From a virus, in IMG/VR virus record IMGVR_UViG_3300042564_002372, positions 1-64,000 of that record: a stretch of 64,000 nt of DNA. One strand, given 5' to 3'. Position 1 is the stretch's first letter, and every line of letters starts with the position of its first letter. Shown piece after piece: positions 1-64,000 of the stretch. The translations under genes and the position numbers were made by a program. Below the pieces are notes generated by a model. That model saw only the letters and a program-made list of their open reading frames with translations. It did not search any database and was not told where the DNA came from.

Positions 1-1
1 G

Positions 2-82
2 ATGAAGTATCACAAATTCAAAGTGAATCTTGATCATTACACTCGTCTTGAAGAAGATAAATTAGAAGAACAATTTTGTTAA
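2..82 (+). CDS. 3' end of a gene truncated by the window edge (possibly rIIA-like by position)
   Basis: Open frame ...MKYHKFKVNLDHYTRLEEDKLEEQFC* ending at 82, followed by a terminator and the rIIB-like gene; identity inferred from synteny only. Confidence 0.45.
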   Translation: MKYHKFKVNLDHYTRLEEDKLEEQFC

Positions 83-103
83 TTAATTAAAAATCAATAA
101 CTT

Positions 104-128
104 AAGGGAGGCTTAGTCCTCCCTTTTT
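104..128 (+). terminator. Rho-independent terminator
   Basis: AAGGGAGG-cttagt-CCTCCCTT hairpin followed by a T run. Confidence 0.8.
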
Positions 129-150
129 CATTTAAAACCAAAACAAAACT

Positions 151-1632
151 ATGTCAATTTTCACACTAGATTGGTTCAAATCCAACACAAAAAGAATGCT
201 TGATAACCTAAAGATAGAAGAGCAAGCATTGAGAAATAGTTTACTAAGAAGAGAACTAGAAACTTCTTTCAAGCCATACGAAAAACTTAAGCTCGTTAAT
301 GATGTGCTCACAGTTGTTTTGAAGGATGGGGAAGTGCTATCTAAGCCATCATGTACAATCGATGACTTCAACGATGTAAAGAATGCTAAGGACGAAGTTG
401 AAATCATTACACTATTCAACAAGAAGCTTTCCACTGATGAGATGGTTAGAGAAGTGAAGCAACAAAAGGTTCTTGCGGACATTTCTTCAAAACTAGAAAT
501 GCTATCCAGAATGCAAGACTTTGATGTTGTAGATGGATCTGTAAAGCTGAAGGGTATTAACAGAACAATGCCACAGCTTCTTGTAGAGAAGTTTATTGAA
601 GTGATTTCTTTGTATCAAACTCAGGATAGTGATCCACATGAAGATGTTTACAAAGACGAAGAATATCTATCATTGAAGAGATTCTTTATGTGGTGCTGCT
701 TGAATCCTCGTGCTGAGGTGGCTGATGAGTTGTACAGATTCCTTATAGACAATAGCTTCAGAATAACTAAGCAGGGATTCTTCGTGGCTCTAAGGAATGT
801 TGTTACACTACATGGCTCAAATGAACTTGTTAAGTTTATTAGTGAGGTGTACACAAAGATTAAGGCTGTATGGAAGAAAAGTCCTAATGACTATCATGTT
901 ATTCTTCTTCCTGATGGAACATACAAGTTTATGCACTACAAGGAAATGACAAAAGAATATACTGATACGTGCGACACTTGTGGTGGTACAGGAGACTGGT
1001 ATGATGATGAGGAGGAAGAATATGTAACATGTTATGATTGTGATGGAGAAGGAGAAGTTACGTACACTGATAGAAACTATGAGGGTACAGACCTAGGAGT
1101 TCTTACTGATCTTTATTTAGATCTTCCTAACAGAGCAGAGAACAGATTTACAGATGATTGGACTAAAACATTTGACATTCGTATTGGTCAAGTTGTGAAG
1201 ATGCCTATGGAAGATTGTAACTGGTCTACACAAGATTGTGCTGCTGCTGGTCTTCACTTCACTGCTGATCAAATTAACTATGTAGGATGTGGTGATCAGT
1301 CTGTATTGATGCTCATCAACCCTATGAAAGTTGTTGGTATTGGTACAGCAAAAGGTAGATGCTATGAGTATCTTCCAATCTCCACTGTATCTAGAGAAGA
1401 GGCAACACAGATTCTTCATGACCTAGACTTTAGCACAATTGATCTGGATGAGTTCTATGTAGAGAACGAACTTGAATCTCTATCTGAAAGAGCTGAGAAA
1501 GCATTTGCTCAAGAAGTTAAGAAATATGAATTCAATCTCCCTGCTATTTCTTCTTCTGAGATAGGTAAGATTGTTAACTCTCTAAACAAGATGAAAGATG
1601 AACTTGGTGGTAGAGTTAAAGAAGTTGTATAA
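151..1632 (+). CDS. rIIB: rIIB-like protein (Rex/lysis-exclusion protector family) with an inserted DnaJ-type Zn finger
   Basis: Motifs ITKQGFFVALRNV, TFDIRIGQVVKM, CAAAGLHF, INPMKVV, KGRCYEY resemble T4-type rIIB; CDTCGGTG/CYDCDGEG insert. Confidence 0.7.
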   Translation: MSIFTLDWFKSNTKRMLDNLKIEEQALRNSLLRRELETSFKPYEKLKLVNDVLTVVLKDGEVLSKPSCTIDDFNDVKNAKDEVEIITLFNKKLSTDEMVREVKQQKVLADISSKLEMLSRMQDFDVVDGSVKLKGINRTMPQLLVEKFIEVISLYQTQDSDPHEDVYKDEEYLSLKRFFMWCCLNPRAEVADELYRFLIDNSFRITKQGFFVALRNVVTLHGSNELVKFISEVYTKIKAVWKKSPNDYHVILLPDGTYKFMHYKEMTKEYTDTCDTCGGTGDWYDDEEEEYVTCYDCDGEGEVTYTDRNYEGTDLGVLTDLYLDLPNRAENRFTDDWTKTFDIRIGQVVKMPMEDCNWSTQDCAAAGLHFTADQINYVGCGDQSVLMLINPMKVVGIGTAKGRCYEYLPISTVSREEATQILHDLDFSTIDLDEFYVENELESLSERAEKAFAQEVKKYEFNLPAISSSEIGKIVNSLNKMKDELGGRVKEVV

Positions 1633-2209
1633 TTCTTCGTCAACACTAATTGAGAACATGAGAAGTGTTCACAATAAATGTGTAGAAGAAGATTTGATGT
1701 ATGGAAAAGGTTGGTACAATCGTGCCAACTTTTTCTCTTTAGCCTTGTCTGAGAAGTATGGAGTGTCAGAGATGAAAGCAGCTGGTATTATAGCTGCATT
1801 GTCTCCTCTTAAAGAATGGACACTCAACAAAGCTATGGCCGAAGAGTTCATCAGAACAAAAGGTGTGATTTCAAAACACACATCTACACAGACAATGAAG
1901 GCAAGAAAGATTTTAAATCAAGCATCTACAGTGCAGGATGTTGAAAACTATCTTGGTGGATTGAAGACTGTCAATTTCTTCAATAATATTTACAATCCCT
2001 TCTCAAAAGACCATGTTACAGTAGATAGACATCACATCTATCTATCACTTGGATGGGATGCTCAGAGCTGTACAACAAAACAATATGAGTTCATAAAGCA
2101 AAATACTATTATATTAGCGAACGAACTCAATATTATTCCAAACGAGTTGCAATCAACTCTATGGGTTTGTTGGAAAAGGATTAAGAAAAATGAAGAAAAA
2201 ACAAACTAG
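1598..2209 (+). CDS. conserved phage protein, predicted HhH/DNA-glycosylase-like fold (true start may be downstream, e.g. 1658)
   Basis: Motifs AALSP..W..N, KTVNFFNNI, VTVDRH, LQSTLW typical of a widespread phage family. Confidence 0.55.
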   Translation: MNLVVELKKLYNSSSTLIENMRSVHNKCVEEDLMYGKGWYNRANFFSLALSEKYGVSEMKAAGIIAALSPLKEWTLNKAMAEEFIRTKGVISKHTSTQTMKARKILNQASTVQDVENYLGGLKTVNFFNNIYNPFSKDHVTVDRHHIYLSLGWDAQSCTTKQYEFIKQNTIILANELNIIPNELQSTLWVCWKRIKKNEEKTN

Positions 2210-2597
2210 CACTAAGAAGAAAACTAGCTTAAAGATTAAACCAAGAAATGCTGGGACAATGACAGAGAGTGCATTCTGGTCATTCATACGAAGTGGTTTG
2301 AGACAAAAGTCTAGATGGTGGAAGCCTATCACACTCTGCAAAGAGAACGCTAAGCGCACCTATCATGGACCAAACAAAAGACAGAAGTATGAATATCAGT
2401 GTAATTGTTGCAAAGGATGGTTCCCTGCAACATCTATAAATGTAGATCACATTGTTCCTGCTGGAAATCTTCAGAGAGCGCAAGATCTTCCAGGATTCGT
2501 TGAAAGATTGTTTTGTGAAGTGGATAATTTGCAAGTCCTTTGTAAGGACTGCCACGATATCAAGACAGTTGATGACATAAAAGGATTGAGTAAATAG
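2190..2597 (+). CDS. HNH endonuclease
   Basis: CNCC ... VDHIVP ... NLQVLCKDCH. Confidence 0.85.
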   Translation: MKKKQTSTKKKTSLKIKPRNAGTMTESAFWSFIRSGLRQKSRWWKPITLCKENAKRTYHGPNKRQKYEYQCNCCKGWFPATSINVDHIVPAGNLQRAQDLPGFVERLFCEVDNLQVLCKDCHDIKTVDDIKGLSK

Positions 2598-2622
2598 TAT
2601 ATAGATTGGTTAATTTCTAGTT

Positions 2623-2655
2623 AAAGCCTTCCCTCATTGGGGGAAGGTTTTTTTT
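2623..2655 (+). terminator. Rho-independent terminator
   Basis: GCCTTCCC-tcattgg-GGGAAGGT stem followed by a T run. Confidence 0.85.
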
Positions 2656-2691
2656 ATTTGCAATTTCTAACTAAAATGATTATTTTATATC

Positions 2692-2931
2692 ATGATATCA
2701 ATAAACAAGCAACCATCATTCACAGAGGTGTGGCATGAAGGACATGTGGAACATGATGGAGAAGTACATAGGTTCTGGCTTATACATCCACAAGGAGTTG
2801 ATCTGAATGGACATGAGTATGAGATAGAAGTGAGATGGTTTTTCCAGAGAGTGCCCAGAGAAGTGAGGGCAATGTATCCATTAATTATTAATGCATTTAA
2901 ACAAAAACTACATGATACAAGGACAAAGTAA
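2692..2931 (+). CDS. hypothetical protein
   Basis: 79-aa ORF after terminator, overlapping the next gene. Confidence 0.7.
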   Translation: MISINKQPSFTEVWHEGHVEHDGEVHRFWLIHPQGVDLNGHEYEIEVRWFFQRVPREVRAMYPLIINAFKQKLHDTRTK

Positions 2932-3955
2932 AACAGAAGCTAACTACAGAGCTATTCAAACTGATAGCTCAAGTTCATTGAAAGAGTTCTCAATGGACAG
3001 AAAGAAGTACCACAAGAAGTATGTTCTTGGAGAACGTGTAGAAGAAAAGGACAACCAGGCTGCAACAATTGGCAGGCTTGTTGAAACGCTTCTTCTAGAG
3101 CCTGAGTTGTTTGATCAAAGGTTCTACATGTCTTCTTGTGCAAGCACACCAACAGGACTAATGCTAGACTTTGTGGAGGCCTTGTACAAGTTCACTAAAG
3201 AAGCAACAGATGACTTTGGTGTTGTTACAAGAACATTTGATGAACTAACAAAGGATGCCTATCTAGAATCAGGATTCAAGATTAAGATTGAGCAAGTGAT
3301 TAGTAAGTTTGTAGGCACTGACGCTGAGGTGTATTACAATGAGATCAGAAAGGTGAGGTCACAAAACCTGACAGTGATTAACAGCAATGATGTCACAAAT
3401 GCTGAAAGAATTGTGACAGAATTGAAAAACAACATTGTCACAAAAGATGTCATCAATCTAACCAGTGATGTTAGATATACTGTTCTGAATCAGTATCAAG
3501 TGGATTCATACACAGTGAACAACCATGTGTTCAAGAGTATGTTTGACAAACTTGTTGTTGATCATGACAACCAAACTGTACAGGTGTATGATTTGAAATG
3601 CACATGGAGCGTAGAAAACTTCTATGATGAATATTATTTGTACAGACGTGCGTATATTCAAGCATATCTTTATTACAAAGCAACAGTTCATCTAGTTGAA
3701 TCCAAATGGGAGGGATATAGAGCACTTATCCCAGCATTCATTGTCTGTGACAGTACAAACTATTACAACCCACTCATCTACACTCTTACAGAAGAAGATT
3801 TGGGAGATTGTTATAATGGCTTCACTTACAAAGGGAGAAACTATCCTGGTGTGAAAGAAACTATTGAAGATCTTAAATGGGCTTTGTACAATGGTGTCTG
3901 GAATATCTCCAGAACAAATTATGAAAATAAAGGAATCGTAAACATTAGGGGATAA
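2912..3955 (+). CDS. PD-(D/E)xK exonuclease (RecE/DUF3799-like)
   Basis: KSMFDKLVVD...VYDLKCT catalytic motif and YIQAYLY; start moved to ATG 2912. Confidence 0.75.
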   Translation: MIQGQSKTEANYRAIQTDSSSSLKEFSMDRKKYHKKYVLGERVEEKDNQAATIGRLVETLLLEPELFDQRFYMSSCASTPTGLMLDFVEALYKFTKEATDDFGVVTRTFDELTKDAYLESGFKIKIEQVISKFVGTDAEVYYNEIRKVRSQNLTVINSNDVTNAERIVTELKNNIVTKDVINLTSDVRYTVLNQYQVDSYTVNNHVFKSMFDKLVVDHDNQTVQVYDLKCTWSVENFYDEYYLYRRAYIQAYLYYKATVHLVESKWEGYRALIPAFIVCDSTNYYNPLIYTLTEEDLGDCYNGFTYKGRNYPGVKETIEDLKWALYNGVWNISRTNYENKGIVNIRG

Positions 3956-3956
3956 A

Positions 3957-4523
3957 ATGAAATTGACGAGAAGCATCACTACGTTATTTATGATAAAACC
4001 ACTTGGTCTAAGCATTGAAAAGCTTGAAAGGGTAGGTTTCATCAATGGCTTTGCACAAGATGTGGAGCACGATTGTATATATCAAGATTGCGTGTATTTG
4101 CTTTTCAAACCCACTGATATGGATGTGTTCAGAGATTTCATAGACAGCGAATATGAAAGAACTGACAACATCGTAGAAGATTATGATTACGAAGGTGGTT
4201 ATGTGGTTGTGGTTTACAAACTAGATCCAAAGTTTAAGAAGGACTATCAACTTGTTAGACAGGGATTGTATTCCAAAACCAGTAAAGACTTTCAAAATGT
4301 TTTTCCAAAGGTGGTGAAGATCATGAAGAATGGTAAACACAGAGATGAGATATCTTTGCAATACAGAATCTTCAACAGAACACAAGATCTCATCAACTTT
4401 TGGGAAGACAAAATAGGTATAACATTATCTAGCGATCAAGAAGTTTGGGAAGGATTCCACGAAGAGAGAGAAACGTTAAACATTAACAACATAAAACAAC
4501 ATGTCGAACAAGTTAGCAATTGA
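3957..4523 (+). CDS. conserved hypothetical phage protein
   Basis: 188-aa ORF tightly coupled to its neighbours. Confidence 0.75.
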   Translation: MKLTRSITTLFMIKPLGLSIEKLERVGFINGFAQDVEHDCIYQDCVYLLFKPTDMDVFRDFIDSEYERTDNIVEDYDYEGGYVVVVYKLDPKFKKDYQLVRQGLYSKTSKDFQNVFPKVVKIMKNGKHRDEISLQYRIFNRTQDLINFWEDKIGITLSSDQEVWEGFHEERETLNINNIKQHVEQVSN

Positions 4524-4869
4524 AATACTAAATGATTATCCCCTGGCTACAGAAGCTGCTAGGGATTGGTTCTTGAAGAAGATGATTGAAAGCTTTGAGC
4601 AAGACAATGCTCCAGAGGATTTCAAGAATCAAATGATATCAAGAGGAGTATCAGACATCACTCTAGCAATTATGTTTGAGCAGAGTCCTAGAAACTTCTT
4701 TGATGTTTTGGATGAGAATAAGATAGTGATTGAGATTCTTAGAGATGAGCACATCAATCCTGACTTATTCTATTACAAAATCAATGGCAAAACAACAGGG
4801 CAGTTCTTCGAAGGAAGAGTTCCTTGTGAGAGAGCTGCTGTAGAGAAGGCTTTCGAGTTATTAAATTGA
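4501..4869 (+). CDS. hypothetical protein
   Basis: 122-aa ORF in operon. Confidence 0.7.
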   Translation: MSNKLAIEILNDYPLATEAARDWFLKKMIESFEQDNAPEDFKNQMISRGVSDITLAIMFEQSPRNFFDVLDENKIVIEILRDEHINPDLFYYKINGKTTGQFFEGRVPCERAAVEKAFELLN

Positions 4870-5087
4870 TACACGAGTTCAAAAATCCCATCCCTGTTGT
4901 TGTAGAAAATAACAAGGATGGGTATGCTCTTTATGTCAGTGACTCTGGAGCATTCGAGAATGATATATGGTGTGTTGTACTCTGCGATGGAGGACATGTC
5001 AGACATTATATGTCAGATCAAATCAGAGTTTATGTAAATGCAACATTAGGAATAGAGAAAAATGGAAACAATCAGAGTTCATTGTAA
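4866..5087 (+). CDS. hypothetical protein
   Basis: 73-aa ORF, TTG start overlapping the upstream TGA. Confidence 0.65.
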   Translation: MIHEFKNPIPVVVENNKDGYALYVSDSGAFENDIWCVVLCDGGHVRHYMSDQIRVYVNATLGIEKNGNNQSSL

Positions 5088-5307
5088 AAAAGATTTTAGA
5101 GGAAACATTGATATCAGAGACTTCATTGTAAAATCTGCAATTAAAAATAATAAAAGTGTAACAGTTACATGTGGATCATTCCCTGGAATAAGTGTATATA
5201 CACCAGCTGAACTGTTAAATCCTGTAAAAATCAGTGAGCCGTACAAAGCAAAGTATGGAAATATGGAAAGCTATACTCTGTATTCTTATCCCTGGAAATT
5301 TGATTAA
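5062..5307 (+). CDS. hypothetical protein
   Basis: 81-aa ORF ending before a terminator. Confidence 0.65.
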   Translation: METIRVHCKKDFRGNIDIRDFIVKSAIKNNKSVTVTCGSFPGISVYTPAELLNPVKISEPYKAKYGNMESYTLYSYPWKFD

Positions 5308-5327
5308 TTAGTGTGTTTTTGTTTATT

Positions 5328-5362
5328 AAAAAAGCCCCATGACATGTGTTGTGGGGTTTTTT
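5328..5362 (+). terminator. Rho-independent terminator
   Basis: AAAAAAGCCCCAT...GTGGGGTTTTTT hairpin. Confidence 0.8.
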
Positions 5363-5364
5363 AA

Positions 5365-5395
5365 TTGAAAATGTTAAAAAAATTAATTAAATTCG
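5365..5395 (+). promoter_or_regulatory. Bacteroidota-type -33/-7 promoter upstream of recA
   Basis: TTG (5365), 20 nt, TAAATTCG (5388); one mismatch to TAnnTTTG. Confidence 0.5.
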
Positions 5396-5416
5396 TTATC
5401 TAAATTCAATTCAATA

Positions 5417-6442
5417 ATGGCAAAGAAAAAAGAAAATCAAGAGGAACAAAGTAAGTTCCAAGCAGCTCTGGACAAGCTGAACAAAGCGTATGGTGTAGGT
5501 AGCGTACTTACACTGAATTCTAAGAACCAAAACAACTACGAGCTGATCAGCACAGGTTCTGTTGGGTTTGATCACATCACACTAGGTGTAGGAGGTTTCG
5601 TTAAGGGAAAACTCTATGAACTAATGGGATGGGAGGGTACAGGTAAGTCAACCATCTGTGGTCACACTGTAGCAGAGTGTCAAGCAAAGGGTGGTAGAGT
5701 GTTGTACATCGATGGCGAGCATGCTGTTGATAAGATTTATTTCGAAGCTCTAGGTGTAAACACTGACGAGATGTTGATTGCTCAACCAAGCTGTGGCGAA
5801 GAAGGTTTTCAGATTGCTATGGACTTAATCAACACTGGAGAGATAGATCTTGTAATCATCGACAGCGATAGTTCATTGATTCCAAAGAAGGTGTTAGATG
5901 GTGATGTAGGTGATAGTTCTATTGGTAAGAAGGCTGTGCTCAACAGCAATGCCTATCCAAAGCTAAAGACAGCTCTATCTACGCACAATGTATGTGTGAT
6001 AGTAATCAGTCAGTATCGTGAGAAGATTGGTGTTATGTTTGGTAATCCAACAACAACTCAGGGTGGTCATGCGCTGAAGTTCTATTCAGATTGTAGAATA
6101 GAGGTGAGCAGATCTTTGGCAAAGGAAGGAGATGTAACTTATGGCAACATCACTAAGGTGAAGGCTGTAAAGAACAAGATGTCTCCTCCATACAGAATGA
6201 CAAGTTTTGATATTGTTTATGGTCAGGGTATTGACAAGTTTGCAGAGCTTATGGAGCTTGGTAGTGAGTATGGTGTTCTTAGAAAGTATGGCTCTACTGT
6301 GACATATAAAGAAGAGAAGTATCAATACGATGGATTCCAAAAGCTTCTAGAAGATAACCCAGAGCTAGAAGAAGATATCAAACAAACAATTATTAATCGA
6401 ATCAAGAACATAGAACCTACACCAGAAGATGATGGACTATAA
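5417..6442 (+). CDS. recA: RecA recombinase
   Basis: Walker A GWEGTGKS, YIDGEHA, IIDS, QYREKIGVMFGNPTTTQGGHALKFYS, KNKMSPP. Confidence 0.97.
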   Translation: MAKKKENQEEQSKFQAALDKLNKAYGVGSVLTLNSKNQNNYELISTGSVGFDHITLGVGGFVKGKLYELMGWEGTGKSTICGHTVAECQAKGGRVLYIDGEHAVDKIYFEALGVNTDEMLIAQPSCGEEGFQIAMDLINTGEIDLVIIDSDSSLIPKKVLDGDVGDSSIGKKAVLNSNAYPKLKTALSTHNVCVIVISQYREKIGVMFGNPTTTQGGHALKFYSDCRIEVSRSLAKEGDVTYGNITKVKAVKNKMSPPYRMTSFDIVYGQGIDKFAELMELGSEYGVLRKYGSTVTYKEEKYQYDGFQKLLEDNPELEEDIKQTIINRIKNIEPTPEDDGL

Positions 6443-6734
6443 TCAACTAGAAGCCCTTGTGATTGAATGGGCAGAGAACAAAGGTATTCTTCAGAAAGCT
6501 ACACCAGCAAGACAGGCTGACAAAACTCTTGAAGAAGTGGAGGAACTTAGAGCTGCTATTGCTGATGACAACAGAGAAGAGATAGCAGATGCTCTAGGTG
6601 ACATCCTTGTGACCATTATTATTCAGGCAAAGATGCAGAACATGTCTTTGGTTGAATGTCTTGAAGGTGCTTACAATATTATTGCTAAGCGTACAGGAAA
6701 GATGGTGAATGGACAATTTGTAAAAGATGCCTAA
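6429..6734 (+). CDS. MazG-like NTP pyrophosphohydrolase
   Basis: KTLEEVEEL...EIADALGD...AYNIIAKRTGKMVNGQFVK. Confidence 0.85.
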   Translation: MMDYNQLEALVIEWAENKGILQKATPARQADKTLEEVEELRAAIADDNREEIADALGDILVTIIIQAKMQNMSLVECLEGAYNIIAKRTGKMVNGQFVKDA

Positions 6735-7125
6735 AGCAAAGTGTAAAACATGTGGTGCATCCTGTGAAGGAGAGTACTGCTTTAGACACAAACCAAGAAA
6801 ACCAATGTTAGCAAGAATAACGACTAACTATTCAAACAAGCTCATCATAGAGGAGAAATCCTCTATGCGTGAGATGTTTTTGGGAATATGGAAGAAAAGA
6901 CCACACAAGTCTGAGATTAGTGGAGAGAGACTAGGGACAGAACCTTTGTCAATATTCTTCCATCACATACTTCCAAAGGAAAAGTATAAGCAGGCAGCTC
7001 TTGATGAAGAGAACATTATTCTTATGACGCTAGACGAGCATACAAATGTAGAGAATGACATCTATCGTTATGAAGAAGTGAACAAAAGACGTGAGTATTT
7101 AAAAGAAAAATATGATTTAACATGA
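6727..7125 (+). CDS. HNH-like nuclease with N-terminal Zn knuckle
   Basis: CKTC..C...C..H; FHHILPK...NIILMT.DEH. Confidence 0.65.
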   Translation: MPKAKCKTCGASCEGEYCFRHKPRKPMLARITTNYSNKLIIEEKSSMREMFLGIWKKRPHKSEISGERLGTEPLSIFFHHILPKEKYKQAALDEENIILMTLDEHTNVENDIYRYEEVNKRREYLKEKYDLT

Positions 7126-7334
7126 AGCAATTATTCCAATATACAGTTATATTTCACAAGTATGGACTTAACGAGTCAGGAGTTAAGGTGTATTTAGATT
7201 CTGAATTGATCATCGAGCCAAGATATGTGCTTGCTGCTGATGAGAAAGACGTTATCTTTAAAGCCACAAGAGAAGTGGGTGAAGAGTATGCACACTCTCC
7301 TGACAGTGTTGAAATCTTAATTAAAAAATTCTAA
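7122..7334 (+). CDS. hypothetical protein
   Basis: ATGA-coupled 70-aa ORF. Confidence 0.7.
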   Translation: MKQLFQYTVIFHKYGLNESGVKVYLDSELIIEPRYVLAADEKDVIFKATREVGEEYAHSPDSVEILIKKF

Positions 7335-7347
7335 AACCAATTACATT

Positions 7348-7647
7348 ATGAATCAATTCTTTTACACAAGAAAGGAACCAATTCAAGGGACAGACCCTCT
7401 TGAATTCAAAGAACACCTAGACAGCTTCAATATTGAGAAGGTGATTAGAACCATCATTGTAGAGAACGGTAATCGTCTAGTGCTACTAGATGATATTCAC
7501 GAACGCTCTACAGAAGTGCCTGATACCAATCCAAAAAATGGACAGATTAGAGGATACAAGCGTGAGCGTAACACTTACCAAACTGAAATCTATTTGTCTC
7601 CTAAGGATTCAGAAAGGTTTGTTAAACTGATGAGCATTGAGTCATGA
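7348..7647 (+). CDS. hypothetical protein
   Basis: 99-aa ORF with AAAACCAA leader. Confidence 0.75.
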   Translation: MNQFFYTRKEPIQGTDPLEFKEHLDSFNIEKVIRTIIVENGNRLVLLDDIHERSTEVPDTNPKNGQIRGYKRERNTYQTEIYLSPKDSERFVKLMSIES

Positions 7648-8264
7648 TTGATCTTATAAAAGAAGAAGTTAAGAATCAGATATTTGAAATTGCTGACATC
7701 TTAAATAATATAGGAGAAAGAGTGGAGGGTAATCTGATATGCGATATATCCTCAGACAATCTTATAGATGATGTAAATAAGAATAAGATTTATAATCTGA
7801 TGAAGTTGGCTGAAGGCAAATCAAAAATCTGCGAAATAGGAGTAAACGCTGGCCATAGCTTATTGCTAATGGTCAGTGTTAATCCTACAGCAGAATACCT
7901 CATATTTGATTTAGGTGGACACGCATACACTAGACCTTGTGTAGACTACATTAAAAAGCAATACCCCTCTACAAAAATAACAGAGGTGTATGGTGACACT
8001 AAAATAACTCTAAGTGAATACAAAAAGACTAAGAGTTGTGACATGATCCATATTGATGGTGGTCACGACACTCACACTGTAGTTAATGATTTCATCTACA
8101 CTCAACAGCTTCTTAAAAAGGGTGGTGTTGTTGTTTTTGATGATTACAACTACCACAACATAAAAGAGGTAGTTGACTATTACAGAGACAGAGGAATCAT
8201 ATCTGAGTATAAGACAGGCGTGGTTGAGACTGATTTACACTACATCTATACAGCAAATGATTGA
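7644..8264 (+). CDS. class I SAM-dependent methyltransferase (Methyltransf_24-like)
   Basis: EIGVNAGHS, DMIHIDGGH, VVVFDDY. Confidence 0.85.
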   Translation: MIDLIKEEVKNQIFEIADILNNIGERVEGNLICDISSDNLIDDVNKNKIYNLMKLAEGKSKICEIGVNAGHSLLLMVSVNPTAEYLIFDLGGHAYTRPCVDYIKKQYPSTKITEVYGDTKITLSEYKKTKSCDMIHIDGGHDTHTVVNDFIYTQQLLKKGGVVVFDDYNYHNIKEVVDYYRDRGIISEYKTGVVETDLHYIYTAND

Positions 8265-8904
8265 GAAAAATATCCACCAAATCTGGGTTGGTGAAAACAA
8301 GATACCTAGTCATATTCAAGAGTATATGGATAAGGTGAGAAGTTTTCATCAAGATTTTAATTACTATCTATGGAATGATAGTAATCTACCACAATTACCA
8401 GATAATCTAAAACAAATATACGATAGCTATGAAGAGCCAGCCATAAAGGCTGACTTACTCAGGATGTATGTGGTTTGGAAGTTTGGTGGGTTTTATCTTG
8501 ATGCTGATTTTGATACACTTAATGGATTTCATCTAGAGAGTGTGTTTAAAAAAGATTATGATGGGATGGTTGTTTACAATGATTCATACAAAATGTCTGC
8601 ACTTGCAAACAGCATATTTGGATTTAGTAGCAACCATCCTCTCATTAAATACCTAATTGATAATGTTGTTCATCGAGGTCAGTGGATTGGTCCTAATTGG
8701 TGGAGTCAAACAGTGTGTAACTATTTTAACCTGGATGTAAATACATCACAAGTTGCAGATCTTGAAATAAAATTAAAGGAGGTAAATCTACAACTAGGTG
8801 TATGGAAAGACATTGAGGATAATTGTTTTAGACATGATCCTCTATCATCATGGGTGCACGGATCTATTTGGAATGAGAAATTAAAAAGCGGAGATTATGA
8901 TTAG
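8257..8904 (+). CDS. glycosyltransferase, GT32/DXD sugar-binding family
   Basis: IEKNIHQIWVG, KADLLRM..VW.FGGFYLDAD, NHPLI, IGP; start moved to ATG 8257. Confidence 0.85.
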   Translation: MIEKNIHQIWVGENKIPSHIQEYMDKVRSFHQDFNYYLWNDSNLPQLPDNLKQIYDSYEEPAIKADLLRMYVVWKFGGFYLDADFDTLNGFHLESVFKKDYDGMVVYNDSYKMSALANSIFGFSSNHPLIKYLIDNVVHRGQWIGPNWWSQTVCNYFNLDVNTSQVADLEIKLKEVNLQLGVWKDIEDNCFRHDPLSSWVHGSIWNEKLKSGDYD

Positions 8905-9586
8905 TGTTTTAACTCTAACTTACAAAAGACATCATCTACTAGAAGAAGCAATTCAATCTTTTCTCTTCCAGAACAATGACACATGTGAGATGGTAGTGAT
9001 AAATGATAACGCAGAAGTTGACTACATTTTTAATCATCCTAATGTAAGAATCATCAATCACAAGGAAAGATTCCCATCTATAGCAGCAAAGTTTGAATGG
9101 GGATGTAAGATGTGCAAACATCAATACATCTATAGACTTGATGATGATGATCTTTTAGCACCTGAAGCCCTTGAAAACGTAATCAAAGACATCAATAATA
9201 ACCCTGGCTATGAAATCTACAGATGTAGAGGGATGCACTTCTTTTCAGAAAACGAATACCAAGGAGAAGGTGGAAGTGTGAATAATGGAAATGTCTACCA
9301 CAAAGCCTATCTTGATAGAATAAAGTTTCCAAACATAAGTATAGGGGAAGATTCAGAAATAACTTTTGGAAACAATTCAAAAATATATCAATCAAGTCTG
9401 CCCCACACAATGATTTACAGATGGGGAATGGGAACACTTCATATTTCTGGAATGGGTCAAGTGTCTAATGAAGAAGTGTTAGATCAAGCTGATAGAGTGC
9501 TAGACAACACAACAGGAATTATTGAATTAATTCCCAAGTTTCTAAATGATTACTACTCTCAGTTAAACAAAAAAGCCTCCAATTAG
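8897..9586 (+). CDS. glycosyltransferase family 2
   Basis: ISVLTLTY.R...LEEAIQS, EMVVIND, RLDDDD, GED. Confidence 0.85.
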   Translation: MISVLTLTYKRHHLLEEAIQSFLFQNNDTCEMVVINDNAEVDYIFNHPNVRIINHKERFPSIAAKFEWGCKMCKHQYIYRLDDDDLLAPEALENVIKDINNNPGYEIYRCRGMHFFSENEYQGEGGSVNNGNVYHKAYLDRIKFPNISIGEDSEITFGNNSKIYQSSLPHTMIYRWGMGTLHISGMGQVSNEEVLDQADRVLDNTTGIIELIPKFLNDYYSQLNKKASN

Positions 9587-9597
9587 GAGGCTCTTTT
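9569..9597. terminator. bidirectional terminator at the early/late convergence point
   Basis: AAAAAAGCCTCC-aatta-GGAGGCTCTTTT, between convergent blocks. Confidence 0.8.
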
Positions 9598-9598
9598 A

Positions 9599-9751
9599 TT
9601 ATTTCGAAATCTTCTTCTTTGACATAGGCCATTGAGCATTTCCCTGTTGGTACTTACTCCTTGCATCATTACTACTATATTCTTTCATATAGTTTGCATT
9701 TGGTCTTGGATTAGGAACCTTTGGTGCCTTCTTTGGTTTTCCAGATTTCAT
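9599..9751 (-). CDS. small basic protein (not in ORF track)
   Basis: MKSGKPKKAPKVPNPRPNANYMKEYSSNDARSKYQQGNAQWPMSKKKISK*, 50 aa, ATGA-coupled to the upstream gene. Confidence 0.7.
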   Translation of the reverse strand: MKSGKPKKAPKVPNPRPNANYMKEYSSNDARSKYQQGNAQWPMSKKKISK

Positions 9752-9951
9752 TTCTTCTTCTTTGAAGTTTTTGGCTTATAACCAGCAGGAGGAGCACCAA
9801 TTGTACTCTTCTGCTTTTTGTAATCAGCTTGTTCTTTTGCTGACCACTGTTTTGCTCCAGAAGAAACTTTTGATTTAACCAAAGAGTCTAGTTCACTAGT
9901 TGCCTTTTTTGTAGAAACTCCCATTTGAGCTTTTTTCATAATCTTTTTCAT
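9748..9951 (-). CDS. small Lys-rich protein with KKAQMG tag
   Basis: MKKIMKKAQMG...; start moved to ATG 9951 directly after the upstream stop. Confidence 0.7.
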   Translation of the reverse strand: MKKIMKKAQMGVSTKKATSELDSLVKSKVSSGAKQWSAKEQADYKKQKSTIGAPPAGYKPKTSKKKK

Positions 9952-9952
9952 A

Positions 9953-10531
9953 TTAACAACCGTTTTTACATTTACCACCACCCATCATTTTCTTCACAGT
10001 CATGCCTTTCTTAGCTACTGATTTCTTTGCTGTGATTTTTCCACCACTTTTGAAAGTTGGTCTTTTCATTTTACCACTCTCCAAGGCTTTTACCATATCA
10101 TCCACTATCATTTGCTTATCTCTACCTGGCTCACTCGTTAATCTGTCCTTCTTAAGAACTTTTCCACTTTTATCCGAAACAGTGTAATTATATGTTTGAA
10201 GATCTTTTTTATAATCAGGTAAGTTTCTTTGATTTTTATAACCAGTAGTATCAACAGACATCTTTCTATCATCACCAAGTGCAATATCCATCATTCCTCT
10301 TTTTAAGCTTTTGGCTTTCACTAAAGCTTCAGGAAGCATTGTTCCATCTTGAGCTTTTTTCATTGGTTTCTTAGCAGCAACTTTAGTACCATACTTGGCT
10401 TTACCAGCAGCTTTCATTTTAGCACCAGCAATTCTATCAGCTGCTGTAGGATTAGGGTTCTTATCAATACCTGCTTTCACAGAAAGCATTCCAAAACTTT
10501 TACCAGATTTGGCTTTTGCAATTTTTTTCAT
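9953..10531 (-). CDS. Lys-rich putative virion core protein with multiple AQxG/xxGG tags
   Basis: KAKSG, KAKYG, KAQDG, FKSGG, MMGGG motifs. Confidence 0.75.
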   Translation of the reverse strand: MKKIAKAKSGKSFGMLSVKAGIDKNPNPTAADRIAGAKMKAAGKAKYGTKVAAKKPMKKAQDGTMLPEALVKAKSLKRGMMDIALGDDRKMSVDTTGYKNQRNLPDYKKDLQTYNYTVSDKSGKVLKKDRLTSEPGRDKQMIVDDMVKALESGKMKRPTFKSGGKITAKKSVAKKGMTVKKMMGGGKCKNGC

Positions 10532-10566
10532 GATATATAAATGTTTTGTTTGAATTGTCGAATGTT

Positions 10567-10577
10567 TAGTAAATTTA
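10567..10577. promoter_or_regulatory. conserved TAGTAAATTTA element in a divergent promoter region
   Basis: Identical 11-mer at 21252-21262 in the other divergent region. Confidence 0.5.
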
Positions 10578-10623
10578 AAAATAATTTGTATATTTTTTAC
10601 AAAACCAAAATTTTATTAAATGT

Positions 10624-10878
10624 ATGGAACAAACTGATGTTTTAAACCCTTTTGGAACCCACGAAGTGTTGAAGGTCATTGACGAAAACAAGAAGCCTAA
10701 CGAGTGGTGGAAAGATTATGTCTCACTCAATGAACCTGAAATTGAAAATGAATTCTACGTTCTTTTCCCAGATGGTCTCCTGGTTAAAAAAGGGAGAACC
10801 AAATTCAAAACCAGCGACTACCTCAAGGATCAAAAGTTCAAAAGCTTTAAGTCCTACTATGAAGAAGTTCAGGTTTGA
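10624..10878 (+). CDS. hypothetical protein
   Basis: 84-aa ORF with AAAACCAA leader. Confidence 0.7.
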   Translation: MEQTDVLNPFGTHEVLKVIDENKKPNEWWKDYVSLNEPEIENEFYVLFPDGLLVKKGRTKFKTSDYLKDQKFKSFKSYYEEVQV

Positions 10879-11287
10879 AGGTAATCCTAATCTTTATGGT
10901 TGGAAGACAAAACCTGTTGTAGGCAGTGTTTACACTGTCAAAGAAATGAACTTCATGAGACACCACTCTGGAAGCTGGGTGGGTATTACAGAAAAGGATG
11001 TATTAAAATGGAAAGACTTTGTACCAGTTGATATGAATAACTTTGACGAGAAAGTGAAAGAAGTTCTCAATGAGATTGAGACTCTTTTAATTAGTAAGAA
11101 TGCTAAGTATGGTAACTCAGCACTAGAACCACTAGGTGTGTTCAGTCAGTTGTCCGCAAAAAACGGACTACTGGTCAGGATAGATGATAAACTCAAGAGA
11201 ATCAAGAATGGTAGCCTTGAGAAGGATGATGAAGATGTCATCAACGATCTTATTGGTTACCTAGTGCTGTTAAAGATTAGTGGATAA
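10859..11287 (+). CDS. nucleotide-modification-associated domain (DUF1599/Nmad1-like, all-alpha NTP-PPase fold) protein
   Basis: KNAKYGNS...LLVRIDDKLKRI...DLIGYLVL; start moved to ATG 10859. Confidence 0.7.
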   Translation: MKKFRFEGNPNLYGWKTKPVVGSVYTVKEMNFMRHHSGSWVGITEKDVLKWKDFVPVDMNNFDEKVKEVLNEIETLLISKNAKYGNSALEPLGVFSQLSAKNGLLVRIDDKLKRIKNGSLEKDDEDVINDLIGYLVLLKISG

Positions 11288-11633
11288 TGTAAAATATATT
11301 TTACAAATGAGTGACTTATCTTTCATTGTGCTTTACATTACGTATTAATGCATGAGAAATCATACGTATTAGTGCATAAAAATTTAGTAAAAATTCATGC
11401 ACATTTGTCGCACATTTAGTGAGTTTTTGCGAAATAAAACTTGCCAAATGTCCCAAATATTGTAGGTTTTGGGGACGAATCACTTAACTATATTATGGCA
11501 CTTTTTCTATTTGCTGCCAAAACACGTAATGAAATCGTGACAAATACGGAAGATATTCGAATTACGAGGGTAAATTTTACAACTTTCTACCCTCGTTAAC
11601 TTATAAGTTACCAAATTGGGAACTTTTGTTAAC
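11288..11633. repeat. non-coding array of about 11 distinct inverted repeats between convergent genes
   Basis: e.g. TGTAAAATATATTTTACA, GTGCAT..ATGCAC, TCGCA..TGCGA, GTCCC..GGGAC, TGGCA..TGCCA, ACGAGGGTA..TACCCTCGT, TAACTTATAAGTTA. Confidence 0.75.
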
Positions 11634-11635
11634 CT

Positions 11636-12178
11636 TTAGAATAACTTCTTACTAATTCCCAAACTGTGAATTCTTGTCACAGGTTGATATTGGTATTGAA
11701 AAAGATATTTGTTGTCCAAATAGGAAACTTTTGCGCCTGGATCTAACAGAGAGTTGATGCTTGCGCCTATATATATTCCTTTAGGCTTTTGTATAATGGT
11801 CTTAGTCTCTGTGTTGGTGATTGTATTCGTAACTGTAGGGATTTTGAAATCGTTTGTTACACTCATTTTAAGCACGTCTCCCAGCACTTCTCCACTAACA
11901 TAGGTGTTACCATATTCGAAAGGAGTTGTTGTGCTGAAGCTCTTAATTGTAGGCTTGTAATCAACAAGAATTGTATCCCTAAGAACTTCTGTTTTTATCT
12001 TAGTTTTAGGGATGTACACTGTGTCCTTAATCTCTTTGTAAACTGTATCAGTTTCTGTTTTTGTAGAGAATCTGTAAACTTCTTCTGCTTCAGGCTTTGG
12101 ATAGATAATAAATGTTAGAATCACTCCTGCAAAAAATGCTAGGATAGCAATTTGGATTTTTTGTGTGTCAGGTATCAT
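11636..12178 (-). CDS. membrane-anchored protein (N-terminal TM helix, beta-rich C-terminus), possibly spanin-like
   Basis: IAILAFFAGVILTFII; DTVY/DTIL repeats; ends in LGISKKLF. Confidence 0.65.
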   Translation of the reverse strand: MIPDTQKIQIAILAFFAGVILTFIIYPKPEAEEVYRFSTKTETDTVYKEIKDTVYIPKTKIKTEVLRDTILVDYKPTIKSFSTTTPFEYGNTYVSGEVLGDVLKMSVTNDFKIPTVTNTITNTETKTIIQKPKGIYIGASINSLLDPGAKVSYLDNKYLFQYQYQPVTRIHSLGISKKLF

Positions 12179-12185
12179 ATTGGTT

Positions 12186-12284
12186 TTAAATTTTAGGCCA
12201 CTGCTGGTGGTTATTCTGAAAGTTGTTTGACAGCTTTATTCCTAACCAAATTTCTTTTAGAATTGATTTAAACTTTGCTAACAT
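12186..12284 (-). CDS. small hypothetical peptide (not in ORF track)
   Basis: MLAKFKSILKEIWLGIKLSNNFQNNHQQWPKI*, TAATG-coupled to the upstream gene. Confidence 0.5.
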   Translation of the reverse strand: MLAKFKSILKEIWLGIKLSNNFQNNHQQWPKI

Positions 12285-12505
12285 TATTGTTCAATGTGTA
12301 GGTTGTCTTGTTCTAATATTTTTCTCAACTCTTCCCTACACCATTTATAGGCATTGTAGGTTTCGTCAGATAATTCTTTGTATTTCATTTCAGAACGAAG
12401 CAACTGATCAAAGTCCCAAATGGCACTCTTGTAGTTATGTCCATTAATTGCTGCCTGAAAGTCGCTATGTTCTTCAGGTAAATAAAATTCTAAGATTGCT
12501 TTCAT
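12284..12505 (-). CDS. conserved hypothetical phage protein
   Basis: MKAILEFYLPEE... 73 aa, coupled overlaps. Confidence 0.75.
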   Translation of the reverse strand: MKAILEFYLPEEHSDFQAAINGHNYKSAIWDFDQLLRSEMKYKELSDETYNAYKWCREELRKILEQDNLHIEQ

Positions 12506-13377
12506 AGTGGGAATTTAATAGAGTCTATCAAAACACTGTAAGTATTTGTACTTTTTGATTGATGTCTTTTCATATTGAATAAGATAATTCTACCACCTGT
12601 AGGTTTTGGAGGAGCACCACGTTCAATGTGCCATCCATGTGATCCATCACCGTATTCTTCTTTGTATGTTCCAACAATGCAATGGTGAATTTCTTTCTGC
12701 TCCAGCTCATATTCACGCTTTCCACGATTGAATTTGAGAACATCCCTCACATCATTTCTACACCAGTTCTCGTGTATATGACCAAGAACAAATATATCCA
12801 TGTTCTCATACATTTCAAGAGCTCTTGTGAGGTTAATTGCGCCTTTCGTTACGATACCTCCACCACCAGAGCCGTGGAAATACTTAAGATGTTTAACAAG
12901 TGATACACTACTGTAATTTAACTTTATAGAAACCCATCCACCATATCCACCCACTTGAACATTTGTTTTGTTCTTGTAGTTGAGAAGGTCTACAAATCTC
13001 TGTAGAACATCTGTCTCCTGGTATTTGATAATGCTAGTCTCATGGTTACCGTATCCAATCACTGTAAACAGATGTGCGTATGGACTGAACCATTCTACAG
13101 CTGTCTCAATAACAGAGTCTAGGTATTTAGCGTTGTTGTGTTCTGGTCTAATGTCTGATTTATTAGCTCTACGATCGCCCCTGCCCTGCATGAGGCAAAA
13201 TAGGTCTCCGTTGATCAGGATGGGTATCTTATTGGTCTTACAATAGTCTAGATGATCCTTGAGCTTTGCTCTATCACATTTAGGATTGTCCCAGTGTAAG
13301 TCTGATATGATTGCTAGCTTATAGTCTTTTAGTTCTAAAGAATGTACATTCTTCAGTATTCTTTCTATTTTAAACAT
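12502..13377 (-). CDS. calcineurin-like metallophosphoesterase
   Basis: SDLHWD, NGDLF, GNHE, FHG, GHIH motifs. Confidence 0.9.
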   Translation of the reverse strand: MFKIERILKNVHSLELKDYKLAIISDLHWDNPKCDRAKLKDHLDYCKTNKIPILINGDLFCLMQGRGDRRANKSDIRPEHNNAKYLDSVIETAVEWFSPYAHLFTVIGYGNHETSIIKYQETDVLQRFVDLLNYKNKTNVQVGGYGGWVSIKLNYSSVSLVKHLKYFHGSGGGGIVTKGAINLTRALEMYENMDIFVLGHIHENWCRNDVRDVLKFNRGKREYELEQKEIHHCIVGTYKEEYGDGSHGWHIERGAPPKPTGGRIILFNMKRHQSKSTNTYSVLIDSIKFPL

Positions 13378-13515
13378 TGTGCGGAGCTTTAGTTGATTTA
13401 TTCACTGACCACGTAAAAAGTTTTGGTCTCTTGGAATTAGTTGATTTTAAAAAGTCGAAGTTATAACGTATGTGCTTAGAACACATAACTAAAAAAGTGA
13501 TATATAATATGATTG

Positions 13516-13788
13516 CTAGCAGTTCCACTTTCTCAGTGCTAAGGCTTTTCTTGTGGGTTTGCCATTGGGCTTTGTCATAGGGCCCTTTACACCAGACATT
13601 CTAGCACAGAAAGACTTGCGTCTTTTTGCAGGCTTGCTATCTGGGTCAAGCTTAGATGGCTTAGTTGTTACAGCCATCTTTAACTTGCTTCCAGGATTCT
13701 CTCTTCTGTAGGATGCTACACCTTTACGATTGAGGCCACCTTTAGGATCTTTACCTTCTTTTCTTGTCCAAGCTGCTGTCTTTGCCAT
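13516..13788 (-). CDS. small basic phage protein (DUF6321-like)
   Basis: GGLNRKG..SY...PGSKLK...RRKSFCARM...ALRKWNC. Confidence 0.75.
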   Translation of the reverse strand: MAKTAAWTRKEGKDPKGGLNRKGVASYRRENPGSKLKMAVTTKPSKLDPDSKPAKRRKSFCARMSGVKGPMTKPNGKPTRKALALRKWNC

Positions 13789-14150
13789 TATCCTTTCTTT
13801 TTAATAGTTGATTTTTTAATAGGAAACCCATTTTTATCATAACCTGGCTTACTCTTTCTAGATTGTCTTAAAGCATCATCTTGTGCTTTTAAGGCTTTGC
13901 TAATATATTCTTTTTCTTTAGCAGTTCTTTCTTTCCGCTCTTCTGAAGCAAGTTTCCCTCCATAAGGTGCATTTCTAACTTTTGCAGATTTAGCAAAATT
14001 AGTTTCAGATAAACGGTTATAATAAGCAGTACTATCTGCCGTAGGTTTTACAGATGTACCTTTCTGAGCTTTTGCTAAAGACTTAGGTTTTTTACCAGCT
14101 TTCTTCATTGACACAGCTATTGCAGCTTGTTGTGTTCTACTTTTTGCCAT
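13788..14150 (-). CDS. Lys-rich protein with KAQKG tag
   Basis: MAKSRTQQAAIAVSMKKAGKKPKSLAKAQKG; start moved to ATG 14150. Confidence 0.7.
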   Translation of the reverse strand: MAKSRTQQAAIAVSMKKAGKKPKSLAKAQKGTSVKPTADSTAYYNRLSETNFAKSAKVRNAPYGGKLASEERKERTAKEKEYISKALKAQDDALRQSRKSKPGYDKNGFPIKKSTIKKKG

Positions 14151-14526
14151 TTCCTTTTCCTTTATATTTATAATCAGGATTATCTTTGTGCCACTTCTTC
14201 GTAGAAGCAACACCTTGTTTAACTGTTTTAGCTCTTCCTATTTTAGTAAGGTTGATGGTGTCCCATTTACCTTTATCCATTGTAGGATGGTTTACCATTA
14301 TGTCTCCCTTCTTAGCTTTGCCTGCATTCTTTGTAGCCTTGTACACTACATGGTTTTCCCCACCAGCTTTCACCTTCACCTTTCCACCATTCTTTAGTGT
14401 AGAGCCCTTAAATGGTCCTTTCTTTTTAACGAGAGGACCATTTGGAACAGGCGTAGCGTTTATCTTCTCTGGAAGAGAGTTACGCATTTTAGGTGCAGCT
14501 TTTAATAGGTTTTTGATGGATGTCAT
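14137..14526 (-). CDS. Lys-rich hypothetical protein (LKNGG tag)
   Basis: 129-aa ORF in a coupled operon. Confidence 0.7.
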   Translation of the reverse strand: MTSIKNLLKAAPKMRNSLPEKINATPVPNGPLVKKKGPFKGSTLKNGGKVKVKAGGENHVVYKATKNAGKAKKGDIMVNHPTMDKGKWDTINLTKIGRAKTVKQGVASTKKWHKDNPDYKYKGKGNGKK

Positions 14527-14951
14527 TAGTATAACTGAAATACATTACTTGCATCTGTAGAATCCACTGCAATAAACCCAACATTAGAAATCTCATAGAT
14601 ATATAATGGTGGATATACAACAGAATAAAGCGGAGCACGAAGTGTCAAGTTATTCCACTTATCAGTATATCCAGCAGCAACAAGAGCTTGTTCAGCTTCT
14701 GCTTCTGTCATTTCTAAAGGTAGTTTTATAACTAGACAGTCTAGATATGGAGAATTCATACCTTTTACAACAGTGTTGCCATGCCCATCAACAAGTACTT
14801 GATAAGATGGATATTTCATATCTCCCTTAAAAATCACTTGCATAGCATGCATTCCCTTACCTGTAAAAGCTTGGTAGAGTTCAGCAATCTTTGATTCCTG
14901 CTTCACTGCTTCTACAGCAGCTTCAAGCATTTGATTAAAGTTTAGAAGCAT
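14526..14951 (-). CDS. hypothetical protein
   Basis: 141-aa ORF, TAATG coupling. Confidence 0.7.
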   Translation of the reverse strand: MLLNFNQMLEAAVEAVKQESKIAELYQAFTGKGMHAMQVIFKGDMKYPSYQVLVDGHGNTVVKGMNSPYLDCLVIKLPLEMTEAEAEQALVAAGYTDKWNNLTLRAPLYSVVYPPLYIYEISNVGFIAVDSTDASNVFQLY

Positions 14952-14952
14952 A

Positions 14953-15330
14953 TTACTTCTTCATTTTCTTTAGTGTCTGAGCAAGACGAGCTCTTTGACC
15001 AAGTTTACCAGGCTTCTTTGCAGCAGCTGCAAGTTTACCAGCAGGAATTGGTTCACCCTTCTTAGCACCAAGTTGTGCACGTAGAGCTCCTGGCTTTTTG
15101 ATAGCCTTCTGAATCCACTTACCACCTTTAGCTTTTTCTACCTCACCACCCTTTTTCATCATCTTGGTAGCACCAAGTTCTTTGTCTGGAGCAAGGCTCA
15201 CTTTAGTTTTTGCATTAACTGGAGGCAAGTTTCTTTCTTGCACTTTAGTCCAAGCACCATCAGGATCAACAGGTCCTACACGTTTTGGTTGAGTTTTAAC
15301 AACACCACCAGCTTGCATTTTCTTTTTCAT
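14953..15330 (-). CDS. Lys-rich putative virion protein
   Basis: MQAGG, MKKGG, KAKGG tags; KWIQKAIKKPGALR...RARLAQTL motif common in small phage proteins. Confidence 0.75.
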   Translation of the reverse strand: MKKKMQAGGVVKTQPKRVGPVDPDGAWTKVQERNLPPVNAKTKVSLAPDKELGATKMMKKGGEVEKAKGGKWIQKAIKKPGALRAQLGAKKGEPIPAGKLAAAAKKPGKLGQRARLAQTLKKMKK

Positions 15331-15473
15331 TTCTTTTTAGATTTAGATTGTGCCTTAATCTTTTTTTCTTGCTTGAGCATAGCAGCAGTGGGTTTTTTCC
15401 CACTGCCTTTGTTTGCTCTAATATTGTCCCAAAGACCTCTTTGAGAATAGGAGCCATCAGCTCTCTTAATCAT
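15327..15473 (-). CDS. small basic protein (not in ORF track)
   Basis: MIKRADGSYSQRGLWDNIRANKGSGKKPTAAMLKQEKKIKAQSKSKKK*, 48 aa, overlaps both neighbours. Confidence 0.7.
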   Translation of the reverse strand: MIKRADGSYSQRGLWDNIRANKGSGKKPTAAMLKQEKKIKAQSKSKKK

Positions 15474-15717
15474 TTCCTTCTTCATTTTTGTTAATGGTTA
15501 ATTGTGTAGGAGCAGGTTTGATTTTGCCTGCCTCAACATTCTTAGCCATAATGCTGTCAAGAGCTGTATTAGCCTTGTCAGCAAGGATGATTGCTGGAGC
15601 TTCTGGAAGGTTTAGAATGCTTCTTACAGCATTTACCACCATTGCAAATTCCTGACCATTTAGTTCAATCTTTTCATCTGGAGACCAGACGTACTTCTGT
15701 GTTGGATCGTAAGACAT
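15466..15717 (-). CDS. hypothetical protein
   Basis: MSYDPTQKYVW...; start moved to ATG 15717 behind an AAACCAA leader. Confidence 0.7.
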   Translation of the reverse strand: MSYDPTQKYVWSPDEKIELNGQEFAMVVNAVRSILNLPEAPAIILADKANTALDSIMAKNVEAGKIKPAPTQLTINKNEEGND

Positions 15718-15730
15718 AATTGTTATTGGT

Positions 15731-16012
15731 TTATAAAATGATTTCAAATGATATTGTGCCTGTAGTCTTAATACTCTTTGACAAGTTTAGTCTGATTCCA
15801 TATATGTTATGAAACTTCAGCACCTCATCAAGTAGCATTCCTATATACTTAGGATGACTTGGGGCAAGTCTAAATTGATATGAGTTGGAGTTCTTTGTGA
15901 TTTGCAAAGAAGAAAGCTCATCGATTGAGTCAATCATTCCTTCTAACCTTGCAAAGTAGACCATGTCGTTATCCTGCATGATCTCTGGAAAGAACTTCTT
16001 TACTATATCCAT
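15731..16012 (-). CDS. hypothetical protein
   Basis: 93-aa coupled ORF. Confidence 0.7.
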   Translation of the reverse strand: MDIVKKFFPEIMQDNDMVYFARLEGMIDSIDELSSLQITKNSNSYQFRLAPSHPKYIGMLLDEVLKFHNIYGIRLNLSKSIKTTGTISFEIIL

Positions 16013-16428
16013 TAAGATAAAGTTAGTAAATATTTAGTTTTAGCCGCTTCACCAGACAAAGAATCTGCAAGATTTGCAATGTCATGATATGAATTTATTT
16101 CAGCGTAAGATTTTAATGATGATGCAAATGCCATTAATTCAGAAACAACAGCCTCAGCTGATGTAGTGATGATTGGTTCTATCCTCATGGAAGTAGGTCT
16201 TCTACCTGTATATCCCATTAGCTTCTCAATCACACCATCTTTAAAGTCATGAACATAATCATACAATCCACCAAGTGCTTGATGCTCTGCATAGCTTGTA
16301 GTTTGCCAGTGCAACAAATGTAGTTGCTCATGGAAGTATGTTAGCTTAGAGGCAATGGACTCTAGAGACATTGCTCCTTGTCCATTGCCTTTGCTAATCA
16401 TTTCCTCTGGAAATAATGATTTTGCCAT
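16012..16428 (-). CDS. Dps/ferritin-like four-helix protein (DUF5856-like)
   Basis: LHLLHWQTTSYAEHQALGGLYD...D..IE...G; ends YLLTLS; true start MAKSLF at 16428. Confidence 0.8.
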   Translation of the reverse strand: MAKSLFPEEMISKGNGQGAMSLESIASKLTYFHEQLHLLHWQTTSYAEHQALGGLYDYVHDFKDGVIEKLMGYTGRRPTSMRIEPIITTSAEAVVSELMAFASSLKSYAEINSYHDIANLADSLSGEAAKTKYLLTLS

Positions 16429-16667
16429 TATCCTGGAGATGTAGTTGTAGTAGTAGTAGTAGGTGCTACGGTTGTAGTTGTAGTTGTTGTAGGTGCCACT
16501 GTGGTAGTCGTTGTGGTTGTAGGCGCACAGCACTCGTATGCTGGAACCTCTTTCCAATTACCAACTTTAGGCATTTGTCTTCTTAGGATCAAGCTACCTG
16601 CTACTACACGTCCGCTACCATCGTAACGTACATACGCTTTCAAATCTTTTCTGTTGTAAGCTCCCAT
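16428..16667 (-). CDS. small protein with mucin-like (T7-VAP) tail
   Basis: ...ECCAP(TTTTTTTVAP)2TTTTTTTSPG*. Confidence 0.75.
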   Translation of the reverse strand: MGAYNRKDLKAYVRYDGSGRVVAGSLILRRQMPKVGNWKEVPAYECCAPTTTTTTTVAPTTTTTTTVAPTTTTTTTSPG

Positions 16668-16680
16668 AATTGTTTTACGG

Positions 16681-17697
16681 TTAATAGGTTAGGTTATATT
16701 TATTTTTTAGTTCTTTAATTTTATTTGCATAGAACCATGTGCAATATTTTTGTGATGTTTCATCATTAAGGATTGCATCTAGATGTGGATCTTTTGTTGG
16801 ATCTCCGCCATTGTGATATTTCCCTTTGTAGAAACAATGATATGTTCCATTGTGGGTTGATACAATTCCTGCATTATGAAACAGGGTATTTTCTTCTAGT
16901 CTTTCAATTGGATCAGTTGCCCAAGAGAAATTCATTTCTTTAATCACTTTTGTTTGTTGCCCTCTGAACCATAGATTCCAAAGAACAGCCCACATATCCG
17001 CACACCAGCTTTGATATCCTGCATTCTCACTTTCGAAGAACTCTTTGTTTATCTTTTGTAGATAAACTCTGATCATCATGCAGTCATTCATCACCTTGTC
17101 CCAGAATGTGGCATCAACATCTTTAAGGAAATATTGTGCTCCTCCTGAATGTTCGTTGTTGTCAATAGCTATTTGCTTATCGACACCAACTAAGCTCATC
17201 ACTTCTCCAAGAATGTCTCTAGTTTTATACTCCTCCAACTTATTTGGAAGAACGTCTTTCTCTTTACTCTCAAAATATCTAGCATTGATGTAGCTGTTTG
17301 TATCTGACAAATAGCAAACATCATCTTGTGCATAATCATCTACATTGAAATTCTTTGTGAATAGCACATCAGAATCGCAATAGAATATTGCTTTGCTGCT
17401 AAGATCTGGATTTGCCTTGAAGTGTTTCCACAACGTCCAAGGTCTAAGGATTGGAATGTATATAGGTAAATACTTATCTAAATCACCCTCGTCTTGATAG
17501 AAGTGAAACTCTGCTTCTGGATACAAATTGATAATTTGTTCCCATTTTGTGTTCTTCGCCCTTCCTGTTGGAATGTAAAGAAGAACAATTGCCTTATCAG
17601 AGTGTCCTATTTCTTTGAGACTTTCCAACCATAGATGCACTTGCCATGTAAAATAAGTGTCATCTGGCTGAACGCAGACAAATCTAAGATCCTTCAT
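16681..17697 (-). CDS. GT-A fold glycosyltransferase, putative peptide O-glycosyltransferase
   Basis: FYCDSDVLF (DxD), GGAQY, WCADMWA, LFHNAG. Confidence 0.65.
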   Translation of the reverse strand: MKDLRFVCVQPDDTYFTWQVHLWLESLKEIGHSDKAIVLLYIPTGRAKNTKWEQIINLYPEAEFHFYQDEGDLDKYLPIYIPILRPWTLWKHFKANPDLSSKAIFYCDSDVLFTKNFNVDDYAQDDVCYLSDTNSYINARYFESKEKDVLPNKLEEYKTRDILGEVMSLVGVDKQIAIDNNEHSGGAQYFLKDVDATFWDKVMNDCMMIRVYLQKINKEFFESENAGYQSWCADMWAVLWNLWFRGQQTKVIKEMNFSWATDPIERLEENTLFHNAGIVSTHNGTYHCFYKGKYHNGGDPTKDPHLDAILNDETSQKYCTWFYANKIKELKNKYNLTY

Positions 17698-17728
17698 ATT
17701 TAGTTGTTATTGGTTTTTAATTTTCTCT

Positions 17729-17869
17729 TTATGGAGCAGCAGTGGTTGTAGTGGTGGTGGTAGTACTTAGACTAGCAGTCACCTTAATCAACTGGTCAAG
17801 CTGATTAGAAATTTGCCAAAGAAGATTACTCTCCTGACTCCATCCTATTTGTTTATTTGGAATACCCAT
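17729..17869 (-). CDS. 46-aa poly-Thr mini-protein, paralogue of the N-terminus of the upstream gene (not in ORF track)
   Basis: MGIPNKQIGWSQESNLLWQISNQLDQLIKVTASLSTTTTTTTTAAP*. Confidence 0.8.
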   Translation of the reverse strand: MGIPNKQIGWSQESNLLWQISNQLDQLIKVTASLSTTTTTTTTAAP

Positions 17870-17886
17870 ATTATTATTTTTTAATT

Positions 17887-19221
17887 TTATCTACTAACTT
17901 CTTCCCAATCAATAGAAGCATACGCACCTTCGCCACCAGACGTTGTTGCTACAGCAATTTCTATTACAATCTCATAAGCAACCCCTGTTAATCCATTCCT
18001 TTCTAGTTGATTAGCAAAGAGTGCCTCTTTAAGTATGTTTATTGATGGAGATCCTTGATTTGATGAGTTAACAAAACCACTTGCTAGAATTCTTCCACCA
18101 GTCGCACTAGTTCCTGTAAGATTGTATTCTACAGCGGAGTTGACACCTGCATCAACCCATAATCCTCCAGTAGTTGTAGCACTTGCTACCACTCTCCATT
18201 GATAATTTTTACCATTACCTATTCCTAACAAAGAAATAGCCGTTACAATTACAATAGCATCTAATCTTGTAGATTTAAGTCTTACAGAAACAATTGGATA
18301 GTATGTACCAGCAACAGCAAAAGTTCTTGGCACAGTAATAGATGTTCCAGCAGATTGTTGTAATCCTCTAAGCTCATATCCTCCCTCAGAAATAACTGTA
18401 GAACAAATTTGCTTTAATGTACTAGCTCCAGATGTTACAGTGTTATTTCTGATCTCATAACGCAATGGTAAGGATGCAGTAGTGATGTATGTGCTAGCAA
18501 TAATGTTTGCGTGATTGAATGTGTGACAAACGATAAACTGTCCATTAATTATAAATCCAACACGTACAGATCCCACACCTAACCATTCCAAATCCATCCA
18601 AAGGATTTGTGCCTTTGTAAGATCTAGTGTAAGTCCAGAAGGTCCTGTACCATTTAGTTTGTCCCCATTCCAATTAGCTTGCAAAACTGCATTATCTACT
18701 AAAGATCCAGTAACAACACTTCTCTCTACAAAAGCTATTGCATTATCTGACTGTTCTAAATAAAATCCATTATCGCTTCCATAGTAACCAACACGTTGTC
18801 TAAGCCCAGTTTTAGCAGGGCTCATTACAAATGTGTTTAACACTAATAGTGATTTACCTGGTTGATAAGGAAATACTTTTATAGTTTCTCTTATAACTTC
18901 AGAGTCTAGGCTTGTTGTTACGTTCAAATCAACTAATCCTTGATCAACATTAAATACAGCACTTCCACCAACATTAGTTACAGTGGACCATAAATTATTA
19001 TCTGCATATCTGTGACTAGAATCAAAAAGTGTAAGAGGTTCAGACACTCTCTGTCTACCAAATGAATCGTATGTTGTAGCAGGAAGAACAACATTAGTTG
19101 GACTTGTTGATCCAGTAGTGCAACAATTAACTGCTCTGCTAACTTTCTCAAGATCATTCCATATCCCCCATAGGAGATTGGATTCTTGACTCCAACCAAT
19201 TTGTCTATTAGGTATGCCCAT
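17887..19221 (-). CDS. virion structural protein (beta-sandwich/lectin-like decoration or fibre)
   Basis: DSFGRQRVSEPLTLFDS, YQPGKS, WLGVGSVRVGF, LPLRYEI motifs of a common phage structural family. Confidence 0.65.
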   Translation of the reverse strand: MGIPNRQIGWSQESNLLWGIWNDLEKVSRAVNCCTTGSTSPTNVVLPATTYDSFGRQRVSEPLTLFDSSHRYADNNLWSTVTNVGGSAVFNVDQGLVDLNVTTSLDSEVIRETIKVFPYQPGKSLLVLNTFVMSPAKTGLRQRVGYYGSDNGFYLEQSDNAIAFVERSVVTGSLVDNAVLQANWNGDKLNGTGPSGLTLDLTKAQILWMDLEWLGVGSVRVGFIINGQFIVCHTFNHANIIASTYITTASLPLRYEIRNNTVTSGASTLKQICSTVISEGGYELRGLQQSAGTSITVPRTFAVAGTYYPIVSVRLKSTRLDAIVIVTAISLLGIGNGKNYQWRVVASATTTGGLWVDAGVNSAVEYNLTGTSATGGRILASGFVNSSNQGSPSINILKEALFANQLERNGLTGVAYEIVIEIAVATTSGGEGAYASIDWEEVSR

Positions 19222-19223
19222 TA

Positions 19224-19352
19224 TTATCTTCCTTGTCCTTTGTACTTACTAACCTTTTTACCCTTTGGTGTATTTAGATTCTTGGCTTTACCAAGTCTCT
19301 TTTTTCCAAAGGAGATTTTCTTTTCTGCTGTTGCAACTTTTGCCTTTGCCAT
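19224..19352 (-). CDS. small basic protein with C-terminal YKGQGR motif (not in ORF track)
   Basis: MAKAKVATAEKKISFGKKRLGKAKNLNTPKGKKVSKYKGQGR*. Confidence 0.75.
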   Translation of the reverse strand: MAKAKVATAEKKISFGKKRLGKAKNLNTPKGKKVSKYKGQGR

Positions 19353-19357
19353 AATTT

Positions 19358-19702
19358 TTAATTTTCAAGAGAGTCTATAACAACAGATTGAGAACTATCT
19401 ACACTCACTTTCTTTTTACCCCAGAAGTTTTTCTTCTCTGTAATGTAGATGGTGTCTCTAACTGTTATGGTTTTTACAACACTATTAGCTTTTACCAATT
19501 CTCTTTTTAAGGTTTCCACCCTCACCTCTATCCTTTCAATCAACTTGTCCACCTGCTTATCTGCTTTGGGCAGAACAACAAGGGCTTGTTTAGCAAGGCT
19601 ATCGCTCTTTACAAATATAGTATCAATTTGTTCAATGTCAACTACTTCTGTATTAGGACTTTCGCACCCAAGTAAAAATAAAACTATTAGAAATCTTTTC
19701 AT
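19358..19702 (-). CDS. lipoprotein, putative o-spanin
   Basis: MKRFLIVLFLLG-C lipobox, coiled coil, position in the lysis cassette. Confidence 0.6.
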   Translation of the reverse strand: MKRFLIVLFLLGCESPNTEVVDIEQIDTIFVKSDSLAKQALVVLPKADKQVDKLIERIEVRVETLKRELVKANSVVKTITVRDTIYITEKKNFWGKKKVSVDSSQSVVIDSLEN

Positions 19703-19989
19703 TTTATTTTACCTAGTTCTTGAAGCGTTGTGAGCTTTGAAAGTGATGCAGCCAATAGGCTGTCAGATCTCTTCAGATTCAATGTAATAACATCTATCTT
19801 GATTTCCAATGCTTCAATCTTTTTATCTTGTCCCTCAATTCGATTTTCATAATTGATCTTTCCATCAACATACAAATATCCAACAGCTGCTAGACAAATA
19901 AACATCAATCCTTTGATTGGTTCTTTTACAAATTCAGCAAAGCTGATAGGTAAAGCACTAAGCTTAATTTCTTTTTTATTCGTTGTCAT
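19699..19989 (-). CDS. putative i-spanin (TM plus coiled coil)
   Basis: GLMFICLAAVGYLYV TM then heptads; lysis cassette. Confidence 0.55.
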   Translation of the reverse strand: MTTNKKEIKLSALPISFAEFVKEPIKGLMFICLAAVGYLYVDGKINYENRIEGQDKKIEALEIKIDVITLNLKRSDSLLAASLSKLTTLQELGKIK

Positions 19990-20224
19990 TTCTTTTTGTT
20001 TTATTAATCCATTTATCTACAGAAGCTATGCCAAATGATCCTAGTACAATCACCATAAATCCATCAAATATAAATTCGTGGATTGGCATTTCTTTTCCCA
20101 TTACACCTGTTACAATATCTGTAGTTAGTGTAGCGATCATCATTATAAAAGCAATGAATCCCACTAGGGACTTTTCATTGATGCTGTTCTGATCGTTGAA
20201 TAAATCTTTGATGAACTGTTTCAT
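19976..20224 (-). CDS. putative holin
   Basis: 82 aa, two TM helices, charged C-terminus, adjacent to endolysin. Confidence 0.65.
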   Translation of the reverse strand: MKQFIKDLFNDQNSINEKSLVGFIAFIMMIATLTTDIVTGVMGKEMPIHEFIFDGFMVIVLGSFGIASVDKWINKTKRNDNE

Positions 20225-20814
20225 ACTAGTAGGCTATGATATTGCTTGAAATGTTTTAATCTATCTGCTAAACCAATTGTACCACCATTCACACACTTAG
20301 TTACAGCTGTAACTGTAGCATCACTAGCATCTACACATTTACCTAAGCAGTTTTTATGGAAGAACCAAGCTGCTGATAGAAGTGGATACTTAGTAGCCAC
20401 AAGGTCTGGATTAGCTATGATGTCATCCTCCACTACAGCATCAAATAATTTATAGTTGCTCTTGCCTGTCAATTGGATGTAACCTCTTCCACGAAATCTA
20501 AAGCCTTCACCAGAAGCTTCATCACCATTGCCCATCCTACTTCCATAAACTAGGTTAGCAATCTTCTCTGGCTTTCTTTCATATTCTTTAGCCTTAGCTT
20601 CTGTAGGAAAGTATTTTTTGAAAATTGATAATAGACCTTTAGCTCCATAGTTCAAGTTCTCAGTGACAGCCTTAAAGCTTGCAGATTCATGTCCAACTTG
20701 AGCCAAGAAATGAGCAAGTTTAACAGGAGTATTGATTCCAAATTTAGAGATGGTGTCAGGTAGTTGTGCTATCACAGCGTCAGGAACATGTCCTTTTAGT
20801 TTTTCAATATTCAT
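20221..20814 (-). CDS. GH19 (chitinase-like) endolysin
   Basis: AHFLAQVGHES, ENLNY, FRGRGYIQLTGKSNY, SAAWFF, VNGGTIGLADR. Confidence 0.93.
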   Translation of the reverse strand: MNIEKLKGHVPDAVIAQLPDTISKFGINTPVKLAHFLAQVGHESASFKAVTENLNYGAKGLLSIFKKYFPTEAKAKEYERKPEKIANLVYGSRMGNGDEASGEGFRFRGRGYIQLTGKSNYKLFDAVVEDDIIANPDLVATKYPLLSAAWFFHKNCLGKCVDASDATVTAVTKCVNGGTIGLADRLKHFKQYHSLLV

Positions 20815-20830
20815 TTATTTAATTTTAAGA

Positions 20831-21151
20831 TTAATTGATATTGGATAATAAGCCAGATACATATTGCAGAACTGCTGCTATAGCTATCACTATTCCAATT
20901 GTCCACGTAATTCTTCTTCTAAATTCTTCTTGCTTTTCTATTTTTTTCTCCATCAAAGTGATCTTCTCTTCTAACATTTCAATCTTATCCACAAATCCAC
21001 CAGACTTTGTTAGAGGATTGCCCAGAATCGCATCCACCACTTGCGTAAGTTTACCATCAATAGAAGACATTTTTTCTTCTAAATCATATAGACGCTGATC
21101 CATACTTTTTAATTCGTTGTTAATTTGCTGCTGATACGACTCAGTTGCCAT
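20831..21151 (-). CDS. coiled-coil protein with C-terminal TM (holin/antiholin-like)
   Basis: Heptad repeats plus ITWTIGIVIAIAAVLQYV; start moved to ATG 21151. Confidence 0.6.
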   Translation of the reverse strand: MATESYQQQINNELKSMDQRLYDLEEKMSSIDGKLTQVVDAILGNPLTKSGGFVDKIEMLEEKITLMEKKIEKQEEFRRRITWTIGIVIAIAAVLQYVSGLLSNIN

Positions 21152-21184
21152 GTTAGATTCATTTAAAATGGTTTGAAACAACAA

Positions 21185-21208
21185 AGCACACCCCTTGAGA
21201 GGTGTGCT
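21185..21208 (-). terminator. hairpin in the leader of the lysis operon (terminator/attenuator-like)
   Basis: AGCACACC-8nt-GGTGTGCT followed on the - strand by TTGTTGTTT. Confidence 0.5.
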
Positions 21209-21251
21209 GTGGAGTTTTTAGTTGGACGGGTTATTCAATTCTGGCGAATAG

Positions 21252-21262
21252 TAGTAAATTTA
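21252..21262. promoter_or_regulatory. conserved TAGTAAATTTA element in a divergent promoter region
   Basis: Identical to 10567-10577; both preceded by CGAAT. Confidence 0.5.
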
Positions 21263-21322
21263 GAACATGTATCGATAACTACCAAAAGTTCATATATTTA
21301 ATTCGTAAAAACCAATATTAAA

Positions 21323-21937
21323 GTGATAAATATAGAGAAGAGTAGAATTCAATTCTTCAAGGATATATTCACACAACTGCCTGAAGGAAAGGGAGTTGAG
21401 GTGGGTACCTTCAAGGGAGAGTTTTCTAAAGAACTGTTGACCATTTGGAATGGTACACTGTACATGGTGGATGTTTGGAGGCCACTAGGAGAAGACTACA
21501 TTGATGCTAGCAATCATGCTAACTTTGAGCATGGTGTATATGGTAATGCAATGGATAACATCAAGGGTTTTGAAGACAGAGCTATTATGATTAGAGCAAC
21601 ATCTGTAGTTGCTAGTGATGTTTTTCCAGACGAAAGTCTAGATTTTGTCTACATAGATGCCAACCATGCCTACGAATTTGTTAAAGAGGACATTGCTAAG
21701 TGGTGGCCCAAGGTGAAGAAAGGTGGATGGTTTTGTGGACACGACTTTTTAAAAATTGATTGGTGGACTGATGAAGCCTTTCACGATAATGGTTTTGACA
21801 AGCACATCTGGAGTGGAAGTCACTATCATGGATTGTTTGGAGTTAATCCAGCTGTAGAAGAGTTTTGTAAAGAAACAGGAAACAATGCTTATATTACAAA
21901 TGAATTTTTTGGAAGCTGGTTTGTAAGAAAGAAATAA
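21323..21937 (+). CDS. class I SAM-dependent methyltransferase (Methyltransf_24-like)
   Basis: GVEVGTFKGEFS, LDFVYIDANHAY, VKKGGWFCGHD, GVNPAVEEF; GTG start. Confidence 0.88.
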   Translation: MINIEKSRIQFFKDIFTQLPEGKGVEVGTFKGEFSKELLTIWNGTLYMVDVWRPLGEDYIDASNHANFEHGVYGNAMDNIKGFEDRAIMIRATSVVASDVFPDESLDFVYIDANHAYEFVKEDIAKWWPKVKKGGWFCGHDFLKIDWWTDEAFHDNGFDKHIWSGSHYHGLFGVNPAVEEFCKETGNNAYITNEFFGSWFVRKK

Positions 21938-21941
21938 CTAT

Positions 21942-24900
21942 ATGCATAATATGAGAAGAGCCTATGTTCTCTATGGAACAGAGGCGTATCTACCAACACT
22001 AGAGCAGTGTGCACTATCCATCACAGCAGTGAGTGATGTGCCAGTGTTGGTTTATTTACTAGGTGATAAATTCAATAGTGATTATTACATAGATAAGAAT
22101 GTCACTGTTATTCCCTGGCAAATAAATCTTTCTGAAAATGATCTATACAAAGATGATGGGAATGGAAACTTCTACATCAAGCGTGGGAAGAAGGACATTT
22201 ATAACATCCTTGTAGAACGCATAGCAATCATTGAAGATGCTTTATTGAATCATGCTGACACTGTTGTGTATGTAGATAGTGACTCTGTTGCTACAGAAAA
22301 CTTAGACAGAATATTCCACATGTATAATGGTGAGCCTTATGTGCTTGCTACAGATGGGATATATGAATGGATGTTCTATGAGGGTAGAGGTGCGTGTGAG
22401 ACAAGAGAAGACATGACAGGTACAACAGAATACAATGCTTGTCAACTGTTTAATGTAGATCAATCTATCAGAACCACATATAGAACCACAAACCTTTTTA
22501 TAGCTGGTCAACCAGCTCTACCATTCATTGCTGAATGGAAAACAATGTCCAAGCACCCAGAAATTCTAGATAACAGAGAGTTCTATGCTCCTTACCACGA
22601 GGAAACATTATTGAATGTTCTGTTGTGGAAATACAACTATGTTGATGGGCTGCCTTATTTGTACATGAATGGTTCTGTAGAAGAGACTAATGGTTTGTAC
22701 AATGAATACAAGTTTCTTGGCTGGACATATCATCTAAAGGAATGGCACAAGATTGCCAGTCATAAAGAAGATGTTCTTGTCATGCATGGAGAGAAGCGAG
22801 TTGACAAAATGAAAGAAATGCGTGAGGTTGTCAACCAGCATAACAAGTTTAGAATATTATATCTAGCCCCACATCTATCAACAGGTGGTATGCCATCAGT
22901 TCTTCTCAAGAGAATACAAGCTCTAGAAGGATTTGATGTTGAGATTATTGTTGTTGAATATTCTAATCACAGCGATGAATACGTTGTGCAAAAGAATGAA
23001 ATCAAAAAACTTGTCCACAAGATGTACACACTTGTGGATAACAAGATGGAATTGATGGACATCATCAAGAGACACAATGTACATCTTGTACACATAGAAG
23101 AGATGGTTGAGGATAGTGTTAACAACTTCCCCATCGATTTATTGAATAGTCTGTACGATAATGATAGAACTTGGAAGATTGTAGAGACTTGTCACAATGT
23201 TTATTTCAAACCTGACATAGAGAAGAAGTATCATCCTGATGGTTATGTATTCTGTACACCATATCATCTAGAGACATTTAAAAATATGCCTTCTAGGAAA
23301 TTTGTTCTTGAGTATCCAATAGAGAATAAAATTCCGTCAAAAGGAGAAAAGCTTTATGAAAAGGTGAAGCTTGGTATGAATCCAATGAAGACACATGTTC
23401 TCAATGTAGGACTTTGGACACCAGGAAAGAATCAAGGAGAAGGAGTAGAGATAGCCAGACAACTTCCTGATATAGAGTTTCACTTTGTAGGAAACCAAGC
23501 TATTAACTTCAAGCACTATTGGGAACCATTAATGCAAGATCTTCCAGCTAATGTTCATGTGTGGGGAGAGCGTAGTGATGTAGATAAGTTTATGATAGCC
23601 TGTGATGTGTTCATGTTTAATTCTACATGGGAATGTAATCCATTGGTTATTCGTCAAGCAGCTAGTCATGGATTGCCTATCCTTGCAAGAAGTCTTCCAC
23701 AGTATGTAGGAATGTTTGATGGTTGGATCACACCATTGAAAGAAGATGATGTATTGAATCAACTTCTATCGATCAAAGCACCAGAGAAGAGACCACTCAG
23801 TGAAGCACTATTCAACTTCAAGGTGAGTCAGATGTACATTTACAACACTGTGCTCACTAATGAAATCATGCTTCAGAAAATTAACATTGATGTCAACTTT
23901 GTAGGCCAACCATTTCTTGAAATCACTGGTAGATCAAACAAAAACTATCTAGTAAAGTTCTACGATGAGAATGATATATGTGTATATGAGAACACCATCA
24001 GATCAAACAATTGGATAAAGCTTGCCAGAAAATGGTTTACCAATTGGACAATAAAGGTGTGGGAGAATAACTATCCCATCTACCACTTTGAACTCAACTA
24101 CACAAACCAACGTGTCTACATTTCTTTTGAGAGCTCTTCATTAGGAGACACAATAGCTTGGATGCCTTATGCGCTTGAGTTCAAGAAGAAGCACAACTGT
24201 CATGTTATTGTCAGCACATTCAAGAACTTTCTTTTTGAAGATGTCTATCCAGAGCTTGAGTTTGTAGAACCAGGAACAGTAGTTAACAACATCAGGGGTA
24301 TGTACTCTATTGGTTGGTTTTACGACAGCACCAAAGAGCCTGTACTTCCTAACACTATACCACTTCAGAAAGCTGCTACAAACATCTTAGGACTAGACTA
24401 TGCAGAGATTAGACCAAGAATAGCTTACACACCTCGTGATGTATTTGATGGTAAGATTGTTACAATAGCCACCAACTCTACAGCTGGTTGTAAGTTCTGG
24501 ACACGAGAAGCATGGCAAGAGTTGATACACTATCTGCATGGAAAAAATTACATAGTGATCAATGTGTCTAAAGAAGATAATCCATTTGAGAATTGTGAAC
24601 CACTAGAAGATAAATCATTACAGAGCGCAATGGATGCTATAAGCCATAGCAATTTCTTCATAGGACTATCTAGTGGACTAAGCTGGTTAGCTTGGGCTAT
24701 GAACAAGCCTGTTGTGATGATTGCAAACTTCACAGAGGAGGGACATGAGTTTTCCTGCATACGTCCTGTTAAGAATAATGTATGTAGTGGTTGTTGGAAT
24801 AGTCCCAAGTATAAGTTTGATAAAACCTGGGACTGGTGTCCTGTTCATGCTGGAACTGACAGACAATATGAATGCCAGTCCAGCATAACAAGTGGGGATG

Positions 24901-24947
24901 TGATAGCCTTAATCGAAAGCAAGCAACATGAAAATTGGATAGGTTGA
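21942..24947 (+). CDS. tri-domain glycosyltransferase: GT-A (GT8-like) + GT4 + Aah/TibC-type protein O-heptosyltransferase domain
   Basis: YVDSD/EETLLNV; HLSTGGM, KNQ, DVFMFNS.WECNPL; SLGDTIAWMPY..FKKKHNC, FFIGLSSGLSWLAWA, CSGCW..WCPVH..RQYEC. Confidence 0.82.
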   Translation: MHNMRRAYVLYGTEAYLPTLEQCALSITAVSDVPVLVYLLGDKFNSDYYIDKNVTVIPWQINLSENDLYKDDGNGNFYIKRGKKDIYNILVERIAIIEDALLNHADTVVYVDSDSVATENLDRIFHMYNGEPYVLATDGIYEWMFYEGRGACETREDMTGTTEYNACQLFNVDQSIRTTYRTTNLFIAGQPALPFIAEWKTMSKHPEILDNREFYAPYHEETLLNVLLWKYNYVDGLPYLYMNGSVEETNGLYNEYKFLGWTYHLKEWHKIASHKEDVLVMHGEKRVDKMKEMREVVNQHNKFRILYLAPHLSTGGMPSVLLKRIQALEGFDVEIIVVEYSNHSDEYVVQKNEIKKLVHKMYTLVDNKMELMDIIKRHNVHLVHIEEMVEDSVNNFPIDLLNSLYDNDRTWKIVETCHNVYFKPDIEKKYHPDGYVFCTPYHLETFKNMPSRKFVLEYPIENKIPSKGEKLYEKVKLGMNPMKTHVLNVGLWTPGKNQGEGVEIARQLPDIEFHFVGNQAINFKHYWEPLMQDLPANVHVWGERSDVDKFMIACDVFMFNSTWECNPLVIRQAASHGLPILARSLPQYVGMFDGWITPLKEDDVLNQLLSIKAPEKRPLSEALFNFKVSQMYIYNTVLTNEIMLQKINIDVNFVGQPFLEITGRSNKNYLVKFYDENDICVYENTIRSNNWIKLARKWFTNWTIKVWENNYPIYHFELNYTNQRVYISFESSSLGDTIAWMPYALEFKKKHNCHVIVSTFKNFLFEDVYPELEFVEPGTVVNNIRGMYSIGWFYDSTKEPVLPNTIPLQKAATNILGLDYAEIRPRIAYTPRDVFDGKIVTIATNSTAGCKFWTREAWQELIHYLHGKNYIVINVSKEDNPFENCEPLEDKSLQSAMDAISHSNFFIGLSSGLSWLAWAMNKPVVMIANFTEEGHEFSCIRPVKNNVCSGCWNSPKYKFDKTWDWCPVHAGTDRQYECQSSITSGDVIALIESKQHENWIG

Positions 24948-25313
24948 TTCTGATTTAAAATCAAAGTCTTCGATTTTGAAATCTAGATCACCAGCATCCA
25001 CTTCTACGTTCATAAGCTGTGTTCTTTCTTTAATGAGTTTCTCAATTGCTGGATTAGGAGTGCCATCCTCAAGAGTGTTTTCAATAACAAGGTTGCCATC
25101 TTTCTCAACAGCACCAAGGCTAGTGAATAGTTCTTTCTCAGAATTAACAAACTGTTCTTTCTCTTCAGCAATCTTCTTCAATACACGCTGTAGAAGATAT
25201 TTAGTTTTGAAGCTAACATTTTCGTTAAGAAGTCCTACAATTGAGAACTCTTCTCTCTTACCTCCAGCAATTTCTAGCTCGAGGTCAAACATTTGAAATA
25301 GTTTGAATTTCAT
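24909..25313 (-). CDS. hypothetical protein (tail-fibre-associated by position)
   Basis: 134-aa ORF downstream of tail fibre genes, AAAACCAA leader. Confidence 0.65.
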   Translation of the reverse strand: MKFKLFQMFDLELEIAGGKREEFSIVGLLNENVSFKTKYLLQRVLKKIAEEKEQFVNSEKELFTSLGAVEKDGNLVIENTLEDGTPNPAIEKLIKERTQLMNVEVDAGDLDFKIEDFDFKSESTYPIFMLLAFD

Positions 25314-25335
25314 ATTATTGGTTTTTGGTTACTTA

Positions 25336-25686
25336 CTATGCAATAGTAGTTGTACTAGTGGTCGTTGTAGGTGCCCAAGGTAATGGTTCTTCTTTAATTT
25401 TCAAAGCATCAATTTGCTTCTGAATCTGAGCATCAACATGTTCTGCATAAGATCCAACAACGACAGCTTGAATCCATCCAAGTACAATCTCTTCTGTCAA
25501 CTGATCATAAGGAATAAAATTGTTTGGGTCAATTGAGCTAGGAGGGAATGGAGTTGCTCCAGAGAACACTCCTTTGTTACCTTGCTCATCAACTCCTGTT
25601 TTTGTCCAGTAAGTCTGGATAATTGCGTTTGGCTCATTAGGCAAGTCTATGCCCTTCATGCCTGTTACTGCCCATGTGTAAATCAT
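25336..25686 (-). CDS. tail-fibre-associated protein with Thr tail
   Basis: YTW.V, FIPYDQLTEEIVLGW, LPW then TTTTSTTT. Confidence 0.7.
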   Translation of the reverse strand: MIYTWAVTGMKGIDLPNEPNAIIQTYWTKTGVDEQGNKGVFSGATPFPPSSIDPNNFIPYDQLTEEIVLGWIQAVVVGSYAEHVDAQIQKQIDALKIKEEPLPWAPTTTTSTTTIA

Positions 25687-25687
25687 A

Positions 25688-28600
25688 TTAGTTTATTTTT
25701 AAAGTGTCAATCTCTTTTTTAAGTTCTTTAATTGCCCCTAGAAGAACAGGAATGAGACCTGTGTAATCAAGAACCAATTTTTCAGTCATTGGCTCTATCT
25801 CAACAAGTTCAGGGAAATACTCTTGCACCTCTTGAGCAATCAATCCTATTCTGTTCTTATCATCTTCAAAGTTATTAAAAGAATAATAAATTGGACTAAT
25901 TGATTGAAGTTTTGATAGATTATCTTCCATCACAGAGTGAATGGTTTTAATTGTTCTATCTGAAAATGCAGACCAGGATTGTGAACCAGCATTTTTAACA
26001 ACACCTACACTATTACCATCAAGTACATAAACGTTATATCCAGCATTCATCTGATCTAGCACCATGTGTCCACTGGTTCTTAGATATCCTCCAAATGAAC
26101 CAGACACTGTTGTCATATACATAGCACCGCCAATTCCATTTGATAAGAAGTATCCATTGGCTATTTCTAGAGAGCCAGCTAAATATGTTCCACCACTAGG
26201 ATCAACGTAGTATCCAGTGTTAGCAGAATCATAAAATATTGGCGCACGCATAGAACCTTCTGCCTGTAAATATCCGTATTGAAATCTATGATATGCACCA
26301 TCCCAATAATATAGCCAGCTTCTACTGTTATCATGAATACCAATATTATCACCGCCAGTACTCATTAAACAGTGTCTAGAACCAATTCCCCATCCTTGCC
26401 ATCCATTCCTCCCTGAACCATAAGTTGTTACAGTACCGTATGAGTTACCCTCGCATTCTGGTGACCATATACCTCTACCATACGATTGCCAATATACACC
26501 AGTGCATCCCTGCGGTCTAAACCAATCATCTGCATAAACAGTTCTTAATTGCGTTGAACTATTAGGATCAACATAATATCCAGAATCATTTCTATCATAG
26601 TATATAGGGGCACGCATATCATCTCTGGCTCTAATTGAACCAGACAATGCAGCTAAGAATGAACCATTTTCTAATATAAGAGCACCGTGTGTATTAAGAT
26701 TACTAGCAACACCGCCAGCACTTGGGTAAGACCAAGCAATACCATATAAGTTACCAGCACTAGTTCCATCAATAGGTAGTTTATAAGCATTCCCCATTGC
26801 AAATACACCTTGATATCTAACAGATGAGTATAATCCAACTATAGATTGTCCAAAATTATAATCTAAGTAAAGATTTTCATTACCATCTATTCTGATCCCA
26901 CCGTTTGCAGCAACGTAACTTAATCGAGCTGTTCCTTCTGGGTTTACATAATAAGCTGTATTATTTCTATCATAAAAAATAGCAGATCTTATATCATCAG
27001 TGTTGATGTAACTACCATCATTAACAGTTAATGGAGCATTTAGATAGAAGTTTGGTCTATCAGTATATAGGTGAGCATGTCCAGCATTAGCAGGACCAAA
27101 CCAAATATATCCGCTATCAGTTCTAAATCTAACACCCCAAGTACCCTCACTATCAAATCTACCATTGTTAGTAGAGGTACCAAATGCAATAGCATTAAGT
27201 ACAGATGTAGATTCGGGATTTGTATAATATGCAGTGTTATTGGAATCATAAAATATTGGAGCTCTGAAATCACCTGATGTTTGATAAGTTCCTGTTCCAC
27301 CTGTCTTATTTGTTAGGCCATTAAAGTCTGCACTATCAGCATATCCAGCCCAAATTTTACTCCAAGATCCCCATGATCCACCTTCTTTAAATCTTACTGA
27401 AACATAAGGATTACCTCCAGTAGATGTTCTATTCCAGTAAAACTGAGAAGCGTATGAACCAGCTCCATTTAAAGGATACTCACTACCTAAGCCAAGTGTA
27501 AATCCATAATATTGAGTAGATCCAGTCGCTGGACCATTTGTTGACCCTTGTAAATATCTAACACCAAAATCTGACAATGCATTAAAATCAGTATTTGTAC
27601 CATGGATTTGTCCCATGTTATTAAATATCTGAGTAGAAGATATCCCATTAAGTTGATTTGAATTACTAGCTGTAGTTGCTGTAGCTGCATTACCATTATA
27701 TTGTGAACCATTACTACTAATAAAATAAGTTGTACCATTAAGATATATTATACCATTAACGTAATAGTTTAAGTACATTGCTTTTGTACTAGCTGGATCT
27801 AAGTGTAAATTACCATCAGTTGTAACTACGTTAGCATAAGATGCAGAAGCGTGCCCATTACCACCAACTTGTAAATAAGCTCCCCATGTAGTATTAGGAC
27901 CAGAAAGCATTCCACCTCTTAATCTTATAGCACTACTTGACGTGCTATTAAAGTCTGCGTAGTATCCTGTATCATTAGAATCATTGAATAATGGAGCTCT
28001 TAAATCAGTATTTGACTGTAAATAGTTTCTATTGATAGTAACAATACCAGATTCATTAATAGTGATGGCTGTTCTTGATCCAGTAGCATAACTATCTGTT
28101 GTGGCCAGATACATTCTACTACCATAAGCCCCAGATCCCTGTACATAAATACCAGCATTTGCAGTAGTGGGAGTAGCATTACCAGATGAGAATGTAATAC
28201 CTGTAGCAAAATCAGCTGTAGTCTGCCCACCAAAGTGTAATCCATAAGTAGCTGTTAGGCCTGGTGTTGTTACATTTATACTGTTCTGCCTATTTAATAC
28301 AGTTTGACCTGTATACGTAAGTGTAGAACCATCATCTGTTAGTCCACTATTACCAATTGTTGTAGCACTTGTGAACTTAGCCATTGTGTTTGTTGTACCA
28401 GATACAGCAACAGATGTACCAGACGTTCCTGACGTTCCACTAGCACCAGGAGCACCATTCACGCCACTAGTTCCAGAAGTGCCAGATGTAGCACTGGAGC
28501 CACTAGTACCACTGGTACCCCCTGTACCACTAATACCACTAGTACCACTGGTTCCAGTTGTACCAGATGTAGCGGATGTACCACTAGTTCCTGATGTTGC

Positions 28601-30523
28601 TGATGTTCCACTTGTACCTGTAGTGCCACTAGTACCACTAGATCCAGAGGTTCCACTAGTACCACCAGTACCATTGGTTGCAGACGTACCACTAGTACCA
28701 GACGAACCTGAGGTTCCTGTAGTGCCAGAAGTTCCACTTGAGCCTGACGTGCCAGTTGTGCCAGATGTACCACTCGTACCATTGGTTCCATCTATAGCAG
28801 ATGTACCACTAGAACCGCTAGAACCAGACGTACCAGTGGTACCAGAAGTTCCAGAAGAACCACTCGTACCAGTGGTACCACTTGTACCATCAGTTGCGCT
28901 AGTGCCACTTGTACCTGAAGAACCAGAACTACCATCACCTCCAGAAGCACCATCAATATTTACAGACCAGACACTATATGTTCCTGATCCTGTTAATCTG
29001 AATACAATGAAGCTTATTGATCCTGTTAGTGGATCATAAGAAGTCACCTCAGCTTCATTATGGTTGTTAGCGTCATACGCAATGATGATAGACTGAGCAA
29101 CACTATATGCTAGTCCTAGACCTACTGTGATTGTTCCTGTACCACCAGCAGCTTGTAATGTATATGTTGTTGTAGATGTTGTTTTAAATCTATCACCAGA
29201 CAAACCAGAGCTACCAGAAGTACCTGTACTACCGCTAGTTCCACTTGAGCCACTAGTAGCACTTGTTCCACTGGTTCCGCTAGAACCACTACTACCCGTT
29301 GTACCGCTGCTACCACTAGTACCTCCAGTACCATCAGTTCCGCTTGTACCAGTTGTCCCACTAGTACCGCTAGTTCCTGTGGTTCCACTAGTACCACTGC
29401 TTCCACTTGTACCAGTAGTACCAGAGCTTCCAGAGGTACCCGTAGTACCACTAGTGCCAGAAGTGCCTGTGCTACCACTTGTACCACTCGATCCACTAGT
29501 GCCAGTAGTACCGCTTGTACCTGACGTAGCACTTGTACCACTAGTACCGCTTGTACCAGATGTTCCTGTACTACCAGAAGTACCAGACGTACCCCCTGTA
29601 CCATCAGTACCACTTGTTCCAGAAGTACCACTAGTTGCACTGGTACCAGACGTACCTGTGGTACCACTCGTACCTGAGGTAGCACTTGTGCCTGATGTTC
29701 CAGAAGTACCCGTTGTACCACTTGTTCCACTAGTACCATCACTACCAGATGTACCAGAGGTTCCTGGATAATAACCAAGTATGTTTACAATGTCAGAAGC
29801 TGTTATTGGGGAAGCAGACGTAACTAGTCCTTTACCACTCACTGTAAACTTTAGAGGAGTGATGGTATTGTATGGGTTTGCGTTGACATTCTGCAAAAGC
29901 ATACTGATGTTGCTTCCTGTAAATCCTGATCCAACAACATCACCAATGAAGTTTAATGGTAGTGGTGGTATTGTAACTGGTACAGGAGTGATGTTTGTAA
30001 CTAAACCTTTTGCATTCACTGTTACAATTGGAATAGTGTTACCATTACCAAATGTTCCAGAGGCAAAGTTTACAGTGGCCAGTGTCATAGCTGCTACACC
30101 AGGACCTGAGGCTGTTGCATCTCCAGAGAGTCCAGTGATATAATTAGCAGCTGGTTGATAGGCTGTTGAATCTAATGTTCCATCTCCCTTTACAAACTGT
30201 GAAGATGACCCACCAGTGGTGATGTGTCTAGCAGCTTGTACATTTCCTGTAAATGCTAATGTAAAGTTTCCACCAATAGTGGTGTTTTGTGTAAGAGCAC
30301 CACCAAGTTGTACAGGTTGGAATGGTGTTGGTTGTATCAAGCCATTTGTAAATGCGTATCCCACCCCAGCATTTTGGAATGCTTGGTTAATCTTTACAAT
30401 GATTGCCTCAAGAGTGTCATTGTTTTGTACACCTATATAAAGAAGACTCTCACCTGTGTAAAACACACACGTGGAGTTGAGGAATAATGGGCAAGGTTCA
30501 GATCCGCAATATACTTCTGCCAT
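25688..30523 (-). CDS. tail fibre/receptor-binding protein with Gly-Thr-Ser repeats and a C-terminal S74 intramolecular chaperone
   Basis: FSDRTIKT cleavage site, GLIAQEVQEYFPELV, LDY..LIPVL.GAIKELK; (GTS)n tracts; five RAPIFYD-type repeats. Confidence 0.88.
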   Translation of the reverse strand: MAEVYCGSEPCPLFLNSTCVFYTGESLLYIGVQNNDTLEAIIVKINQAFQNAGVGYAFTNGLIQPTPFQPVQLGGALTQNTTIGGNFTLAFTGNVQAARHITTGGSSSQFVKGDGTLDSTAYQPAANYITGLSGDATASGPGVAAMTLATVNFASGTFGNGNTIPIVTVNAKGLVTNITPVPVTIPPLPLNFIGDVVGSGFTGSNISMLLQNVNANPYNTITPLKFTVSGKGLVTSASPITASDIVNILGYYPGTSGTSGSDGTSGTSGTTGTSGTSGTSATSGTSGTTGTSGTSATSGTSGTSGTDGTGGTSGTSGSTGTSGTSGTSGTSATSGTSGTTGTSGSSGTSGSTGTSGTSGTTGTSGSSGTTGTSGSSGTSGTTGTSGTSGTTGTSGTDGTGGTSGSSGTTGSSGSSGTSGTSATSGSSGTSGSTGTSGSSGLSGDRFKTTSTTTYTLQAAGGTGTITVGLGLAYSVAQSIIIAYDANNHNEAEVTSYDPLTGSISFIVFRLTGSGTYSVWSVNIDGASGGDGSSGSSGTSGTSATDGTSGTTGTSGSSGTSGTTGTSGSSGSSGTSAIDGTNGTSGTSGTTGTSGSSGTSGTTGTSGSSGTSGTSATNGTGGTSGTSGSSGTSGTTGTSGTSATSGTSGTSATSGTTGTSGTSGISGTGGTSGTSGSSATSGTSGTSGVNGAPGASGTSGTSGTSVAVSGTTNTMAKFTSATTIGNSGLTDDGSTLTYTGQTVLNRQNSINVTTPGLTATYGLHFGGQTTADFATGITFSSGNATPTTANAGIYVQGSGAYGSRMYLATTDSYATGSRTAITINESGIVTINRNYLQSNTDLRAPLFNDSNDTGYYADFNSTSSSAIRLRGGMLSGPNTTWGAYLQVGGNGHASASYANVVTTDGNLHLDPASTKAMYLNYYVNGIIYLNGTTYFISSNGSQYNGNAATATTASNSNQLNGISSTQIFNNMGQIHGTNTDFNALSDFGVRYLQGSTNGPATGSTQYYGFTLGLGSEYPLNGAGSYASQFYWNRTSTGGNPYVSVRFKEGGSWGSWSKIWAGYADSADFNGLTNKTGGTGTYQTSGDFRAPIFYDSNNTAYYTNPESTSVLNAIAFGTSTNNGRFDSEGTWGVRFRTDSGYIWFGPANAGHAHLYTDRPNFYLNAPLTVNDGSYINTDDIRSAIFYDRNNTAYYVNPEGTARLSYVAANGGIRIDGNENLYLDYNFGQSIVGLYSSVRYQGVFAMGNAYKLPIDGTSAGNLYGIAWSYPSAGGVASNLNTHGALILENGSFLAALSGSIRARDDMRAPIYYDRNDSGYYVDPNSSTQLRTVYADDWFRPQGCTGVYWQSYGRGIWSPECEGNSYGTVTTYGSGRNGWQGWGIGSRHCLMSTGGDNIGIHDNSRSWLYYWDGAYHRFQYGYLQAEGSMRAPIFYDSANTGYYVDPSGGTYLAGSLEIANGYFLSNGIGGAMYMTTVSGSFGGYLRTSGHMVLDQMNAGYNVYVLDGNSVGVVKNAGSQSWSAFSDRTIKTIHSVMEDNLSKLQSISPIYYSFNNFEDDKNRIGLIAQEVQEYFPELVEIEPMTEKLVLDYTGLIPVLLGAIKELKKEIDTLKIN
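28410..29765 (-). repeat. two blocks of degenerate 9-nt (Gly-Thr-Ser) coding repeats
   Basis: SGTSGTTGTSGSSGT..., about 28410-28945 and 29200-29765, synonymously diverged. Confidence 0.9.
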
Positions 30524-30544
30524 GTTTTTGTTGTCTTATGTTTT

Positions 30545-30598
30545 CAGAAAATACAAAACCTAGAGACTATACTGCCCCTAGGTTTAGTTTATTTTCTG
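30545..30598 (-). promoter_or_regulatory. long imperfect hairpin in the tail-fibre 5' intergenic region
   Basis: CAGAAAATA..AAACCTAG / CTAGGTTT..TATTTTCTG pairing. Confidence 0.55.
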
Positions 30599-30656
30599 TA
30601 GTTATGTAAAACTAATGATTATACGTTTATTTCTCAACAGGTTAAGTATAATTGTC

Positions 30657-33600
30657 TTACTTACCAGGAGTCTTTGATACTGTAATGTCGTACTCTTTAG
30701 CAAACTCTTCGTCAAGCATTGCAGCATAGTTAATCAAAGACTTCGTTAATGGGAACATCTTAGCCAAGTTCTTTATTGGTTGAGCATCCTTTTTCACTTC
30801 TTCAAAAGACTTGGTTGGATCAGATACATCAAATCCTGTCACTTCTTTTGTCAAATGTGTTCCAAATCTTGTAACATCTGTAACAACACCAATAGCTGGT
30901 AGTAGATTACCTTCTAGTATATTCTGGAACTCAAATGGGTTGATGAAGAATGTTAATTCACTTACAAACTTGTCAATGATTCTTTGGCTATATCTAAATG
31001 CATTCTTCTCAGCTCTAGTGTCATCATCATCTGGACCTATAAGTCCCATTGAGAATGATAGACCAATCAAAGACAATGTTAAAGCAAGTTCTCTCATCTG
31101 ATTTCGAAGATTGGTTCTAATCAAATCAATGAATTCTTCTCTAGTCATGTTGAGAGTTTCTCCAGTTCTTTGCAAATATTCTTCAGAGAACTTCTCAAAC
31201 ATTCTATCCAGCTCAACCATTCCATCCTCGTTGAGTGATAGTATGTTGTTGATGTTGTTAGAAAGCTGAACAATACTTGTCCCTGCAACATACATGAATA
31301 GTCTTAGTCTACCAATGTCATATCGTTCTCCTTCTGTTGTACCATCTTCATTAATAGTTACAGAGAAGTCATCAGACACCTTCTTCAAATGATCAAATCG
31401 TGTAAACGCTAGACCAGGAATCCAGTTCTTGAATATCATTGCTGACTTCATCCAAATATTCATCTGGGCTCTGTTCACATTCTGTGCGTTGATACCACCA
31501 GTTGCATTTGTTGATATTCTTCTAGTGAGTCTTGTCAGTCTTTGAATCTCATCACGATTATTCAAATCAAATCCAGGAATAACAAGATTGCCATCTTCCA
31601 TTTTCATTGTTGAACCAATTGATTGTTCTTTCTTCAATTGTTCAATCTCAGATTCAATCTCTTTGTCAATTTCCTTTAGTCTTGTTACAGATGCACCTTT
31701 CTTCTCATCTCTATATTTTCTTTTTACAACATCTCGAATGTTCACAAACTTTCCATCCTGAACCATGATGTTATCAAGAAGAGTCATGAAGACAGCCTTT
31801 TCTGTAAATTGTTCTGGTTGTCTCATGAAAAACATTAGAGCATCTCCAAAGTTTTGTCTAGTGAGAGTAGTCATTCCAGCCTTCTTAAAAGATTCATAGT
31901 TTGGATCTTCTCTAAGAGGCATAAACTTGTCTATAAGTTCTACGAATATATCTTGCTTTTCTTTACTTAAGTTGTTTCCAAGTATCTCATATTGCTTTTT
32001 GAGAACTTCTCCACTATTAAAATATATACCAGACTGAGCAGCTAACTGAACGTTTGTACCAAACCAGTTCACAGCACCAGATACAAACTCAAAGCCAAGT
32101 GCCTTCAGTTGGAAATATCTGTTCATTGTCTCCATTGACTTAACAAGAGAAACTGAACTTGGATTATCGTCTATTGTAAATATTTCTTTTCCCCCAAAAT
32201 GCTTAGCTGTTTTATTTACAGCCTTTTTCATATAATCAACTACACCAGTGGATATTGTAACATCTGTATCATCTAATGGATACTTCTGATCATACAATAC
32301 AGCTCTCATGAACTGGTCATAGATCTTGGCATTCTCCTCGTTTCCTTTCTCTTCTATAACTCTACCATTTTCCACAACAACATTTCCAGTTCTAGATGTC
32401 TGAAGATGATGTTCCTTAAAGGTTTCTATGTCCTTTACAAGTTTTATTTGGTCTTCCACCTCAGACAAATACTTATAGTTGTTCATGTGTCCTATGTAAA
32501 GGATCATGTTAGCAAATAAGTCTTCGCTCACTTCAGAAGTGTCCACTTCTCCACCAGGGAGTTGTGTAAAGTCTGTAGTGTAGTATTTTGGTATGCCATT
32601 CTCAACTTCACCTGTAAGAGCATCAATGTTTCCATACCCTACATCATCAGCTCTTATGGATAGTTTGTTACCAAAGTTCATCACTGTGGACAAACTAAAA
32701 TCCCAAGCCAAGCTTTCTGCCATACTTTTTCTCACCCATGGTAAGAATGTTGACACGCCTTGGTTGCTTAGATATCCTACATCTTTAGCCTTCTCGTTAA
32801 TCTTGCTTATGAAGTTATATAACTCAAGTAGCTCTGGATCTTTCTCTAACTCTTTATACTCTTCAGATAACCATTTAGCTTTTGGATGACGTAGTATTAC
32901 ATAGTTGTTCCAACCAGTAAAGTCTGCTCTTCTCAAATCCCACTTCTGTCTTTCCTGAAGAATTAGTCTATCCTTCATTTCTTCATTGTTGGCGTAGTCC
33001 CTTTCTATTTGAGCTACTCGCTTCTCAAGAAGAGCATCTGCTTCTTTCAAATAAGCTTCTACATCAATATTATCTTTTAGCCATTGCTTACTTCTATTTT
33101 CTTCAAGAGAGTTGTTTTTAACACCATCTCTAAACTCAGGACTGTATTTATAAATTAGTTTATTTACAAAATTGCCCTTATCATCCTTACGATAGATTTT
33201 CTTAACTAGCTGTCTAAGATCTCCTCCTCTACTAGCCAGTTTCTCTCTAATCTTCATTAGATCTTGCACCTCATCCTTTGCATCAGCAGATGCTCTAACC
33301 TTTGCGTTCTCAGTGAGCTTGTAAAGAATCTGTACAGATGCTAAAGGTATTTCACTAATAGATCTAAACAATGAACCTAGTCCTTTCACCACAGCTGCTG
33401 GATTAAGAAGACCAGTTACAAGATTTCTCAATCCCATATACTTATCTGCAAATTGTCCAGCAATCTCATACACTTGCTCTCTAGACTTTCTAATCTGTGT
33501 AGCATTCTTAGAAAGGTCTTCTAACATTTCTTTTCTATCAGCAAGCTCTTCTTCAGATATGCCCATTTTATCCATCTCTTTATTATAGATGAGATCACCA

Positions 33601-36600
33601 ATGGTATCACTAATCTTTCCAAATACTTTAGCAATCGCTAAGTAGTCTCTGAGATCTGAAGAGAAATCTGATAGTTGCTCGTTAGTAAATTCGTTGGATT
33701 GAGCATTAGCATCTTTATAAATCATGTTGTAATCACTGATGAGGTTTTCTCCTTCCTTCATCATTACTAACACTACATCAATTACAGGTTTGATATTCAT
33801 TGTTCCTTGAGCCATTCGTATAGCTTCTCTAACAATATTCAAACGTTCTCTTTTAAACTCACGCTCCTCATCAGATGTGGCTTTTGTTTTAGATATTCTA
33901 TCAAGAATTGCATTCAATTCTCCAATAAATTTATCAAGGCTCTTGAATCCTGTGCTTTCTGTCTTTTCAGAAACAGGGACAAGTGTTAAGTTCTCTATCT
34001 TAGTTGTATCAACAGAGCCAATATTTATTCCTGTAAGAGTTGGTTTTGAATCCTCCACCTTCTTATCAGCTGGCTTTATCTGGAAAAGAATAGGTACAGC
34101 TCTATTCATCCCCACCTTCTTAACACCATAGTTGGTTAGAAGTATGTCACGATATCTTCTTAGCTGTACACCGTATGCTTCTTGCTTATACCACTGAACA
34201 TCTCTCTGACCTTCACCAACACTCATGAACTTCCAGTCAACAATGTGACCAGTTCCATCTTCATCAACAATAAGTAAGTCAATTGTACCAGCTTCCTTTT
34301 CTCTAGCGTCATATACTCTTGCTTCAGAGAAGACAAGAATATTCTTACCCCCTTTGGAGCGAGCTTCAATCATCTCTGTGTAATAGTTCTCAATCTTAGC
34401 ATACACTTCAGCATCAACTCTATCTCTAATGTCTGGTCTAGCGTCAGGTGTTGTTTTTCTGGTGCCGTCAAGATTGAAATATCTATAGTGGATTTCTTCA
34501 AAAAATCCATGATACTTTATACCAAGATTACGCTTGAATTCATTAAATGCTTTCTCTTCTTTAGTGAAGGTAGGTTCTCCAAACTTGTCTTTGTAATATC
34601 TTTTTACACGATCAGTTACACGTTTTAAAACACGCTTGTATGTACCATCTGGTTGTTTGTATTCGTAGAAGTTACTTGCATCAGAATCACCAATGGTAAG
34701 AGGATCTATTGTAGGATCGACATCTTCTTTTCTTAATGTCTCCCTAGTTTCAATAATTCTTCTCTGTATTTCTTTTTGTGCTTTTGTAGGTTCTGCAAGT
34801 TGGAAGAATATTCCTTCTCCAGAAGATCTTGTTTTTACAAACTCTCTGAAGCCTTGAACATCATTCTCGTTTGCTAGAATATGGATTTGTTCAGGTTCTT
34901 TAACAGCGTATTGAGTGTCTCTATTTTTAATACGATCATCTTCATACTCTGTAACATCTTCCGCAATCAATGAATCGTATTCTTCTATTCTATCTGCTAC
35001 ATCTCTTGTGAATTTTCTACCACTTTCTCTTCCTAGATAATAATCATATTTTTCTATTAGTACTAGTGGGTTTTCAGAATTAATAAGAACTGGCACAACT
35101 CTATTATTAACAATAATCTTACTAGAGGGTGATGTGGCTATAGCCTTTCTAACAACATCTCTATATGCTTCTAGATCAGAGTTTAACAAATTGTATAGAT
35201 TATCTATATTCAAGTTTAGATATTCTAACAAAGGTGTTACTTTATCAAGAGCCTCTTTATTTTTTCTAGCAACCTCCTCTCTACTTCTCAAAGTGCCAAA
35301 TTGAGTTAGAGCATAAAATATATTATCTTCTAAATTTGCTTCTGGTTCAGAGGTTCTTAGATCTAAAACTGTTTTTACTAAGTCTTCTTTTTTAAGAAGA
35401 AGTTCTGATTTATCACTCCAATTCTTTGCATTAATTTTATTTTTAAAAAAGAATATTAAGTTTTCAAATGATTGATTTATAAAACGCTTATCAAATTTAT
35501 CAAACTTTTTATTAGTACCATGATAAACAACGTCCTTCACTTTGCTATTAGGAAAGACAGAGTCTAGATATTGAGAATATAGTTGTAGAGCTTGTTGTTT
35601 CTGTTGTGGGGTTATTTGTTGAATTTCATCAGAAGTTTTAATTCTAAAAGCTCTTTCTTCAGTTACAAAACTGTCAGGATATTTTTCACTAGCTTTACCA
35701 ATATCTCCTATTTTTTCAGCATATCCTTTTTTAACTAATGAATTTAATAGTTGTATTTCTTGACTACTATTTTGATAATCAGAATATAAACTACTTCTAT
35801 AATCTTTTTTAGCTAAATCAGCCATTAAAATATGAACTACTTGTCCATAACCTTTATTTTGATATTCATCGTTAATTTCAATAGATAAGCCTAATTGTTC
35901 TTTTTCTCCATTATTTACAAATTTAACCCTACCTATTTTTTTATTATTAAGTTGAATAAACATCCAACCACTATTTGTTTCTTTTGATAGTGTTATTCCT
36001 TTATTATCAAATGTAGATTTATTAAAACCTAAAGCTTCATATACTTGATTAGCTAATTCAGGATTAGAATTGAATAGTTCTTCTACACCTTCTTTGATAT
36101 ATGGAGCCTGACGTTGTGCATAGATTGTCTCATTAAGAATATCAGACACTTCTCCCTCAATCTCTCCTTCTATAATCTGTTTTGCAGTTTCTTCAAAGAT
36201 GCTGATGTTAGCAGACTTGTACATTCCTCTGAAGAAGTCAGTGATGGCATTCCACCAACGTCTGATGATTGATCTGTTTTCTTCTTCTAGAAGCTCTGGG
36301 AATTGTGCAGCATCTTGACCCTGATTGATGATCAATTCAGAAATCAATCTATCAACAGCTTCCTTCTTTATTTTTCTAATATCAGGCTTTCCATTAGGAA
36401 GCTGATAGAATTTATTGTTTTTGTATTCTTCTAATGTTTGTTTGTAAATCTTAAATCTGTCAATCTTTGATATCATCTCAGTGACAAGACTAGGATTCTT
36501 TTGTTCAATGATCGCTGTAGCAACGTGAACCATCTCTTCTGTAAGAGCTACATCTTCTTTACCTTCAGCTACAGCAATTACACCTCTTACAAGATCCGCA

Positions 36601-37055
36601 ACAGCATTAGCTCCAGATACATTTGTAGAGGACTTTCTTGCATACTCAGTAAGTGATTCAATGTTCACTCCCATCTTCTTAAGCACTTCTTTCACCTTGG
36701 AAATAGTTTCTGGAGAAGCTACGGAGAGTTGAGATTCTTCTTGCTGGAGAAATAAATAATCTTCTCCATATTCAACTCCTGCTCTAACAGCATCATCCAT
36801 TTGAGCTGCTCTTGCTTCTTCTATCTCAATTTCCAATTCATGATTGTAATACAAATCAACAAGAGCATTTGGAATATCAACTCTTCTAGAAACTGCGTCA
36901 GCCTCTGAAAAGAATTCTACCACTGGTGCATTGTAATCAGCATTGATTTCTGATGCTAATTTCTTGGCATTAGCTAACGACATGTTGAAACCAGGGTTTG
37001 ATCTGGTCTCAACATTTGTTGTTAGGTTGTTCTTTATTTGTATTTTACAAGGCAT
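30657..37055 (-). CDS. large polyvalent virion/ejection protein (degenerate zincin, GNAT, ART-like and PD-(D/E)xK domains)
   Basis: TEEMVH; EYQNKGYGQ (GNAT); VYHGT..FDKFD..ENPL..PEQIHIL (ART-PolyVal-like); EAGTIDLLIVD...IVDWK; start moved to ATG 37055. Confidence 0.75.
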   Translation of the reverse strand: MPCKIQIKNNLTTNVETRSNPGFNMSLANAKKLASEINADYNAPVVEFFSEADAVSRRVDIPNALVDLYYNHELEIEIEEARAAQMDDAVRAGVEYGEDYLFLQQEESQLSVASPETISKVKEVLKKMGVNIESLTEYARKSSTNVSGANAVADLVRGVIAVAEGKEDVALTEEMVHVATAIIEQKNPSLVTEMISKIDRFKIYKQTLEEYKNNKFYQLPNGKPDIRKIKKEAVDRLISELIINQGQDAAQFPELLEEENRSIIRRWWNAITDFFRGMYKSANISIFEETAKQIIEGEIEGEVSDILNETIYAQRQAPYIKEGVEELFNSNPELANQVYEALGFNKSTFDNKGITLSKETNSGWMFIQLNNKKIGRVKFVNNGEKEQLGLSIEINDEYQNKGYGQVVHILMADLAKKDYRSSLYSDYQNSSQEIQLLNSLVKKGYAEKIGDIGKASEKYPDSFVTEERAFRIKTSDEIQQITPQQKQQALQLYSQYLDSVFPNSKVKDVVYHGTNKKFDKFDKRFINQSFENLIFFFKNKINAKNWSDKSELLLKKEDLVKTVLDLRTSEPEANLEDNIFYALTQFGTLRSREEVARKNKEALDKVTPLLEYLNLNIDNLYNLLNSDLEAYRDVVRKAIATSPSSKIIVNNRVVPVLINSENPLVLIEKYDYYLGRESGRKFTRDVADRIEEYDSLIAEDVTEYEDDRIKNRDTQYAVKEPEQIHILANENDVQGFREFVKTRSSGEGIFFQLAEPTKAQKEIQRRIIETRETLRKEDVDPTIDPLTIGDSDASNFYEYKQPDGTYKRVLKRVTDRVKRYYKDKFGEPTFTKEEKAFNEFKRNLGIKYHGFFEEIHYRYFNLDGTRKTTPDARPDIRDRVDAEVYAKIENYYTEMIEARSKGGKNILVFSEARVYDAREKEAGTIDLLIVDEDGTGHIVDWKFMSVGEGQRDVQWYKQEAYGVQLRRYRDILLTNYGVKKVGMNRAVPILFQIKPADKKVEDSKPTLTGINIGSVDTTKIENLTLVPVSEKTESTGFKSLDKFIGELNAILDRISKTKATSDEEREFKRERLNIVREAIRMAQGTMNIKPVIDVVLVMMKEGENLISDYNMIYKDANAQSNEFTNEQLSDFSSDLRDYLAIAKVFGKISDTIGDLIYNKEMDKMGISEEELADRKEMLEDLSKNATQIRKSREQVYEIAGQFADKYMGLRNLVTGLLNPAAVVKGLGSLFRSISEIPLASVQILYKLTENAKVRASADAKDEVQDLMKIREKLASRGGDLRQLVKKIYRKDDKGNFVNKLIYKYSPEFRDGVKNNSLEENRSKQWLKDNIDVEAYLKEADALLEKRVAQIERDYANNEEMKDRLILQERQKWDLRRADFTGWNNYVILRHPKAKWLSEEYKELEKDPELLELYNFISKINEKAKDVGYLSNQGVSTFLPWVRKSMAESLAWDFSLSTVMNFGNKLSIRADDVGYGNIDALTGEVENGIPKYYTTDFTQLPGGEVDTSEVSEDLFANMILYIGHMNNYKYLSEVEDQIKLVKDIETFKEHHLQTSRTGNVVVENGRVIEEKGNEENAKIYDQFMRAVLYDQKYPLDDTDVTISTGVVDYMKKAVNKTAKHFGGKEIFTIDDNPSSVSLVKSMETMNRYFQLKALGFEFVSGAVNWFGTNVQLAAQSGIYFNSGEVLKKQYEILGNNLSKEKQDIFVELIDKFMPLREDPNYESFKKAGMTTLTRQNFGDALMFFMRQPEQFTEKAVFMTLLDNIMVQDGKFVNIRDVVKRKYRDEKKGASVTRLKEIDKEIESEIEQLKKEQSIGSTMKMEDGNLVIPGFDLNNRDEIQRLTRLTRRISTNATGGINAQNVNRAQMNIWMKSAMIFKNWIPGLAFTRFDHLKKVSDDFSVTINEDGTTEGERYDIGRLRLFMYVAGTSIVQLSNNINNILSLNEDGMVELDRMFEKFSEEYLQRTGETLNMTREEFIDLIRTNLRNQMRELALTLSLIGLSFSMGLIGPDDDDTRAEKNAFRYSQRIIDKFVSELTFFINPFEFQNILEGNLLPAIGVVTDVTRFGTHLTKEVTGFDVSDPTKSFEEVKKDAQPIKNLAKMFPLTKSLINYAAMLDEEFAKEYDITVSKTPGK

Positions 37056-37059
37056 TTTA

Positions 37060-40000
37060 TTATTGGCAAGATGGAGGAGTTCTGTCAATTGCTGGAAGAT
37101 CTCCAGGTTTATTTTTATTAGCCACTGGGCTTGGAGTTGCTACAGGGCTTCCACCAGTGAAGATGTTAATAATTCTTTCGTCAGCTGCTACATTACGAAC
37201 TTTGATAAACCCATTATCAATTTCTGAAGGCTTCTCAACATCATAGAATTCTTGAGCTCTTTCTCTAGCACCCCATGCATTTACAGCTTGATAGATGTAA
37301 TATTCTTTACCATCATAAGCTGTGTGGATAAATGGTAGTCCTCCAGTTTTCACTTTTCTAAACAATCCACGCTTGATGTAAGAGAAGTCTCCCTTCTTTC
37401 TCATCTCAGCTTTTTTCTCTTTTGTAAAACTTTCGTCTTCCCACGAATATACGAAGAAATCAGAATTAGATTTTCTTCCAAGCATACTAACTGAAATGAT
37501 TGGAGGAATTTGATTAGTTTCTACTGCTGATTTAACTTGGTTAGGAAGGTATCTCATTGCTGGATTATAAACCTTCTTCTTAGTCCATCTAGCTTTCTCA
37601 TAAGGAACTACATCATCATTTCCCCAATTGTTTCTTTCGAATACATTCAAATCTGCAAATGTTTCTAGATTAGGAAGACTCTCAAGTTTTTGAATTGTAT
37701 CGTTGTAGATACTTTCAAAATCTTCAAAAGGAAGTAATGATGTGAACGATAGTCTATTTACAGAAAGTCCAGACTGATACAAAGCCAACATCTTAAACTT
37801 GTTGTATTTGGCTAATTCTCCTTTGCTCTCAAGATATTCCTTAAGTTCTCTGAAGCTGTATATAATACTATTCTGATCGTATATTTTATTCGTTGCTCCT
37901 TTTATCTTAATGTTGTTAGCACTTTCTGGAGAAGCTTCTGGTGCAAGTTGTGGCACAATGATGTTAACGACATGATTGTCAAACAATGGATGATTAGGAT
38001 TTGCTTTAATCTCTTTAACCATTTGCATGATGTCATTAGCATATCCACCATTGGTAATCATTGTGTTAACCACTGCATCTTTAAACACTGTGTTTGTTTG
38101 TACAGCATAGTCAAACAAATCAGCTACAGCTCTTTGTGCTAGTTTAACAAAGTCACGATCATTTAGATCAACGTATGGTTTCAACACTCTCTGTATAACA
38201 TTTCTCACCTTACTTCTATCAGAAGCAAGAATCTCCGCTACACCATCTCTTGTTTTGTTCAAGGTTTCAGCCGTTGTTCCAATGAATGAATTATCCAATA
38301 TCTCATCTACAGAACTGATGATGGTTTGTTGAGCTCTAATAAACTGCTCATGCTTTTTAAATAATAGATATGGATCATTGAAGTTAGATGTGTCATAGTT
38401 AGTTCCCTGTGTAACTAGGAACATGTGCTCTGCCATCTTAGCATACTTCAAGAACTCACCAAGAATAAATTGTTGATCAGCTTTTTCATTTGGCGAAAGA
38501 TCTGCTACACTTTTACCCACCATGTTTCTTAGAGAAGCAGTGTTTGGAATTACATCTCTAGGAGCCATGTTTGCTTTTGGATCAAAGTTGCCCATGGTGA
38601 TGTCTGCGAAATCATCTATGAATAGCCAAGAGTAGCCAGCATTCTCAATGATTCCTAGGTATTCACGAATGATTGGTTGATTCATGAAATAAGATACAGT
38701 GTCAATAGGTACGCCTATCTTAACCAAGAACAACCAGGTGGATGCTACGTTTGGTGTAGCACCAAGTTCCATGATCCAAGGTCCATTTGAAATATCTACA
38801 TAACCATCAATGAATTGGCCAATGATGTCAGAGATAAACTGACCATCAGCGTTTTTAATCATAGACATTGTAGCCTTACCATCAAGTTGATTGAAGCTTT
38901 GGAACTTCACCTTTGCATCACCTAACCATTTTGCATCTACAGGAGATACGTTCTCCAATCTAGCAGGATCTACAAATGATGCAAATCTCTGCATGAGTGA
39001 ATGGTTTGTCTGGTTAACAGCTGCAATACCAATTGCATACTTACCAGTTACAAATGCATGACGTAGTGATGACATGAAGTTTCTATTCAACATGTTACCT
39101 ACGTTTCTATAATCATAAGAACCACCTACAGTTTTCTTAGCAATCTCTTCAGACAATGCTTTCATTTGATTAGCAGAGTTTGGAGTCATTAACTTATCGT
39201 AGTTCTCATCACTCTTAATTAAATTCTCAGATGATTCGATGTAAGCGTTTTCCAAAGATGCTTTGTAAAGTCTCTCAGCATGCTCTTCTACAAAAGCATC
39301 CTGCAAGTCTTGAACTGTAAGTTTTTCTAATTTCTTATTTAACTTTTCAAATCTTTTTGCAAAGACATCACCAACAAGATCTACAGAAAGTTTACCATCA
39401 ACTATTTCATTTGCAAACCATTGTCTGAATAATGGAATCCATATTTGAGCAAATTCATTAGAAGTGTTTTCTGTAACAATATCAACAAATGTTTGTCTAA
39501 GATCTTCTTGTTTCAGTATTCTATTTTCAACTTTCTCAATCTTTGCTTGAGTTAGTTCTTTAGATAGAGCCTTGAACTTATCAATGGCCTGCTGACCATA
39601 ACCTTCAAATGGAACAAGTTTGATGTTACCTTTTGTATCTTGATAAACGTTCTTCAAATACATTGAAAGTTTATCAATATCAAAGTCAGATCCTACCTTA
39701 GCTACAAGTGCAGAAGGAATAACTACAGAGTCACCAAATTCTTTTGGTAAGAATTTAGCAATCTTTATTGCATCAATTGAGTTTTGGTTTTGTGTAGGAA
39801 TACGGAATGCCACACCCATAAGAATCTTTTGACCCTCTTCTGTATTGTTGAAGTAGTTAAGAAGTTCTTTGTCAGATAAAGGGCTGTCAAACCATCTTCC
39901 AATCATCACTTCAGCTACACGCTCTCCATCTTTCTCATAGAACTTCAATGTATTAGAAACGAATCCTTTCTTACCATTGATTTCCTGTATTCCTATCTTG

Positions 40001-43000
40001 TTTGATTCTAGTAGTGTAGAAGGTATTTGTACTTTCATACCTCCAGATATTTTTGGAGAAACAACATTACTATCAACAATAGAATAAAGAATGTTTCTCA
40101 CTTGCTGATATGCAGGTGTTGCTTCAAGAATAGTTTTACCTTCAAGGAATGAATCAAGTGATTTAATCACATTATCATTCACTTCTCTTTTTAGCATTTC
40201 TTTTCTTAATGTATCAGCTGCGATAGAGAAGTCAGTTATTTCATACCCTTCTTTTGTTTCTGCAATACCAAGCTTCTTCAATAGAGATTGGTAACCAAAC
40301 TCAGTCATTGCTTGTAGCAATTCTCTGTTGTTCTTTATCTCTTTGTAAAGCTTAGACTTTTCTTTATCAGCTTCGTCAAGAGCATTCCATGCTTGGTATC
40401 TCTTATTGAAGTTTGTTTCATTAGGCATGAAATCAACAGGAACACCAGCAGCCATAAAGTCCATTGTCAAAAGCTTTGTCATCTGAGAACCTCTAGTAAC
40501 AAGAGCCTTTTCCTTAGAAGGAACTTCTGCCTGTATAGCCATAATCTTGAAAGGAACATTGATAACATTCTGACCCTTTCCAGAAGCTGTGTAAGGAGTG
40601 TCATTGAATGATCCATCAACATTGTATGTAGAATGTGGATTTCTTGCTCCAACCTTTCTACCACTGTTGAATACAATGTAATCAATATCCTCTCTCTGCA
40701 TCTTATCATAGAGCTTCATTGCATTAGATGTTGAATTAACCTTATGCATCACTCTAAATGATAGAGGGTAGAGAGCAAACTTGTCAAGGACCACTTCATT
40801 ATATCCTTGTTGATTATCAGTAGTTCCAGCAACAATTGGTTTTACAGGAGTGTAAGCACTCTGATCACCAGGATTGTTTTTCTCAAACTCGTCAAGTGTA
40901 GCTTGATCTGCTCCAGACTTAACAAGCTTCTCATAGGCAACATCGTGTCTGTATTGAAGTTCATTAGTCTCTGTCCACTGACCCGCTCTAAACTTCAAGT
41001 TTCTATGAGCCTTCATAGAAATTATACCTGAACCATCTGTTTCTTTATAAGCTTCATAATCTTGTCCAGGAACATCTACAATACCAATCACATCAGCATG
41101 TGTAGCTGTTCTGAAATAGTTTCTATTGAAGTCTGTATATCCAACATCGCCTTTTTCAAATCCTGCATTCAATGCATTTTGCATTGCTGCGTTTATACTA
41201 AACCCAACAGTTAAGCTATCTGGATCAGACATAATAGCTTGTCTTGGAGAACTAAAGCTTTTGATACGCTTAAGTTCATCCTTGTATTGATATGGATCAG
41301 AATACATGAGTTTGTGCAACTCAATGTTAGCAATCATGTAGTTGACAGTGAGTGCTGACAAGTTGTTGTTCAATGTCTGCTCATTCATTGATTCGCTCAA
41401 TGAATACATTCCATCTTCACTACTTTTAATATTTCTTAGAGAAAATCCTACACCATCGTATTGAAGAATACCATACTTATTTAATGTATTTCTAAATGCT
41501 TGTGTTCTAGACTCAACATACTTCTTTACAGCAACTTCAATCTTTTTCTCAAACTTGTTGTATACAGCTTCTGCATCAACCTCTTTAGAGGCTATGATTT
41601 CGTTATTAAGTTCTTCACCTAGTATATCATAGAAGAATCTAAGATTGTTTCTCTCAGACTCTCTAGATGCATCAACAACTCTATCTGGAGATTTCGCAAG
41701 TTCATATTCAGATTTGAAATACTCTTTGAATATTTCCATCACCTTTCCATAACCTATGCTCATATTTTTAGATGACACATGGTTACCCATCTTAATCATC
41801 CATTCAATAGAAGCATCTCCAGGAACAAGATTCAAATAGAATCCATTTAGGTTAAGGTTCATTTCTTGTGTTAGACGTTCTGGATAGTTTAGTCTAGCAG
41901 AAGGCTTTTGTTTACCATTGATGTCGTTCTTAGTACCTCCAACATACGCAACTGTCAACAAATCACTATTAGCATTAGATGCAGGAATCTTCTTTCCTCC
42001 TTTTGGAAATAGCTTATTCATTATCACAGATCCTTTTGCAAAAGGGTCCATGACAAGATATTTGTAATGACTTTCTTTTACAGAGTTGTCACTAAGATCT
42101 TTAGTTTTTGATACAAAGTCTTGAAGATCACTTAACGGGTTTACGCCAATGTAAGACTGTGTACGTTCATTTGAAATGTTGAAGTATGTACTCTCAATCT
42201 CTGGGTTAGATGATTTTATTTTTAAAATAGCAAGTTCTGTAAGTCTTCCTTGAACACTAATTGTCTTTTTGGAAAGAGTCATCAACTCTTTGTTCTTAAC
42301 AAGACTATCTCTAATACCCTTTACAATCTCTCTAAACTTAGTCTTATCGTCACTGGTAAGTTTTCTAAAATCTTCTTTACTAAACTCAATGCCAATATCA
42401 TTCAAGAATCTCAACATTGCATTGTCATTATCAGCAATGTTTGAAGAGTTGAATTTTAAGTCATTGATTTTATCTTTAGCAACATAAGCTTTTTTAGAAG
42501 CATCGTATTCAAAATATCCTTTACCCTCTCTTGCAGAAAGGATGATTCCATTCTCATAATCATTTGCAATCTGTGCAGAAGCCTGTGACAAGTTTGCATC
42601 ACCAACAACTACATCTCCATTCTCAAGAATAAATACGTTCTTAACTTCTGGATTTTGTTTTTTGAATGTGCTGAAGAAAGAAGATAGTAATTGAATACTA
42701 TGAGGAGTGGTAAGCTTTTTGAATTCAAACTTACCTTCTGATGGATCTTTCTTAGCAATCCTCTTGTACAATCTAGAATAGTTTCCATCTTCTAGAGCAA
42801 GTCTTCTGAGATTTTCCATCATCTCATCCACATCTCTAGATGCATGAAGTTTATTCATCACGGTGATGAATGTCTGGGCAAGGGGTAATAACTCGTTTCC
42901 ACCAACAGATGTAACAATTGCTTCATCAACACCATTAACTCTTTTTGTTCTAGGTAGTGTTGCAAGCAATAGTTTTATTGCTGAATTTGCTTTTCTAAAC

Positions 43001-46000
43001 GCATCAATCTTTGTTGCATCTGGACTTATTTCTTTAGTCTTTTCCTCATCACGAATTTCAATCTCCTCATTCTCATCAAATTCAATTTGATACTGTGACA
43101 TATACTCTTCATACTTAACGAAGAGCTCATTCCATTGCTCGTTTATTTTTGAAAAGTTCTCTCTTAAGAAATTATCAAGTGCTACAAATTCATTAGCTGA
43201 TATTTTACCAGCTAAATAGTTTTCATTATTTGCTACAATCTTATCTCCAAGAATACCATTCTCTACAATGTTTCCATTCTCATCAACTCTTCCTAGAGTT
43301 TCAGCAAACAATTCATCGTTCAAATACTTTTTAGAAATTTTATTTACATTGAACAGGCTTTGATCAGTGCTTCCAAGAAGAGACAAAGTTTTATAAGCCA
43401 TGTGTTGAATCAATTCATTCTGTTGCTTATAAGGAACTGTAATTCTCAACTCATCTTCTTCTGTAGCAAATCCATCTTCAATGTCAACTATCTGTGTAGG
43501 AACATTCTCAAGCACTCCCATAGAAGGTGTAGACTTAGCATAATAGCCAGTTCCTATTCTTTTGAATAATTCTTCAGTGTTGATGCTTGCATCTTTACCT
43601 GTAAAGAATTTCTTGATGACATTAACAATATCAGAGAATAGTCTAACTATAAAAGGTCTTCCATCCTTTGGTTTAGTAGGAACCTTCTTGAATAATACAT
43701 AGTCTCTAAACTCTTCAGCAAGTTGTTCTTTGATTTGTTGAGGAGTAGCTTCTGAATACTTTACTGTCTCACCTGTAGGTCTATCAACAAATGTTCCTGT
43801 TCTAGATTTGAATTCCTTAATGATAGATTGCTGCTCAGCTGGATCAGTAAACATCTTCCATACAGCCTCAAACACTTCGTGATAGAATGTTCCCACTTCT
43901 GCATTTTCATATACATAGATGGCACCATTTTTCAACATACCCCAAGCTTGAGCACCATTGGTAGCTTGAATTAGATTCTTAAGTCTATACAATGGAACAC
44001 CAGGAAGCACTCTTTTCCAGAATGCTTCTATCTCGTTCCAGTCTTCAATCTGCATAGACTTAGCTTCTCTCTCAACAACCTCTCTATATTCAGCTCTACC
44101 ACTTCTTGGTGTAGAAGCAGCATTGTTTTTTATTTCTTCAGATCTTCTTTTTGCCTCTTCTTCAACACTAGAAGCTGCTGGTGCTGGTGTAAATAAACTA
44201 GCTCTAGCTTCTTCAATACGACTTGGTGCAGGAGGTGCACCTGGAACAATAGGTTGTTGAGCCTGAGCTATAGGAGCAGATGGTGCTGCACCAAATAGAG
44301 ACGCTCTTGCTTCATCTATTCGATTAGAAACTGGTGCTGGAGTTGCACTTTTAGTTTCAACAGGTGATGCTTCAATTGGTGTAAGCTTAACTTCTTTCTT
44401 TACTTCTGGAATAATATAATCATCTACAGTGTCTGTAGTGTAGAAATAAATTCCAGATCTGTTTACATCACTTGGTCCTTCTAGAGGACGCATGTATGTA
44501 GAAAGAGGAAGTTGTTCTCCAGATCTTTTCTTACCATCAGGAGTAGTTGTGGAGAGTAGATAAGATTGATAGTTTGGCCACATAACAGACTCAATCCTTC
44601 CATCTTCAGAGATGTTTGTGATCTGTTCGTATTCCATTCCAATCTCTCTAGCGTATGCACCATTTACGTTGTGATACATTCCTTGTAACACAGCAATGAT
44701 ATCTTCCCTGTTTTGTATAAGACCTGATGGTGTAAATGGGAAGGCTGCTCCTTTTCCAGACATGTATAACTTACCATCCTTAAAGAAGACACTACTAAAT
44801 CCAGCTTCGTTAGCTGGTATTCCCCAATACACAACAGATTTCAAGAATGATAAAAGTCTCTTACTTTGATCATCATTAACACCCTTAGACTTATCAAGAG
44901 CATTCTTTGAAAACTGTAGAATAGCATTGAATATTGTCTCAGCTTCCTTCTTACTGTGTTGTCTATTGTTCAATGGAACAAGTCCATTACCCATATCAAG
45001 AAACACTCTACCTGGAGCAGACTTAGTTACACTTATGCCCCGTATGATAGATTCGTCACTTGTTGCAACAGTGATTATTGGAGAGTTGTCAATATCGTAG
45101 TCTGTAACTAGACCAGCATCTTGAACACTTGTTCTGGTGTCGTAAAGTTTGTTTCCTTCTGCATCTTGATTAACCTTTGGAAAACCAAATGACACATCAA
45201 TAGAATGAACTTCAGAAAGATCTTCCACCTTAAGAATTCTACTTCTCCATTCAGCGTATTGCTTTCTGACTTCACTTCTTACGTTCTCTGAAACATTCTC
45301 AGCAAACATTGACTTATCGCCATAGTCTCCAGACCACTTAAGATCTTCTAAAGGAAATACTTGGTAGATAGAGTTGTTGAGAGGGTCTTGTAGTTGTTCT
45401 TCTGTAAGAGGTAATCCATTCTCATTAACTAATACAGGCTGACCAGTTGACATATCAACCATGACCATAGCAATGATCTTGTTTGCATCAACTGTTTCAT
45501 TAATACCATTCTCGTCAGTTCTCAAGTGATCCATCAATCCAGGAATCAATTGATCCTGGTTCTTTGAAGTGATGTAGACACCTTTGATATCTCTCTTCTG
45601 ATCATCGTCAAATGACTGGAAGTTCATTCCAAATCTTTGAGCTCTCTTTTGGTGAGCCTTTCCTCTATCAACTGGTATTGTAGCTCTAGGTACGATAGCT
45701 AAAGGCTTCTTAGCATCCACCTCAAACTCTCTATCAAATACAGCAGGAACTGGATTATCATTATCAGCAGTACCTAAGATTTGTTTTCTTAGAGCTTCGT
45801 TCTTAGCAAGTTTTTCTTCCTCAATACCACTGGCTTGATATTCTTGATAAGCCTTCTTCATCTTTGCAAGAAGTGCTTCTTTGAACATCAATTCATTTGC
45901 ATCTGATTTTAAAAATTCTTTTAGTGATTTTATCTCATCTAAAAGTTTATTCAACTTCTCCTCATTAGGAGAAATGTCCATATCCTCCGCTTCAGCAATG

Positions 46001-49000
46001 AGTCGTTCTAACTCACGTAAGTCTGAAATGAAATTTGGTTTTAGTTTTAAGAAGTTTGGATTATTTTTTAGGAATTCATTGAACTCCACTCCCATGATTG
46101 TTGGAGCCTTTGGATAGTTTGATTCAAACTGATCAACAAGGTTTCTCAAGAAGCCTATTGCAGAATCAAGAGTGTCTTCAATCTGATTTGCAAGTTTTGT
46201 TAGTGCACCAATCTGCTTACCATTTTCTTCTATTGATTCTTTAAGAAGTTCTGTTTCAAACTCCAACTGATCAATAATAGATTTTGAATCCCCAGAAAGT
46301 TCTGAGACGTTTTGAACTGCATCTTGCAAGTATGCAAGAAGTAATTCACCATCTTCCTTCTGAGCTTCGAGGTCAGCAATCTCTTGCAATAAATCTTCTT
46401 TAGCTCTTGACAAACGCATTGCTGCATCAAGAGCCTTTCTTACAGAAGACTTTAATTTTGTACCCTTCTTAGCTCTAGCATCATCTCCACCCTTCTCAAT
46501 GGTCTTGTTGATTTTCTCAAGCTCTTCTTCAATAGTTAAAACATCAGCTCTTTTCTGCTTAATTGTTTTTTCTAACTCAGCTTGTTTCTCAATAACCTCA
46601 TTGTGGTAATCATTGATGAGTTCTGCTCTAGCATCTTGGACATTAAGATCATAAAGTTTAGGAGCAGCTTCTGTTGCCTTCTTTTCTTTTGATCTTTTAA
46701 TTTGCTCTTTCTCTGTAGCAGTTAGTTCTCTGCCAAGAGAGAATATTCCTTTTTCAAATCCAGGTTTTGCTTCAAATGATTTTAAATCAATTGGTATTGA
46801 TTTTACAACTCTTTTACCTTTCTTACTCTTGGTAACATAAGTAAACATGAGTTGATTTTTATCACTATCAAACTCAAGTCTTCCTTTTTTAATACCACCC
46901 TTATTTTTACCTGCATTCCATTCTACAATGGTGTTAACATTATTCATGAAGAATGCAGCTATTGGATTATTCGCAACTGCTGAAACTTTTCCTAGTTTGT
47001 AATCCTGTAGCAATTCAGGATTAATATCTCTTTCTCCTTTGTTATCTCTGATTCTAATTGTACCATCTGGATTTTGTCCAAGAATAGTAAGCTTTGGAAA
47101 ACGATAAACTTCGTTTCCATTTGAATCATATTCTACAACTTTACCAAGAAAGTATTCTTCGCCTATTTGAAAATTTTTCTCACCATCTTTAGTTACAATC
47201 TTTACTCTCTCGCCAATCTTCTCTTCAGGAATAACTGTATTTGGTTCTTTCTTCTTTGGTGTGAATTTCTCAGGAACAGATTTCATCTCAGAGTATTCAT
47301 CAAGAAACTTCTTTCTCTTCATACCCATTTCAACAAGCTCAAATAGATCTTGAGTTAACTCATCCTCATTGATTGAACCTTTTGCTTTAATCTCTGATAC
47401 AACTTTCTCAACAGCCTCAGTGTTAGGAACTCCATTCAACAATACATCATTGAATAGCTCAGCAGTGTTTACACCAGCAGTTATTAACTTATTGTTTAGG
47501 CTAGGTATTCTATTATCGTAATCAAATACTTTAGAAGCAGCATAGGTGAGTTTGTCAATTACAGCATCACTGTAAACACGATCACCCTTATCATCAACAA
47601 CACCTTTATACTTTAAGCTAATATCCTGATAAGCTTTATCAATATACTGTGCTTGACTTTCAATAACTCGAAGTCTATTCAAGAATGATTGTCTAGTATC
47701 AGTTTGATATGCATATCCTTCTTGTTGCAATTGCAAAAATCCTTCTTCTGTATTAGCAAGAGCTCTAAGTTCTTCAAGCTCAAGATTAACAAATTCTGTA
47801 GATGTGTACTTAGCACGATTTAATATTGTGCCAAAAAGAAAATCAAACTCAAGATCTTTTGATCCTGATACATCTCCTTGTGCAATCTTTTGTGCTCTTT
47901 CTTGTTGAATTGCTTCAGCAGCATTTATAACTTTTGAAGAATCTTTAAGCTTATCTTTAATTAAAGAGTTATTGAATATAGTGACTGCTTCATCTCTAAG
48001 CTTTTTTTGCTGACCACCATATCCATCAAACCCTCTTTCTCTAAGAGAACCAGTCATACCAAGTGTTGGTATTCCAGATGTCATGATTGCTCCAGACACA
48101 CCACCAATAAATAGGTTTAGTAAACCTTCATCATCAGTTAATGCTTCTCTAGCACCATTGAAAAATAAATCATTTAGAATAGAAGCATCTCCTGTCTCAT
48201 CAAGTTTTGAGAAGTAGTTCTCTGTACCAACTTGTGCAGCATATTGCGAAGCTTCTTCAAGTGCTTCAGTTGTATTAAATGCTAACCCAGCAATGTTTCT
48301 GGCTTTGTATAAAGTTTTAGCTAATCCTTTTTCAGGAAGTGCTGAGATATACTTCCCTTGTTTAAACATTACATTGTTAATAACATTCTTTTCTCCCTTA
48401 AATGTAGAAGAGAATATTTTAGGAAGTTGTATAAAGTTAGAGGCTGATAGTAATCCAATGTTTAGTCCATAAACTGTTTTACCAGCTCTTTCTGCAAGAT
48501 TATCAATTTCTTTTAAATCTTCTCCCTGTGGGACATATCCATTGTTAGCAATGTATTTGTCAATCAATGATTGTCTGAATTCCTGAGAAGCGTTAAGAGC
48601 TTCTATACCAGCTTCACCAGCAGCACCAAATGTTGCTACAATACCTCTTTCAGCTCCCATCAATGCTCTACCAGCAGCAACTCTAGCGGATGCTCCTAGC
48701 CCATTTAATGCAGAGTTTATAGCTGAAAGTCTTTGTACTTGTGGAAGAGCATTAGCAGAGCCAACAGCAGCGTCAGCAGCAGCAGCCATAGTTCTTCCTT
48801 GTGCAACAAGTCTAGATGTTAGACCAATTGCTCTAAAAGCACCAGACCATGCAAAACCACCTGCAAGAGCACCTGCTGCAAATCCAAGATTTTTAATAAT
48901 GTTATCAGCTAAAAAGTTAGCTGTAAATAAATTATCTGGTTCCCACCAGTTACCTTCTCTTTCTCTTTGAGTTTTGTAATTAGCAAAAGTGGTTTCTAGA

Positions 49001-49437
49001 TATTCATTATTGAAATCATTCAATTCCCTGCTTACTGGATTATCAAACATTGCTTTGAACTCTCCAGTCTTTGCCCACTCACCCACTCCATATACTAAAC
49101 CAGCTGTACCATTTACAAATGTTGAACCAGCAATACCAACAAACTTAGCAACACCGTTACCAAGTTTTTCTAAAGCTCCTTGCCCTCTTGCATACAATTC
49201 CTCATTATCCAATGTGGCATACACCTTTGGATATTTTCCAGATAGGTCTAAGTTTCTTGTATTAACGTATGAGAAAGTTTGTCCTTGTTGAGGAGTGCTT
49301 TCGTTCATAAGTTTATAGAAAGTATCTACTGCACTTTCAGACTTACCACCTGTGCCTGGGCTTTGAGGAGTTTTTACAAGATTCAGAGGCTCAACCCCCA
49401 AATTTACTGGTCCAAATATTCCTACTTCTTCTTCCAT
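37060..49437 (-). CDS. virion-packaged single-polypeptide double-psi-beta-barrel RNA polymerase of crAss-like phages, fused to ejection and zincin-like domains
   Basis: FRIPTQ...GSDFDIDKL (DFDID at 39673-39687), ETDGSG, IGIAAVNQTNH, YVDI; YHEVFE zincin-like; Ala/Gly-rich hydrophobic N-terminus. Confidence 0.88.
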   Translation of the reverse strand: MEEEVGIFGPVNLGVEPLNLVKTPQSPGTGGKSESAVDTFYKLMNESTPQQGQTFSYVNTRNLDLSGKYPKVYATLDNEELYARGQGALEKLGNGVAKFVGIAGSTFVNGTAGLVYGVGEWAKTGEFKAMFDNPVSRELNDFNNEYLETTFANYKTQREREGNWWEPDNLFTANFLADNIIKNLGFAAGALAGGFAWSGAFRAIGLTSRLVAQGRTMAAAADAAVGSANALPQVQRLSAINSALNGLGASARVAAGRALMGAERGIVATFGAAGEAGIEALNASQEFRQSLIDKYIANNGYVPQGEDLKEIDNLAERAGKTVYGLNIGLLSASNFIQLPKIFSSTFKGEKNVINNVMFKQGKYISALPEKGLAKTLYKARNIAGLAFNTTEALEEASQYAAQVGTENYFSKLDETGDASILNDLFFNGAREALTDDEGLLNLFIGGVSGAIMTSGIPTLGMTGSLRERGFDGYGGQQKKLRDEAVTIFNNSLIKDKLKDSSKVINAAEAIQQERAQKIAQGDVSGSKDLEFDFLFGTILNRAKYTSTEFVNLELEELRALANTEEGFLQLQQEGYAYQTDTRQSFLNRLRVIESQAQYIDKAYQDISLKYKGVVDDKGDRVYSDAVIDKLTYAASKVFDYDNRIPSLNNKLITAGVNTAELFNDVLLNGVPNTEAVEKVVSEIKAKGSINEDELTQDLFELVEMGMKRKKFLDEYSEMKSVPEKFTPKKKEPNTVIPEEKIGERVKIVTKDGEKNFQIGEEYFLGKVVEYDSNGNEVYRFPKLTILGQNPDGTIRIRDNKGERDINPELLQDYKLGKVSAVANNPIAAFFMNNVNTIVEWNAGKNKGGIKKGRLEFDSDKNQLMFTYVTKSKKGKRVVKSIPIDLKSFEAKPGFEKGIFSLGRELTATEKEQIKRSKEKKATEAAPKLYDLNVQDARAELINDYHNEVIEKQAELEKTIKQKRADVLTIEEELEKINKTIEKGGDDARAKKGTKLKSSVRKALDAAMRLSRAKEDLLQEIADLEAQKEDGELLLAYLQDAVQNVSELSGDSKSIIDQLEFETELLKESIEENGKQIGALTKLANQIEDTLDSAIGFLRNLVDQFESNYPKAPTIMGVEFNEFLKNNPNFLKLKPNFISDLRELERLIAEAEDMDISPNEEKLNKLLDEIKSLKEFLKSDANELMFKEALLAKMKKAYQEYQASGIEEEKLAKNEALRKQILGTADNDNPVPAVFDREFEVDAKKPLAIVPRATIPVDRGKAHQKRAQRFGMNFQSFDDDQKRDIKGVYITSKNQDQLIPGLMDHLRTDENGINETVDANKIIAMVMVDMSTGQPVLVNENGLPLTEEQLQDPLNNSIYQVFPLEDLKWSGDYGDKSMFAENVSENVRSEVRKQYAEWRSRILKVEDLSEVHSIDVSFGFPKVNQDAEGNKLYDTRTSVQDAGLVTDYDIDNSPIITVATSDESIIRGISVTKSAPGRVFLDMGNGLVPLNNRQHSKKEAETIFNAILQFSKNALDKSKGVNDDQSKRLLSFLKSVVYWGIPANEAGFSSVFFKDGKLYMSGKGAAFPFTPSGLIQNREDIIAVLQGMYHNVNGAYAREIGMEYEQITNISEDGRIESVMWPNYQSYLLSTTTPDGKKRSGEQLPLSTYMRPLEGPSDVNRSGIYFYTTDTVDDYIIPEVKKEVKLTPIEASPVETKSATPAPVSNRIDEARASLFGAAPSAPIAQAQQPIVPGAPPAPSRIEEARASLFTPAPAASSVEEEAKRRSEEIKNNAASTPRSGRAEYREVVEREAKSMQIEDWNEIEAFWKRVLPGVPLYRLKNLIQATNGAQAWGMLKNGAIYVYENAEVGTFYHEVFEAVWKMFTDPAEQQSIIKEFKSRTGTFVDRPTGETVKYSEATPQQIKEQLAEEFRDYVLFKKVPTKPKDGRPFIVRLFSDIVNVIKKFFTGKDASINTEELFKRIGTGYYAKSTPSMGVLENVPTQIVDIEDGFATEEDELRITVPYKQQNELIQHMAYKTLSLLGSTDQSLFNVNKISKKYLNDELFAETLGRVDENGNIVENGILGDKIVANNENYLAGKISANEFVALDNFLRENFSKINEQWNELFVKYEEYMSQYQIEFDENEEIEIRDEEKTKEISPDATKIDAFRKANSAIKLLLATLPRTKRVNGVDEAIVTSVGGNELLPLAQTFITVMNKLHASRDVDEMMENLRRLALEDGNYSRLYKRIAKKDPSEGKFEFKKLTTPHSIQLLSSFFSTFKKQNPEVKNVFILENGDVVVGDANLSQASAQIANDYENGIILSAREGKGYFEYDASKKAYVAKDKINDLKFNSSNIADNDNAMLRFLNDIGIEFSKEDFRKLTSDDKTKFREIVKGIRDSLVKNKELMTLSKKTISVQGRLTELAILKIKSSNPEIESTYFNISNERTQSYIGVNPLSDLQDFVSKTKDLSDNSVKESHYKYLVMDPFAKGSVIMNKLFPKGGKKIPASNANSDLLTVAYVGGTKNDINGKQKPSARLNYPERLTQEMNLNLNGFYLNLVPGDASIEWMIKMGNHVSSKNMSIGYGKVMEIFKEYFKSEYELAKSPDRVVDASRESERNNLRFFYDILGEELNNEIIASKEVDAEAVYNKFEKKIEVAVKKYVESRTQAFRNTLNKYGILQYDGVGFSLRNIKSSEDGMYSLSESMNEQTLNNNLSALTVNYMIANIELHKLMYSDPYQYKDELKRIKSFSSPRQAIMSDPDSLTVGFSINAAMQNALNAGFEKGDVGYTDFNRNYFRTATHADVIGIVDVPGQDYEAYKETDGSGIISMKAHRNLKFRAGQWTETNELQYRHDVAYEKLVKSGADQATLDEFEKNNPGDQSAYTPVKPIVAGTTDNQQGYNEVVLDKFALYPLSFRVMHKVNSTSNAMKLYDKMQREDIDYIVFNSGRKVGARNPHSTYNVDGSFNDTPYTASGKGQNVINVPFKIMAIQAEVPSKEKALVTRGSQMTKLLTMDFMAAGVPVDFMPNETNFNKRYQAWNALDEADKEKSKLYKEIKNNRELLQAMTEFGYQSLLKKLGIAETKEGYEITDFSIAADTLRKEMLKREVNDNVIKSLDSFLEGKTILEATPAYQQVRNILYSIVDSNVVSPKISGGMKVQIPSTLLESNKIGIQEINGKKGFVSNTLKFYEKDGERVAEVMIGRWFDSPLSDKELLNYFNNTEEGQKILMGVAFRIPTQNQNSIDAIKIAKFLPKEFGDSVVIPSALVAKVGSDFDIDKLSMYLKNVYQDTKGNIKLVPFEGYGQQAIDKFKALSKELTQAKIEKVENRILKQEDLRQTFVDIVTENTSNEFAQIWIPLFRQWFANEIVDGKLSVDLVGDVFAKRFEKLNKKLEKLTVQDLQDAFVEEHAERLYKASLENAYIESSENLIKSDENYDKLMTPNSANQMKALSEEIAKKTVGGSYDYRNVGNMLNRNFMSSLRHAFVTGKYAIGIAAVNQTNHSLMQRFASFVDPARLENVSPVDAKWLGDAKVKFQSFNQLDGKATMSMIKNADGQFISDIIGQFIDGYVDISNGPWIMELGATPNVASTWLFLVKIGVPIDTVSYFMNQPIIREYLGIIENAGYSWLFIDDFADITMGNFDPKANMAPRDVIPNTASLRNMVGKSVADLSPNEKADQQFILGEFLKYAKMAEHMFLVTQGTNYDTSNFNDPYLLFKKHEQFIRAQQTIISSVDEILDNSFIGTTAETLNKTRDGVAEILASDRSKVRNVIQRVLKPYVDLNDRDFVKLAQRAVADLFDYAVQTNTVFKDAVVNTMITNGGYANDIMQMVKEIKANPNHPLFDNHVVNIIVPQLAPEASPESANNIKIKGATNKIYDQNSIIYSFRELKEYLESKGELAKYNKFKMLALYQSGLSVNRLSFTSLLPFEDFESIYNDTIQKLESLPNLETFADLNVFERNNWGNDDVVPYEKARWTKKKVYNPAMRYLPNQVKSAVETNQIPPIISVSMLGRKSNSDFFVYSWEDESFTKEKKAEMRKKGDFSYIKRGLFRKVKTGGLPFIHTAYDGKEYYIYQAVNAWGARERAQEFYDVEKPSEIDNGFIKVRNVAADERIINIFTGGSPVATPSPVANKNKPGDLPAIDRTPPSCQ

Positions 49438-52127
49438 TAATATATTGGGAAATTAGTGGTTTCTTTAATAAAGGCTGCGGTTACACCATTGCTGAAGCTT
49501 TCCAACTGTGGATTTATTTGCCCATTAATTTGTTTTGGTAAAGCAACATCTCCTATCAAAAATGATTTTCTCAAGGTGTTTGTATTTTTATCAAATATAT
49601 AAATTCTTGGGTAAACTACATTTGGATTTGCCACATCTTCTTCCAAATCTCCCATTAATGAATAGTTATCACTACTGAAATTAGAAAAGTCTTGAGTCTT
49701 GAAGTATGCAGTTGTAGGCTCACCTGGCTTACTTAAGTTTGTTGTGCCACGTGCATTTAATAAATCAAATGCATTTTTCAAGTTTGGATTTGCTGGAGGT
49801 TCATATCCAGTTAAGAATTTATAATCATTTCTTTCAATTGGAACATCATAAACTTCACCATCTTTACCAGTAATTTGTAATATATAAGTTGATGGAGATT
49901 GTAAGGTTGTTCCAGGTTGAGTTAATATACTTGCACCAAAATCTTCTCCTAAAACAACGGATGACAAATTCTGATACATTTCTGGGTCAGTTCCTCTAAA
50001 CTTCCCAAGTACAGTTATGAAATTATTTTTATAGTCTTCAGTCTTTAAATCACCTTTGGAAATAGTTGCAATCTTTCCCATTGGAACAGCTCCATTATTT
50101 TGATAAGCTTGTGCTACAAACTTATCAATATTTTTTTGGTCAGCATCTTTAAAAGATTTTGAAATTTGGAACATGAGTGTAGAAGGAAGTTCTGTCTGCA
50201 AACCAACTGTTGTTGATTTTCTAGGATACAAAACCTTCTCTATCTCTCTCATTTTTTGTTCTCCAAATTTAGAACTTAATCTAATTTGTGCCTGATTCCT
50301 AAGCATTTCCTGATTTTTATCAACCGTAAGGCTTCCAAAAAAATTATACATTTCTGGATGAAGATTAACATAATCAATGAGATCTTTTTGAGAAAGATTC
50401 ACTGACTCCCCACTTGCTAATTTTATAGATTCAGGTTTAACAGAAGCTACAGCTTTATTGTAGGCTTCAACATCGACTCCTTGTAGAACAGCCATTTGTT
50501 TGGCATCTTCTTGAGCCTTGTTCATTATTGATCTTTTAGCCTCTAAGCTTTTTGCAATAGCATCTTGAGCACCAATTAAACTGTGTAAAGTTACTGGGAC
50601 CTTTTCAGGATTTGTTCTGTAAAGAGTTATTAATGATGATGCCATTATTTGAGCAGTATCATTAATCTCTCCAGAATTTGGATTATTTGTTTTACCACGA
50701 TAGGCAGCTGCATCAGAAAGTTTTTTCAATAGCTCTTCCTCAGTGTCTCCTGGGTTTGCCATTCTCAATGTTTCTAATGCAAGTTTATTATTTACACTAT
50801 TAAATTGTGAAGCCAATTCTGAATACTCACCTTCAACCATAGCTCTAATTGCACTAGGATCAGCATCAATTGGTGCATCAACTCCTCCACCTTGAAAGTA
50901 TGCTTGCTGAGCTCTAATCTTCTCCATCTCAGCATTATGCTTTTCTTGCTCTCGTCTATCTGAAGCGAGTTTTAAAGCATAATCAGCTTGCCATTGTCTC
51001 TGTCCTTGTTCAAACTTATTGATCTCCATGCCTACAGTGAACCAAGGATTAACAGAATACTTTCTAGAAACTTCTTTACTAGAAAGAACTTCAGACATAG
51101 AGGAGAGATAATTATCTCTATATATCATTCCTTTAACAGCCTCAGGATTTCTAGCAACTGCTGCTAGACTTTCTGATTTTGATTCTTCAAGTTCACGATT
51201 CAATCCTTCAAAATAACTAATCTCATCACTTATTGATTTAATTAGATCTGCATCATATTCTTTAGTCTTGGCTTTGTTTTGTTGTTCAGCTAAACTAATT
51301 TTTAAGAACTCAATTTTGCCATTATTAAACTTTATATTTTTATCAGCTGAGCTTGTAGCAATCACTCCAAGTTGTTCAGGAGTAACATCTCTAAAATTAT
51401 ATCTACCTTCAATAGAAAGTTGTTCATAGTCAGCTGGTGTTAAAGCACTTTTGAAAGCATTTAATATTTTTGAAGCATCTTTACCTCTCAAGGTTTCCTC
51501 AACCATAACATTATTTATTATGGGGTTTCCTTTTTCATCTCTTAGATATCTTCCTTGCTCATCTGTTTTAAAAAGATTTGGAACAGTCTTCTCATCAATG
51601 CCCACTTCTTTTGCAATGTCTTTAATCTTTCCCCAAACATCAACAGGAGTTGTATAGTAGCCAGTATAACTAGCTCCTACAGTTGGATTATTAAACCACT
51701 CTTGATCTGTTAGATTAAATAAATAATTGTTTGCAGGATTGTATTTTCCAGCATCAATATCTTTTTGAATTTTTTCTTGTACAGCTTTTCTCTGAGCTGT
51801 TGATTGAACAGCTGAAATAATATCAGGATCTTTCGCAACACTACCAGCCATTCCTGCTACAGAATTAACCAACTGATAATTAGAGAAGTCAGCAGCTGCA
51901 ACAGTCTTTAACTTAGAGCCAAGATCATTAAGTTTAGATTGTAGGTATTGCTTATCCTGAGGTCTAGCAATACTAAGCCCTGCAACTTGATCTATCTGAG
52001 ATTGGATTCTTTGTAACCCTTGGTCGTAACGCTGTTGCTTCTCCATACCAACAGCAACCATAGCCTCAACAGGAAGCTGTTGAATGTATGGATTAAACTG
52101 AGGTATTACATCTGTGAATGAAGCCAT
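49437..52127 (-). CDS. putative ejection (internal virion) protein
   Basis: FNPYIQQLPVEAM..VG..KQQRYDQG N-terminus; position upstream of vRNAP. Confidence 0.65.
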   Translation of the reverse strand: MASFTDVIPQFNPYIQQLPVEAMVAVGMEKQQRYDQGLQRIQSQIDQVAGLSIARPQDKQYLQSKLNDLGSKLKTVAAADFSNYQLVNSVAGMAGSVAKDPDIISAVQSTAQRKAVQEKIQKDIDAGKYNPANNYLFNLTDQEWFNNPTVGASYTGYYTTPVDVWGKIKDIAKEVGIDEKTVPNLFKTDEQGRYLRDEKGNPIINNVMVEETLRGKDASKILNAFKSALTPADYEQLSIEGRYNFRDVTPEQLGVIATSSADKNIKFNNGKIEFLKISLAEQQNKAKTKEYDADLIKSISDEISYFEGLNRELEESKSESLAAVARNPEAVKGMIYRDNYLSSMSEVLSSKEVSRKYSVNPWFTVGMEINKFEQGQRQWQADYALKLASDRREQEKHNAEMEKIRAQQAYFQGGGVDAPIDADPSAIRAMVEGEYSELASQFNSVNNKLALETLRMANPGDTEEELLKKLSDAAAYRGKTNNPNSGEINDTAQIMASSLITLYRTNPEKVPVTLHSLIGAQDAIAKSLEAKRSIMNKAQEDAKQMAVLQGVDVEAYNKAVASVKPESIKLASGESVNLSQKDLIDYVNLHPEMYNFFGSLTVDKNQEMLRNQAQIRLSSKFGEQKMREIEKVLYPRKSTTVGLQTELPSTLMFQISKSFKDADQKNIDKFVAQAYQNNGAVPMGKIATISKGDLKTEDYKNNFITVLGKFRGTDPEMYQNLSSVVLGEDFGASILTQPGTTLQSPSTYILQITGKDGEVYDVPIERNDYKFLTGYEPPANPNLKNAFDLLNARGTTNLSKPGEPTTAYFKTQDFSNFSSDNYSLMGDLEEDVANPNVVYPRIYIFDKNTNTLRKSFLIGDVALPKQINGQINPQLESFSNGVTAAFIKETTNFPIY

Positions 52128-52143
52128 ATTATTATTGTTTTAT

Positions 52144-52151
52144 CAAATTTA
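52144..52151 (-). promoter_or_regulatory. Bacteroidota -7 promoter element TAAATTTG
   Basis: Exact TAnnTTTG 16 nt upstream of the ATG at 52127. Confidence 0.5.
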
Positions 52152-52167
52152 GTAGTAATAGTCCAGA

Positions 52168-55089
52168 TTACATGGATTTAATTGCCTTGACAAGAGCTCC
52201 GTTTTTACCTGTAGTCATCTTCTTCTGTTTTTCCTGAGCAACTTCCATTTGCTTTGCATACAATTCAATTTCCTTTGGAGTCATGTTTCCAAATGGTGTA
52301 CCAGAATATCCTGATCCTTCTAAGTTAAACTGGGCAAGAGGATTCATATTCATTGCTCTGAAGCGTGGATCAAATCTGTAATTGTAAAGGTTTTCGTATG
52401 TTTGAAGGGTTCTGTTCTCAGCCTGGTTCTGTAGATATTTAGCAGAGATAGAATTGAGAGCAGCTTGAGTAATGGCCTTTGTATTAGAAAGAGCTTGTTG
52501 TTGTCTTCCGTATTGTTGATCAAGAATTTGTAAATTTCCTAGACCAAAATCATTTAACATTTTTCTGTTATCAGCATACACTTGATTCTTCATAGCCTGA
52601 TTTAACTTAAACTGCTCACCAAGAACTTTTTGATTGGCTGCATATTTCTGTGCATTCAACGCAGCTAATGCAGCTGGATTAAATCCAATCAATCTTTGAG
52701 CAGCTCTATAATCAGCTTGGTTTTGATTAATATTCTCCTGTAGAGAAATATCAAACGGAACAGTTAGCTGTGGCTGTAAAGTTTGTGCTTGTACAGGCTC
52801 TAATTGATTTTGAGCAAGAGCTAGCATCTCTCCAGATAGCTGACGTGGATCAAGAGCTTCTGCATCAGTTGGTCTAACATAAGGAAGAACTTGATTAACT
52901 ATATTCATCCAATTAAATTTTTCTTCAGCAGCGGGCTTAGGTCTCTGTTTAATTCCTGCCTTATCAACACTTTCAGGAACTTTAATTTCTAAACTTCCTG
53001 GTCCTCTTTGCATTTCTCTTTTACCAAGTACATTAACTCCTGGTAAATTAATGTATTCTGGATAAGTCTGTAGTTGATTTTCTAACATGTATCTAACTCC
53101 AGGTTCCAATGCTAAAGCATTTCTGTATATTTTATCGCTAATGTCTTCACCGCCTTGAGCTTTCTTAACCGAAGCTCCTTTCTTAGCCTTTTTCACTTTA
53201 CCCTGTGCTAAATCATCAGCTACAAGATTGTATTCTTCAGCAGTGTCATTAATAGCAGATTGTAGATTAGCTAGTTTTATTTTCTCATCAGCAATAGTCT
53301 TGAGCGTTTGATTTCCTCCATACGCATTTGCTTTCAATGATTCGAAAGTGAGTAGGTCGTATGGACTAGTAACATTTAAGTTGTCAAGTTCTGTAACAGA
53401 CTTATCGATAAGTTTATTTTGTTTCTGCTCAGTTTTAGATAGGTCAGCAACATAGTTTTTAAACTTCTTACCTGCTGCTTTAGGAATACCAATCATCTCA
53501 GCACCAAACTTTGGAACTTTTAAGTTACCAAATACTGTAAGACTAGTATTTCCTGTACCATCTTTTAATTTAACAGCAGGTTCTTCTCCTTCCACTTCAA
53601 CACTTGCTTTTCCAGTAGCAGCATCTGTACCGTATTCTGCATAATCTGTATAACTATCGTTTCCTGTATCACCAAAAGAAGCACCTATTCCAGTTCTTCC
53701 CTTTCCATCAGACTCATCATGAGAATTACCTTTAAACATTACAGTTTCTCCTCCTTCAGGAAGATGATGATTATATGAAATAGGTTCTGCATATCCACCC
53801 CAATGAGTTTTAAGATCACCACCCATAGCAAATTTATCTCTTCCTGTATACATTGCACGTTCGCTAGGAGGGGTGTAACTTTTTAAATGTCCACCTGCAC
53901 GTAGTGTATCCATTGTTGGATCTGGAGCAAACAATCTAGTTAATGGTATACCTTCAAGTTCTGTTGCCACCTGTGGATTTGCAATACCACCATCTCTCAT
54001 ATAAGAGTAGTTTTGTTGTTGCAGTCCTTGAGTGCCTTGATCAAAAGCCATCTGCTCAATGTTACTTTGAGTTTTTCTATTAGCAGCTTCTGTTTTTCTA
54101 ACATTTCCGCTGCCTACAAGATTACCAAGAGTCTGACCAGCAAACTTTCCAATCATACCTCCAACTGGACCACCAAGCAATGTACCTGCTACACTTCCAA
54201 TTCCAGCACCTACTTTTCCAGCACCAGTAACGCCATATCCTTTTGGACTTCCGAGTCCAGCAGTGAGTTGAGAAAGAGCATCTCCTCCTCCCTGTTCTTG
54301 AAACTTAAAGATGTCAGTTTTTTGACCAGACGAATTCATTTTCAAAAAATCAGGATTGGTTTTGAAGTTTGAAAACATACCACCATCAGCAGCTTCTTCC
54401 AAGTCTGTGTAAATAGTGTTAGGAGCAAATGTGTTTGCTATCTCTGTACCATTCTTTGCAACAGTGGTTCCTACGCCATAGATGGGAAAGAACTCTCCTC
54501 CTGTATTAATATTATCTTCTGGACGTACATATTTTCTTTGAACTTGCTCAGGACGTGTCATAGAAGCTTTACGAGCAACACCACTAACTTCAGCCATTTG
54601 CTGTGCTTGTTGGCGCATGTCTTTTTCTTCGCCCATTTGTTGGATACCACTAACTACGTCACCAGCTGCTTGAGCAACAGCCATTGGTCCACCAGCTTTA
54701 CCAACACCCTTACCAATTTTTCCAAACATGTCAGCCATGCCTGATTTACCCATTGGCATTGTCTCATCACCAAAAAGAGCCTTCTTCAACTTCTTGCCAT
54801 TCTTAGCACCTTTCTGTTGTGAAGCAAGTTGTGCCATTTTTAAAGCTTCCTCATCACGCATATCTTGTGTTGAGCCAGTGATGAACATATCATTCTGGTC
54901 ATACAACTGTTGAAAGTTGATTGGTTGAGGATTAAACTGAAGAGATGTATTTCCTTGAATCATAGCTCCCATCTGAGCTTTCTTCAAAGCTTTCCCATGA
55001 ACCTTCATAAAAGATTCTTCTGTAGGGAATTTTTTGTAAAATTCTTTCTCAGACTTAACACCTGCTATCTTTAAAATTTCAGCCTTCAT
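52168..55089 (-). CDS. putative ejection protein with many AQxG/xxGG tags and Gly-rich membrane-insertion segments
   Basis: KAQMG, AKNG, ADGG, MRDGG, LRAGG, FAMGG, KAQGG; VGAGIGSVAGTLLGGPVGGMIG; Gln-rich C-terminus. Confidence 0.7.
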   Translation of the reverse strand: MKAEILKIAGVKSEKEFYKKFPTEESFMKVHGKALKKAQMGAMIQGNTSLQFNPQPINFQQLYDQNDMFITGSTQDMRDEEALKMAQLASQQKGAKNGKKLKKALFGDETMPMGKSGMADMFGKIGKGVGKAGGPMAVAQAAGDVVSGIQQMGEEKDMRQQAQQMAEVSGVARKASMTRPEQVQRKYVRPEDNINTGGEFFPIYGVGTTVAKNGTEIANTFAPNTIYTDLEEAADGGMFSNFKTNPDFLKMNSSGQKTDIFKFQEQGGGDALSQLTAGLGSPKGYGVTGAGKVGAGIGSVAGTLLGGPVGGMIGKFAGQTLGNLVGSGNVRKTEAANRKTQSNIEQMAFDQGTQGLQQQNYSYMRDGGIANPQVATELEGIPLTRLFAPDPTMDTLRAGGHLKSYTPPSERAMYTGRDKFAMGGDLKTHWGGYAEPISYNHHLPEGGETVMFKGNSHDESDGKGRTGIGASFGDTGNDSYTDYAEYGTDAATGKASVEVEGEEPAVKLKDGTGNTSLTVFGNLKVPKFGAEMIGIPKAAGKKFKNYVADLSKTEQKQNKLIDKSVTELDNLNVTSPYDLLTFESLKANAYGGNQTLKTIADEKIKLANLQSAINDTAEEYNLVADDLAQGKVKKAKKGASVKKAQGGEDISDKIYRNALALEPGVRYMLENQLQTYPEYINLPGVNVLGKREMQRGPGSLEIKVPESVDKAGIKQRPKPAAEEKFNWMNIVNQVLPYVRPTDAEALDPRQLSGEMLALAQNQLEPVQAQTLQPQLTVPFDISLQENINQNQADYRAAQRLIGFNPAALAALNAQKYAANQKVLGEQFKLNQAMKNQVYADNRKMLNDFGLGNLQILDQQYGRQQQALSNTKAITQAALNSISAKYLQNQAENRTLQTYENLYNYRFDPRFRAMNMNPLAQFNLEGSGYSGTPFGNMTPKEIELYAKQMEVAQEKQKKMTTGKNGALVKAIKSM

Positions 55090-55090
55090 A

Positions 55091-58000
55091 TCAGTTGTAT
55101 TTATCCAGCCAGTTATCCTTGTCTGGGTTATTTGTAAAGTTAAGTAATTGATTTAATTTTTTCATTGGTTGGGCATCTAATTGATTGATTCCCAATTCAG
55201 CAACTGGATACTCTGTCACCTTCTTTCCTTTGAATTTATAATTCTTTCCTGGCTTCATAAGCTTTGTATCTCCTGCATCAGAAACACCAACAACATCGTA
55301 AGGAACTCCTTCCATAGTGATGTAGTTGCTATCAATCTCTGTCACTTTTCCAGGATGTGCCCATTGACCTCTGTTGTCTTTTATCACTCCTCCTTTTCTT
55401 TTCTTTGGAAGATAGAATCTATCATATATTTCAATAGGGTTCATCATTCTATTCAAAGCAGGATTATTAAAATCATACTTATCATAAATAGAAACATAAG
55501 AACCATCAGGACTCTTCTGTAATGTAAATCTTTGTAAAGGATCTATATCTCCAAATTTTACATTCTTATCTGTGTCTGCATTTTCAGAATACCACTTACT
55601 ATCTAAGATTGGTAACAAACCATTCATTTCCATTTTCTCACCAGGTTTTAAATCCTTAGTGAGGTTCATCAACTCATAATCATCAATAACATCTCTGATA
55701 GTGTAATACTTAGCATCAGGATCTTTTGCTACAGAAGGTTTGTACTTTGACTCTTTTAGATATTGTCTTTCGCCAGGGATGTTCATTGCTGTTGCCCAGA
55801 ACTCTTCAGCCAAGTGTGGTTTACCACTTTTAGTTTTCAATGGTTCAGATTCATTACCCATTAAATAATTATATGCATATACAGGAAGTTTTAATGCATT
55901 AGGATAATCTACTGGCCTAACAGTTTTATACACCTCTGTATTACTTAAAGGTTTTAACGCATTTAATAAACTAAGAGCCTTTGTTGTAACAGGATCAGAT
56001 ATTTCTTCAGATACAAACTTTGTTGCTTTTTTTGCAAAACTTTCTTCTCCACCATCCTGCATACTCTTTGGTTTCCAATCCAATCCATTCTGGTAGAATT
56101 TCATTTCTCCACCATTCTGTTTTTTAGGAACTTCATTCTTTGACTCTTCTGATTTTTCTTTAGCTTTTTTATGCATGTAGCTAGAACCACCTATTATTCC
56201 AGCTCCTGCAACGCCAGCTCCTTTAAAGTATTTGTTATTTTGAGCATTATTCCAATCTTTCAAAACATCCATTTGCTTTTCATCAGCAATCTTAGGTGTG
56301 CTAAGCATTACAGCATCAACTGCTTCATTTTCTTTTGCTACACCTTTTGGAAAGCTTTGGACTTTCTCAATCAACTTATTATTGTTGTGATCAAAAAAGT
56401 TTCCAGCATCATCATAGTATATTCTATTTTTTAAATCAAAAGGTGCTCCTCCAGTTAAAGAAGACACTTCAAATTCTTTTAATTTTTTTGGTAATCCTTT
56501 AATTGGTTGAAGAGGTTGTAAGTCCCAAGTGTCTGTGAAATCAACAAATTTTCTACCTTGTTCATCCACTCCTTTTGTAATCCATCCATTACCATGAACG
56601 GCACCAAAATTAAATTCTGGTCGAACTTCCATTGTCCCAAATGAAGACTTAGGATTATCAACTATAGATTGTAAATCTTCCTTTCCAATTCTAAAATCAT
56701 TTATTGCTAATGTATTATCTGCATTTTTAGAAAATGTATCATAGTTAGGTTCTAATCCATTATATAATCTCCAAGCATCAAATCTATTTTTAGTAGCATG
56801 TGTCTTAGGTTTAAATTTTAAAAAATTTGGAGTTAGTAATTCTGCTGGGGAAGCTAAAACTGTAAAAGGATCATAGCCTATAGGTGTGATACTTCTATTT
56901 ACAACTTCTCCTACTTGTTTTGTTAAATTTTTACCAAGTTGTTTACCAACTAATTTAGATCCTCCCCCAATCAATGTTGGATCAATTGCTGATAGTCCAA
57001 TGTTTGCAGCATTCTGTAAAAACCCTTCTGGATTTTCATAGCCTAGAACATCAGAAAGATCTCTTTGACTGCTTCCAAATTGTCCAAAGTTTGGATTTAC
57101 ATTACTGAAGTTATAAGGCTTACCTGTCAACATTGCAACAGTTTCTGCTAATGCTGCTGTAGGAACTTGCTCAAGCTTCATTAGGTTTTCAGGAATGCCA
57201 TATAATGCTGCTGTTGTAAAGTCACGCAATGAGTCCATTGTGTAACTTCTAGGAGCTGTGACAGTTACTTCAGGTAAGTCAGGTAGAGTGAATGCACCAT
57301 CATAGTATGTGCCCACTTGCCTGTTCCTATACATCTCTGGATAGCGGGGATCGTTTATAGATATTCTTTCTATGTCATCGCCCTTTTGCGCAGAAGGTAT
57401 TCCTCCACCATTTTGAAATCCATCAATTGGGTAGTATGATTTTCTACCATATACTTCACCAGTTTTTTCTCCAGACTTAGAGTTTATATAATTTGCAAGC
57501 TTCTTAGCAGTGGCAGCAGGACTCATGCTTTCAGTCTTTGTAGGTAGAGGTTGTGATTTAGGATATATTAATTCAACATCACCACTAGGATATACTCCTT
57601 CAATATCACTACTACTAATTACATTAGGTGAACTTGTTTGAGACATTACATCATAAGCTGTTTCTGCACCTAGTGCTCCAAGAAGACCTCTATTCCACAG
57701 CAATGAATTATTTGTCATTCCTTTCACATTACTAAAAAGCTCCAAATACCCTGTATCAGTTTTGTTTAAATTTATAGGGGAGTTGGCAGCACGTCTTGCT
57801 TGTTCTGTTAATGGATACAATGGATCGCCAGGTCTTAGCATCATTGCAGGTCTTCTAAAAGTGTTTGCTCCTAGGAATGTTGGTAAAGCAACACTAGCCA
57901 AATTAATTCCTGCATTTAAGTAATTACCTCTATAAGCCTCATCAGCACCTTGTAATCCATCTACAATCATTCCAGCAATATTGCCAACTCTACCAACAGC

Positions 58001-64000: not shown

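Follow-up and report, generated by a model that had tools for sequence, protein, structure and literature searches.

A gene-free gap of 348 bp in the genome of an uncultured phage carries a row of operator-type palindromes, with arms of 7-9 bp around an A/T-rich spacer of 15 nt, at least three and probably four of which appear, by comparison with host loci, to copy or mimic the sites that anti-phage modules of Bacteroidota use to keep their own promoters repressed. The set would comprise one SoFic-type Fic operator, two AbiEi-type operators of differing arm specificity and one AbiEi companion site. The explanation that we tentatively prefer, whilst giving it somewhat less than an even chance, is that the gap acts as a binding-site sink (decoy) for the AbiEi and SoFic regulators of the host.

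The window, by which we mean the whole stretch of 64,000 nucleotides analysed here, covers the opening 64 kb of the record of an uncultured virus, 109,827 bp long and ~95% complete. The window has a GC content of 35%, giant ORFs of 4125, 2143 and 1611 aa and, by family search, genes for a UvsX-like recombinase, an exonuclease, glycosyltransferases, virion proteins and an endolysin, a gene make-up that is, on these assignments, that of a crAss-like phage. The gap lies where a plus-strand block (1-9586, together with gene A) meets a minus-strand block (11636-21184); a simple ORF tiling of the 109,827-bp genome leaves 23 gaps that measure 100 bp or more, among which this one ranks second by length, and its GC content is 31%. 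The original prediction had placed a gene-free gap between two stop codons at this point, which we confirm with the extent given in Table 1. Gene A had no match in a Pfam search and gene B none in Pfam or PHROG, and 80 related loci were found for gene B; in the phage record collection no near relative was found by either DNA or the gene B protein. Two small ORFs within the gap (52 and 55 aa), considered as genes, had no PHROG match and were rejected because the underlying sequence is replaced, or carries insertions or deletions, in the closest relative, L002.

A scan of the gap for sigma-70 promoters and terminators gave nothing above shuffled sequences, and the Bacteroidota promoter pattern TTTG..TAnnTTTG was absent from the gap and not enriched in the gaps of the genome. 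Inside the gap no intrinsic terminator (a G+C-rich stem with a 3-8-nt loop and a T-run) was found, the loops of the units being 12-19 nt long, and the sole terminator-like site from the scan, at 11664-11682, lies within gene B. With spacers fixed at 15 nt and no terminator-like site inside the gap, the earlier preference for operator geometry over terminators was borne out. Rfam covariance models run on the window at the gathering threshold gave no match, the window has no tRNA, the gap has no iterons, and a literature search returned no promoter or terminator data for this crAss-like phage group.

Each of the 11 inverted repeats listed in the original prediction was recovered exactly as given, the perfect arms being 3-9 bp long, and so were two copies (at 11339 and 11362) of the direct repeat TACGTATTA(A/G)TGCAT. 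Inverted repeats with arms of at least 5 bp number 18, against 11.0 +/- 3.5 in dinucleotide shuffles (p ~0.04), and those with arms of at least 9 bp number two, against 0.08 expected from shuffles; both strands fold with a z-score of about -4, and none of 100 shuffles folds equally well. By repeat density the gap ranks among the uppermost 2% of all 348-bp segments of the genome, and its 1.44 repeats per 100 nt are typical of the other intergenic gaps of this phage (range 0-3.7). The excess over chance that had been predicted is real but modest, and ordinary for the gaps of this genome, so that the repeat count alone would not justify the claim, the evidence for which comes from comparison. On their own CACG-n9-CGTG, CATTA-n5-TAATG and the GTTaCCAA unit (3-5-bp arms) are at chance level. 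The repeats had also been described as unrelated, which they are only in part: the units at 11404-11436 and 11449-11477 belong, with the corresponding units of relatives, to a single family, TGTCnnA-N15-TnnGACA. None of the units has a second copy elsewhere in the phage genome or in the flanks of relatives.

Table 1. Genes, gap and units of the A/B locus, in window coordinates; a point in the strand column marks features that are not genes.
Feature	Position	Strand	Description
Gene A	10679-11287	+	202 aa; left border, stop directly before the gap; phrog_1485 4.8e-17
Gap	11288-11635	.	348 bp, gene-free, between the stops of convergent genes A and B
Left module	11288-11360	.	Perfect 18-bp palindrome TGTAAAATATATTTTACA (11288-11305); AATGA-n12-TCATT; start of TACGTAT-N16-ATACGTA (11339-11368)
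GTGCAT-N19-ATGCAC palindrome	11372-11402	.	In relative L002, TGCATGAA-N13-TTCATGCA
Putative AbiEi-type operator copy	11404-11436	.	TTTGTCGCA-N15-TGCGAaAtA; two right-arm mismatches
Putative AbiEi-type operator copy	11449-11477	.	TGTCCCA-N15-GGGGACG; right arm matches at 5/7 positions, 15-nt spacing kept
TaTGGCA-N14-TGCCAAA palindrome	11494-11521	.	In L003, TTTTGGCA-N15-TGCCAAAA
CACG-n9-CGTG and stretch up to next unit	11523-11563	.	Conserved alongside 11564-11596; palindrome at chance level
Putative SoFic-type operator copy	11564-11596	.	ACGAGGGTA-N15-TACCCTCGT; perfect 9-bp arms, A/T-rich spacer
Gene-B-side module	11597-11635	.	TAACTTATAAGTTA and AAGTTaCC-N5-GGgAACTT; most widely conserved piece of the gap
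Gene B	11636-12178	-	180 aa; right border of the gap

The unit at 11564-11596 is shared with host Fic promoters. An exact-arm scan of ACGAGGGTA-N15-TACCCTCGT in genome_contigs, which comprises one genome per prokaryote species (596 Gb), gave 56 matches, ~40 of them in Bacteroidota of several classes; by our rough estimate ~9 would arise by chance in a collection of this size from a self-complementary pattern of 18 bases. In 26 of the 56 the palindrome lies upstream of a Fic gene whose start is 35-130 nt away, and the proteins of these genes combine Fic_N and Fic with SoFic-like_C, a C-terminal winged helix (PADLOC SoFic, 4.5e-110). The Bacteroidota Fic promoters consist of a short palindrome (9-5-9), 7 nt, a long palindrome (9-15-9), 7 nt and a second short palindrome, followed by the start codon (examples among L139-L188 are L161:4250-4382 and L163:400-554); the short palindromes are ACGAGGGTA-N5-TACCCTCGT-like and the long one has the same arms around N15. 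A literature search found no description of this SoFic promoter array of Bacteroidota. The phage unit is identical to the central, long host palindrome in both 9-bp arms and in spacing; the full three-palindrome arrangement was not found in the phage, which has the long palindrome only, and the flanks do not match.

Since the host spacers, at 5 or 15 nt, are one helical turn apart, protein binding is indicated. The perfect SoFic-type palindrome occurs once per genome in all five of five host genomes and is therefore locus-specific rather than a dispersed repeat; in IMG/VR (2.9 million viral contigs) it was found only in this phage clade, bar one chance in-gene match. Dispersed palindromes of the REP/BIME type were rejected as a source, given this single copy per host genome and the uniqueness of the units in the phage genome. 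A BLAST search of the whole gap against 401 Bacteroidota genomes returned mostly chance-level A/T-rich matches, the 11564 unit excepted. Fic proteins of this architecture are known from published work to bind, as dimers, palindromes upstream of their own genes: the Fic-HTH protein CccR represses its own gene via a long-spacer palindrome (PMC9755527), and SoFic dimers bind the promoter of their own gene (bioRxiv 10.64898/2026.07.09.737422). Like the palindromes of those systems, the Bacteroidota palindrome, a putative SoFic site, has a long spacer and is located in the promoter of a gene for a Fic toxin with a DNA-binding domain; unlike them, the phage has no fic gene and carries the central palindrome only. 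Two of the records with a Fic-promoter array, L179 and L184, are labelled as metagenome-assembled genomes of Actinobacteria (Aquiluna) and Janthinobacterium and have arrays nearly identical to those of Cyclobacteriaceae/Sphingobacteriaceae; they are probably mis-binned contigs.

The units of the TGTCnnA family are found at host AbiE operons. A metagenome scan of the perfect form of the 11404 unit, TTTGTCGCA-N15-TGCGACAAA, gave at least 119 matches (L195-L313), among which ~45 come from a single coding sequence that recurs, its spacer being G+C-rich, and were set aside as irrelevant, and 71 have A/T-rich spacers like that of the phage. An AbiEi gene lies within 700 nt in 35 of these 71 loci and starts 8-17 nt from the palindrome in 29; according to Pfam and PADLOC the neighbouring genes encode DUF6088/AbiEi (PADLOC 2.8e-68) and then the AbiEii nucleotidyltransferase toxin (1.7e-107). 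AbiEi homologues in IMG/VR have the general form TGTCnnA-N15-TnnGACA with a subfamily-specific inner nn, the TGTCCCA type included, so that the GTCnCA/TGn'GAC covariation among the phage units would represent a spread of AbiEi operator specificities. In the phage clade at least five such specificities can be told apart by arm type (TGTCGCA, TGTCCCA, TGTCTCA, TGTCTCCA and TGTCCAG). As for the 11449 unit, its left arm and spacer start (TGTCCCAAATATT) are identical to those of a palindrome 15 nt upstream of the AbiEi gene of L314, and TGTCCCA-N15-TGGGACA lies upstream of an AbiEi gene (PADLOC 1.3e-85) in L347. In that locus and in L349, both from Bacteroidota, TTTGGCA-N15-TGCCAAA adjoins TGTCCCA-N15-TGGGACA, just as 11494-11521 lies beside 11449-11477 in the phage, and the pair stands ~120 nt upstream of the AbiEi gene of L347. 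In 401 genomes TTTGGCA-N15-TGCCAAA was not enriched over a reversed control, and we regard 11494-11521 as a weak candidate for a second site of an AbiEi-type regulatory region. No ORF was found when an AbiEi gene was sought beside the TGTCACA palindrome of host G002.

AbiEi is known to bind inverted repeats in its own promoter and to repress the operon (Dy et al., 2014; PMC3985639). The published Streptococcus AbiEi operator (PMC3985639) differs from the phage units in its arms and in its N27 spacer, and a literature search found no description of the AbiE operator architecture of Bacteroidota. With the sites before abiEi-abiEii the phage units share the arms, the 15-nt spacing and much of the spacer, whereas the phage lacks abiE genes and an overlapping promoter box, and its units lie where two genes end. 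A perfect TAnnTTTG, the -7 box of Bacteroidota, faces the gene in 28 of 29 host AbiEi operators from Bacteroidota-like contigs and is made up of the last six bases of the spacer and the first two of the arm (e.g. L219:3821-3871); the host AbiEi site is, on this layout, an operator that overlaps its promoter. Amongst 12 distinct phage units, by contrast, none carries a perfect TAnnTTTG at one side or the other; a single mismatch separates 10 of them from it. No phage-encoded Fic, SoFic_C, DUF6088, AbiEi_4 or AbiEii was found, 129 related loci contain no Fic gene, and ~100 relatives contain no AbiE or Fic gene or fragment. With neither cognate genes nor box, the sites are conserved and stacked between stops without a gene to control or a promoter to fire; as in a titration locus, operator copies are clustered and have no regulated gene.

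The predicted matches upstream of Bacteroidota regulator or defence operons were thus found for four of the 11 units, no partner being found for the other seven, three of which are at chance level, and tracing of 11288-11368, 11372-11402, 11523-11539 and 11597-11635 to host operators gave no match. Where many host regulators had been envisaged, the cognates belong to two families, AbiEi and SoFic. The decoy idea itself is partly supported, since the arms, spacing and context of four units correspond to those of operators that belong to host defence genes, so far as sequence comparison can tell.

Some of the palindromes also occur before small genes in other phages. In IMG/VR TGCATGAA-N13-TTCATGCA is present in at least 120 viral contigs (L357-L476), with A/T-rich spacers in 44 of the 120 listed, and several copies precede small phage ORFs by 17-40 nt (e.g. 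that of a 63-aa 'MKQTAVEWL...' protein); a TGTCCCA-N15-TGGGACA palindrome precedes a member of the same small-gene family in L516. Their position before small genes in many other phages means that TGTCCCA-N15-TGGGACA and TGCATGAA-N13-TTCATGCA may simply be the usual promoter-operators that mobile genes carry, and not sites specific to defence.

The convergent order of genes A and B is kept in ~94 distinct IMG/VR relatives, in which the gap measures 17-923 bp and is a mosaic of 35-70-bp modules that relatives hold in other orders and sometimes reversed; the modules are confined to the A/B locus. That the locus should be compared in related phages had been proposed at the outset, and module content, order and arm-variant sets do differ between relatives. 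In some the gap has shrunk to 17-59 bp and is dispensable. The region 11520-11600 is 91-94% identical to L190, L194 and L002, and 11520-11600 together with 11400-11440 is 91-94% identical to L194, L190 and L003, against only 54-78% at third codon positions of genes A and B; by this comparison the modules are under constraint. The 11404-11436 unit is perfect in L002, L003 and L194 (94% identity to L194 and L003), and L190 retains the arms of its 11404-type unit around an exchanged spacer. The 11449-type unit is perfect in L002 and L003, in either orientation. A TGTCCCA-type unit with unchanged arms has its 15-nt spacer inverted between L002 (gap 187-213) and L003 (gap 190-216), which looks like a small hairpin-mediated inversion. 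The left module has 84-90% identity with L097, L055, L116, L109, L078 and L115, partly elsewhere within their gaps, and 38 relatives conserve the right half of 11372-11402, TAGTAAAAATTCATGCA, in a strand-specific manner. At the gene B end of the gap the final 38 nt match at 84-94% in more than 20 relatives, and AAGTTC-N9-GAACTT recurs in relatives; gene B may have its 3' untranslated region at 11597-11635. The A/B gap of L055 (211-850), L057 (106-730), L029 (165-800), L190 (1920-2570) and L194 holds a plus-strand gene of ~200-216 aa, read from its sequence as a putative cell-wall amidase or endolysin; in L057 a palindrome related to the left module lies ~45 nt upstream of this inserted gene.

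The presence of amidase-type genes in several relatives marks the gap as an insertion hot spot, and the palindromes could be promoter-operators left behind by lost accessory (cargo) genes of mobile elements and have no present function. This we consider unlikely, even though the gap ranges from 17 to 923 bp and holds an amidase gene or small ORFs in relatives, the AbiEi-type copies of the window are slightly degenerate, the promoter boxes are all broken and the same palindromes precede small genes elsewhere. Decay fits poorly with modules that are so much better conserved than the synonymous sites of the flanking genes and with arms that remain perfect when only the promoter box is affected; nor does any AbiE or Fic gene or fragment survive in the ~100 relatives, and the operators of at least three different operons are packed at distances of 5-30 nt, the DNA between them being free of coding remnants. 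An array of RNA or single-stranded DNA hairpins, acting as bidirectional terminators or stabilisers of 3' ends and resembling operators through shared ancestry, would account for the strong folding on both strands, the covariation of arms between units and the L002/L003 spacer inversion, which is of a kind that happens at hairpins. It would also suit the TTCGGA-N5-TCCGAA stem with a free loop that adjoins gene B in most relatives, and the 11564-type unit downstream of the amidase gene in L190 and L194, which could pair over 11 bp. We nevertheless hold it to be quite unlikely, since constant 15-nt loops are atypical of terminators, there are no U-tracts, the letter-perfect 18 arm bases and the spacing shared with the SoFic site are left unexplained, and the helical phasing of the host spacers speaks for a protein.

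Bound host or prophage wHTH proteins might instead stop or modulate convergent transcription, or let the phage sense defences. The gap does join two large opposed blocks, replication-side on the plus strand and late-side on the minus strand, and it combines operator-like units with conserved arms with the lack of a canonical terminator; such a switch or roadblock is decidedly unlikely, however, as it would rely on accessory host genes that are absent from many hosts, relatives with a 17-bp gap manage without the units, and no promoter or regulated ORF is evident. The alternatives named in the original prediction, an origin of replication and a free-standing structured non-coding RNA, would be in keeping with an A/T-rich, repeat-filled region and with the high transcription of long intergenic regions in the crAss-like phage phi14:2 (bioRxiv 10.1101/2020.03.07.982082). 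Both are very improbable given the lack of Rfam and tRNA matches, iterons and promoters and a content that is mosaic, shuffled, present in both orientations and nearly absent (17 bp) in some relatives.

If the gap is a sink, host dimeric wHTH regulators, namely AbiEi antitoxin-repressors and SoFic, would bind the units on replicating phage DNA, and with rising phage copy number the units would come to soak up both. With SoFic, whose dimer is taken both to bind DNA and to AMPylate, the toxin would be kept on DNA by the sink; with AbiE the operon would be derepressed and the supply of antitoxin maintained. The sets of arm variants differ between related phages, as would be expected if each follows the defence repertoire of its host. 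A fuller version, in which a lytic crAss-like phage would carry a DNA-only 'operator library' of promoter-less AbiE-variant and SoFic sites, swapped as cassettes among relatives, that sequesters wHTH regulator-toxins and antitoxins and so blunts defence, is one that we put forward with less confidence still, as possible rather than probable. Titration of an autorepressor raises expression of the toxin too, so that the benefit to the phage is not obvious, and the AbiEi-type copies of the window are imperfect, with one or two arm mismatches and a 14-nt spacer in 11494-11521, which could be decay.

Non-coding titration loci are known from datA of E. coli, which binds DnaA, and from incA of the plasmid-prophage P1, with its RepA iterons. 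The phage gap would resemble them as a cluster of sites that regulates by soaking up a protein and not via an adjacent gene; each of them binds one protein of its own replicon, whereas the phage array would bind several host defence regulators. Another relevant precedent is phage phiTE, in which pseudo-ToxI repeats mimic the RNA antitoxin of ToxIN. T4-like phages encode orphan antitoxin proteins (PMC11825919). In these cases a phage copy of a host toxin-antitoxin component likewise neutralises a defence, but it is the antitoxin itself that is mimicked, as RNA or protein, whereas here it would be the DNA target of the regulator.

A literature search found no paper on operator decoys directed against defence regulators. 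To our knowledge the known phage counter-defences are proteins or RNAs, and counter-defence by regulator titration would, if true, be a new layer made of DNA sites. The defences that a phage faces would then be readable from sequence alone, which would be most useful for uncultured crAss-like phages. The operator architectures of Bacteroidota SoFic and AbiE, a by-product that stands on its own, make autoregulation of these systems directly testable.

Elsewhere in the window, a 444-aa virion structural protein (17887-19221, minus strand, phrog_1645) has 59-64% identity to proteins of Synechococcus cyanophages and of Puniceispirillum phage HMO-2011. For a crAss-like phage this is a remarkably high identity, one that points to an exchange of genes between aquatic phages, and the likeness to proteins of marine cyanophages and HMO-2011 suggests an aquatic origin.
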